Shown one piece after another: positions 1 through 64,000 of a DNA stretch of 64,000 bases. Source of the stretch: Nemertoderma westbladi (taxonomy: Eukaryota; Animalia; Xenacoelomorpha). The notes under the pieces were generated by a model. It did no database searches. It had not been told where the DNA came from and was given only the letters and a program-made list of their open reading frames with translations. The translations under genes and the position numbers were made by a program. Numbering within the stretch: the stretch's first letter is position 1; each line of letters begins with the position of its first letter. Where the stretch lies: NCBI GenBank assembly GCA_032718475.1, contig JAUCBJ010006658.1:21738-85737 (forward strand), written 5' to 3'.

Positions 1-189
1 ATTACATGCAGCTTTATTATCATCAGAGTTGGTATTTTCGACGATCCAACTGATGGCGTAATTTACGGCCCATCCACAAATAATAAAATTGAAAGATGGT
101 GGAGAGAATTAACGGAGCGATTGGAGCCTGTTTTCAAGGTGCAACTGAATGATCTATTACGCTGAAACCTCTACGACCACCTCCGATAA
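1..189 (+). pseudogene. 3' part of an IS3EU-like/integrase-core DDE transposase relic (unit 1 copy)
   Basis: Near-identical to 15918-16103. Encodes IYGPSTNNKIERWWRELTERLEP, which resembles the S..N..IERxW motif carrying the catalytic Glu. Has an in-frame TGA where the other copy has AGA. Confidence 0.55.
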
Positions 190-336
190 ACTGATTATAC
201 ATATATTTTAATTAAATTAATTTATAATTATTAATTATTAGTTTATTAGTATTATATTATATGCGTTAATCCATAGTTCAATAAACAGTACTAGATCCAG
301 CATCCATCGGTATCCATCTGTACTAAAACAGCTATA

Positions 337-1966
337 CACGGTCGTGGGGCCTTCGCGCAGCACGAGGCCCAGTTATGAGATACAAATTAAAATTGTGCGA
401 CTGTATCACAAAATCAGGTTATGAGATATTAACCCACACCTCCAATTAATCAAAGAAAGGGGGACAGTACGTGTTCACCCCTTTTAATCTGCACCCCCCC
501 CCCCCCCCTCCCCCCACCCACCAATACATAACCGCGACATCTACCACCCACGGAAGGGTAGCACGAACTTATTTCCAATCGCACGTTAAATATGCAAAGC
601 CAGGTGGTTTATAGGAATATAATAAACGCAGTACTCGTTTTCATTATAAGCCTCTTTGCGTTCGTCCTGTTTTGTATTTAAATATATTTCTTAAACGCAG
701 GCTAGGACGATCTTTATAATAATAATAACTAGGGATGCGATCAATATGTGAAGCCAGGTGGTTTATATAACAATTTAGTCAACGCAGTACTCGTCTTCAT
801 TATATGCCTCGTTGCGCTCGTCGCTTGTCCTGTTTTGTCATAAAATATTTTTCCTAAACGCAGACTGACGATCTTTATACAGTTATAAGTATGCGAAGTT
901 TCGAAACTGTGCGAGTAACTGTTGATACATCTATGTGGAGATGTGTGATATGTGGAGATGTGTGATACAACGCCAACGCATCTTATGCCGATGTAGTAAT
1001 ATGGGTATTGAAATAATATTAAATCAATGTACACTCTTAAAGCTGCAGCGAAAAAATGTAGCTAATTTCCTAGGTTACATATAAAATAATAATATTATTT
1101 TTAAGAACATTAATTTTACTACTTTGCAAAAATTCAATTAAAAAATAACCAGACATATACATTGTGGAATAAACTATTTCAGAAGCCTACACAACAGCCA
1201 TGCCATGGATTGTATTTATGTTATTATATCAGTCATTTACCTGAGATAGCAATACAACACTTATAGTAGAGTCAATACAGGAAGGATGTTGGATTTCAAG
1301 AATGATGTCTGGGCTGGAATAGCAATACTGGTTGCCTATTACAGTACAATTCCTCTCTGGTTAGTCTACAGCCACAACTCCAAGCCAGCTAGCTCCACAC
1401 CAGCAGAGACTTGACCAATAATCATTCCCAGCAAATAGCTGCCTTACACACACATCCTTCCATCGTACCAGCATGTTAGCCAATAAATGAGCAGTATTTA
1501 ATGAAAATCAATTTTTTATGACGTTTTAATTACTTTAGATCAATTAAAGACACAATTAATAAAGCAAATCACTTGAACTAATTAAAAATTATAATAGAAT
1601 GGCGTATGTGGATTACATCTGTATAATTTTTAAGTATAATTATTTAAATCTTATACTGTAAAACAATTAATTTCCTTTAAAAGGCAGGTTGAAAATGGTG
1701 TTTTTACCGTAATCAACTTAATTAACTAATTAACTGCTATTATCTTAGCTTCTCGAAGGCCACACGGAAATTCTACTTGGAAAATTTCTAAACTTTTGCC
1801 AAACAACATGTGTACCAAGTTTGGATAGATTTCATCAAAGATTGGCTGAGTTATTAACGTTTAAAATTGGACGCGACAGAACGACAGAACGACAGAACGA
1901 CAGAACGACAGGTTGATTAATGGTACCACTACGCTAAGGCTCACTCACTTCGTGGCTCGCCCCACA
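337..1966 (-). mobile_element. Non-autonomous Helentron/DINE-1-like (HINE) insertion
   Basis: Absent from the paralogous site near 16283. Short subterminal inverted motifs GTGGGG...CCCCAC, a GC hairpin (gggccttcg..cgaggccc) at one end and a (GACAGAAC)n microsatellite at about 1875-1910. Termini are shared with the element at 26737-27250. Confidence 0.5.
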
Positions 1967-1984
1967 GTATAATTATGGCAAGTA

Positions 1985-2110
1985 TGCACCCGAGGGCAGG
2001 GTTGGGCGCTACGCTACTCCTATCCCAAGATTTGCTCCCAGTAATTTAACTCATTTTATCGACCCCAGTAGATTGAAAGTCTGAGTGGACCCTGGCGGGG
2101 CTTAACCCAA
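1985..2110 (-). mobile_element. SINE fragment with conserved central domain (paralog about 16303-16430)
   Basis: Minus strand reads GGGTCCACTCAGACTTTCAATCTACTGGGGTCGATAAAATGAGT, resembling the GTCGACTCAGCCTTCCATCC...GGTCGATAAAATGAGT core of widespread metazoan tRNA-derived SINEs (from memory). Confidence 0.45.
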
Positions 2111-2155
2111 AAACAATAGAGCTACCCCGCCTAAAACGGAAAAAACGGGAAAAAC

Positions 2156-2300
2156 GTTAAAACAGATAAACATTGTGTTAAAACAGATAAACATTGTGTT
2201 AAAACAGATAAACATTGTGTTAAAACAGATAAAACATTGTGTTAAAACAGATAAAATTGTGTTAAAACAGATAAAACATTGTTTTAAAACCGATAAATAT
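2156..2300. repeat. 21-22 bp minisatellite (GTTAAAACAGATAAACATTGT)
   Basis: About 7 visible copies here and fewer at 16468-16570. Confidence 0.85.
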
Positions 2301-2365
2301 CAAATTAGTAAAAAGAACTAATAATAAAACTTTTAATATCAATATCAATTAATTCTATGAGACTC

Positions 2366-3525
2366 TGTTCGCGCTTTCAGACCTTTAGCAGTTTAACCTG
2401 CCAAATTGGGATGTCTTTTAGATGATAGATCGTCTTTAGCCTATGACAAGTATTTGATACACTACATTAGCCGAAGCCAGTCTATGCGCGATCATTCACC
2501 CGCTGGATATACCCGGGAGACTGGATTCGGAAGCCTATCCGTATTGCGGGGTAGGCCTACTGTATTATTCGACTGATCGTAATATATATAATCTCTGACA
2601 AATATTATTCACTTTCGGGAAATATTAACAGTTCCTTTTGGACGTGGCGCTCTAAATATGTAAACAGAGTTATGACTTAAACTAGACACAACGGGATGGC
2701 TATAGATTCACGTATATGGCGCATTCTTTAGGAGATGCTTTGTTATCAGTCACAATCATACACAATACTGCACAATGCTGCACACTGATCTGCCGACCTT
2801 CACTAATTTTAGTCACATATAAAGAGAACAACAGACAATACATGTAGGGCCTATAAAATAGCATTAGATTCACTTCAAACCACTTAATGTAAGTCACAAT
2901 CGTTATATGTAACCGGTCTCTCTAACCTTTAGTATATCAAAAAGATTGGGGTGTCTGATTATTTATCAGTATTCCAAATATAATATTCCATCAACAAATA
3001 TAATGAATAACCGACAGTAAATAGCAGTAAAATGTTAAGATATAAATTGATATGATCGATTTGGTATGGATTGTTTAGTGATAACAGATATACGTTCTAT
3101 AATTAAGCCTACTAATGTTGGGCTAAAGACTGAAACACGGAGGTTCCAAAGCCGGTGTTCTAGGCTGTGGACAAAATCACATACTGACTCAACTCCACGA
3201 GTTTCCATATACAATCTCCAACGCAGAGGCAAAAAACGCTCTGATTGGTCGACCGAACAAAGAAGGAACAGAGAACAAAGAAAAGCTCCATGTGTACAGC
3301 TCAGCTGTTAGCCGTCGTCATGGTAGCTACACTGTTTCAAGAGGATCCGGCGTATTGCGTCATAGAATTGCTAATTATGTCCGCTAAAGTACACATACAG
3401 AAGAAATGGCTTTTATGTCCTCTAAAACACCAGTACAGTAAGGACACGGCCTTTTATGCCTGTTAAACCAACTACAGAGTACTTTACGGGGAAAATAACC
3501 GGCTAATTCCGCAAAAGCCTTTACA
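2366..3525 (-). mobile_element. Solo LTR of the BEL/Pao family
   Basis: TG...CA termini. 5-bp TSD GACTC (2361-2365 and 3526-3530). The empty site is visible in unit 2 at about 16632-16636. Homologous to LTR 30191-31389. Confidence 0.92.
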
Positions 3526-3749
3526 GACTCAATGAAATGTGTAACTACCACGGTATCAGGGAGAAAATAGTAGTGAAATCTAGTAACAGGTGGGACATGT
3601 CCTGCCTCTACCCATCAAAACACGGCAACAGGTGGGACTTGACTTGTCCCGCCTGTTCCCCTTTAAAACATGGCAATAGGGTGGGACAATTAGAAACAGG
3701 TGGGACTGGGACAGTCTACAGTATAACATATTGTAATATGGGAGGTTTG

Positions 3750-3989
3750 TACGGTAGCTGATCTTTGCCAATTAATTTTTTTTTTCAGAAGTTCTCCATG
3801 ACGTCATAATTTATGGTCGACCATAAATTAATTTTTGGTCGACTATAAATTATTTTTTGGTCGACCATAAATTAATTTTTGGTCGACCATAAATTAATTT
3901 TTGGTTGACCATACATTACGACGTCTTGGAGAACTCCTTAAAAAAAAGTAAAAAAAAAATTAATTAATTGGCAAAGATCAAACACCGCA
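3750..3989. mobile_element. IS3EU-like MITE (unit 1 copy)
   Basis: TIR TACGGT.G.TGATCTTTGCCAATTAATT, 6-bp TSD GGTTTG (3744-3749 and 3990-3995), internal GGTCGACCATAAATTAATTTTT repeats. TAY..RTA ends with a 6-bp TSD match IS3EU. Confidence 0.7.
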
Positions 3990-6237
3990 GGTTTGCCACT
4001 ATAATAGCTGTAATTTTCTAATCACCAGCTTTCAGAAAATATTTAGTTTAATGAGGTTCGGAACAAAAATTTTTTTGGACAAAATTTGGCTAATATTTTG
4101 TAGAATGAACCACCATATATACATACAGTAGGCCTAACCAGATAGCACTATTGTAATAGTAGCGAATACCGTATCGGTACAAATTGTTACTCTCAGTCTG
4201 TCGTGGCACATTTACGTCTACGGGAAAGGCACTCATGGGCAACGTGGAAGAAAAAATTTTATTAACAAAAAATATTTTATTTTAATTTTGGCCGCACTGG
4301 GCCATGTTTTGGCCCAGTAAGGCCATATTTTTTTTATTATTTATGTATTATATTATAATTTCTTAGAGTAGTCTAGTCTATTTTTGAATGTGTTCAAACT
4401 TGGAGTACCAAGGTTATTCAGTACACGTGCATCGTGCATTAACAACACTGGCCGGTAAAAGATTCCAAATGTTTACAACGCTGTCTACGAAGTTGTTGCA
4501 TTTCCTTTGAGTCCTACAGTTCGATCTTTTGTACAGCACCAAGGAAGAACCTCATGTTGAGTATTGGTGGAATTCGGAACGAAACTGGAAGAAATTACTT
4601 CGCTCAATATACAGTAGGCAAATATGGGATTGGTAGTGGCTAAATATGTAATTGCTCTTATAATTTTGTTAATTTTCACTCGAATTGGATGAATATGTTT
4701 ATCGTAGGTATTGCCCCATAGTATTATTCCGTATAATATGTAGGGTATGTAGTGTAGTATTTCTACTGTCGGCTGTCTACTGTCGGTGGTCTGCTGTCGG
4801 CGTAACGTTTACACCCCAAAGTTTGGTTTAATTTCATCAATATATGACGGAGTTATTGGTGAGCAAATATTAGACAGTGACAGACAACTCGTCACTTCGC
4901 TTACTTTGTGCCTCGTCCCACTTGGTTGGAATACTTAGTCGCACTTTTTTTATCACTAATTGTCCCGAAATTACTTTTAGATTAGGTGTAAGAGATCATT
5001 TCGACTATAAAATTGTGAAAGTTGAAAAAGTGAGGGAGACTTGACTTTAGGGGAAACTTGATTTTTTTTAATAACTCAAAAACTATTGTAAATTATTTAA
5101 CAATACCACACAAAAATGTGTAAAATACATGTTGGCTACACCCGCGCAACAATGTTTTATTACCTTTTGGTTATTTTTTGTTTTATTGTCAATAAACGTT
5201 TTCTGGGTTCAAAAGTAAATTTTTGCCCTTTACAACGAATGAAAAAGCGCATCCTTATTATACTGTATGCTAATTGTAATTCACAACATGTGTTGACTAA
5301 TTATTGCACTATCCTGCCATATATTGTTTTCCAGTTTTGGTTCAGCCGTTTTGAAAGTATATAAATTAATATAAAAAAAGCCCAAGTGGGTGTGAGGGAG
5401 ACACCCACGAAGAGAACCATTACACCAGAGCGCTCCAACTAGGTGATTGGCACTTACACAGACCAACCTATCAATGGAATGTGAATACAATGGAGTGGCT
5501 AGGGAGAGGGAGAGAGAGAGGCCTTGATAAACCCAGCCAAGCCAAGCCAACCAACTCTTCCTTCCCTAGTGTAGTGTAGTTAATAGCCCGCCAACTGGGT
5601 GATTGACAGGTTAAACAAGATGCCACTTCGTCAGAAAGCGGCACACATCAATAGAATTACAGGAAAACAATTAATATATGCCTGGATTGAAAACTATACA
5701 AGATATTCATTAATAGAAAGTACCTTCCCGCGTTAAATTTTAATGCGGTTTTAATGAACTATTATTTATTCAGTTCTTGTTGGGAGAACCATGTGAACGA
5801 CCACCTAAATTTGTATAAAATTTTGGATAATAATTTAACAATCGCATTTTTTGATGTAATTATTACACTTCTTCTGCATTTTTGAACGAATTTATAAGTA
5901 TGCGAGGTGGGGTTCAAGTCTACCACCCTAGTTGTCAAGCCTTGACGCTGTTTCGAAAATACGAATAATTGGTTTAATTAAAAAAGTTTAAGAGTTGAAA
6001 ATCTCAAACTCTCACATAATGATACAGTAGCAATCATAAATGTAATGTGAAAAAGTTAAAACGGCATTGAAAAATTTATTTATCTGTTCTTTAGAGCGAT
6101 TATAACTTTTGGGGATCAAGTCTCCTTCACTCACTCTACAGGTCCCGTAGTTTACTTTATCAATGTCCCATACTTTACCACACAACCATGCTGTACAAAA
6201 TTAGCAATTTGTCTGATATTTAAATTTTTATTTAAGC

Positions 6238-6872
6238 TTAAGGGGGGGGGGGGAGCACATCCAAATTGAACTTCACATTTTTGTGTCTCTTGACCATAAA
6301 ATTGGGTGAAATTTATTGTTTGTGCTACTAAACATCGTCTGGACTGTGTGTGAATAACCAAACCAAAATTTTTTTAAACTGGCCCCAAAATGTATTTTTG
6401 TGCTATTCAAAGTGCCCTTTGCGTCAAGGGCTATTTCTCCACCAATACTTGTTGAAATTTTGAATATAGCGTCAGAAGAACCCTAAGTTTTGCCTCAAAT
6501 GCTCCGGAGCCTTTTTAGAACAAAAAGGCCACAAAAAAGGCCTTTTTGGTATAAAAAGGCTCCAGGGCATTTTCAACCAAATTTGTTCGGAAGAAGTATG
6601 GAGAAGGGTAATCTTAACAAGTGTACCAAATTTCAAGTCATTTCAGTTAAAATTGGCGGAGAAATAGCCCTTTTCATGAAAAAACGTCATTCTGATGAAA
6701 TGTTTCATGCTTGCTAAACAGATGAGTTTGAGAAAAGATATGAGAAAACTGCTTGCAGATTTGAAATCTCCATTAAATTCGGCACATGATAGAATAAAAA
6801 AACTTTTTTTGTCAATTTCCAAAATAGGAGGGTGCTACCTACCTACCTACCCCCCCCCCCCCCCCCCCTAAA
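6238..6872. mobile_element. Possible Kolobok-like non-autonomous DNA element (partial paralog about 48720-49060)
   Basis: Begins TTAA-G(n)-AGCACATCC and ends GGAGGGTGCT..C(n)-TAA, a degenerate inverted pair. Confidence 0.3.
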
Positions 6873-7570
6873 AAAACATCTTTATCATAAACATCAACTC
6901 AACACCGTACCTGCGCACAATTCGATAAACTTTAGAATTGATCATAATTACGACTCTGTAATTACCTTATTAATTAGACGAGACCATTTAGACGAGACTT
7001 TAATTGCGAGACCATTTATAGACAAAAAATTGAGAAAAACAATAAAAAGATGAAAAATTTAGCGTGGGAATAAGTGGGAATCGTTTGAAGGGGGTGAGGG
7101 GGTATCTGACTCGATAATCCTACTAATTTATAACTTTCACTTTGGTTCATTGATTGATTTGGTTTATGTTGCATTACAATCAGCATCCCTGAAAACATTA
7201 ATAACCTGAAAATCAATGTATTTGAACCACTTTCCATTTGTTTTATTTTATATTTTTTTCATTCTAAAACAAACATATTTCCAATAATGATCCGAAACAA
7301 ATATAGTTCAGTACAAATACAACAATTGTATTTTGTTACCGGTAACTAGAGAATTAACATGGGTGTTTAGGTAGCCTTGCTGATGGAATTCTTTGACAAT
7401 AACCGCACTTAAGTTTGATATCTTTATGTACAGAGTCGACATTTTAGTTAGATTTTAGCAACAAATGATTTTCTCAATTGAAGCAGTTGTACTTAATATC
7501 TTTATGAAAGTAGTTCACATGGGTGTTTAGACTCCTTTGCGGGCTGAATTCTTTATTACAATAACCGCAC

Positions 7571-8905
7571 TTATGTTTGATATCTTTCTTTATGTATAGA
7601 GTCGACATGTCGTTTTAGTTTGGCTTTTGTAGCAAATGATTTTCCACAATCAGAACAGTTGTACTTGATATCTTTATGAAAGTAGTTCACATGGGTGTAT
7701 AGATTCCCTTGCTGACTGAATTCTTTATGACAATAACCGCATTTATATTTGATATCTTTATGTCGTATAGAGTGTATGGAGTCGACATGTCGTTTTAGTT
7801 CGGCTTTTGTAGCAAATGATTTTCCACAATCGAAGCAGTTGTACTTGATGATACCTTTGTGGACAAAGTTAACGTGGGTGTTTAGACTCCTTTGTAGGCT
7901 GAATTCTTTATTACAATAACCGCATTTATATTTGATACCTTTATGTATAGAGTCGACATGTCGTTTTAGTACGTATTTTCTAGCAAATGATTTTCCACAA
8001 TCAAAACAGTTGTACTTGATATCTTTATGAAAGTAGTTCACATGGGTGTATAGATTCCCTTGCTGACTGAATTCTTTATGACAATAACCGCACTTATATT
8101 TGATACCTGTATGTATAGAGTCGACATGTCGTATTAGTTCGACTTTTGTACTAAATGATTTTCCACAATCGAGACAGTTGTACTTGATATCTTTATGAAA
8201 GTAGTTCACATGGGTGTTCAGATTAATTTGCACGCAGAATTCTTTATTACAATAACTGCAATTATATTTTATACCTTTATGGATAGAGTTAACATGCTTC
8301 TTTACACCAAGCTTACATTTAAACTGTTTTTCACAATAATCGCATTTATACTTATTCTTTACGTCTTTATGAACGGATTCTATATGTCTCTCTAAATCTC
8401 CTTTGTTATTAAATAATTCATTGCAATGCAAACAGGAACTGGTGTCTGAAGAAGATACCAACTCCCCAACAGTTTCATTAGAACTACCGGACTCTGTTGT
8501 TGCACAACTGATTGTCGCTTCTGTACCTTCAGTTTCAATAGGCCTACCATAAGAACACTCTGGGCTGTCGTTTTCCCGTTTTTCAACAATAAAAGAATCT
8601 CCAGATGGTTCATAAGAAATATCTTCGTCATCTAGTAAAGGGACAACATCTACTCTACCGAACAAATTGTTGTGCTCTTCGATGGGAGATGATCCGTGAA
8701 CGCAGTTCTCTTGTTTAACATCAAGAGAATAGGGGGTAGAGTCTGCTGGTTCTCTCTTTATAATTATAAAGTCTGTTGGTTTTTTCTTTATAATTATAAA
8801 GTCTGTTGGTTCTTTGTTTAGGATTATATAGTCGGTTGGTTCGCTCTTTATAATTATACCGGCACCAGAAGATTTCTCTTTCAATAAATTAGTATGTTGA
8901 TCCAT
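7571..8905 (-). CDS. C2H2 zinc-finger protein, about 10 fingers, N-terminal IK.EP repeats
   Basis: 444-aa ORF with tandem 29-aa CxxC-x12-H-x4-H units. A small insertion near 7586 truncates it, and degenerate fingers continue to the paralogous stop at 7354. Confidence 0.85.
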   Translation of the reverse strand: MDQHTNLLKEKSSGAGIIIKSEPTDYIILNKEPTDFIIIKKKPTDFIIIKREPADSTPYSLDVKQENCVHGSSPIEEHNNLFGRVDVVPLLDDEDISYEPSGDSFIVEKRENDSPECSYGRPIETEGTEATISCATTESGSSNETVGELVSSSDTSSCLHCNELFNNKGDLERHIESVHKDVKNKYKCDYCEKQFKCKLGVKKHVNSIHKGIKYNCSYCNKEFCVQINLNTHVNYFHKDIKYNCLDCGKSFSTKVELIRHVDSIHTGIKYKCGYCHKEFSQQGNLYTHVNYFHKDIKYNCFDCGKSFARKYVLKRHVDSIHKGIKYKCGYCNKEFSLQRSLNTHVNFVHKGIIKYNCFDCGKSFATKAELKRHVDSIHSIRHKDIKYKCGYCHKEFSQQGNLYTHVNYFHKDIKYNCSDCGKSFATKAKLKRHVDSIHKERYQT

Positions 8906-9126
8906 TATGAAATCTTAATTAAGTATTAATCGATAAATTAAATACAGGTGGCAGTAGTTTAATGTATATCACGCTCTTCTCTATTATAAATTTCAAGCGA
9001 CTCAATTATAATAAATGATGAGGTCGCTGTAACAGAAAGGAGCGGAGCAGATTATAGTCACAGTAACAAAAGAACAAGGCACATACGGATAAGATAATTG
9101 ACAATTGGCATGCTTTTACATTACAA

Positions 9127-9577
9127 GAATGCTGTGCCGGCTTGTCGACAAAATTGCGCCACCACAACACAACTCCCTATCACCCATGACATTTGATAGA
9201 TCATCCGCATCTTCAAGGCTAGTGTCCTTTAAGATGCGTATCAAGAAAGTCATGGGCGCCGGTGTCCACCATGCTTATTCACTCCATGAGGCTTCCAAAG
9301 CACGAGATTTGATGCACTGGCTGGTCCTCATGGCGAAAGCAATGCCCTGCAAAGCAGTGGCGACTTGGTTCTAGTGTCAAGCTTGGGGGAACCAATGAGA
9401 CACCTCCAATGTTATATAGTGTCTGGTTGGAGATGTGTGCATTGTACTTGACACAATGAACCCGGCGTAGAATTCTCGTGAATGTGCCATCCATATATTT
9501 GATGTCCTCAGCAGTTACCCAGTTAGAGCCCAGCCCATCGAGGAGTACTGGAACTACTGCTGCTCTAAATAATCGGA
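9127..9577 (-). mobile_element. RTE LINE 3' fragment
   Basis: Reverse complement of about 45412-45823. Encodes DGTFTRILRRVH...FAGHC. Confidence 0.85.
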
Positions 9578-10429
9578 TAAATTTTAAATAATCAAGGTAC
9601 GAGAGACATACATTTTAATCTACATACAATTTTTAAATTCAATTTGTGATTTTAATTAATTGGTGCTATAAATTAAATATTTTCAGAGATTTTAATGTGA
9701 TTTTAAGCGTGATTTTACCTTTTAACTTAGCCCCCGTGCATACATTCATAAATTAAATTCGTGATTTTAATTAATTTGTGATACCGAGCCTTTAACTTAC
9801 GTACAGTAGGCCCTACTTACACTTTATACTTTTTAATATTTAATTTGTGATTTTAACTAATTAGATTTTGTGCCTTGCAGCCTTGTGTTAAATCCGTGTT
9901 AAATACTTTCAGTTTGTCATGCATATCTTAACCAGCTGTTGTTTCGTTCCTATACTATATTAGTCCTCAATAAATAATCTCAATATCAACCAGCAGATCA
10001 CAGAAAGTTCCACTCCTAAGTCCTAACCTGACTGCCTGAAGACGACTAATTAACATATGGCAGTATGGTGTAGTGATGTCGGCCACAAGCCTGTATGTCT
10101 GTAGGGCCTATGTAGGTGTAGTTTAAGAACTTCAAACAAAACTTATTGTCAATACCGGTACGCGCTATAACTGTATAAAGTGCCATAAGAGCACTTGTGG
10201 CCGTAACGATTGTGACACAAACCTTAGGAATCGTTAATACTGTATTATACAGTATAAATTAATTTGTATCATTTATGAAACCGGTAGGATGTAATTATAA
10301 TTATACTGTAATCAGGTAATGTACACATAATAACAATAACCAAAATATCAGCTTACAGTACTACATCTGTACATAGAACAGTAGAACGTATGGCTGCTTA
10401 CATATAATCTACAAAATTTGAAAGTTATG

Positions 10430-11205
10430 TTTATTTACTCTTGCAATTCTTATTTTAGCACCAAAAATGGTAGGTGTGTTCAACTGCGGAATTTAAAAAG
10501 CCTTCCATTGAAATTGGCGTACCAGAAAACCTGTATGTAATTGAAATAAACACCATCTGACCATTCCTACAATACAAGTCTAGTAGTTGTTTTCACTAAT
10601 TTAAAAAATGCTGGTTACTTGCACTTTTCAGCTTTTCATTTTAGCACCAAAAATGGTAGGTGTATTCAACTACGGAAATTAAAAAGCCTTCCATAAAAAC
10701 CATTCCTACAAGTCTAGTTGTTTTCACTAATTTGAAAAATGCTGTTTACTTGCACTTTTCATTTTAGACCAAAAATAGTATGTGTGGTGTGGTCTGTGTT
10801 CAACTGCGGAATTTAAAAAGCCTTCCATTGAAATCGGCGTACCAGACTGCCAGAATACCTGCATGTAATTGACATAAACACCATTCCTACAATTCTAGTT
10901 GTTTTCATTAATTTGAAAAATGCTGGTTACTTGCACTTTTCATTTTAGCACCAAAAATGGTATGCTGTATGTGTGTTCTGTGTTCAACTGCGGAATTTAA
11001 AAAGCCTTCCATTGACAGATTGAAATCGGCGCACCAAAAAACCTGTATGTAATTGAAATAGGCCTAAACACCATTCCTACAATTCTAGTTGTTTTCACTA
11101 ATTTGAAAAATGCTGGTTACTTGCACTTTTCATTTTAGCACTAAAAATGGTAGATGTGTTCAATTGCGGAATGTAAAAAGCCTTCCATTAAAATCAGCGT
11201 ACAAG
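10430..11205. repeat. Tandem repeat of ~120-160 bp units
   Basis: Recurrent CATTTTAGCACCAAAAATGGTAGGTGTGTTCAACTGCGGAATTTAAAAAGCCTTCC, about 5-6 units here and about 2 at 52600-52850. Confidence 0.8.
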
Positions 11206-12269
11206 AAAACCTGCCCGAAGTCGATATCAATACCTAACCCTAATACCTTACCATTTTTTGAAATTCAGATTTACGTGAAAATCGATATTGTCACAACCGT
11301 CAGACCGTTACGAAACTATGTCACGACCGTTACGCTGGTTAATTGATTGCCACATTCTCTAATGATATTATATTGCCATACTGTTAATTTAATTTGAAAC
11401 TCTATCTATTAACATGTTAGTCTGACATAAGTCAGTAAGTAACGGCAAATAAGTACATTAAATTCGAAAGAAATTTATAGGCCTAATGTGTAGGAGAGTC
11501 TCTAAAAAGCTTGTCCATTTCAGGCACGACCGTTACGCCAACTTTAAACCGGAATAAAATCAATAAAACGTAATGTATTCCAGAGCGGTTTCGATTTTAT
11601 ATAGGCCTACCGGTAATGGATTCCAATTCCATATTTCAGTATTTCCAAACCTACTCCAAAAGTTGAATTTTTAAAAAAAAAGTTGAATTTGAAACTCTAC
11701 TCCAAAAGTTGAATTTTAATAAAAAGTTGAATTTTAAAAAATAAAGTTGAAATTTCAACTCAGTTGAAAATAGAACTTCTCCCTGACTGTGCATGATGTA
11801 GAATTTGAAGCCGGCTCTAACTGTCTAATCACTGAATCAGCTAATGCTGCACCGGTAATGTGTAATGACTGAATGATACTAATATTTCCGTGCCCAAATG
11901 TTATTGACAGTGCCCGTTTAAATTTCAATATTCTGGTATTCTAATGACAGAATGACAGAATGATAAGCTATGGGTGAGGGTGACAGCTGGATTTCCACTT
12001 ACTGACTTAACAGCTTAAAGACGACAGAATCCAGCCAGAATCTGGCTGTACAAAATGATATCAACTGGCTGACTGTACCTGCCTTCTGCTGACCTTACTG
12101 CTGTAACTGCTGAATATAAATAAATAAATACTGGCAACTGTCCGACTGTGAACTGGCAGACTGGTCAGCGTCAGCCGGTACCGGTCAGCCGGGAGTACTG
12201 CACTGCACTACTGCAGTACTGTACACTTCACACTTGTACTATAAAGGCAGCAAGGAGCAACAGACAGAG

Positions 12270-13480
12270 GACCATTCTAGGGCCAATATTGTTTGTAATT
12301 TATGTAAATTCCATAGCAAATATACCGGATATACACTTGATACACAGTACGCAGATGATACACTTATATACTGTACAAATAAGGATCCTCTAAAAGCATC
12401 ACAAACCTTAGAAAAACACATACAGTCCCAGGAGATTGTCTTAAAAATTAATCCGAATACGATAATTAACCAATCCAAATCAATTAAATATTTAGGAATA
12501 CTAATAGACAACAGAATGGAATGGAGGGAACACATCAACGATATAAAACATAAAATGACACAAGCAATCTCCGGACTACGACAGATAGAAAGGACAGTTA
12601 CCACTCAAATCTAAACTTAATATATACAAGGCGACAGTGCTACCATATCATAACTACTGCTGCGAGGTCCTAATTTCAATACAAAACAGTTACGGTGCAA
12701 AGGGAATACTTTACGGGTTAGAAAAAATACAAAATTACGGCTTAAGGGTAGTGTATAGCAAGAAAAACAAGGACATGACAGGAACCGAATTACGAACGAA
12801 AGCAAAACTTCCTACACTGACAGCTCTACGAGAATACTTTGTATTAAAATTTTACTACAAATATATATTTAATCTAAGTACACCATTTAAGAAACTACAA
12901 CTACCATTTCTTAATACTATAAGAACAAACGCATACTTGATAAATCCCAGAACACATAATATTAAAATACCTACTACTAGGAACAACTACGGATTTAAAA
13001 GTTTAACTGTCAGTGCTACAAAAATCTGGAACGCATCTCTTATTACTCTAAAACAAATACGAAAACTAAAAACTTACATGGATAGCATTAAAAATCACTA
13101 TTATACAATATATGACCGTGACTCCATAACATAGCAACAAGTAACTTACACAACTTAGAATATACTGTGATAAAGTAAACAATTAATGTGTGTACGTATG
13201 TACGTGGGTGGTGTGGTATGTGTGAAATAATGGTGTTTGTAATTGTAAGTATGGGGTGTTGTGTGTCTACGCGCCAATGTATTGGGTATGTATGTACAAC
13301 ATCAATATGACTCCAGTGGATACACAGTAATGTAATTAGTGTAGGTCAAGGATTTGTCAGCCATACATGACGCTTATTCCCATAAATTATCAGCCGGGGC
13401 CACCCTCCATGCTGCCTTCAATTATTTTACATATTTGAAGTTTTGGGAATAAAATAATTTATTATTATTTTATTATTATT
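12270..13480 (+). mobile_element. CR1/L2-clade LINE 3' fragment, decayed RT
   Basis: Frameshifted LGPILFVIYVN, YADD and KYLGI motifs. 3' UTR ends AATAAA-like plus a (TTA)n tail. Confidence 0.8.
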
Positions 13481-13689
13481 AGACAGATACCGTAGACTGA
13501 TAGAGGCGTGTAGTGTGTAGCTGTCGTGCTGTATATGCCTAGGGTTAGTGTAGCAGAGCAGAGGTAAAGTACAGAAATAGCGTTAGGTACAAATCGGTAC
13601 CCTGCAAACATTTTACGTTAATTACGCTAATCTAACGTTAGACTTTAGTCTGTTTTAGGTTAGAAAAATAAAGTTATAAAAATAACTTA

Positions 13690-14075
13690 GAACAAACGTT
13701 TTCTAACTTCTTATAATCGTTTACAAACTACATGTCTATAATCAACTAAACCCAAACGTTAAACTGACGTTGAATTTTAACATCAATTTTTAACGTTATT
13801 TTGAAACGTCTGATATTGGTTAAATTTAATCATGTACAAAAATGACTAAACCCAAACGTTAAATAAATGTTGAATTTTAACATACAGTAGATTTGTAACG
13901 TTATTTTGTAACGTCTGACATTGGTAAAATTCAATCATGTACATAAATCACTAAACCCAAACGTAAAAATTACGTTGGATTTTAACATAGATTTTAACGT
14001 TATTTTGAAACGTCTGACATTGGTTAAATAGAAACATTCTTGTATAGAAAATTTTAATGTACAGTAATTTAGTCA
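13690..14075. repeat. ~105-bp tandem repeat (ACTAAACCCAAACGTTAAA...), paralog about 56800-57190
   Basis: Three or more visible units. Confidence 0.7.
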
Positions 14076-14152
14076 CGTTAATATTTATTACACCAGGTCC
14101 CCCGGAATATACAGTAGTGTTGTAATTCAGTGTCATGCAACTATCACTCAAG

Positions 14153-14750
14153 ATGTACCTTGGGGTCTTACTTTTGTACCTGGGGGGGGGGGGGGGGGGG
14201 TGGTCTTACTTTTTTACCTGGGGGGGGGGGGGCTCTTCCTTTTGTACTAGGGGGTCTTACTTTTGTTCCTGAGGAGTCTTACTTTTGTACTTGGAGGGGT
14301 CATACTTTTGTACCAGGGGGGTCTTACTTTTGTACCAGGAGGGGTCATACTTTTGTACCAGGGGGGTTTTACTTTTCTACCAGGGGGACTTAATTTTGTA
14401 CCTGGGGGTCTTACACTACTTTTGTACCTGGGGTGTCTTACATTTGTTATTTGTACCTGAGGGGGGGGGGGGTCTTACTTTTGTACCAGGGGGGTCTTAC
14501 TTTTGTACCTGGAGGGGTCATACTTTTGTACCTGTGGAGGTCTTACTTTTGTACCTGGAGGGTTCATACTTTTGTACCAGGGGGGGTCTTACTTTTGTAC
14601 CTGGGAGGTCTTACTTTTGTACCTGGAAGGGTCATACATTTGTACCATGGGGGTCTTACTTTTGTACCTGGAGAGGTCTTACTTTCGTACCATGGGGATT
14701 TACTTTTGTACCAGGACGGGGAAGGGGGGGTCTTACTTTTGTGGGGTCTT
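14153..14750. repeat. ~22-bp minisatellite GGGGTCTTACTTTTGTACC(T/A)
   Basis: More than 20 copies with variable G runs. Accounts for the overlapping spurious ORFs. Confidence 0.9.
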
Positions 14751-14989
14751 TGGTCTTAAGGTGTTGGTTATTAGGTCTTTAATTTGTACTCCCATAACAT
14801 AACTACTGTAACTGCAATATTAATTGCATGTTACATGTTCTTCAATATATTATTATGATGTGCAATATTATTGAATTTATAACGATGCAATATTAAATAT
14901 TTTCGTTTTCGAAACATATCTAAAATATCTGCTGTAAATCAATCCTGTCTATCCACAATATTAAAATTCTGCGTTCACTCTTATAACAT

Positions 14990-15620
14990 CTTTAGACGAG
15001 ATAGACCTGAACGCGATGGAGGTGGTATAGTCATATACGTGCATGATAGACTGAACTTCATCGAGCTCGATTCATCGAAGTCCACACAGTCCGAGATGTT
15101 ATTTGGAGAATTATTTCTCCCAGATACCAAGCCTTTGCTTATTGGAGCGGTTCACAGGCCTGAGGCAGACACACTGCTGTTTGAGAACCTAGAAACATGT
15201 CTAGATTTCTCAAGATATAATGAAGTTATTATAATGGGCGACACTAACATTGACATGACTCCTGTTGTAAATTCTAAAACAATGTCACTCAATAAATATC
15301 CATTAACTACCCCCGGTATCGATACTGAGCTAAAGAAACTACTGTCATTCACAGGCTCTCCCATGGAATGAACCAACTCATAATGGAACCAACCCGCGTC
15401 ACATCGAATACGGCAACCATCATCAATCATGTGTTTGTTTCAAACTGCAGCTTGATCAATAACTACGGTGTAGTCAAAGAGAAAATAAGTGATCACTACA
15501 TGGTCTATGCAACTCGTAAAAGAAGGAAACTACTGCCTAGTACACCTATATCCACAAAATGTAGAGCCTACTGTATAAAGCATACTCACAGGAAAAACTT
15601 GTCGCTGAACTACACTAGTT
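14990..15620 (+). pseudogene. LINE apurinic-like endonuclease fragment (CR1/L2-type)
   Basis: RRDR..GGGIVIYV, IGAVHRP, IIMGDTNID, PTRVT and ISDH motifs across frameshifts. Confidence 0.75.
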
Positions 15621-15699
15621 AAATGTGATTCCATAAAACAGATAACGAAGATAAAGAAGAGGGAATTAAACTTTCACAGCAATGGCCCTCTTTACACGC

Positions 15700-16103
15700 T
15701 GGATTTCGATGGCATGATAAATTTTGTGGCTATCAGAATAGTAGTTTTCCGCTAGGTAGGCCTATGTACGGATGTTTAGATACATTTTCGAGGAAAACCC
15801 TATTGTGTAGAGTTATTTATTCCAACTCCAATCCCCATGTTGTTGGGAATTTATATTTTAAGGCCTTCCGGTTTTCGTCCGTTTCGACAGAGGTACGGAA
15901 ACGGGAAAAGCTGCCACATTACATGCAGCTTTATCATCAGAGTTGGTATTTTCGACGATCCAACTGATGGCGTAATTTACGGCCCATCCACAAATAATAA
16001 AATTGAAAGATGGTGGAGAGAATTAACGGAGCGATTGGAGCCTGTTTTCAAGGTGCAACTGAATGATCTATTACGCAGAAACCTCTACGACCACCTCCGA
16101 TAA
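15700..16103 (+). pseudogene. IS3EU-like/integrase-core DDE transposase relic
   Basis: Frameshifted DGHDKFCGYQNSSFPL..YGCLDTFSRK, DRGTETGK and STNNKIERWWREL motifs give D, D and E candidates. Confidence 0.6.
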
Positions 16104-18160
16104 ACTGATTATACATATATTTTAATTAAATTAATTTATAATTATTAGTTTATTAGTATTATATTATATGCGTTAATCCATAGTTCAATACACTGTCCTA
16201 CAGTCGAATAGCGATAATCAATAGTTCAATAAACAGTACTAGATCCAGCATCCATCGGTATCCATCTGTACTAAAACAGCTCTACAGTAATTATGGCAAG
16301 TATGCACCCGAGGGCAGGGTTGGGCGCTACGCTACATCCTATCCCAAGATTTGCTCCCAGTAATTTAACTCATTTTATCGACCCCAGTAGATTGAAAGTC
16401 TGAGTGGACCCTGGCGGGGCTTAACCCAAAAACAATAGAGCTACCCCGCCTAAAACGGAAAAAATTGAGTTAAAACAGATAAACATTGTGTTAAAACAGA
16501 TAAACATTGTGTTAAAACAGATAAACATTGTGTTAAAACAGATAAAACATTGTTTTAAAACGGATAAATATCAAATTAGTAAAAAGAACTAATAATAAAA
16601 CTTTTAATATAAATATCAATTAATTCTATGAGACTCAATGAAATGTGTAACTACCACGGTATCAGGGAGAAAATAGCAGTGAAATCTAGTAACAGGTGGG
16701 ACATGTCCTGCCTCTACCCCATCAAAACACGGTAACAGGTGGGACTTGACTTGTCCCGCCTGTTCCCCTTCAAAACATGGCAATAGGGTGGGACAATTAG
16801 TAACAGGTGGGACTGGGACAGGCTACAGTATAATATCTTGTAATAGGGGAGGTTTGTACGGTGGCTGATCTTTGCTAATTAATTTTTTTTTTCAGAAGTT
16901 CTCCATGACGTCATAATTTATGGTCGACCATAAATTAATTTTTGGTCGACTATAAATTATTTTTTGGTCGACCATAAATTAATTTTTGGTCGACCATAAA
17001 TTATGCCGTCTTGGAGAACTTCTGAAAAAAAAAGTAAAAAAAAAATTAATTAATTGGCAAAGATCATCCACCGTAGGTTTGCCACTATCATAGCTGTAAT
17101 TTTCTAATCACCAGCTTTCAGAAAATATTTAGTTTAATGAGGTTTGGAACAAAAGATTTTTTTGACAAAATTTGGCTAATATTTTGTAGAATGAACCACC
17201 ATATATAGGCCTAACCAGATAGCAGTATTGTAATAGTAGCGAATACCGTATCGGTACATATTGTTACTCTCAGTCTGTCGTGGCACCCATGGGCCATGGT
17301 AACATTTACGTCTACGGGAAAGGCACTCATGGGCAACGTGGAAGAAAAAATTGTATTAACAAAAAATTTTTTATTTTAATTTTGGCCGCACTGGGCCATG
17401 GTTTGGCCCAGTAAGGCCATATTTTTTTTATTATTTATGTATTATATTATAATTTCTTAGAGTAGTCTAGTCTATTTTTGAATGTGTTCAAACTTGGAGT
17501 ACCAAGGTTATTACAGTACACGTGCATCGTGCATTAACAACACTGGCCGGTAAAAGATTCCAAATGTTTACAACGCTGTTTGCGAAGTTGTTGCATTTCC
17601 TTTGAGTCATGCAGTTCGATCTTTTGTACAGCACCAAGGAAGAACCTCATGTTGAGTATTGGTGGAGTTCGGAACGAAACTGGAAGAAATTACTTCGCTC
17701 AATATACAGTAGGCAAATATGAGATTGGTAGTGGCTAAATGTAATTGCTCTTATAATTTTGTTAATTTTCACTCGAATTGGATGAATATGTTTATCGTAG
17801 GTATTGCCCCATAGTATTATTCCGTATAATATGTAGGGTATGTAGTGTAGTCTATCTACTGTCGGTTGCCTAATGTGGGTTGTCGGCTCTCTACTGTCGT
17901 TGGGATGCTCTCGGCGTAACGTTTACACCCCAAAGTTTGGTTTAATTTCATCAATATACAGTATGACGGAGTTATTGGCGATCAAATATTAGACAGTGAC
18001 AGACAACTCGTCACTTCGCTTACTTTGTGCCTCGTCCCACTTGGTTGGAATACTTAGTCGCACATTTTTATCACTAATTGTCCCGAAATTACTTTTAGAT
18101 TAGGTGTAAGAGATCATTTCGACTATAAAATTGTGAAAGTTGAAAAAGTGAAGGAGACTT
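15918..18160 (+). repeat. Segmental duplication unit 2, left arm (paralog of 1-5042 minus insertions)
   Basis: Colinear near-identity seen base by base. Confidence 0.92.
16857..17075. mobile_element. IS3EU-like MITE (unit 2 copy)
   Basis: TACGGTGG...CCACCGTA termini, TSD GGTTTG (16851-16856 and 17076-17081). Confidence 0.75.
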
Positions 18161-18859
18161 TAGACTAGCCTCAGTAAACACCCTAACACTCGGGTCCCCA
18201 ATGCGACAAGGTGAGCTGACAGCCTTGGCAGATAAGCTTTCTCTTATTGCAGTGGGTGTTCAAGAGCACCAAATGCAAACTGGACAGACTGATGAGGTTC
18301 TGATTAAGGACATGGGGGGCGGTTGGCGACTCGACCTCGCTTCAGCAGATGATAGTGGCAATGGTGGAATTGGTCTGTTGATGAATCCAACTGCACATGC
18401 AGCATTGGACAAAATAGACCACATCTCTAACCGCATCATCCGTTGCCACTTCTCATGTTCTGGAAGACTGGCTAAGAAGTTTCCTAAGCTTCTGATTGTG
18501 TGCTACTCTCCTACTAGTGTTGCCCCTGTAGAGGAGGTGGAAAATTTCTACCAGAATCTACAAGCAGCTACTGATGGAGTGGATCAGCATGCATTCTTAA
18601 CATTCCTGGGAGACTTTAATGCAAGTCTGCATCAATCACCTACATCACCCTGGGTCTATAGCAATAGTGTTAACCGAAATCCCGTTCATCTTCAGGATTT
18701 TATCTCTGGAAATGGATTGTTTTCGGCTGGAACCCAGTTCAAGAAGCGAACTGGAAAGCTATGGACTCATAGTGGACCCAGTGGTCACAAGTCCCAGATA
18801 GACCATAACCTGTTTCGTAGGAAATACAGGAGCTCTATACAAGACTGTAATGCATTTAC
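18161..18859 (+). mobile_element. RTE LINE A, 5' part (endonuclease)
   Basis: GVQEH, GGIG, CYSPT, LGDFNA, WTH and QIDH motifs. Left TSD GAAGGAGACTT at 18150-18160. The reading frame resumes at 43860. Confidence 0.88.
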
Positions 18860-19845
18860 TACTACTACTACTACTAGGTCGAGCGAACTCGGACAGTGGA
18901 AATGAGATCCTTCCAGGCTTCCCGATTCTCCATAGTTGTCGCAATTTCGTTTCTCCCAAGTTCAGTATCCCTTTCAAGTTGATCTATATATGTTATGGCA
19001 GGTCGTCCACGACTACGCTTTCCATGAGTTGGTTGCCAGAGAAGTAGATCTGGTATGACCTCGTCTTTACTTCGCCAGCAGTGCCCACTGAATCTTAATC
19101 TGCATTCACTGAGGGTGGTTGATACAGGTGGTATTGTACCATAAAGCTCGGCGTTTGTCATGTGTTGTCTCCAGCTGATGTTTAGGGCTGCCCTTAGTAG
19201 TCTTGTGTAGCAACCATCAATTCGTTGTTCAAGTGATTTAGTCAGTGTCCAGGTCTCACCCCCGTATAAAAATACACTTTCCACTGTGGCTCGAAAGAAC
19301 TTGGTCTTCAGGTGCCTGGAGAGATCTGATTTCCAGATGGTATCCATTTTTGATAGAGCTACCCAAGCCTTTGCTTTCCTAACTTCTATGTCCTTTTTGC
19401 TACTCTCTATCCATGATCCAAGGTACTGGAAGTCATCGACCTTCCTTAGTTGATTATTATCAATGGTTGTCAAGTTTCCATCAACATTAAAGGTCATGAA
19501 TTCGGTCTTGGTAGCATTTATATGCAATCCAACCTCCTTAGCAGCCCTCTCCACTTTATTTAGTAGAAGCTGTGCATCTGCTAGCGTATTAGAGAGCAGG
19601 GCGATGTCATCCGCAAAGTCGGTGTCTGTGACTGTAGTTGCCGGATATCTACTACTTCTGCGTTCTTGAAGTGTGAATCCCAGATCTTCACCCTTTGTGG
19701 CCGTCCTCATTGCGTAATCCAGCACAATTACAAATAGTAATGGTGCTAATGTGTCACCTTTCAGTACGCCAGCCAGGATTGAGAAAAACTCAGTTTCACC
19801 ATCTGATGAGAGTACCTGCGCTTCTGTGTCACAATATATGATGCA
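18860..19845 (-). mobile_element. RTE LINE B, 5'-truncated, antisense inside RTE A
   Basis: Open RT C-half (GDTLAP, DFADD, FQYLGS, GHCWR) followed by a (TAG)n tail at 18860-18876. Confidence 0.9.
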
Positions 19846-20989
19846 TAATGATAAATAGGCATTTTTTAATTTTTTATATTTGCCAAAAATATTATAATAC
19901 TCTATTTGCCATGTCTATTATATGTATATTTAATATCAACTATACATTACGCTCTTTAATATACTTTGATAATGTTTACAATTTTATCATTATTCATTTT
20001 CATCGTCATGAACCAAGGGGGGGGGGGGGGATTTATTTAAAATTACTTAAAATTTATCAGACTACTTTAATGAGCACCGCTCTACACCTTTGCAACATGT
20101 ATTTCAGAAAACATCACATTCAAACATATCAATCATATACAAACAAATTACAAATCGAAATGATATTTACGTAGCTTTCTAATAAGCTATCAAACATTAA
20201 TGTTGGTTTAATAGAACGAGGTTTACATAGGTTTTAATACAAAACATTAACTAAATTGTCCTTCGATTCGAATTTAATTTATAAATAAAAACATGTGAGA
20301 TAGCCAGCCAACCAATCAGAGCCCTAGTATATCCAATGTTATTCCCCATTTATGAGCGGGTTAAATATCATTTATAATAGTGGGCTACCTAAAAAATATC
20401 ACTTTTTGCCCATGGGAAAATATCAGTGATATTCCCGCGTTGCTATGCAACTGCCTATTATCCTACAGTAGGCCTAGCTCTATTAGCAAATCAGATTGTC
20501 AGAACCTACCGGTACCACAACACATTTTTGTATCATTATCCATTGTCCGAAATTGAAAGTACGAGACAAGTACGTTACCCAGCCTGTAGCCAGAGCCAGG
20601 CAGTATTGGGCTGACCAAGCTGCTTGGCATGTTATAGGCTTAGTACCGGTACGGATTCCAGGACCGGTACATGTGTGTGGTTTTGTTTTTTCATCACTTA
20701 ATTGCTGTCCGACTGCCTGAGGGATAAAGCTGCGAAGCTCTGAAGCTGTGGACTGGTAGCGAATAGCGATACAAGTCTGTACAGCAGGCTAGGTAGACCG
20801 TACTGTACATATTTCGTGCTCTGTTCTGTCTTTATATTTAATACGTAAGTTGGACGCGCAGTATGGAAATGAATATTGATTTTTTATTTGAATAATAATA
20901 AAAAAGCTGGCTTTAAATAAAACTTGTTTTTTTAACTACAGTAAACTATTGATTATGGTAATGTAACACGGAAACAGTCTTTATATATA

Positions 20990-21125
20990 GGCCTAACGGA
21001 TATTTATGCGAAACCGGAATGCAAATTTCCCTGGCCACATTCCCGGACTCGAACCCATGTCATCTGGAGTCGGAGACCCGAGTTCAAAGCTCCGCTATAA
21101 TTAAACGGTTAAACCACTACACAAT
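20990..21125 (-). mobile_element. Possible tRNA-derived SINE head
   Basis: B-box GGTTCGAGTCC on the minus strand (about 21044-21056) with an A-box-like TAGTGGTTTAA upstream. No cloverleaf verified. Confidence 0.3.
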
Positions 21126-21348
21126 TAATTCCCTTGATATTAATATGTTTACTATAAATGGTCCCGCATGCACCAGTATGAACTTATACAGTATTTAGTT
21201 ATGCATTATTTAATCATTCTGAATGCACTAATACAATTTAATGATTTAATATATATTGATATATATTTAATCCCCCCAAAATACCAAGCCCCATTTACTT
21301 CACTTGCCCCCAAACAAAACCCTTTTAGAATTGTTAATAATGTGGAAT

Positions 21349-21494
21349 AACACATTTATTGCCCGGTTATCAAGTTATTTTCCCTAATATTTTACCCTCG
21401 GGCAGGAAACCCTCGGGCTGCGCCCTCGGGTTATTCCTACCCTCGGGTAAAATATACGGGAAAATAACTTGATAACCGTGCAATAAGTATTGTT
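21349..21494. repeat. Foldback/hairpin element
   Basis: TTATTGCCCGGTTATCAAGTTATTTTCCC is inverted as GGGAAAATAACTTGATAACCGTGCAATAA, with four internal CCCTCGGG motifs. Confidence 0.75.
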
Positions 21495-22199
21495 AATGAC
21501 TGTCTATGGGGAGGTTACAATGTGTTGTTAGTAGGACAGCTACTACAGTATATCGGGACTGAATGCAAATCAACTTTGAGTTGGATCAGCTAAATTGTGA
21601 TGTAATTGCATATTTACTTGAACTGATTTTATGTTAAATAACTTTATGGGTTTCAAATATTTTGTTATATATAACGATTATGCAAGGATTAATATCAATA
21701 ATTAACTTTTTTTACGAAATCAATTAATTCTTGACTATATTGAATACATTATATTGTGTAAATTATATAAATTATACACAATATAATAAATATGTTTTAA
21801 CACTATCAGTTAATACACTATTACTATTAGCTTGTACTAATAATTATTGATCTATATGTAAAACTGATTTAATAGTTTTGTTTTTATTTCAGACTACCAT
21901 GAAGAAACTCTACACTACTCCGCTAACACTGCACACACTGCATAGAGATTGGTTTCTACCATGTTGAATGGTGTATTTGTGACTCGCGATTGATAATAAT
22001 ATTAATTAGATCTCTGAATGAATTAATTAATTATGGACATAATAAAGGTGATTCAACAATTTATTTACATGAACTGATATTAAGTTATATAACTGTGTTT
22101 CAAATATTTTGTTTATATCTCAGTTGACATTACCAATAATTAATTAACAATTCTTATACAACTGAAATTTTTTTAATTCATGTCAAAGACGCTGTGTTT

Positions 22200-23421
22200 A
22201 AACACCAATATTTGGGCATCAAAATCGGGGCATCCAGTAAACTGTTCTGTATGCCTATTGGTCCGTTCCATCCAAAGTTGTTCCGAATGTCCGTACGCCC
22301 GGGCACTAGAATGCCCAGACATCCAAAAATCGGGGAAAATGTCCGGATTCTCCAAATAACTGTCTGGAATTCGGCTAATCTGGGCGTCCAGTAAACTTTT
22401 CTGTCAGCCTATTTTACTGTTTCAAAGTCGCCCGGACGTCCGCATGTCCGGACGTCCGCATGTCCGGACGTCCGCATGTCCGGACGTCCGGGCAAAAGGA
22501 TGCCCGGATGTCGGGAAATCCGACCAAAATGTCTGTTTTTCCGGACAAACTCTCAAAATGACTTTTCGGAATTCGGCAAATATGGGCGTCCAGTAAACTT
22601 TTCTGTCAGCCTATTTGGCTGTTCCAAATTCGCCCGGATGTCGGGAAATCCGACCAAAATGTCTGTATTTCCGGGCAAAATGTCAAAATGACTGTCCGGA
22701 ATTCGGCAAATCTGGACGTTCAGTAAACTTTTCTGTCAGCCTATATGACTGTTCCAAAGTCGCCCGGACGTCCGGATGTCCGGGCGCAGGGATGCCCGGA
22801 CGTCCGAAAATCAGGCCAAAATGTCTGTATTTCCGGGCAAATTGTCCAAATGACTGTCCGGAATTCGGCAAATCTAGGCGTCCAGTTAACTTTTCTGTCG
22901 GCATATTTGACTGTTCCAATGTCGCCCGGACGTCCGCATGTCCGGACGCCCGTGCAAAAGGATGCCCGGATGTCGGGAAATCCAACCAAAATGTCTGTTT
23001 TTCTGGGCAAACTCTCAAAATGACTTTCCGGAATTCGGCAAATATGGGCGTTCAGTAAACTTTTCTGTCAGCCTATTTGACTGTTCCAAAGTCGCCCGGA
23101 CGTCCGGATGTCCGGGCGCTAGTATGTGCGGATGTCGGGAAATCAGGCCAAAATGTCTGTATTTCCGGGCAAAACGTCAAAATGACTGTCCGGAATTCGG
23201 CAAATCTGGGCGTTCAGTAAACTTTCTGTCTGCTTATTTGACAATTCCAAAGTCGCCCGGACGTCCGGATGACCGGGCGCAAGGATGCCCGGACGTCCGA
23301 TCACAAGCATGCCCGGACTTACGGAAATCCGGCCAAAATGTCTGTATTTCCGGGAAAACTGTCCAAATGACTGTCCGGAATTCGGCAAATCTGGGCTTCC
23401 TGTAAACTCCTCTATGAACCT
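22200..23421. repeat. CCGG-rich ~110-140 bp satellite-like array, left part
   Basis: Recurrent CTATTTGACTGTTCCAAAGTCGCCCGGACGTCCGG...GGAATTCGGCAAATCTGGGCG. Confidence 0.88.
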
Positions 23422-24021
23422 CCCAGTAAAAAATGCACCGGTGTTGAGCTGGCTGAAACGCCTTTTTGGTCACTGGCGATAATTCTATCAAAATGTCCTA
23501 ACCCGACAATAAGGATATACCAGTGTAACTAACCAGTTTTGCACCATTCAGTACCAATTATGCGACATCGTAATACCGGTGATTAGAACCTGTTTTGTTC
23601 TGGAGGACTGGCGCCATTTATTCGCCATTCTAAGTTCAGCTACCCTCAGCGGCGTAACATTGTCGTATTTACACCTAAGTATCACTGTTACAATAGTGGT
23701 AAGACACTGGTGTTTTTACACCAATGTATCGCCATTTTTAATAGTGGTGATGGTGGTATATATATTTAAAAATTACCACCATACAAGCGCCATTTTTTGC
23801 ATTTTGTTTTGTGGGGTAGTCAGTCAATTCAGCAGGATGATGCTGACAATTAGTCTGACTTTCAAAAAAATAGGATGTGATTAACAAACATATTATTTTT
23901 GTAACAACATATATAACACTTTGTAATAACACTTTATAACCCATATAACACATGTACCGGTATAGCATTCCCAGTTTATGCATATGCATGTTTTAATACT
24001 CTGAAACTTGAAACTAAAAAG

Positions 24022-24286
24022 TACGGAGCCCCTAAAGGGACATGAAAAAAAAATTATTATCTCAGGGCCCCGACTTATATAATAACTCGGGCCCTGAGAT
24101 AACCAACCAATCAGTGAGATTAATTATCTCGGGCCCCGACTTATAACTCGGGCCCTGACCCTGAGATAACCAACCAATCAGTGCGTCTTACTGCGTGAGT
24201 TGGTTTTTACTGATTGGTTGGATATCTCAGGAAAGTTAGTAAGTCGGGGCCCGAGATAAGAAAAAAAAAACTTTAGGGGCTCAGTA
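24022..24286. mobile_element. IS3EU-like MITE, second family
   Basis: TIR TACGGAGCCCCTAAAG / CTTTAGGGGCTCAGTA, 6-bp TSD AAAAAG, internal CTCGGGCCC repeats. Confidence 0.7.
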
Positions 24287-25329
24287 AAAAAGACAAAAAT
24301 TGCACGGAAAATACAGAACAAACAAGTCTCTGTTTCAATTCTAGTTGTTATAAATCTAAAAAATAATTATTGGTTACAAATATAAAAAAATTTAACAGAA
24401 TAGATATGTTAAAACCGCCAAAAAAGTAAAATTTAAAAATAGAGGCTGATTACATGGGGAAAAATTTGAACTTTTTATATTATGTATCTTGATACTAATT
24501 AAAACAAAGTTTGAAAGTGAAAATTTTTTCCATGGATTAAAATGAGAGCATAAGCTAGGTTTCAAGGACACCTATGATTAAAAGAATAATATATATTAAA
24601 GATTTCTGAGCCACGCCACACGCTTTTATCAATATGTATATATGTATATACATTTTATTTATTTGAAGTTAAGTAGCGATGTCGTTAAGACTTTCCAATA
24701 TAGATAGATCGTCGCCGTCGTTAGCCATTCGTCGGTTGTCTTTGCCTTCCGCCTCCACAGAAACCAAAGTAGAACACTCGTTAAGAACTGCCTCCAGTGA
24801 ATCTGTAACTAAATAAATACAAATAATATAATACATACAAAAATAATTCAATTAAATCTATTAAATATAGCAATTAAACAGTATTACATCCAAATTTGTC
24901 GTTTATATTTACACAAACCTAGATAAGCCTTGGATGGAGTATGGCAATGATTCGGTGAAGATCGCGAAATTTCGCAAATGTTGTCGCAAAATTTTGTGTT
25001 TACGAATACTAAAGGTGGAGCTTCGCAAACATCGCGATCTTCACTAATGCTCTAGAACATATTTTAAAAAGTAAGAAAATCGAGTGCATGCTGCACTAGT
25101 ATCTTAAAATATTGTATTGTGAAGATGAAATTAGAGAAATTTTTGCGAAGATCGCGACATTTGCAAAACTTCATGATTTTCGCCGAAGAAATATTCAAAA
25201 TCGTTGCCCTAATGCTTCGAAACTACAGTATATGAATAATGCAACTATATATGACGAATTACAATAGGCCTACTAGGTTCAATCCCAGTAATGCATAAAA
25301 TCATGTTTTAGTATAGACAAGTTATTAAT

Positions 25330-26436
25330 CTAACCAGTTGTTTTCCTTTCATCAATAAGAGCCTTGTGTGCTTGTCGTAGTGCATTTTCGAATCCACTCT
25401 CTGTATAGTCCGATCGGATACTATTGCATGTGCGTAGAATTTCGAAAACACCCAACTTCTTATACGACACTTTATTGAATCTACCCGAAATATTACACAA
25501 CTTGGCAAGCGGTCTGCTTACGAGGCGTTTCAGCTGCCTCTTAACTGCATTATTCAACGTATGACCACCAGTGCGGCGTAATGTAGTGGTTAAGTGGGGT
25601 TCTTGAATGATGAGTTGTAATTCCTCTACTGTATTGGCAGGTGGTAATTCACACACAATATTCTCATTTTTAAGATGATTACTGTTTCCATGACTGAGGC
25701 CACTACCGGTACCAATTCTTAATACTGAAGACTGTAAATTTTCAACCATGCCCTCTATCCTCTCAACACGACCTGCCAAGCTTATTAACGAACTCCGATT
25801 CGATTTAGCAAGAGAAAACAAACTTTGCAGAATGTATTTAGAAGAACTGTTGTCACGCTCTTTACCGATTATTTCCTGGTTTGTATTAAGTTTCAATTCG
25901 TTACTAGTGCCAGTGCGAGTGCATTGTGAATTTGGACGATTGCCATTTGTACATTCATCGAATAAATTAGTCGAATTTTGAATTTTCTCCATGTTTGTTT
26001 CATAAGGAGCAATTGGTGCGATAAACATACTGGTACTCTTGGGTTTATCTTGACGTCGTTGAGTTGAGTCTTCATCTCCAGATGATGGCTGGGGGAATCC
26101 AATTTGTGCATATGATGCAAATCTGATACGTTTTCTTTGATTAAGATCGAATGGTTCCACAACACGAGGTAGTGATCTAAAAATTTGTTTGAAATTATAT
26201 TCATCCTGTTTTATTTTGCGGGCCTTTTCTAAAACGCTATTAAATCCTTCATCCATGCGTGAACCATGGGTGATTATCTCGCAAATATATAGTTCATTGT
26301 TATAATTAACTCCATATGTACCGCCATCCAATTTCGGCTCTTCACAGTTATATTCCGGTATATCTGATATGCTAGTACAGAAGAAATCGCCATCATCACG
26401 GCAGTAGACTATAACATCATCAAATTCCGGTAGCAT
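25330..26436 (-). CDS. EnSpm accessory ORF with coiled coil and C-terminal DUF4806/BEN-like domain
   Basis: Intact 368-aa ORF inside the TIRs, same strand as the transposase. LP..TVEEL...GG.TL..AVKR.LKRL....LA...N.SG...K resembles DUF4806 (motif recall). Confidence 0.65.
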   Translation of the reverse strand: MLPEFDDVIVYCRDDGDFFCTSISDIPEYNCEEPKLDGGTYGVNYNNELYICEIITHGSRMDEGFNSVLEKARKIKQDEYNFKQIFRSLPRVVEPFDLNQRKRIRFASYAQIGFPQPSSGDEDSTQRRQDKPKSTSMFIAPIAPYETNMEKIQNSTNLFDECTNGNRPNSQCTRTGTSNELKLNTNQEIIGKERDNSSSKYILQSLFSLAKSNRSSLISLAGRVERIEGMVENLQSSVLRIGTGSGLSHGNSNHLKNENIVCELPPANTVEELQLIIQEPHLTTTLRRTGGHTLNNAVKRQLKRLVSRPLAKLCNISGRFNKVSYKKLGVFEILRTCNSIRSDYTESGFENALRQAHKALIDERKTTG

Positions 26437-26736
26437 TATTTAACAATATTAATAATACTGTGTTTATATGATATATATACAGTATATGAAAAATATGATA
26501 TATAAAATGATATGGTGTATATATGATATGAATACAGAGTTCAAAACCTTACATTTTTTAAAGTTTATGTTTATGAATTACACAACACGGACACATAAAA
26601 GACTTTTGTACCATTATATTCATAAGGCATACATATACATCTCTTAAAGTGAGAATCATCCAAACGGCCATAAAATGGCTTATCTTTCACAAAATATCCC
26701 TCCCCGTAACCAATACTATTGCATGGATAAGTGTAA

Positions 26737-27250
26737 ACACGAAGTGGGGACTTCGCGCAGCACGAAGTTGGCAGATCCTTAGCGAATTGACACTGTTAGG
26801 GGGTAGGTCAATTTATGCAAATAGTCACGTTGGCCCTCTAGCGGCAGACTGGAGAACTGCAGATGGATTCGCCTCCTTTGAAAGTCACAGCTAATGGTCT
26901 AATACATATCTGCCAAGTTTCAGCTTAAACGGATTAAAAGCAAAGAAATGGGAGGGCATTTAATGTTTAGACATGTGGTCGTCTAGCGGGAGACCATTGC
27001 ACTGATGGTGTCTGAAAGTCTCTCAAAAATCTCAACTTTTGCTCATATTGATACCTACAAATTTTCAACTTGGCAGCTTTAAATCCGACAAAGTTATTAG
27101 CATGTCAACATCGTAACGACGACGACGACGACGACAACGACGACGACGACGACGACGACAACGACGACGACAACTATTTGCATAAATTGACCCACCCCCT
27201 AACAGTGTCAATTCGCTAAGGCTCCGCCAACTTCGTGGCTCGCCCCACAT
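26737..27250 (-). mobile_element. HINE/DINE-1-like element nested in the transposase gene
   Basis: ~80-bp subterminal inverted repeats (26744-26825 vs 27172-27248), a (CGA)n microsatellite, and termini shared with 337-1966. Confidence 0.65.
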
Positions 27251-27985
27251 TCGCAAAAAAACGCAAGTAGAAGCCTGAAGGACATCGCTTATAAACGTTG
27301 TAATTAACAAAAAATTGAACTCTGAGGAGTCACCCTTAAGCATGAAGCAATCGCCAGCTTTAATCTTTAGTGGTATACCCTTTCGACTACAGCTTGCTAA
27401 TATATGCGCTTTGTTTGCTGCTTCTTTGACCATTTTATTGACTTGTTTTGATTTTAGGGAATACTTGAGTTTACTTAAGAAGGTTTCAAACTTAAACGCT
27501 GACCAATTATCCAGAGCTCCATATTTTAGTACAAACTGCGGCAAATGAAGTAAAGAATGCATATTGAATGTGTACATACGTTTTGTATACAGACTACCCA
27601 AATTATCATGGAAGTTTATAATAAGTTCTTCAGCAAAGTCTATATAACGACATTCAGAGACTAATTCTTCAGAGATCATCAAACGAATTGCGAGATGAAG
27701 GCACATCAGGTTGTCAAAGTATTTACTTGGAAGGAATGAATTAAACAAGGGACTGGCATATAACAGTAATGACCTATACTCAGTGGCCTTAAAAAAGCTC
27801 ACCTCATCAAATCCCCGAACACGCCTGTTGAAAGAAGAAGGCATATATGAGCCAAATTTTCTTAGAAGTATATTTACATTTCCTTTAGTGCTGGGTTTCA
27901 TGGTGCACGGCAAAACCATACTTCGTTTAGTGCTTATCCATGCCTTAATAAGTGTTTTCATAGCACCTAAACATACACAACGCCA
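27251..27985 (-). pseudogene. EnSpm/CMC transposase C-terminal fragment
   Basis: LGAMKTL...W, PSSFNR..R, FKATEYR.LLLY, FNMHSLLHL and GALDNWSAFKFE motifs. The N-terminus is deleted and the 3' end is interrupted. Confidence 0.78.
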
Positions 27986-28034
27986 TTCTACACCAAACGT
28001 ACACCGATATAGCACTGGATCATTTTTTACTGGG

Positions 28035-29270
28035 CTATTTGACTGTTCCAAAGTCGCAAGGATGCCCGGATGTCCGGAAATCCGACCAAAACGTCTGTAT
28101 TTCCGGGCAAACTGTCCAAATGACTGCCCGGAATTCTGTAAATCCGGGCGTCCATTAAACTTGTCTGTTCGACTATTTCTCCGTTCTAAAGTCGCCCGGA
28201 TGTCCAAACGCCCGGGCACTGGAATGCCCGGAAATCCAAAAATCCGGCAAAATGTCCGGATTTCCGGGCAAAGTTGTCCAAAAATGCCCGGAATTCTGTA
28301 AATCCTGGCGTCCATTAAACTTGTCTGTCTGATAATTTGACCGTTCCAAAGTCGCCCGGATCTCCGGATACACGGGCACTAGAATGCCCGGACATCCAAA
28401 TATCCGGCAAAATGTCCGGATTTCCGGGCAAAGTTGTCCAAAATACTGCCCGAAATTCCGTAAATCCGGGCGTCCATTAAACTTGTCTGTTCGACTATTT
28501 GTCCGTTCTAAAGTCGCCCGGATGTCCGGACGCCCGGGCACTGGAATGTCCGGACATCCAAAAATCCGGCCAATTTTCCGGATTTCCGGACAAATTTCTC
28601 CAAAATACTGCCCGGAATTCCGTAAATATTGGCGTCCATTAAATTGTCTGTCCGACTATTTGTCCGTTCCTAAGTCGCCCGGAAGCCCGGGCACTGGAAT
28701 GCCCGGAAATCCAAAAATCCGGCTAAATGTACGGATTTCCGGGCAAAGTTGTCCAAAATACTGCCCGAAATTCCGTAAATCCGGGCGTCCATTAAACTTT
28801 TCTGTTCGACTATTTGTCCGTTCTAAAGTCGCCCGGATGTCCGGACGCCCGGGCACTGTAATGCCCGGACATCCAAAAATCCGGCAAATTTTCCGGATTT
28901 CCGGGCAAATTTCTCCAAAATACTGCCCGGAAATCTGTAAATCCGGGCGTCCATTTAACTTGTATGTTCGACTATTTGTCCGTTTCAAAGTCTCCCAGAC
29001 GTCCGGGCACTAAGATGCCCGGACGTCCTCGAATCCGGCCAAATTACTGTATTTCCGGGCAAATTGTCAAAATGACTGCCCGGACATTTGGCAAATGTGG
29101 GCGTTCATTAAAATTGTCTGTCCGACTATATGTCCGTTCCAAAGTTGCCCGGATGACGGGCGCTAGAATGCCCGGAAATTTAGAAATCCTGCAAAAAGCC
29201 TGGATTTCCGGGCAAAGTTTTCCAAAATACTGCCCGGAATTCTGTAAATCAGGTAAATCCGAAGTAGAAG
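28035..29270. repeat. CCGG-rich ~125-bp satellite-like array, right part
   Basis: Same orientation as 22200-23421 and resumes mid-unit after the TIR. Confidence 0.88.
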
Positions 29271-29271
29271 T

Positions 29272-29412
29272 ACAATGTACAAGTACAAGTACAAGTACGA
29301 GTACAAGTACGAGTACAAGTACAAGTACAAGTACAAGTACAAGTACGAGTACAAGTACAAGTACAAGTCCAAGTACAAGTACAAGTACAAGTACAACTAC
29401 AAGTACAAGTAC
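29272..29412. repeat. (ACAAGT)n microsatellite
   Basis: More than 20 hexamer copies. Confidence 0.95.
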
Positions 29413-30190
29413 CAGTAACCGATACCAATAACCGATATTGATATTGTAATCGACATTGAAACCAATGGCATTTCATAGCACAGCATATATAATAATAAAT
29501 TTCGAATAAGGTTATTCTTCATACTGATTCTCAGTTCTGTATATAAATAGAAAGATCAATTTACAGTGAATCTAAAGAACTTTAAACCAGCATTTTTCAT
29601 CCACTTGAACCCAAGATACAGCTATCACAATATACCCATGTCCCACACTATGCATTATTTTCAAAGAAATAATATCCCGCCCTTCATTAATTCAACAATA
29701 GGAATAGTGTTACACACCACCATGTGGCACATTACGAATTTACATCCGACGCTAGAGACGCTACGAACAGACGGCCCGGGGGGGGGGGGGGGGGGGGGGG
29801 AGTAGCCGCTGGAGACAATTATAAATTATATTAAGTTTAATATTAATATTATATTAAGGACTGGCCCTTACCATGGTATTGCCATAGTTACTCCATGTTA
29901 TTCTATGGAGCGATATTGGAAAAAAAACATAATGTCAATTCTGCTATGCCCATTGGCTGCCTTAGACACATTTTTAAAAGACACTTTCACAAAAATGTCT
30001 TTGATTTTCAAAAAACGTCTTTCAGACATTTCTGCAAACTATAATCTTCAAATATTATTGACTTCAATACCTACACATTTCTGCTGTTAATTAAGTGAAA
30101 ATATCAAGTATTTTTCTACGTCCTCTTCTTATCCTTTGTTTCACCTAAATAACAGCTAAAAAGTGAGATTCGCCTTATCTTTCGGAAACT

Positions 30191-31389
30191 TGTACGCGCT
30201 TTTGAAGACCTTTAGCAGTTTAACCTGCCAAAATTTATATGTCTTTGGTTTATGTTCAGACTTTAGAAGATGACAGATATTTAATTCCAATAAACACAAC
30301 ATTAGCCGAAGCCAGCCTAGTGCGCGTCCATTCACCCGCTGGATATTCCCGGGAGACTGGGTTCGGATGTGGCTTAGTTTTTGTTATTGCAGTGAAGCCT
30401 ACTGTATTATTCGATTGATCGTTAATAAATAATTCCTGACAAATATTATTCACTTTCGGGAAATATTAACAGTTCCTTTAGGACGTGGCGCTCTACCTAA
30501 GTAAACAGAGTTATGACTTATACTACACGCAACGGTAAGGCTTATAATTCACGTATAAGGCGCATTCTTTAGGAAATGCTTTGTTATCGGTCACAATCAT
30601 GCACACTACCGGTACCGCACAATACTGCACACTAATCTGCCGACCGTCAATGAATTTGATCACACATAAAGAGAACAGCAATTGACCTATGTAGTGTCTA
30701 TCAAATAGCATTAGGTTCACTACAAACCACGATAACATAAGTCGCAATTGTTATATATAGCCTGTCTCTCTAACCTGTAGTGTATCAAGAAAATTGGGAA
30801 ATTTGGGTTCTTTATAGATGTTCTCCAAATAATAATATTCAACCAACTGATAAACACAACAGTAAATAGCATTAAGACGGTAGGTTAAGATATAATATGA
30901 TTAGACTGTATGCTGATTGGGTCGGTTGATAACAGTTATACGTTCTATAATCTAAGCCTACTAATGTTTTACTAAAAGTCTGAAACAAGTCATTCCAAAA
31001 GCCGATGTTCTGGCGTAGGATGAATAACAACACACACCTCTGTCCCTGTTGCAGGTATCTTTTACACAGAGAGGAATAGCTCTCATTGGCAGAACACCAG
31101 AATCCACAGGTTCCACGAATGTCTAAATGCCGAACTATCAGGATTTTGGCATCCCTTGGCCAACACACAAAATGAGTCACTCCGCTCGGTTGTCCTGGTT
31201 GCATACTCTGCTGCTATAGCTCTGGTTGGCCGGTAGAACATAGCAAAGATCCCCTCGTACAGCAAATCAGCCAATCAGCCGGTCGCTTGTATCATTCGAG
31301 TTAGTGAGCCTTTTAGAGTATTCCAGCGCCTGGGGGGAAACTGGATTGCAAAGCAAAAGGGCCAGTTATATCCCACAGAAGCTTTTACA
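30191..31389 (-). repeat. 3' LTR of element 1
   Basis: Direct repeat of 41126-42315. Preceded on the element strand by a short purine-rich GGGAGCGG (PPT candidate, 31390-31397). Confidence 0.93.
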
Positions 31390-31467
31390 CCGCTCCCAGA
31401 AAATGGGATTTAAGTCTATAAAATATACAAAATCACAGTTTCTAATATACGTAAATACTCTAAACAG

Positions 31468-33064
31468 TTAGTCTTTCTTACGCGGACGGCGTTTACGCAG
31501 TTTTTTTTTTAAAGCTAGCCAGAGTCTTTTTCTCTTTGGGGCGAGCCACTTTACAAGGAGGGCTATAACTCCTGGGTGAAGGGTGCAATATGATTGCATC
31601 AGAGGGTGTAGGATTATGGTCGGTGTATCCGCCAGTCGAAGTGCCGGGTTGATTGACATCAACGTCGGGGGAGAGGGGTCTAACGGCCTTGAGAGCGCGT
31701 TTTAGGACAGCCGCTCTTACGGGTCCTTTACGAGTGGTCTGAACGAGAGCCGTGGGTGGACCATAGGCAGTCAGAAACCACCTGGGTTTAATGGTTCTTT
31801 CCAACTCGCGTTCGCGGGCTCGGTATTCGTAAGGCCGTCGATATACTTCCTGTAACTCGGGGTGTGAGTTAACAAATAAGTCTCCATAGTCCGGGTCCTG
31901 ACGGATATAATTGATTAAGTTATAGGAATGAAGGTCGCTAGGATTAACACTCCTAAGAAATTTGCGTACGAATTTGGTTGAAATACATTCTCCGACGCGC
32001 TTCAGTAGTTCGTAACTCGATATGCGTGATTTCTGTTCGACAGAAGCGAATAGATAAGGATGGAACGCATAAACTCCTTAGTAAGCGCGTCCAGGATAAT
32101 AGCGATGGCACGAATCACAATGTAAATCAGCGTTCGCTTCCCAAGCTCTGATGTAACGTAGTGTGATCATTTCATCTACGCTTTCCAAATCGTGACCAAA
32201 AGGGCAATCGAAACTGGCGTGTCTCTTTAGTTGACAATGGTGACATTGAGTCATAAATTGAGGGCAAACCGCAAAAATGTGCAAGTTATTGAGTCTGCAA
32301 TAGGCACAATAAATTTCCATCTCCGGTTGTTCGTGGAAATAGGAACAGCGGACGTTTGTGTCTTTCAGTTTGTTGGTTAGGTCTAGGGCATTCGTCACAA
32401 TAATACCAAAGACGTACGTCCTGTAAAGAAAGCGCGGGTGATCGTTCTCCAGTTTTGCAATATTTTTCCATTTGTTCAAAAGTATCCGGGATAACAGGTA
32501 GTGGACGATCGGCGGTAAGATACATCATAGTGAAATAGAGCCGTTTGAGTTCTACCATAGGGTCATGATGTATACCTTGAGGATATCGAGTCTCTAGGTT
32601 CTGATGACTGGCGATGTTGAGATAGGTTTCTCTCAAAATTCCAGGTAGTCGTTGAAGTCGATGCGTTTATCCGGTTCTTCAACGTTTTCTCTTTCCAGTC
32701 TGTTACGAATAGAATTTTCGTGTTCTATTCTCGGTTTATCGTTACGACTCCGCTGGGTATGATATTTAAATAGAACCATTTCCCTTTCGGTGTCTACATC
32801 GTCCGTATCATGTAAATCGATAGGATGGCAGGTAGTTAAGAAGTCCATATACGTACCATTACGATGCGTATAGTGAGCGGTAAATTTTCGATAGTCCAGT
32901 TTACGCGTAAGTTGCTCTTGGGACATCGGCGGTTCGATATAACGACCATCGCCCTCCGTAATGGTTGGATCGGCTTCACCGCGTATCAAGCTATCCACAA
33001 ATGCTTGTAAAGGTAGAGTATATCGCTCCCTGATACCAAGATCATCTTCTATCAACTCCGTCAT
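31468..33064 (-). pseudogene. Disrupted extra 3' ORF of element 1 with two CCHC-type zinc knuckles
   Basis: Consecutive overlapping ORFs (33064-32633, 32636-32286, 32479-32078, 31804-31493) joinable by small frameshifts and one stop. Contains CAYC-x5-H-x4-C and CHHC-x4-H-x4-C. Confidence 0.6.
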
Positions 33065-34737
33065 ATCTGCTATTGGGGTTTATTAATATTATAAAGAGTT
33101 TATGTTTAGGCGAGCGGGCGTCGCTGCCTACCTTTCTTTGCCCCCGGACAGTGGGATTCTCAGCGCCGATGTACCGTCGTCGAGACGCCAACATGTAGCA
33201 ACAGCACGACAACGATAACCGGCACAAGTCACTCCACTGTCCATCCCAAAGGCTTGAATCCACTTTAGGTTCTTTCTATAGGAGAGTTGGGCTACTTTCA
33301 CAATTGCGACTAGCTACTGTAAACATACTTTAGCAGTAACATTCACCTATAAACGCACAAATTCCACACAACTGTAACCAATTGTACACATACAGGCCAT
33401 TTGTCCGTTAGTCAGTGCCTTCCAGAATGTCACGTTATTACTGTGTATCCTTGGATACTAACAGTGTACTACGTATTCTCTATGCTAGGCAATGGGACAA
33501 GCTTTCTATTGTTCTTTTAATTTGCTTCTAATTCTAGCGTGGGTGTTGCTATGGTGACATTATGGAAAGCTAGCGGTAGAATTAGGGTAATTCCAATGCA
33601 TACAGATCTGGAATGCTATTTAATAGTAATTCTTTAATTGTCAATATCCTCTTTATGTATGATTTTATTAATTTTATCGGCTATTGACTATAAGTTGGAG
33701 ATTCTCGCACTCTAATACACTCAATAGGATGGATCTCCGCTCCCATGATCTATTAATTAATGGAATTTTGGGAATGTTATAAATTGCACAAATGACAATT
33801 TATGAAATTCATTTAAGATATGAATTTAAATTTATTCCCGTGAATTTTATTATTTGATGGTAAAATTGACACAATTTTATTCCAGAGCATGTCTGGGGAC
33901 CTAGGATCCTTAATGCTGTAAAATTGTCTTTTAAGAGTATCGGTAAGTGCTACGATATCTTAATTGACTAGAAATTTTAAAGGATCTAAATTTTACAGAT
34001 TTTAATAAATATTAAATTAATATTTAAGATGGGCACCGATTTATTCCAGAACTTGTCTGGGGACGTTAACCACTGATTCTAGAATTTGTCTTTCAAGTAT
34101 ATACTTGTCTGGGGACGTTAACCACTGATTCTAGAATTTGTCTTTCAAGTATATCGGTGGGTGCCGCGATATCTTAATCGACTAGAATTACAGATGGTCA
34201 AAAGGTTTAACAGATTTATTTGCGTTTTACGCTACTGTTATAGGGACATCACGCTACTATATGTATTATTTAATATAAAGTAGAAGAGCAATATCGCACG
34301 AAGCAATGTCAGTATGAAGAGGCAAGTCGTTTCCAAGGTCTACCCAGAGCTTGGTTTAGCCGAGACACGAGGATCTGAACTTTGCATTCCTAATACTCTG
34401 CCTACCAATAATACTTAAGTATAGTAGGAGCTTTATTGTACTTTAATAAGTACGGACATTTCATCTTACTGTAGTCACGTATTTATAATATGATACGGAC
34501 AGTAAGGAAAGAGAAAAAATAATTATTTCTCGCCGTCGCACTAAATATATTATAAGTAATTACGTACGTAATAAACACTAATATATTGCACTAATCTACT
34601 AAATAATCACTAAAATAACATTCTACTAAATAAAATTAAAGGAAACGATTATAATAAAATTACATAATAATACATACATAAATATAAAATAAAAGCAAAT
34701 ATAAAATGATATAGTCACACACCCACTCCATATGTTA

Positions 34738-37700
34738 TTACGTTATGGAGTCCCTAGATATTTGTCGGATTAGGGAAGTGGTCGTAGGAAGAGTATCTTG
34801 CCTTCCATAGTTTCCGGACAGTTTTCGGTCTCTTTCCAGTAAACATAAACGACCAGCTGGGCGATTGAGTTGTTGTGTTACTTTCTCCGCTCCCTTGGCC
34901 TGTCTAATCTCCGCCGTGGTAAGATGAGGAGGCCATTCTTCTTCTTCTTTACTTAAGAAGTCGGATCCACCTAACCAGCCTGGAGTATCTATCAGTTCTT
35001 GAGGAGTTGCTCCTCTGGAAGCGATGTCGGCTGGATTAATCGTCCCAAGGCAATGTCTCCATTGATCTACATTGAAGTTAATATCGTCATTATCTGAGGA
35101 GTATGGTGTTCCCTCAGTTAGTTCGTCCACCTCACTGCTCTCCACTTCCCATTCCCTTACTTGGTATACCTGTTGTTGAGGTAATCTCTCTTTGAGAGTT
35201 CTACGGGAAGGGCCAGTGAAGTACCAACCTACTCTAGTTCTTACCGCATAGGTTTGTAGTGGCTGTGGTTGAGCAGGCCGTTTCTCCAATGTCTCTAGCG
35301 CCTCATGCACGTTTTGGCCGATGAGTATTTGCACTCCAGGATAATCTGTGTGGAATCGAGGTATCTTAAGATGTTGGATGCTCTCATCCTCGTCCCAATT
35401 ATAAAGGTCTGCTTGGGTAGTAGCGAAGTTCTTTATAGCCACCATTTTTACCGACCTTATACCTTGTGCTCCTAATTTATCCTGGGGGGTGGACAACACA
35501 CCTACATAGTAGTCTGCCGTTAGGGTAGATTTCCAAACCTGCATAATTCCTGACATATTCAATTTAGTCCGGAATTTGGGTTGTCCAGCAAAGATATCTT
35601 CGGCTAGTTCTTGATCGATGAATGTTCTTGTGCTGCCGGAGTCAAGGAGGGCGTTCACTATGTAACTTTTGTTAGGACCATGAACTCTTACCTGCACTAC
35701 AGGTAATTCTCTGATTCCTACGTTGGAAGTTGGAGCTTTCCAAGATGGTTGTCTGGCAAAAGTAGTTGGGGGGAACTCATTGTCGGTGTCCTTTTCATAA
35801 GTAAGTGCTCGATACACCGCGGTATTGATTAGGTAACAGGATTCATTGGCGTCGGAAAATTCGTCCGTATAGAATCCTTCCATCTCAGATTCTTGATCAG
35901 TGTCATTTACATCACTGAATTGGACATGTAGTTCGGGCTCACTTACCTGACTCGGGTTGTTTCGTTCGAATTCACTGTGTAACAAGATGTGATGTTTCGC
36001 ACCGCACTTTGCACACTTTACGTCGGAGTAACAGGTTCCCCGTTGGTGTCCTTCTCTGAGGCAATTATAGCATAACCGCTTATCCCACATGACTTCACGT
36101 CTGTCTACCAGGGATTTCTTTAGGAATTCAGCACACACACTCAAACGGTGGGGCCCGTCGCACAGCGCACATTTTGGTTTGATGTTACTCACTTTACCTT
36201 GGGTAACGTTATGCACTCTCGCTCTTTCTTCGGGCTTTCTTCCGTGAATTCTCTTAGGAGACGTAGGAGGAGTTGTTGTTACCTGTTCTCTCCTGTCACT
36301 GGTTCGAGACTTATATTTACTTACGTCTTTATAGGTCTTGTTGTCATAGTAAGATTTTGCTGTGTCTTTCCCGCTGTCCTCTTCTCGAGAAGCTTGGCTT
36401 TCGCCGTCGTCAGTATAACACACTGGTGTTACCCTTCTCCTAGAAACGGGTTTCTCACTTACCTTATTTTCCGATGTTTTCTCTCTGGACTGCTTTATGA
36501 GTTGTAATTTTACTTCACTATCTAAGAAGGACATGAGATCAGCCATGGTAGGGCCTCGTCGTTGCTGCTCATTCATATAGAACACTTGCTTGTCCCAGCG
36601 TGTACATACTCCACCCTTTGGTAAAGTAGAGACTACGGCTCCAATAACCATGGAACTCTGATATTCATGAGACTTACCTAACCAGTCCAATTGTCTACAG
36701 ATCTCCTGAATCTCATCGGAAAACTCTATAATCCCGCTACTAAGGAACTTTCGGGGGGCTACTAATTTTGCATACAAATACTTAGCTATGTTATCCTTGT
36801 TACCATACCTGATGTTTAATGTATCCCAAACTTGTCTTAATCCATCTGGATGTCCAATAAACTTTAACGCCATTAACTTGGGAGGTCCTTCCAAGCACTT
36901 GATGAGGAATCTAAGTTTCTCTCCGTTAGATAGTACAGAGTTCTGTATGCTATATTTGTAATATTCATTGAAAGGTAACCATTTCATCTCATCTCCATTG
37001 AATTTGACGATTTCTCCCACTTTGACCGCTTGGCGGGCTTCTGTTCTAGCCATCTGACGCGTAAAGCTTTCTTGGGCCATCGTGTTATTTAATATCGAAT
37101 TATCGGTATATAAATTTCCCGGATTATTATCAGGTCTATAGGGAATATCATTAACAACAGGTTCATAATCACCCTTAATAGGGTTTGCTATAGGAGTTTC
37201 TACTTCACTAGCAGTATAGATGCGTGTAGGCTCCACACCTTGCGCATGTAATACTTCAGACCTAACAGGTTGACACAATGTTACAGGGGGTATTGGTATA
37301 CCCTTTTGTATATTGACTAAGTTGTGCGTTCTAGCGCGATACTTTGCTGCACTTCTTGCAATTCTACCCTACTTTCCCTTAATGTTCCCTTGAGTTGGTG
37401 GACAGTCTCCTGCATCTGTCCGAGCAGGAGATTCATCCCCCGTCGTCCCTCCTCTACCCACTCGACCGCCAAAGCGTGAGTCGCCAACATTGTAGCGGGC
37501 AGACGCGGGACGACGGGAGACAAATCTTTGATTTCTCTCTCAGCGTCCAGGACAGGGATATTCTCATGGACTGTTCTACCGGGTACAGGCAGTGTAGTAC
37601 TGTGTAAAGGGAATTTAGAGTTAAGCTCTGGAAGTACAGGGGTCTCTAGCACAGGAGTGGCTTTGGGAACGACAGGCCTAATTATTTCAGGCTCATCAAC

Positions 37701-38855
37701 AATGGTAGGGAGTCTTTTGACCTTAATAATTTGGTCTGTGGGTTCTTTACTACCTAAGTCTGTGCTAGCTAGTTGTCTTCTAACCGCTGGGGGCAAATCA
37801 GGCAATTTGTGACGGTGAGATGTTTTTCTACGCCTGCTTAGACGAGATCTATTTCCTCTGCCTTCAGGATCTGTAGTCTCGCCTTCTTCCGATGATGTGT
37901 ATTCTTGGCGTTTGGGAGTAGATCGACTCATCATCTGCATTTGACTAGCAGTTAACTGTTTATTTATGCAGTCTTGCGTCTCTTGCAGATTTTCCAACTC
38001 CAGTTGGGTAGTCTCCTCAGACGCTCTCCGTTCTGCTTCTGCCACTGCCTTTGCCGCATTTCTTTCCGCTTCTGCTTCTGCCATTGCCGCTGCCGCCTTT
38101 CTTTCCACTTCTGCTTCTGCCATTGCCGCTGCTACTGCTGCTGCCTTTCGGTCCTCTATCTGTTTTTTCTTTATTTGTTCTTCTTGGACTCTAACGAGGT
38201 GGAGTTTTTCATCAAATTTAGCTTGGTTTGCAGCTAACATTTCCGCATCGATTGCGTCCAACACAAGCTTGGTTCCTTCACTATTAGGGCGAAGTCCAGA
38301 CAGTCATCTCCTCAACTCTTCGTCTCCTAGGAATCGCTGATAGTCTGACAGATAGATGTCAATGGCGTCTCTAGTTTGCGGCTTCTCTGCTGCTGTTAAT
38401 TCGCTTTCCACTTCGCTTTCCACTTCGCTTTCCACTTGAGAAGAAGTGGCGTCAGTTGATTCTTCATAGGTTGGCCACTCATCATAAACCGTATCCGCCA
38501 TCTTCGCTCCGCGTTCGGGCGTCCGCTCAACAGTATCCGAACTACTGGAGCTATCGGGCCGCTGAGAACTAGGTTCTTGGCTAGGAGGTTGCTGCTGTTT
38601 GATAGCTGCTTCTTGATCCCGCTTGACTTGGGCCCGAGTGCCGATGATAGACCTACGCTGTTCTACTAGCCTAGGGTCTGACACTACTACTGTAGGGATG
38701 GCCTTTCTTACAATAGTAGGTGACTTAGACTTGGATCTAGGATGTTCTATACTTTGATCTTGGTCACAGATCCTTTTAATACGCTGTCTAAGTCTAATAC
38801 TCATTCTAACACTTTCTAAGATACTATCTGACAGTGATTTGGTTGCGTCTGACAT
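34738..38855 (-). pseudogene. BEL/Pao gag-protease with RNase H remnant, frameshifted
   Basis: Three ORF pieces colinear with 59786-63307. Knuckles CALC..H..C, CYNC..H..C, CAKC..HH.LLH, protease LLDSGS, then WRH...NPADIASRG and W.GG.DFL...EWP. No YVDD and no integrase. Confidence 0.9.
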
Positions 38856-40239
38856 GTTTGTTTACACAGTTGAATGCCTACGGCTATAAATACAGTTAAA
38901 GTAAGTCTAGTAATTCAGTATCACTGTTAGCCTAATAATTAATTACCGATACTGCTACTCAGTGTAGCGTGATATATATATAATATATTAGAATACCAGT
39001 ATGCTTATAGTATATATATAAGTATTATTACAGACTAGATTTGTCACAGAGTACCGGTATATAATTTTAGCACAAATATATATAAATATATAATAGGCCT
39101 ATCGTGAATACCGGTATACAGCTGACACTTATAGTATATATAAGTATAATTATTACAGACTAGAATTAATTACAGAATACCGGTATGATTTCAGCCTAAA
39201 TTTATAGAATAAATATAAAAAGCCTATTGTAAATACCGGTATGTCAATTATTTTAAAAATAATTGAATTTCTGAATGTTAGGGGTTACTTGGTTACTTTA
39301 CTAACTCTATTACCGTTATTTAAGCAGCAGTCCAACTGATATTAAGACCTAAGTGTTGTATAACAGGCCTACTATTTTATTAATAGATTTAGTGGATTTA
39401 TATGTACCCGTATGAGGGGTTTTGTTACAATATTGAAATAGCTGTTATTATTTCTGGGAAATAATCACTACACAGAAGCTGTGCGCTCTCAGTGAAGTGC
39501 TACTTATTGGACACTAAAACAAATAATTCTACTTCCTAAGTTACTTATCTACGAATTACTTACGATACGGGTGAGATTAAATCTCTAAATAAACACAAAA
39601 AATTACAAAAAAAACACAAATACGAATTTTTAGGGTAATTTTACAAGAAGTCTACAAACCAGCCTAACAAAGGGTTAGAAATCTGGTTATTACAAACGGA
39701 CAGGATACTACGGTATTTGAAAATAATAAGTAGTAGTAAATACACTGCGTTGTCCAGATAGGAAAATACCACCGCCTGACGACCTATAGCCGTATCGCTA
39801 TAGGTACTACGTTATGTATCACGGAGTGTCCCTACCTAGAAGTTAATTACCGCGGTCTACCAGAACCAACGTGCCTATTAACCACTTTACAACACAAATA
39901 TACTGCCTACACACTAATTACCTTCGGAAAGCACTGTACACTAAACCCTAAATTAGGTACAAATACTGGTACAACAAATAATCAGTAGTTAAAAATACTT
40001 GAACAGCTAAAAGAACCACGGCATCTGCTGGAGCGACCGGAGCACAAAGTCACCAGTCTTTACCTACGCCAAGCAGCCCGTGTAGTACCGGGGTTAATTT
40101 AACTATAGCGGTATATATAACAAGCACAATTACTGTAGGAATAAACTTGGGGACATGAATGTTGCGAATAATCGCATAAACTCTGAATAATAAATATTAC
40201 GCTACCCGTACAGAATACTCAAACAAAATACAAACCAAA

Positions 40240-40752
40240 CGCTGGCAGACTACCACCAAGCCTAAATAAACTACAGTATGTGCAGATTCTGAAATGGTTA
40301 GTTAGTATGCGTTCTAACACGGTAGTACGACTTATTCTTTAGGAGGGGGTTGACCTTACACTCAAGTTGCCCCAACTTACTAACTGGCACTTTATCAGAC
40401 AAACTCTACACACGCAGCAATCTCTTCAGACCTAATAACAGCCAGACAACAATCCAGCCTACAAAATATCTGAGTAATAACTATTACGGTACCTGAACAG
40501 ACCACACAAACAAACACAGACTAAAAAGCTGGCAGACTACTATCAAGCCTAAATAAACTACAGTATATGCAGATTCCAAAACAGTTAGTTAGTATGCGTT
40601 CTAACACGGTAGTACGACTTATTCTTTAAGAGGGGGTTGACCTTACAACTTAAAATGCCCCAACTTACTAACTGGCACTTTATTGGACAGACTCTACATA
40701 CGCCGCAATCTCTCCAGACTCAACAAAAGTCAGACAGCAATCCAGCCTACAA
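40240..40752. repeat. ~220-bp direct repeat pair in the element 1 leader
   Basis: 40240-40462 is similar to 40528-40752 (GCTGGCAGACTAC...AATCCAGCCTACAA). Confidence 0.75.
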
Positions 40753-41114
40753 TTATCTGAACAATCTGAGCAGACTCACACGTCTTCAGCTCAATATTAA
40801 CTTACATGTAAATAAAACCGACAGAAATAAGTAAGCTCCAAAAGAAACAAGGGGTGTACAGTCCCTAATCTCTTAAACAGCCTACCGGTATGCAATAATC
40901 AAAATCGAATAATACTAATGTACTTATACTGGAAGTACCGGTTAGGACAGTTGGGCCTACGGACCTACAGAAGTACCGGTTCTGGCAGTTGGACCTACGG
41001 ACCTACAGCAGTACCGGTTCTGGCAGTTGGGCCTACTGACCTACAGAAGTACCGGTTCAGGTTTACCGGTCGACCGGTACTTTCAACTTTATTGCTTACT
41101 GCAATAAAGAAGCA

Positions 41115-41125
41115 ATAACTGTTAT
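41115..41125 (-). promoter_or_regulatory. Non-tRNA primer-binding site candidate of element 1 (ATAACAGTTAT)
   Basis: Directly follows the LTR CA. 11/11 complementary to the LTR site at 30929-30939 and 10/11 to the site at 41864-41874. Confidence 0.65.
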
Positions 41126-42315
41126 TGTACGCGCTTTTGAAGACCTTTAGCAGTTTAACCTGCCAAAATTTATATGTCTTTGGTTTATGTTCAGACTTTA
41201 GAAGATGACAGATATTTAATGCCAATAAACACAACATTAGCCGAAGCCAGCCTAGTGCGCGTCCATTCACCCGCTGGATATTCCCGGGAGACTGGGTTCG
41301 GATGGGGCTTAGTTTTTGTTATTGCAGTGAAGCCTACTGTATTATTCGATTGATCGTTAATAAATAATTCCTGACAAATATTATTCACTTTCGGGAAATA
41401 TTAACAGTTCCTTTAGGACGTGGCGCTCTACCTAAGTAAACAGAGTTATGACTTATACTACACGCAACGGTAAGGCTTATAATTCACGTATAAGACGCAT
41501 TCTTTAGGAAATGCTTTGTTATCGGTCACAATCATGCACACTACCGGTACCGCACAATACTGCACACTAATCTGCCGACCGTCAATGAATTTGATCACAC
41601 ATAAAGAGAACAGCAATTGACCTATGTAGTGTCTATCAAATAGCATTAGGTTCACTACAAACCACGATAACATAAGTCGCAATTGTTATATATAGCCTGT
41701 CTCTCTAACCTGTAGTGTATCAAGAAAATTGGGAAATTTGGGTTCTTTATAGATGTTCTCCAAATAATAATATTCAACCAACTGATAAACACAACAGTAA
41801 ATAGCATTAAGACGGTAGGTTAAGATATAATATGATTAGACTGTATGCTGATTGGGTCGGTTGATAACATTTATACGTTCTATAATCTAAGCCTACTAAT
41901 GTTTTACTAAAAGTCTGAAACAAGTCATTCCAAAAGCCGATGTTCTGGCGTAGGAGGAATAACAACACACCTCTGTCCCTGTATCTTTTACACAGAGAGG
42001 AATAGCTCTCATTGGCAGAACACCAGAATCCACAGGTTCCACGAATGTCTAAATGCCGAACTATCAGGATTTTGGCATCCCTTGGCCAACACACAAAATG
42101 AGTCACTCCGCTCGGTTGTCCTGGTTGCATACTCTGCTGCTATAGCTCTGGTTGGCCGATAGAACATAGCAAAGATCCCCTCGTACAGCAAATCAGCCAA
42201 TCAGCCGGTCGCTTGTATCATTCGAGTTAGTGAGCCTTTTAGAGTATTCCAGCGCCTGGGGGGAAACTGGATTGCAAAGCAAAAGGGCCAGTTATATCCC
42301 ACAGAAGCTTTTACA
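41126..42315 (-). repeat. 5' LTR of element 1
   Basis: Upstream of gag on the minus strand. Differs from the 3' LTR by about six substitutions and two small indels (counted by eye). Confidence 0.93.
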
Positions 42316-42846
42316 AAACTCAAAGCGGGAATTAAGACAAAATCTCATACAGTTACTATAGTTTATGGGCGGGGTAGCCAATACCTTGTCATATCATACT
42401 TATATCATATCATTCAGGCTTGCTTACCTGAGTGACCGTGGCCTATTTGTTTCGATTTACATACACCTCTGTTGCAGTTTAACTTAACGCTGCTATTCAG
42501 GCATTGCCTTCAACTAATATTCAATGTCCTTATTGGTTGTACGGTACCGTAGCAGTAGAAGCATTTTATTATTAATTGAATCCCGGTTGGCTATTATTCA
42601 AAGACTTGGGGTCATTCCTCCCTCCAGACATATAATTACTTTGTATTGCGATGTCAATAACAATACTCTTGTGTCTCCATATTAATATAAAATGCTTTCA
42701 ACCAACCGGCTTTGTATTATATTCATTCGGTTTGGTTTAACCTTGACTTTCTAGTAAGTTATTATTTAGTGTTTAGTTTTGTATTCCAGTATTATTATAG
42801 TTTGTTTATTCATAGGCCTAAATACATATTATCTGCTTTATTATAG

Positions 42847-43770
42847 AGACGTCGCATTATCCATAATTAATGGCCGTTCGCTATCGAATATATTAAAGTG
42901 TTTCGGGACCAGGGACGATTACAAGAAAGGTAATTTATTTATTATAATCCCCTATATAATTACTATGTAGCTAGTATACTTACTATAAAAAGGCTTAACT
43001 TATTAATTAACTTATTATTTAAATTAATTTACTCAGGTTTACTCAAGAGGAACCACTGATACCGGTACAATGCGACCACAGCTCGGCGGAGAATATCCGA
43101 TCGTTGTTAATAATGGCTACCCCGCTGTCGGTCAGATGTTGTCGAACAGAGGGGAACGTTTCTGGGAGTCGGACCCGGGATATTTTGAGGCCGTTAACAA
43201 CGTGGGTCTAACGGCTCATTACGTTAGCTCTGTGTTCGCGGCGAGGTTAATGGTACCGCGCCGGTCTGGCCTCATTCTAACTATAAGTTCTCCTGGTGGA
43301 CTCTGGTATTTTTTTAACGTTCCTTACGGGGTTGGGAAGGCCGCTTGCGATAGGTTAGCTGAGGATTGCGCTGTTGAGTTGAAGCGACACAATGTGCTAG
43401 CATATCTCTATGGCCTGGGCCTGTGGTAACAGAGAGTATAGGAGAACATTTAGATAAACTAAGTCCTGACGATAAGCAGTTTAAGGCATTAAGTCGTCTC
43501 TTCCGTGATTCAGAGTCGGTAGAATATGTTGGGAATTCGGTTTGCGCCTTGGCTGCGAATAACAACGTTTTGAAACTCAGCGGGAAGATATTATTGACAT
43601 CAGATATCGGTAGTTTGTATAAGTTTACCGATGGTGGAGTTAAACCCAGGAGTTTACGTTCGGTGAGCAGTTTGTTAGGAGTAGCCGGCTACAGGAAACT
43701 GGCGGCTTACATCCCTCCATCGATTAAAGTTCCCTGGCCTCTGTTCAAACTTGCTGCCAAGCTTAAATAA
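42847..43770 (+). pseudogene. DHRS1: DHRS1-like short-chain dehydrogenase/reductase pseudogene
   Basis: IPVQCDHS, VNNGY, FWE, NNVGL..HY, ISSPGG, YGVGK (YxxxK) and SLWPG.V.TE match DHRS1. Deletion near 43103, frameshift near 43395, probable GT-AG intron 42930-43036. No TGxxxGxG start found. Confidence 0.85.
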
Positions 43771-43859
43771 TATTGAAATAACAATGAATTAATATAGTTG
43801 ATTTGTGATTTGACATAATATTTTATTGTTATTTGTTAATGAACAAGCCAATACATATA

Positions 43860-45873
43860 TAATGCATTTACACTACGACCCTTCTCCAGTGATCACCGCC
43901 TTATTGTGGTCAAGGTAAGACTTAGTCTGCGTGCTAGCAGAACAACGAAATCTGCCTTGCCGCGGCATGACTGGTCCTCCCTGTTGCAACAGCCAAGTGT
44001 GATATCCAGTTTCACACTACAGCTGAGCAACAGGTATGAGGCTCTTGCCTCTGAGGCGGCAGATCACTGTGAGGGCTATACTGCCTTCACAGAGGCAGTT
44101 AAGTTAGCAGCTGCAGAAACACTTCCTGTATACCCTCGAAACAGGAAACTGGCCCCCTGGACTGACAAAAAAATTCAGAAGTGCCGAAATGACCTCTACA
44201 AGGCGCAGAAAGAGTCCCGACTCAAACAGACTACAGCGGCCAAGAATGCAGTTAAGGCTGCATTTAGGTCCCTGAACAGGCAGTACTCTGTTAATTTACA
44301 GGAGCTAATAAACCAACAGGTTGATGCCATAAATGATGCTGACAACAGCAGGCAATCATCCCAGGCATGGAGATCGATCAACTTGCTTGCTGGTCGAAAA
44401 AGCCAACCAACCACCAAGGTTAAGGCTGAATCACCAGCCGATCGCCTCAATGGTTGGAAGGCCCACTTTAAAAAGCTCCTCAATAATGACAGGGTATTGT
44501 ATGATAACTTTATAGAAGTAAAAGTGTCTGAGTCTGTACTCCCAGATATTCCCATTGGTAATATCTCCTTGGCAGAAGTGAAGGCTGCTGCAAAGAGCAT
44601 TAAGACCAATCGTGCCAGTGGAGTAGATGGTGTTCCCCCTGAGGTCTTTAAAATACCTGAGTGTTTAAAGCTCATCTATCCCATCATAGTAGACATGTAC
44701 CGAACAACAAGAGTCCCACAAGAAATGAAAACAAATAAGTTGGTGCCAGTTCCCAAGAAGGGCAACCTAAAAGTCTATGGTTCTTTTCGGGGAATCTCAT
44801 TGATCTCGATTGCTGCAAAGCTATACAATAAAATTATATTAAATCATATCAGGGATCCCATTGAGAGACTGCTCCGTGGAAATCAGAATGGCTTCCGTAA
44901 AGGTCGTGGGACCATAGAGCCCATTTTGGCACTTAGAAGGATAATTGAAGAGTTATCAAAAAAGAAAGACAGGCATCTGGCTGTTATCTTTGTTGACTTC
45001 TTCAAGAAGTCAACAAAGAAGACCTCCGGCTCCAGAAGTCGAGGAAATCCGCCAAGTACCTAACTGATCTAGACTTTGCTGATGACTTATGAGTACTCTC
45101 AAAATCACTAGAGGGAGCCCAACGGCTCCTCAGCTCATTAGAACATGCTGCTTCTAGTGTTGGTCTTTTTATTAACTCCAGAAAGACCAAAATTTTGACA
45201 GTTAACTTTGAAAGTCCTCAGCAAGTCTCTGATCGGATGAGCATAAGCTCAAAGGATGGTATGCTTGAGTATGTGGATGACTTCTGTTACCTGGGATCAT
45301 GGATCAGGAAGTCAGGTGAGGACCTTCGAATACGTAAGGGAAAGGCATGGGCAGCCTTGAATAGGCTTTCCAGGATTTGGAAGTCACCGAGAATTAATCG
45401 GATACTTAAGGTCCGATTATTTAGAGCAGCAGTAGTTCCAGTACTCCTCTATGGGAGTCCAAATCTCTGGATGGCACATTCACAAGAATGCTACGCCGGG
45501 TTCATTGTGTCAAGTACAATGCACACATCTCCAACCAGACACTATATAACATTGGAGGTGTTTCATTGGTTCCCCCAAGCTTGACACTAGAACAAAATCG
45601 CCTCCGCTTTGCAGGACATTGCTTTCGCCGTGAGGACCAGCCAGTGCATAATCTTGTACTTTGGCAGCCTCATGGAGTGAATAAGCATGGTGGACAGCCC
45701 ATGACTTTCTTGAGACGCATCTTAAAGGACACTGGCCTTGAAGATGCGGACGATTTAGCAAATGTCATGGGTGATAGGGAGTTGTGGCGGTGCAATTTTG
45801 TCGATAAGCCGGCACAGCATTCTTAAAAATGCAGCTGCAATGCAGCATGCCGATCCTAGTAGTAGTAGTAGTA
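43860..45873 (+). mobile_element. RTE LINE A, 3' part (RT, internally deleted)
   Basis: NAFTLRPFSSDHR continues the endonuclease from 18858. Then PKKG, QNGFR, FVDF, a deletion, DFADD, FCYLGS and FAGHC, an (AGT)n tail and right TSD GAGGGAGACTT at 45874-45884. Confidence 0.9.
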
Positions 45874-46168
45874 GAGGGAGACTTGACTTTAGGGGAGACT
45901 TGATTTTTTTAATAACTCAAAACTATTGTAAATTATTTAACAATACCACACAAAAATGTGTAAAATACATGTTGGCTACACCCGCGCAACAATGTTTTAT
46001 TCCCTTTTGGTTATTTTTTGTTTTATTGTTAATAAACGTTTTCTGGGTTCAAAAGTAAATTTTTGCCCTTTACAACGAATGAAAAATCGCATCCTTATTA
46101 TACTGTATGTTAATTGTAATTCACAACATGTGTTGACTAATTATTGCACTATCATGCCATATATTGTT

Positions 46169-47784
46169 GGCAGTGATTTTTTATGTCAATTTATTTGACT
46201 TTTTTTGTCACTTTTTTTTTACGAATTATGCATAATGACTTTTGTTGTCCATTTAATGACTTTTTATGTATGTATTTCTTCAAACTGTCAGACTGCTGAT
46301 TTCTGGACTGTCAGACAGTTGATTTCACTATGCCTGTGCCAAAACATTCCATGATTCCATGATTTATAGACTATGAGATAGATTTCCATATGCGCCTGTG
46401 GTAAAAAGACTCTATATTTAATAGTTTGTGGTTGTTGTCGATAATCGATTACCACATGACGTAGCAAAACACTCATTTTATAGCCAAAAACAATTACCAA
46501 TTGATGGAAAGGAGCAGGTTAAGGCCGAGTTTTCTAACCAAAACAATAAACAGTCACTTTACCAAATCAGGGAAAGGAGCAGGTTACAGAGACGGGATTT
46601 TCTAACCAAAACAATAAACGATCATTTAACTAATTGAGGGAAAGGAGCAGGTTACAGAGACGGGATTTTCTAACCAAAACAATAAACGATAACATTACCA
46701 ATTGAGAGAAATGAGCAGGTTACAGAGGCGGGATTTTCTAACCAAAACAATAAACGATAACATTACCAATTGAGGGAAAGGAGCAGGTTACAGAGGCGGG
46801 ATTTCCTAACCAAAACAATAAACGATCACTTAAACTAATTGAGGGAAAGGAGCAGGTTACAGATGCGGGATTTTCTAACCAAAACAATAAACAGTCACTT
46901 TACCAAATCAGGGAAAGGAGCAGGTTACAGAGACGGGATTTTCTAACCAAAACAATAAACGATCATTTAACTAATTGAGGGAAAGGAGCAGGTTACAGAG
47001 ACGGGATTTTCTAACCAAAACAATAAACGATAACATTACCAATTGAGAGAAAGGAGCAGGTTACAGAGGCGGGATTTTCTAACCAAAACAATAAACGATA
47101 ACATTACCAATTGAGGGAAAGGAGCAGGTTACAGAGGCGGGATTATCTAACCAAAACAATAAACGATCATTTAGCTAATTGAGGGAAAGGGGCAGGTTAC
47201 AGAGGCGGGCCTTTCTAACCAAAACAATAAAACAATAAACGGTCACTTTACCAATTCAGGGAAAGGAGCAGATTACAGAGGCGGGATTTTCTAACGTCTG
47301 GGAAACGTCTGAGAATGTACGAATCCGTATAATACCCTTTATTGGACGAACCTCTTGGCCGTCCGATCCTTTGGGCTAAAAACGGGTCGTTGTTTTCGCT
47401 ATCATTGTGACTACCGGTATCAAACGGTAACGGGGTATAACATGTATAAGTAGTTTTTTAGAGTACGGATGAGTTTATGAACTGATCTGTGCTGTTGGAA
47501 GTAGTGGTGCCGCTATCCGTAACACTACTCAGACAGTAGTCATGATCCATTATTGATTATAACACTATTACAGTAATAGGCCTAAATTATGTAAAAGATA
47601 TATCCACATTTTCCACAATCCTGCAATCCAGTTTCGCCTATCAATTATTTAAAATTTATTAGCACAACCGGTAGGCCTACCATTACCGTATTTAAATGGT
47701 AGGCTACACAGTTGTAGGGCCGACATAAAAAATAAAAAAAAATTGACAAAAAAAGGATAAAAATGGACAATAAAAATTATTGCG
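46169..47784. mobile_element. MULE/Mutator-like non-autonomous element
   Basis: 9-bp TSD TATATTGTT (46160-46168 and 47785-47793), empty site at about 5320-5328, imperfect AT-rich TIRs. Confidence 0.75.
46495..47295. repeat. ~56-bp tandem array inside the MULE-like element
   Basis: About 14 copies of GGGAAAGGAGCAGGTTACAGAG.CGGGATTTTCTAACCAAAACAATAAAC. Confidence 0.92.
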
Positions 47785-49532
47785 TATATTGTTTTCCAGT
47801 TTTGGTTCAGCCGTTTTGAAATTATATCAATTAATATAAAAAAAATCCCAAGTGGGGAGACATGACGCCCGAGTGTGAGGGAGACTTGAAGCCTTCAATG
47901 CTGACGTCTACCTAGAGATACACCCACGTAGAGAACCATTACACCAGAGCACTCCAACTAATTGATTGGCACTTACACAGACCAAGCTATCAATGGAATG
48001 TGAATACAATAATGGAGTGGCCAGAGAGAGGGAGAGAGAGGCCTTGATAAACCCAGCCAAACCAAGCCAAACCAAGCCAATCAACTCTTCCTTCCCTCTT
48101 TGCAATGTAGTTAGTAGCCTGCCAACCGGGTGATTGACAGCTTAAACAAGATGCCACTTCGTCAGAAAGCGGCACACTTCAATAGAATAACAGGAAAACA
48201 ATTAATATGTGCTTGGATTGAAAACTATACAAGATATTCATTAATAAAAAGTACCTTCCCGCGTTAAATTTTAATGCGATTTTAATGAACTATTATTTAT
48301 TCAGTTCTTGTTGGGAGAACCATGTGAACGACCACCTAAATTTGTATACAATTTTGGATAATAATTTAACAATTTAACAATCGCATTTTTTGAAATTTTT
48401 TTGCTCTACTAGAAAATAGACTTCTTCTGCATTTTTGAACGAATTTACAAGTATGCGAGGTGGGGTTCAAGTCTACCACCCTAGGTGTCAAGCCTTGACG
48501 CTGACGCTGTTTCGAAAATACTAATAATTGGTTTAATTAAAAAAGTTTAAGAGTTGAAAATCTCAAACTCTCGCATAATGATACAGTATCAATCATAAAT
48601 GTAATGTGAAAAAGTTAAAAAAAATTTATTTATCTGTTCTTTAGAGCGATTATAACTTTTGGGGATCAAGTGTCCTTCACTCACCCTCCAGGTCCCGTAG
48701 TTTACTTTATCAATGTGGGGATTTATCATTACTGGCCCCAAAATATATTTTTGTGCCACTCAAAGCGCATTTTGCGTCAAGGGCTATTTCTCCACCAATA
48801 CTTGTTGAAATTTTGAATATAGGGTCAGAAGAACCTTGCTTCCAATTCTTCTGAACAAATTTTGCCTCAAATGCTCAGGAGCCTTTTTAGAACAAAAAGG
48901 CCCCAAAAAAGGAATTTTTGGTATAAAAAGGCTCCAGGGCATTTTCAACCAAATTTGTTCGGAGGAGAAGGGTAATCTTAACAAGTTAGTTCTGTTTTAA
49001 AGTTTAGTTATTTCAAAAATAGGGGGGTGCTACCTACCCCCCCCCCCCCCTCCCCTCCTACTAAAACATCTTTATCATAAACATCAACTCAACACCGTAC
49101 CTGCGCACAATTCGCTAAAACTATTTCATACGACTCCGTCATTACCCTATTAATTAGACGAGACCATTTAGACGAGACTTTAATTGCGAGACCATTTATA
49201 GACAAAAAATTGAGAAAAACAATTAAACGATGAAAAATTTAGCGTGGGAATAAGTGGGAATCGTTTGAAAGGGGTGAGGGGGTATCTGACTCGACAATCC
49301 TACTAATTTATAAGTTTCACTTTGGTTCATTGATTGATTTGGTTTATGTTGCATTACAATCAGCATCCCTGAACGCATAATAACCTGAAAATCAATGTAT
49401 TTGAACCACTTTCCATTTGTTTTATTTTATATTTTTTTCACTCTAAAAGAAACATCTTTCCAATAATGATCCGAAACAAATATAGTTCAGTACAAATACA
49501 ACAATTGTATTTTGTTACCGGTAACTAGAGAA

Positions 49533-52040
49533 TTAACATGGGTGTTTAGGTAGCCTTGGTGACGGAATTCTTTGACAATAACCGCACTTAAGTTTCATAT
49601 CTTTATGTATAGAGTCGACATTTCGTTTTAGTTTGGCTTTTGTAGCAAATGATTTTCCACAATCAGAACAGTTGTACTTGATATCTTTATGAAAGTAGTT
49701 CACATGGGTGTTTAGACTCCTTTGTTGACAGAATTCTTTATTACAATAACCGCACTTATGTTTGATATCTTTATGTATTGAGTCGACATGTCGTTTTAGT
49801 TCGGCTTTTGTAGCAAATGATTTTCCACAATCAGAACAGTTGTACTTGATATCTTTATGAAAGTAGTTCACATGGGTGTTTAGACTCCTTTGTTGACAGA
49901 ATTCTTTATTACAATAACCGCACTTATATTTGATATCTTTATGTATTGAGTCGACATGTCGTTTTAGTTCGGCTTTTGTAGCAAATGATTTTCCACAATC
50001 AGAACAGTTGTACTTGATATCTTTATGAAAGTAGTTCACATGGGTGTTTAGACTCCTTTGTCGACAGAATTCTTTATTACAATAACCGCACTTATATTTG
50101 ATATCTTTATGTATAGAGTCGACATGTCGTTTTAGTTCGCCTTTGTAACAGAATTCTTTATTACAATAACCGCACTTATATTTGATATCTTTATGTATTG
50201 AGTCGACATGTAGTTTTAGTACGGCTTTTGTAGCAAATGATTTTCCACAATCAGAACAGTTGTACTTGATATCTTTATGAAAGTAGTTCACATGGGAGTT
50301 TAGATTCCCTTGCTGACTGAATTCTTTATGACAATAACCGCACTTATATTTGATATCTTTATGTCGTATAGAGTGTATACAGTCGATATGTTGTTTTAGT
50401 TCGGCTTTTGTAGCAAATGATTTTCCACAATCGAAACAGTTGTACTTGATGAAACCTTTGTGGACAAAGTTAACGTGGGTGTTTAGACTCCTTTGCAGGC
50501 TGAATTCTTTATTACAATAATCGCACTTATGTTTGATATCTTTATGTATTGAGTCGACATGTCGTTTTAGTTTGGCTTTTGTAGCAAATGATTTTCCACA
50601 ATCAGAATAGTTGTACTTGATATCTTTATGAAAGTAGTTCACATGGGAGTTTAGATTCCCTTGCTGACTGAATTCTTTATGACAATAACCGCACTTATAT
50701 TTGATATCTTTATGTCGTATAGAGTGTATACAGTCGATATGTTGTTTTAGTTCGGCTTTTGTAGCAAATGATTTTCCACAATCGAAACAGTTGTACTTGA
50801 TGATACCTTTGTGGGCAAAGTTAACGTGGGTGTTTAGACTCCTTTGCAGGCTGAATTCTTTATTACAATAACCGCACTTATGTTTGATATGTTTATGTAT
50901 AGAGTCGACATGTTCTTTTAGTACGTCTTTTCTAGAAAATGATTTTCCACAATCAAAACAGTTGTACTTGATATCTTTATGAAAGTAGTTCACATGGGTG
51001 TTTAGATTCCTTTGTTGGCTGAATTCTTTAGGACAATAACCGCACTTATATTTGATATCTTTATGTCGTATAGAGTGTATAGAGTCGACATGTCGTTTTA
51101 GTTCGGCTTTTGTAGCAAATGATTTTCCACAATCGAAGCAGTTGTACTTGATGAAACCTTTGTGGACAAAGTTAACGTGGGTGTTTAGACTCCTTTGCAG
51201 GCTGAATTCTTTATTACAATAATCGCACTTATGTTTGATATCTTTATGTATTGAGTCGACATGTCGTTTTAGTTTGGCTTTTGTAGCAAATGATTTTCCA
51301 CAATCAGAATAGTTGTACTTGATATCTTTATGAAAGTAGTTCACATGGGTGTTCAGATTAATTTGCACGCAGAATTCTTTATTACAATAGCTGCAATTAT
51401 ATTTTATACCTTTATGGATAGAGTTAACATGCTTATTTACACCAAGCTTACATTTAAACTGTTTCTCACAATACTCGCATTTATACTTATTCTTGATGTC
51501 TTTATGAAGGGATTCTATATGTCTCTCTAAATTTCCTTTGTTATTAAATAATTCATTGCAATGCAAACAGGAACTGGTATCTGAAGAAGATACCAACTCC
51601 CCAACCGTTTCATTAGAACTACCTGACTCTGTTGTTGCACAACTGATTGTCGGTTCTGTACATTCAGTTCCAATAGGCCTACCATAAGAACACTCTGGGC
51701 TGTCGTTTTCCCGTTTTTCAACAATAAAAGAATCTCCAGATGGTTCATAAGAAATATCTTCGTCATCTAGTAAAGGGACAACATCTACTCTACCGAACAA
51801 ATTGTTGTGATCTTCGATGGGAGATGATCCATATACGCAGTTCTCTTGTTTAACATCAAGAGAATAGGGGGTGGAGTCTGTTGGTTCTTTCTTTATAATT
51901 ATACAGTCTGTTGGTTCTCTCTTTATAATTATAAAGTCTGCTGGTTCTTTGTTTAGGATTATATAGTCGGTTGGTTCGCTCTTTATAATTATACCGGCAC
52001 CAGATGATTTCTCTTTCAATAAATTAGTATGTTGATCCAT
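49533..52040 (-). CDS. C2H2 zinc-finger protein, about 23 fingers, paralog of 7571-8905
   Basis: 835-aa open frame with a near-identical N-terminus and alternating CGYC/CxDC fingers. Two fingers have C>Y and one has H>N. Confidence 0.88.
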   Translation of the reverse strand: MDQHTNLLKEKSSGAGIIIKSEPTDYIILNKEPADFIIIKREPTDCIIIKKEPTDSTPYSLDVKQENCVYGSSPIEDHNNLFGRVDVVPLLDDEDISYEPSGDSFIVEKRENDSPECSYGRPIGTECTEPTISCATTESGSSNETVGELVSSSDTSSCLHCNELFNNKGNLERHIESLHKDIKNKYKCEYCEKQFKCKLGVNKHVNSIHKGIKYNCSYCNKEFCVQINLNTHVNYFHKDIKYNYSDCGKSFATKAKLKRHVDSIHKDIKHKCDYCNKEFSLQRSLNTHVNFVHKGFIKYNCFDCGKSFATKAELKRHVDSIHSIRHKDIKYKCGYCPKEFSQQRNLNTHVNYFHKDIKYNCFDCGKSFSRKDVLKEHVDSIHKHIKHKCGYCNKEFSLQRSLNTHVNFAHKGIIKYNCFDCGKSFATKAELKQHIDCIHSIRHKDIKYKCGYCHKEFSQQGNLNSHVNYFHKDIKYNYSDCGKSFATKAKLKRHVDSIHKDIKHKCDYCNKEFSLQRSLNTHVNFVHKGFIKYNCFDCGKSFATKAELKQHIDCIHSIRHKDIKYKCGYCHKEFSQQGNLNSHVNYFHKDIKYNCSDCGKSFATKAVLKLHVDSIHKDIKYKCGYCNKEFCYKGELKRHVDSIHKDIKYKCGYCNKEFCRQRSLNTHVNYFHKDIKYNCSDCGKSFATKAELKRHVDSIHKDIKYKCGYCNKEFCQQRSLNTHVNYFHKDIKYNCSDCGKSFATKAELKRHVDSIHKDIKHKCGYCNKEFCQQRSLNTHVNYFHKDIKYNCSDCGKSFATKAKLKRNVDSIHKDMKLKCGYCQRIPSPRLPKHPC

Positions 52041-54635
52041 TATGAAATCTTAATTAAGTATTAATCGATAAATTAAATACAGGTGGCAGTAGTTTAATGT
52101 ATATCACGCTCTTCTCTATTATAAATTTCAATAAATAATCTCAATATCAACCAGCAGAACACAGAAAGTTCCACTCCTAAGTCCTAACCTGACTGCCTGA
52201 AGACGACTAATTAACATATGGCAGTATGGTGTAGTGATGTCGGCCACAAGCCTGTATGTCTGTAGGGCTCTATGTAGGTGTAGTTTAAGAACTTCTAAGA
52301 AAAACTATTGTCAATACCGGTACGCGCTATAACTGTATAAAGTGCCATAAGAGCACTTGTGGCCGTAACGATTGTGACACAAACCTTAGGAATCGTTATT
52401 ACTGTATTATACAGTATAAATTAATTTGTATCATTTATGACACCGGTAGGATGTAATTATAATTATACTGTAATCAGGTAATGTACACATAATAACAATA
52501 ACCAAAATATCAGCTTACAGTACTACATCAGTACATAGAACAGTAGAACGTATGGCTGCTTACATATAATCTACAAAATTTGAAAATTATGTTTATTTAC
52601 TCTTGCAATTCTCATTTTAGCACCAAAAATGTTAGGTGTGTTCAACTGCGGAATTAAGCCTTCCATTGAAATCGGCGTACCAAAAAACCTTTATGTAATT
52701 GAAATAAACACCATTCCTACAATTCTTGTTGTTTTCACTAATTTGAAAAATGCTGGTTACTTGCACTTTTCATTTTAGCACTAAAAATGGTAGATGTGTT
52801 CAATTGCGGAATGTAAAAAGCCTTCCATTAAAATCAGCATAAAAGAAAACCTGCCTGAAATCGATATCAATACTTAACCCTAATACCTTACCATTTTTTG
52901 AAATTCAGATTTACGTGAAAATCGATATTGTCACAACCGTCAGACCGTTACGAAACTATGTCACGACCGTTCGCTACGCTGGTTAATTGATTGCCACATT
53001 CTCTAATATTATTATATTGCCATACTGTTAATTTCATTTGAAACTCTATCTATTAAAATGTTAGTCTGACATAAGTCAGTAAGTAACGGCAAATAAGTAC
53101 ATTAAATTCGATAGAAATTTATAATGTGTAGGAGAGTCTCTAAAAAGCTTGTCCATTTCAGGCACGACCGTTACGCCAACTTTAAACCGGAATAAAATCA
53201 ATAAAACGTAATGTATTCCAGAGCGGTTTCGATTTTATATAATATATAGTAATAATATAGTAATATATTTTCAATAACAACTTTCAATAATATACTTTCA
53301 ATAAATTATAAATTATTTTCAATTACGTCCATTGCTGCATTGACCAAATTACAGCAAATGAAAATTTATAGAACTCTCCCCATATCAAAATATCAAATTG
53401 TTGTAAAAAAAATTTTGCCCCCAGTCACGGCCCCCAGTTAACTCGATGGCATGGCCTTGTATACCTGTATGGAATCCATCCAAAAAGTGCGCCGGATAGC
53501 GCGCCGACCATTATGCGCGCCGATGCAATTTCGAAGCAAACCCCGCCCCTACGAAATTTTTAAGCGTGCCGCACATACAAACAATTTTGAAGAGCGCCGC
53601 GCCAATCAGCCAATGCAATTTAAATTTTGAAGGAGTGAAACCAGTCTGCCAATGTCAGTACTGCACTGCAGCTGTACCTATATCCCTGTACAGCAGTACC
53701 ATACAACCATACAGCAGAAAAAATTTCGGCCGAGCGAAGCGAGCCAAAACTTTTAAACAGCTAAATGCAATTTTTAAGGCACTTCCGTAATTGTTAAACC
53801 AATAAATCAGCGCCGGTTTTAATCAGCGCCGGCTACAGCCACTCCCTCTGCCCTCTCTGCTCTGAACTTCTGGCTGCAGCCACAGCAACCAGTGCCCTTG
53901 GTGATTGACTGCTCTGCTCTAAGTGCTAAGGGAAGTAACACTTATAATTCTTGTAATACTGCCCAATCTGCGCAATCGAATGATTAAATCGCAGGCACCG
54001 CTGTTGCCTCTGCGCTGCGCTGGACCTTGGCACCCACTACTGCACTATGTATTATGTTACTTATGTACAGTGGGTACTATACATACAAAATGTAAACTAT
54101 TATCAAAATTAGGCCTATTAATCAATTCATAAAAAATGCGAATAATTATGTAATTGTTAATTAATGAACTAAGAAATTGCAATTGCCGCATTGCCAGTCG
54201 TTTATAAACAAATGAAAGTAATATAAGACTATTTTAACTTCTGAGTGACCATTTATGAATTAGGACAATTAAATATGAATACACATAGATATAAATACAA
54301 CAAATAACCGATTTCGTAATTTAGCCAATTTCCCTGCAAATAGGTATGACCTGCTGCCTCCAATATTGGATTGTGGTGTAGAATATCCAGTAAGCCAGGT
54401 AAATCAGAGCTGCTGTATCTCCCTTGCCCGTAGGAAAGAACACCTGGCCAATCACTACTCTTGACTGTTATTAAGCTAGTATGCAGGCAGCCTAAGATAT
54501 TTCACTGACATTCCAATAATTTATAATCTTCTCAATTTGACAGATAAACTATAAGGCATTTATTGTACTGTCCCAACACCCAATGATGTGGAGTAATCCT
54601 TCCCAATAAATTGCTTTAGTTCACCAAAGCTGTAT

Positions 54636-56592
54636 TAATCTAAGTACACCATTTAAGAAACTACAACTACCATTTCTTAATACTATAAGAACAAACGCAT
54701 ACTTAATAAATCCCAGAACACATAATATTAAAATACCTACTACTAGGAACAACTACGGATTTAAAAGTTTAACTGTCAGTGCTACAAAAATCTGGAACGC
54801 ATCTCTTATTACTCTAAAACAAATAGGAAAACTAAAAACTTACAAGGATAGCATTAAAAATCACTATTATACAATATATGACCGTGACTCCATAACATAG
54901 CAACAAGTAACTTACACAACTTAGAATATACTGTTATAAAGTAAACAATTAATGTGTGTACGTATACGTGGGTGGTGTGGTATGTGTGAAATAATGGTGT
55001 TTGTAATTGTAAGCGCAGCGGCGCGTTCCCTGGCGCTCAATACGGGTTCAGGAAGTCGCGATCTACGATAGACGCCGTTAGATGTTTATATAACCGTATT
55101 AACATCGCTATACAACCAGCAGGCGGGCACGTTTATTGCGTCTTTGTAGACTTCCGGAAATGTTTTGACTCAATAAACCGCGAGATACTCTGCATGAAAC
55201 TATCGAATGTGGGATTGAGCCGAAAGTTTATCAGCGCGATTTGGGCCTTGATCTCGATAAACTTCGTGTGCATCTGCGTCGAGTGCACGTGTTGGAACCG
55301 ATCGCTCAAACGGTTGGAGTAGTCCAAACTCACCCCACTATTATTTAGTCTCTTCATGGCAGACCTTCCCGCATACATTGTGTTCGCTACTATCTGGGTG
55401 ATAATGTACGCCGACGACCTAGTAATTGTCGGAGACTCGATCGCAGACGTACAATCTACTGTAGTTTGAATAAACTCGCTGATTATTGTAAACTTAACAA
55501 ACTCGAAGTCAATATCACAAAGACTAAAGCCGTTAAGTTTCGCTGTGGAGGTAGATTGGCACGCACTGATGTTCTGGAATACAACGGGCAAGTATTGGAA
55601 TTCCAGAACTGTTTTCAATACTTAGGAGTAATCCTATCAACCAAAAATGGGGCTAGCGGGCATTAAGGTCACATGTATTCTAAAGGCATATCAAGTTGTG
55701 TATTAATCGCTACAAAAGTTAATCTTCGTATAGTATCCCAACAATCGGCACAACGTTTATGGCAATCAATCGTCCTTCCATCGACAACATACGGGTGCAG
55801 TATTTTCACGAGTAGCGACATTACACAACTGGACCACGTGCAACGGGTGCGAGCGTTCCACTGGAAGTTATGGTGCGGAATCAGCAAGTTTGCCTCGTCT
55901 ACTGCAATCCTCCACGCCATTGACCATCCAGACGCGTCCGACATAGACGTTACTGGACTCTCCGGTTTACGCCGCCGCTATGCCGCACAGCTGATATCAA
56001 ATGGATACAACCACCGCATGCACCCAATCCCAGTTGTTGGAGGCCAGCTGATTGCTGTGAATGCTGGATGTGTGGTTGCTCAGCGACCACCAAACAACAT
56101 TACCTGGAATGCCAGGCTATCCCCCTTTGCAGATCCCGCCTACGAACAGCAATCTGGCTGATGACCACTGATCGACCCCAAATGCGCAGTTAATACGTCA
56201 AATTTTAATCATTACGGAATATCCTTTTTTACATAAGTTACGGAACTAATTAAATTTTATCTAATTATATGGTCACATTATTGTTTTAATTTAATTTTAA
56301 CTAGTATCTCAGTTGTTCCATATGTATGGATTATAAATATTAACAATCAAATTGTAAGTATGGGGTGTGTGTGTGTCTACGCGCCAATGTATTGGGTATG
56401 TATGTATAACATCAATATGACTCCAGTGGATACACAGTAATGTAATTAGTGTAGGTCAAGGATTTGTCTGCCATACATGACGCTTATTCCCATAAATTAT
56501 CAGCCAGGGCCACCCTCCATGCTGCCTTCAATTATTTTACATATTTGAAGTTTTGGGAATAAAATAATTTATTATTATTATTATTATTATTA
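54636..56592 (+). mobile_element. CR1/L2 LINE 3' end (paralog of 12869-13480), interrupted by another LINE
   Basis: Near-identical sequence and (TTA)n tail. Confidence 0.8.
55014..56349 (+). mobile_element. 5'-truncated, deleted LINE RT fragment
   Basis: QYGFR..RST, FVDFRKCFDSI, PLLFSLF, YADD and FQYLG motifs. 9-bp TSD AATTGTAAG (55005-55013 and 56350-56358). Absent in unit 1. Confidence 0.85.
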
Positions 56593-58486
56593 GACAGATA
56601 CCGTAGACTGATAGAGGCGTGTAGTGTGTAGCTGTCGTGCTGTATATGCCTAGGGTTAGTGTAGTAGAGCAGAGGTAAAGTACAGAAATAGCGTTAGGTC
56701 CAAATCGGTACCCTGCAGACATTTTACGTTAATTACGCTAATCTAACGTTAGACTTTAGTCTGTTTTAGGTTAGAAAAATAAAGTTATAAAAATAACTTA
56801 AGAACAAACGTTTTCTAACTTCTTATAATCGTTTACAAACTACAGTACATGTTTATAATCAACTAAACCCAAACGTTAAACTGAGGTTGAATTTTAACAT
56901 CAATTTTTAACGTTATTTTGAAACGTCTGATATTGGTTAAATTTAATCATGTACAAAAATGACTAAACCCAAACGTTAAATAAATGTTGAATTTTAACAT
57001 ACAGTAGATTTGTAACGTTATTTTGTAACGTCTACATTGGTAAAATTCAATCATGTACATAAATCACTAAACCCAAACGTAAAAATTACGTTGGATTTTA
57101 ACATAGATTTTAACGTTATTTTGAAACGTCTGACATTGGTTAAATAGAAACATTCTTGTATAGAAAATTTTAATGTACAGTAATTTAGTCACGTTAATAT
57201 TTATTACACCAGGTCCCCCGGAATATACAGTAGTGTTGTAATTCAGTGTCATGCAACTATCACTGTAAAAGCTTTTGTGGGATAACTGATTCGTTTGCCT
57301 TGTTGGCCAGTTCCCCCCCAGTCGCTAAGAATACTCTCAAAGTGATCTACAGCTAAAAATAGTGCAAGTTACCAGCTTATTGGCTGATTTGCTGTACGCA
57401 GGCATCTGGGCTCTGTTTAATCGGCCAACAAGCCTAGGGAGGTTGCGTCATAGCCTTGTTTTGTATCTCCCAATAGAATTTGAGTTATCCTTGATGTTGA
57501 CCTATCACAGAGTACTGAACTGAAAATTTCCTATCTCACTGCTCTTTCTCTGTGTTGAACGGGAGCTTCGTGGAATAAGGGAGTTGGTATCCTCGTATAG
57601 AGCAGTAGTCACGAGTTTTTCAAAGCCAAGAAAGAACGGCTTTGTAGTGTTTTATGCTTTCTGCTTTTTAGCTCAACACTAGGAGGTTTAATTATAAGGA
57701 CATATATCCTTTATCTGACTGATGATCAAACAAAACTGACCTGGCGGCTGACCAAACGCACCTGATGACTGATTGATTGTCTTAACTCAAAACAACTGGC
57801 CCGATTGATCTGTCAATACTGTACTGCTATTTGTTATCGGTTATTCATTATATTTGTTGATGAATTATTATATTGGAATAACGAGAAATAACCCCGACAC
57901 CCAATATTCTTGATATACCGAAGGTAAGAGAGAAAGGTTACCAATAACGATTGTGACTTATGTTAAAGTGGTTTGAAGTGAATCTAATGTTATTTGATAG
58001 ACCCTACATGAGTCAGCCTGTGTTCCTTTTATATGTGACTAAAATCAGTAAAGATTGGCAGATTAGTGTGCAGTATTGTGCAGCATTGTGTGCGAGTGAG
58101 TCTGTTAAAGAAACATTTCCTAAAGAATGTGCCATATATGTGAAATATAATTAAACCATATCGTTGTGAGTAGTTTAAGTCATAACTCTGTTTATATAGA
58201 TAAAGCGCCACGTCCTAAAGGAACTGTTAATATTCCCGAAGGTGAATAATATTGTCAGAGATTATATAATACTGTCAGTCGAATAATACATTAGGCTTAC
58301 ATAGCAACAAAATTAAACCGTCGAACCCAATCTCCCGGGAATATCCAGCGGGTGAATGGTCGCGCACGGATTGGTTTCGACTAGTGTAGTGAATGAAATA
58401 CTTGTCATAGGCTAAAAAGCGATTTAATATCTAGAAGACATCTTAATTTGGCGGGTTAAACTGCCAAAGGTCTAAAAGCGCGAACA

Positions 58487-58497
58487 TTAAAGGATAT
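58487..58497 (+). promoter_or_regulatory. Non-tRNA primer-binding site candidate of element 2 (TTAAAGGATAT)
   Basis: Directly follows the LTR CA. 10/11 complementary to ATATCCTTTAT at 57704-57714. Confidence 0.65.
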
Positions 58498-59785
58498 TGC
58501 TTCTTTGTTGCAGTAAGCAATAAAGTTGAAAGTACCGGTCAACCGGTAAACCTGAACCGGTACATTCTGTAGGTCAGTAGGCCTAACTGTCCCAACCGGT
58601 ACTTCCGTATAAGTACACTAGTATTATTCGATTTGATTGTTGTATACCAAGATCAAGTATATTTAACTACTGATTATCTGTTGTACAAGTACTCGTACCT
58701 AATTTAGGGTTTAGTGTACAGTACTTTCCGAAGTAATTATTGTAGACATTATATTTGTGTTGTAAAGTGGTTGATAGGCACATTCGATTAGCTCTATTAA
58801 CTTCTAGGTAGGAACACTCCGTGATACATAACGTAGAACCTATAGCGATACGGCTATAGGTCGTCAGGCGGTGGTATTTTCCTATCTAGACAACGCAGTG
58901 TATTTACTACTACTTATTATTTCAAATACCGTAGTACCCTGTCCGTTGTAATAACCGGTTTTCTAACCCTTTGTTAGGCTGGTTTGTAGACTTCTTGTAA
59001 AAATACCCTAAAAATTCGTATTTGTGTTTTTGTAAATTTTTTGTGTTTATTTAGAGATTGTAATTTCACCCGAATTGTACGTAATTTGTAGTATTAAGTA
59101 ACTTAGGTAAATTAGTATTATTTGTTTTAGTGTCCTATACGTAACACTTCACTGAAAGCGCACCGCTTTGTGTAGTGATTACTCCCCAGAAATAATAACA
59201 TTTATTTCAAACATAGACAAAACCCATTAAAACGGGTATATATATTATAAATCAAATCTAACGATTTATAAATAGTAGGCCTACCATACAACCACTAGGT
59301 CTCCATATCAGTTGGACTACTGCTCAAATAACGGTAATAAAGTAAGTAAAGTAACAAAGTAACCCTAAAGTAACAGAAATTCAATTATTTGAAATAATTG
59401 ATATACCGGTATTTACGATAGGCCTATTATCTTTATTTCTATAAATCTAGGCTGAAATTATACCGGCACTTGTAATTAATTCTATTTCAGAATTATATAT
59501 CCTACAAACTGTAAGCTGTATACCGGTATTCCAGATAGGCCTATTATATATTTGTATATATTTGTGTTAAAATTATACCGGTATTCGGAGATAAACCTAG
59601 TCTGTAATAATACTTATATAGTTATATATACTATAAGTATACCGGTATTCTAATATATTATATATATATCACGCTACATTGAGTAGCAGTACCGGTAATT
59701 AATTATTAGGCTAACAGTTAATACTGAGTTACTAGACTTGCTCAGACTGTAATACAGCAGTAGACATTCAACGGTAAACATAGTC

Positions 59786-62700
59786 ATGTCTGATACTAAG
59801 CAGAACCTGTCAGACAGTATATTAGATGTAACTATCTGCGACTCAGATAGAGACGCACAACCGTCTGGTCGTAAATCTAGTTCACCTCCCACTGTGAGGA
59901 AGGTCATCCCTCCAGTAGTAATAACAGAACCTAGGCTAGTCCAACATCGTAGGTCTATCATAGGCACTCGAGCTCAGGTCAAGCGGGACCAACAAGCAGC
60001 GGAACAGCAACAACCCGCTAGTCAAGAACTTATTCCTCAGCGGCCCAGCAGCTCCAGTAGTGAGGATACTGTAGAGCTGACACCCGAGAGCGGAGCAGAG
60101 AGGACGGATGCGGTTTATACGGATCCCCTTCTCATCCTTCCTGCAGCCATGCTCGCTGGGTTATTGATCGCGGTGGAAGAACACCAGATCGATTGGGCGA
60201 GGAGTCAACGATCAACTAGAGATAGTTATGCGGGGTACACGAGGGAAGAATTGAAGTCTATTGTTGAGTCGCAATGGAACTTCCCCGGACCCGGACTCCC
60301 GTTTGATTTATCAGAAGCTGCCTGGGAAGACATACACCGGATGGGAGTAGCCAAGGAAACCATCGATCCAGCTGTATGGAAGAGGTCCGCAGCCGGATAC
60401 GCACAGGGATTCTTCAGCTCTATGGAGCGAGTAGAAAGACAACTATTTAAACAACCTCAAGGACCTCAAGAGCAGGAACAGCTGCTTTATCAAGTTAGAG
60501 AAAGAGTTCTGCGAATTAGGCTAATCTTATCCGCCTTTGAGGAGGCTTCTAAAAGAAGACAAGACACGTCGTTGCAAGTTGCCGTAAAGACTTGGCTTCA
60601 AAGGGTGAGACACCAGGTTCAAGGAGCAGCTCAGTGGAAAGTTCAGTTGGAGGAGCGCTCAACCCATGGAGAATCGACGGACGCTACTTTTTCCCAAGTG
60701 GAAAGTGAAGCGACGGCAGAGAAACCGCATAAGAAGGATGCCATTGATATCTATCTGTCAGACTATCAGCGTTTTTTGGGAGATGAAGAGTTGAGGAGAA
60801 GGCTAGAGGGACTTAGCCCTAATAGCGAAGGAGCCAAACTTGTGTTAGATGCGATTGATGTGGATAGGTTAGCGGCGAACCAAGCTAAATTCGATGAACA
60901 ACTCCGCATCGCTAGAGAAAGGGAAGAACAAGTAAGGAAAAAACGTATAGAAGACAGAAAGATAGCAGCAGTGGCAGAGGCAGAAAGAAAAGCGGCAGCG
61001 GCAGAGGCAAAAGCGGCAGCGGCAGCGGCAAAAGCGGCAGCAGTGGCGGAAGCAGAACGAAAAGCGGCAGCGGCAGAGGCAAAAGCGGCAGCGGCAGCGG
61101 CAAAAGCGGCAGCAGTGGCGGAAGCAGAACGAAAAGCGGCAGCGGCAGAGGCAAAAGCGGCAGCAGCAGAGGCAAAAGCGGCAGCAGTGGCGGAAGTAGA
61201 ACGAAAAGCGGCTGAAGAGATCATCCAACTGGAGTTGGAAAATCTTCAAGAGAAGCAAGACGACTTCAGTAAACAGTTAGCAGCTAGTAATATGCAGATG
61301 ATGAGTCGATCTACTTCCAAAAGACAGGGGTATACATCATCTGAGGAAGGCGATACCACCGACACTGAAGGCGGAAGAAATCGATCTCGCCTAAGCAGAC
61401 GTAAAAGAACATTCCACCGGCAGAAATTGCCTGATTTGCCTCCAGCTGTTAGAAGGCAACTAAATAACACCAAAGTAGGTAGTACAGAACCCACAGACCA
61501 AATGATTACAATAGAAAGACTCCCTACTATAGTAGATGAGCCTGAAATAAGTAGGCCTGTTTTTGAAATCACCCCTTCGGTAATAGATACACCTGTGCTC
61601 CCTGAAGCTACATATAAATTCCCTCTGCATAGCACTAAGCTACCTGTGCCCCGTAGAACTGCCCAGGAGACAGTTCAGGTCCTGGACCCCGAGCGAAATA
61701 TTCCAATTTTGTCGCCCGTTGTCCCTTGTCTGCCCGCTACGACGTTGGCGGATCCCGTTTCGGCGGTTGATTGGGTAGACGAGAGACGGCGGGGGATGGA
61801 TATTCTCCTCGGAGAGATGAAGGAGAATCGGAGACTCTCCTCCCAACAGGTCCGAGAGTTGGAAGGGACTGTCCAACATTTAAAGGGAACAGTGAGGGAA
61901 AGTAAGTTAGAGTTGCAAGAAGTGCAGCAAAATATCGCGCTAGAGCGCGATAAATTAGTAAATTTACAAAAGGGTATACCACCACCCCCTGTAACAATGT
62001 GTCAACCCATTAGGTCTGAAGTATCTCATGCGCAAGGTGTGGAGCCTACACGCATTTATACTGCTAGCGAAGTAGAAACTCCTATAGTGAACCCTATTAA
62101 GGGTAATTATAGACCTGTTGGTAATGATATTCCCTATGGAACTGATCATATTCCGAGAAATTTATATACCGATAACTCGATATTAAACAGCACGATGGCC
62201 CAAGAAAGTTTTACGCGTCAAATGGCTAGAACCGAAGCCCGGCAAGCGGTAAAGGTGGGAGAGATCGTCAAGTTCAATGGAGATGAGATGAAATGGTTAC
62301 CTTTTAATGAATATTACAAAGATAACATACAGAACTCTGTACTATCTAATGGAGAAAAACTTAGATACCTCATCGAGTGCTTGGAAGGATCTCCCAAGTT
62401 AATGGCGTTAAAGTTTATTGGACATCCAGACGGATTAAGACAAGTTTGGGACACACTAAACATCAGGTATGGTAATAGGACTAACATAGCTAGGTATTTA
62501 TATGCGAAATTAATGGCGCCCCGAAAGTTTCTTAGCAGCGGGATTATAGAGTTTTCCGATGAGATTCAGGAGATCTGTAGACAACTAGATTGGTTAGGTA
62601 AGTCTCATGAATACCAGAATTCTATGGTTGTAGGAGCCTTAGCATCTACTTTGCCCAAGGGTGGAGTAGGTACACGCTGGGACAAGAAGGTGTTATATAT

Positions 62701-64000
62701 GATGGAACAACAACGACGAGACCCTACCATGAGTGATCTCATGTCATTCTTAGATAGAGAAGTGAAATTACAGCTCCTAAGGCAGTCCAGAGAGAAGACA
62801 TTGGAAAACAAGGTAAGTGAGAAACCCGTTTCTAGGAGAAGGGTAACACCAGTATGTTATACCGACGATGGTGAAAGCCAAACTTCTCAAGGAGAGGACA
62901 ACGGGAAAGACACTGACAGATCTTATTATGTCAATAAAATGCCTAAAGATCAGGTAAGTAAATCCGAGTCTCGACCCAATGACAGAAGGGAACCGGTACA
63001 AAAAACCCTTCCTACGTCTCCTAAAAGAATTCAGGTGAGAAAGCCCGAGGAAAGAACAAGTGTGCACCACATAGCACAGGTTAAAGTAAGTAACATCAAG
63101 CCGAAATGTGTGCTGTGCGACGGGCCCCACCGTTTAAATGCGTGTGATAAATTCCTGAGGAAATCACTTGAGGATAGACGTGAAGTCATGTGGGATAAGC
63201 GGTTGTGTTATAATTGCCTCAGACGAGGACACCAACGGCGAACCTGTTTCTCTGACATAAAGGTGTGCAAAGTGTGGTGCGAAACATCATATCTTGTTGC
63301 ACGCTGAATTCGATCGAAATAGTCCGAATCAGGTAAGTGATTCCGAGCTACATGTCCAATTCAGTGATGTGAACGACACTGATCAATCTGAGATGGAAGG
63401 ATTCTATACAGATGAGTTCTCCGACGAAAACGAATCCTGTTACATGATAAATACCGCAGTGTATCGAGCACTCACATATGAAAAGGATACAGACAACGAC
63501 TTCACTCTAACTACTTCTGAACGACAACCATCTTGGAAAGAGCCATCTTCCAATGTAGGGATCCGAGAGTTTCCTGTGGTGCAAGTAAGGGTTCACGGAC
63601 CTGAGAGGAGTTATGTAGTAAACGCCCTCCTGGACTCCGGCAGCACAGGAACATTCATCGATAAAGAGTTAGCCGAAGATATATTTGCTGGACAACCCAA
63701 GTTCCAAACTAAGCTCAATATGTCGGGCATTATGCAAGTTTGGAAATCTACAATAACAGCTGATTATTATGTCGGAGCGTTGTCCACCCCCCAGGACGAA
63801 TTAGGAAAAAACAGCATAAGGTCAGTGAAAATGGTGGCTATAAAGAACTTCGCTACTACTCAGGCAGACCTTTATGATTGGGATGAGGATGAGAGCATCC
63901 AACATCTTAACATACCTCGATTCCAGACTGATTATCCTGGAGTGCAAATACTCATCGGCCAAAACGCGCATGAGGCGCTGGAGACGTTAGAGAAACGACC
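59786..64000 (+). CDS. BEL/Pao gag-protease polyprotein (1-bp frameshift near 63262, partial)
   Basis: 1173-aa ORF with DUF1759-like region and zinc knuckles. An extra G relative to element 1 shifts the frame before the third knuckle. LLDSGS protease motif near 63630. Confidence 0.88.

Follow-up and report, generated by a model that had tools for sequence, protein, structure and literature searches.

The 64-kb window, that is, the whole stretch of DNA analysed here, contains three members of one LTR family: two elements, designated E1 and E2, and a solo LTR. E1 lies on the minus strand, has two LTRs that are 98.75% alike and is flanked by a 5-bp target duplication, AGTTT. E2 lies on the plus strand and extends past the window edge; its left end is confirmed by a paralogous empty site near 14148. 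The LTRs, coding regions and short sites of these three members are as follows.

41126..42315, minus strand: 5' LTR of E1, with TG...CA ends
30191..31389, minus strand: 3' LTR of E1, with TG...CA ends
57264..58486, plus strand: 5' LTR of E2, 1223 bp, with TG...CA ends
2366..3525, minus strand: solo LTR of a third subfamily, with a 5-bp target duplication, GAGTC
34738..38861, minus strand: E1 gag-protease, followed by an in-frame Pao-type RNase H C-terminal motif
31390..31399, minus strand: polypurine-tract-like sequence before the E1 3' LTR
59753..63998, plus strand: E2 gag (DUF1759, zinc knuckles) and protease frames
57704..57714, plus strand: E2 LTR site (candidate self-primer), positions 1–10 of which pair with the primer-binding site (PBS)
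58487..58497, plus strand: E2 PBS position, with 58488–58497 complementary to 57704–57713
41864..41874, minus strand: LTR site in the E1 5' LTR, differing from the 3' LTR copy at 41870
30929..30939, minus strand: LTR site in the E1 3' LTR, 11/11 complementary to the E1 PBS
41115..41125, minus strand: E1 PBS position, without TGG and near-palindromic
3081..3091, minus strand: site in the solo LTR, a third variant

E2 occupies one copy of a segmental duplication (5395–14148 and 47914–57264, 87–98% identity), the other copy of which has the empty site; C2H2 zinc-finger genes are found in the duplicated segments at 7571–8914 and 49533–52049. Fragments of non-LTR retrotransposons, with frames for endonuclease and RT, lie at 18144–19914 and 43843–45584 and look RTE-like. 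Arrays of a ~160-bp repeat (22283–23461 and 28026–29253) flank a region, 25330–28378, that presumably contains a transposase-like frame, and several further tandem arrays occur elsewhere in the window.

The initial annotation had placed this family in the BEL/Pao superfamily, an assignment supported by the Gag proteins of E1 and E2, both of which contain DUF1759, and by their Pao-type relatives. The Pao domain (PF05380) was present in all 20 of the top Gag-protease relatives scanned, which were the best 20 of at least 150, and likewise in five of five longer homologs. The TG...CA ends, 5-bp target duplications and polypurine tract are also features of BEL/Pao LTR elements. Membership in the Tf1/sushi group does not apply, since the proteins are Pao-type and not a Ty3/gypsy chromovirus polyprotein. 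Neither E1 nor E2 has the 18-nt PBS for tRNA-Arg or tRNA-Gly given in the ICTV profile, and the claim that TGG is missing after the 5' LTR holds for both elements within 20 nt of the LTR end. This missing tRNA-type PBS is the departure reported here and is no ground to doubt the protein-based placement. E1 is non-autonomous, because RT, integrase and most of RNase H are absent, and its gag is interrupted. Between its pol remnant and 3' LTR lies an extra reading frame in four pieces (33079–31493, minus strand) with Cys/His motifs; it had no Pfam match above threshold, and its Atlas matches below 0.9 lean towards zinc knuckles as a lead only.

The central proposal of the initial annotation was that the sequence following each 5' LTR is complementary to a segment inside the LTR of the same element. 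All six 11-mers on which this proposal was built are present at the positions listed above, and the complementarity of each PBS to its own LTR site is as described, 11/11 in E1 and 10/11 in E2. The three LTR sites occupy the same columns in an alignment of the three LTR types, as expected of homologous positions, and sit at the 3' edge of a conserved LTR block. The proposed polarity, in which the 3' end of the would-be primer faces the LTR terminus, was likewise borne out, as were the distinct variant in the solo LTR and the single substitution in the E1 5' LTR copy, at 41870. The PBS and the LTR site are separated by ~750–780 nt, while the spacer between the PBS and the LTR end is 0–1 nt. Tf1-type self-priming is characterized by the same arrangement: a PBS adjoining the LTR that can pair with a stretch of LTR origin and has changed in step with it.

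The compensatory change is seen in the comparison of E1 with E2, which differ at 4 of 11 PBS positions and at three LTR-site positions. As claimed, all 3 LTR differences coincide with PBS differences that restore pairing; the chance that all of them would both coincide and complement, given 4 PBS and 3 LTR differences, is p=0.0009, for a covariation that rests on two phased elements. Shuffled LTRs contained an equally good match anywhere in 4/3000 cases for E1 (11/11) and 76/3000 for E2 (at least 10/11), and control leader 11-mers reached the level of the element's own PBS in 5/2005 (E1) and 43/1993 (E2) cases. The best cross-family matches were 7/11 for the E2 PBS with the E1 LTRs and 8/11 for the E1 PBS with the E2 LTR, and pairing within a family had duplex energies of −10.5 and −10.2 kcal/mol, against +0.8 and −0.5 kcal/mol for pairing across families. 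The duplex, at about −10 kcal/mol, is A/U-rich, with only two G-C pairs at the site. Because the E1 PBS is near-palindromic, E1 alone cannot separate an inverted from a direct repeat, and it is E2 that shows the inverted relation. The single mismatch in E2 is T-T and falls at the base adjoining the LTR end (58487).

Sequence variation at these sites was examined in four of seven public sequencing runs, all of them in the form of contigs, with depths that are summed contig depths and not copy numbers. The mismatch in the E1 5' LTR at 41870 is rare: the other base accounts for 36572/36663 of the depth in run X1, 34577/34577 in X3 and 341/341 in X4, and the contigs of these runs agree here with the E1 3' LTR copy (among the 40 of 237 variant rows listed). 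On the E2 junction two variant rows reach 1%, at 58498 and 58491. An A at 58498 makes up 92% of the X1 depth (56 contigs) and 90% of that in X3 (22 contigs) and is present in the one differing contig of X5; it complements T57703, so that the duplex is one base longer upstream in most E2-type sequences. The claim that pairing does not extend upstream of the first A is thus true of the copies in the window, but most E2-type public contigs pair one base further. No variant at 58487 is listed at 1% or above, and the T-T mismatch looks general among E2-type sequences. Because this mismatch adjoins the LTR end and no such variant is listed at that level, the shared core is 10 bp; the proposed 11-nt duplex has complementarity above chance, but a 10-bp core describes it better than a fixed 11-mer. 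The change from A to C at 58491 (4% of the X1 depth, 9% of that in X3) is the sole PBS variant listed at 1% or above, and by sequence, unphased, it would pair with the solo-LTR site at 10/10 core positions, one of them as G-U. One X5 contig diverges from 58491 onward and has yet another core. X5, which may be an RNA run, gives no coverage upstream of 41862 and no joint at the intron-like segment described below, and these two results carry no weight as to transcription start or splicing. Among the variants listed at 1% or above on the E2 junction, none matches the solo-LTR site by Watson-Crick pairs throughout and none is an E1-type PBS. Both results count against self-priming; divergent contigs were possibly clipped.

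A wider view of BEL/Pao leaders came from 79 metagenome loci fetched by an alignment of Pao sequences, 46 upstream regions of which were examined; each of the others starts within coding sequence, offers hardly any DNA upstream or is a tandem repeat of a different entry. In 7/46 regions, an ACA end is followed, at a distance of 0–3 nt, by bases that complement the exon-exon junction of a canonical LTR intron over 11–15 nt, and these matches represent six distinct sites, two loci (L016 and L018) being alike. The parallel-complement control gave 0/46 junction matches. A looser test applied to 14 loci with a known LTR start classed 7/14 as junction-type, with one control match, and a 13/13 junction match in L019 was found afterwards by eye. 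The LTR end of several junction-type loci was inferred from the match itself; among the seven loci in which it was fixed independently, four are junction-type (L010, L016, L025 and L049, with one G-U), two are TGG-type and one is neither. Two of the 46 regions (L039 and L044) have a TGG-type site, which is set off from the LTR end by 5 nt, more than the spacer of junction-type loci. Contiguous matches flagged in 7/46 regions were left uncounted, their LTR ends being unverified and a control lacking. The junction-type loci are listed on one line.

L003, L006, L010, L016, L018, L019, L025, L031, L049, L055, L072: junction-type, with complementarity of 10–15 nt

The introns of these loci are 76–185 nt long where measured, and their spacers of 0–3 nt bracket the 0–1 nt of E1 and E2. 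Junction-type BEL/Pao elements and the E1/E2 family are alike in superfamily, PBS position, self-complementarity and the absence of TGG. They differ in that the junction-type site exists only after intron removal and lies 50–225 nt from the LTR end, whereas that of E1 and E2 is contiguous in the DNA and ~750–780 nt away. A splice-junction primer was considered for E1 and E2 themselves and rejected: no junction among 2181 GT-AG pairs in E1 and 2667 in E2 beats the contiguous site, and the pairs of E2 yielded no junction match of at least 8 nt. The relatives bear on E1 and E2 loosely, for the nearest proteins to E1 are only ~30% identical, and in a Gag-protease tree without an outgroup E1 forms a long, unsure branch (2.28) among BEL/Pao rows; the smallest starred set of that tree with E1 holds 18 of 41 rows, junction-type and TGG-type mixed. 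An exact search of metagenome contigs for the LTR motif gave 0 stretches, and a search of viral contigs with the E1 protein gave none, the Pao alignment having yielded one there. The suggestion that self-priming had an origin special to the E1/E2 family is doubtful, as other BEL/Pao lineages also show the signature.

Several additional features of the predicted RNA surround the paired segments.

58449..58466, plus strand: predicted hairpin in U5, close to the LTR end, with its pairing preserved in both elements
58503..58525, plus strand: predicted hairpin of 9 bp, lying 5 nt past the PBS and preserved in both elements with one A-U to G-U change
41064..41079, minus strand: perfect 16-nt palindrome in the E1 leader, with one mismatch in E2
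57924..58000, plus strand: 77-nt intron-like segment (GT...branch...AG), kept in all three LTR types
41709–41633, 30774–30698 and, in the solo LTR, from 2926: other copies of the intron-like segment

The predicted hairpins on both flanks of the PBS were counted for self-priming. ACCGGT words are repeated in the leader, with six in E1 (41079–40937, minus strand) and four in E2 (58534–58600) in the stretches scanned, and these words and the E1 palindrome represent a possible RNA dimerisation or packaging signal, judged by their sequence. The junction formed by removal of the 77-nt intron-like segment does not pair with the PBS, and since the segment lies downstream of the LTR site, self-priming needs it either unspliced in the packaged RNA or not to be an intron at all. 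A length of 77 nt is also that of the candidate primer-forming introns in L010 and L049.

When the 850–880-nt 5' RNA was folded without constraint, the probability of the duplex was ≤0.001 (for E1, the 5' copy with its mismatch was used), and imposing the duplex on E2 cost 5.7–6.9 kcal/mol. Set against a ~780-nt long-range pair inside a particle, this modelled outcome is a weak negative for self-priming. Stem scans gave no convincing Tf1-type three-duplex 'pretzel'; one candidate long-range stem of 8–10 bp did not stand out from the rest obtained in that scan. A further long-range stem with covariation, joining the LTR ~180–195 nt from its end with the leader, was rejected because equal stems arise elsewhere, and a loose-end contig row suggests that many copies are without the compensating base for it. 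An upstream extension of the duplex by 4–5 bp across an internal loop was also rejected, shuffles being as good in 617/2000 and 290/2000 cases. ARAGORN identified no tRNA in the window, and no Rfam family was found within 57200–59800.

The E1/E2 family probably primes minus-strand DNA with a 10–11-nt stretch of its own LTR RNA, to judge from the sequence of the paired sites. BEL/Pao identity, the absence of TGG, and the complementarity, position, polarity and compensatory change of these sites are matters of direct observation, and self-priming is the best reading because each of its three premises, placement in BEL/Pao, lack of a tRNA-type PBS and self-complementarity that covaries, is supported. 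In the proposed mechanism the element RNA would fold back over ~750–780 nt so that the LTR segment anneals to the PBS, RNase H, as in Tf1, would cut the duplex where the primer has its 3' end, and RT would extend the primer across U5 to yield minus-strand DNA; for E1, the enzymes would come from an intact relative. We infer these steps of folding, cleavage and priming by analogy with Tf1. Plus-strand synthesis would then copy the self-primer into the PBS and pass changes in the LTR site on to it, which would explain the covariation. Retroviral-type reverse transcription regenerates a tRNA PBS by copying the tRNA itself, and the 4/11 PBS difference between sister subfamilies therefore fits a self-encoded primer better.

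Where the primer lies in the transcript separates two forms of self-priming. A strict copy of the Tf1 arrangement, in which transcription begins at the A of the 11-mer and the opening 10–11 nt of the RNA serve as primer, as the initial annotation had it, appears rather unlikely. Several observations point its way: pairing ends at the first A in both window copies, pairing upstream of the core is no better than in shuffles, the contiguous site is unsurpassed by any GT-AG junction, LTR conservation increases in a core-promoter-like manner ~50–70 nt upstream, and the A is preceded by T, a pyrimidine-purine start being typical of Pol II. They are offset by the ~90% of E2-type contig depth that pairs one base upstream of the A, by the absence of a TATA-like word 25–30 nt upstream of the 11-mer, where the only upstream one in E2 is 11 nt away, and by the relatives, in which the site is an internal exon-exon junction. 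A site some way inside the transcript, as in the splice-junction relatives, is a serious candidate that still falls short of an even chance. The conserved acceptor-like and initiator-like words at 57660–57703, with no canonical donor further upstream, could by their sequence mark the real RNA start or a trans-splice site.

Explanations other than self-priming have to account for the same pairing. The duplex might be real and selected yet structural, serving packaging, dimerisation, 5'-3' pairing with the 3' LTR or translation control, while another primer is used. Covariation, after all, is evidence of pairing rather than of priming, hairpins and palindromes abound in the leader, and fungal GalEa copia elements without a PBS have a conserved hairpin that is unexplained in the available text of PMC5445492. 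This reading is nevertheless improbable in view of pairing that is primer-like in polarity and lies within 0–1 nt of the LTR end, the absence of any other PBS and the use of the same position by relatives. Priming by a host tRNA half, an internal tRNA segment or another small RNA, with the LTR match secondary, would be in keeping with the tRNA priming that ICTV gives for Belpaoviridae (PMC8742986) and with the half-tRNA priming without TGG known in copia lineages from the available text of PMC6317226. Such a primer is hard to reconcile with a site that has only two G-C pairs, with 4/11 PBS differences between sister subfamilies that are each matched by their own LTR, or with the additional PBS variants in public runs, and it is highly improbable. 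Even less credible is a chance match in A/T-rich DNA aided by the palindromic E1 site; matches of at least 10/11 do occur in ~2% of leader 11-mers (35/2005 and 43/1993), but chance would also have to produce the same alignment columns in E1 and E2, three compensatory changes and the parallel pattern in relatives against a null control.

The self-priming reading and the junction-type loci can be joined in a tentative account, put somewhat below an even chance, in which tRNA-independent self-priming is widespread in BEL/Pao, often with a spliced primer, and E1/E2 represent a high-copy, intron-free form whose primer is cut out of an internal LTR segment. If it is true, self-priming needs no 5'-terminal primer and arose apart from Tf1/sushi. 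Comparing the contiguous form in E1/E2 with the splice-junction form of the relatives puts to the test whether the primer has to sit at the cap, and the origin of the priming modes would be testable by RNA-end mapping. BEL/Pao would, if the reading holds, be a third LTR superfamily free of tRNA dependence, following Tf1/sushi, where this has been demonstrated, and copia TAR, where it is predicted, and BEL/Pao elements without a tRNA site after the LTR would be accounted for. The corresponding annotation rule would be to seek LTR self-complementarity, also across LTR introns.

The Belpaoviridae profile describes host-tRNA-primed replication from an 18-nt PBS for tRNA-Arg or tRNA-Gly and calls BEL/Pao replication poorly understood (PMC8742986). 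E1 and E2 resemble the members of this family in LTRs of up to 1.2 kb, a Pao-type gag-pol and a polypurine tract of ~10 nt, and are unlike the profile in having no 18-nt tRNA PBS (PMC8742986). The terms PBS, primer and tRNA are absent from the main BEL/Pao survey (PMC3118150) by term search; the available text of PMC3601003, PMC5445492 and PMC8220671 makes no mention of BEL/Pao self-priming, and that of PMC6317226 has nothing on BEL/Pao priming. A published report of BEL/Pao self-priming was not found in a search lying outside most subscription journals, Repbase reports and supplements, so that an earlier mention is possible, and splice-junction BEL/Pao primer sites were not found as a published class. 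Self-priming has been predicted from LTR-PBS complementarity for Tcn1 and for Ty1/copia TAR elements (Houba, Osr-1), according to the available text of PMC6317226, and such predictions outside the Tf1/sushi group give separate origins a precedent; TAR and Tcn1 differ from E1/E2 in being plant elements of other superfamilies in that text (PMC6317226).

The closest mechanistic parallel is Tf1, in which, in the available text of the sources, bases 1–11 anneal and RNase H cleaves between base 11 and base 12 (PMC7175516; PMC4600332; bioRxiv 10.1101/2022.12.06.519325), and the primer acts within a three-duplex structure (PMC7175516; bioRxiv 10.1101/2022.12.06.519325; PMC4600332; PMC5341516). Plus-strand DNA terminates in PBS sequence (PMC7175516). 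The pairing in E1 and E2 is a real feature and probably a variant of a known mechanism, found in a superfamily described as tRNA-primed. As far as the available literature on them describes, Tf1/Tf2 of S. pombe, Tj1, Tosmo1-3 and the Tf1/sushi Ty3/gypsy elements also have no tRNA PBS and ~11 nt of LTR-derived complementarity. In comparison with what is described there, E1 and E2 belong to another superfamily, with Pao-type Gag and Pol, and have a 10-bp core, a 0–1-nt spacer and ~750–780 nt between site and PBS; a 5'-terminal primer and a three-duplex pretzel are hypothetical for them. E1 and E2 work like Tf1 in the respects tested, but they do so outside the Tf1/sushi group.
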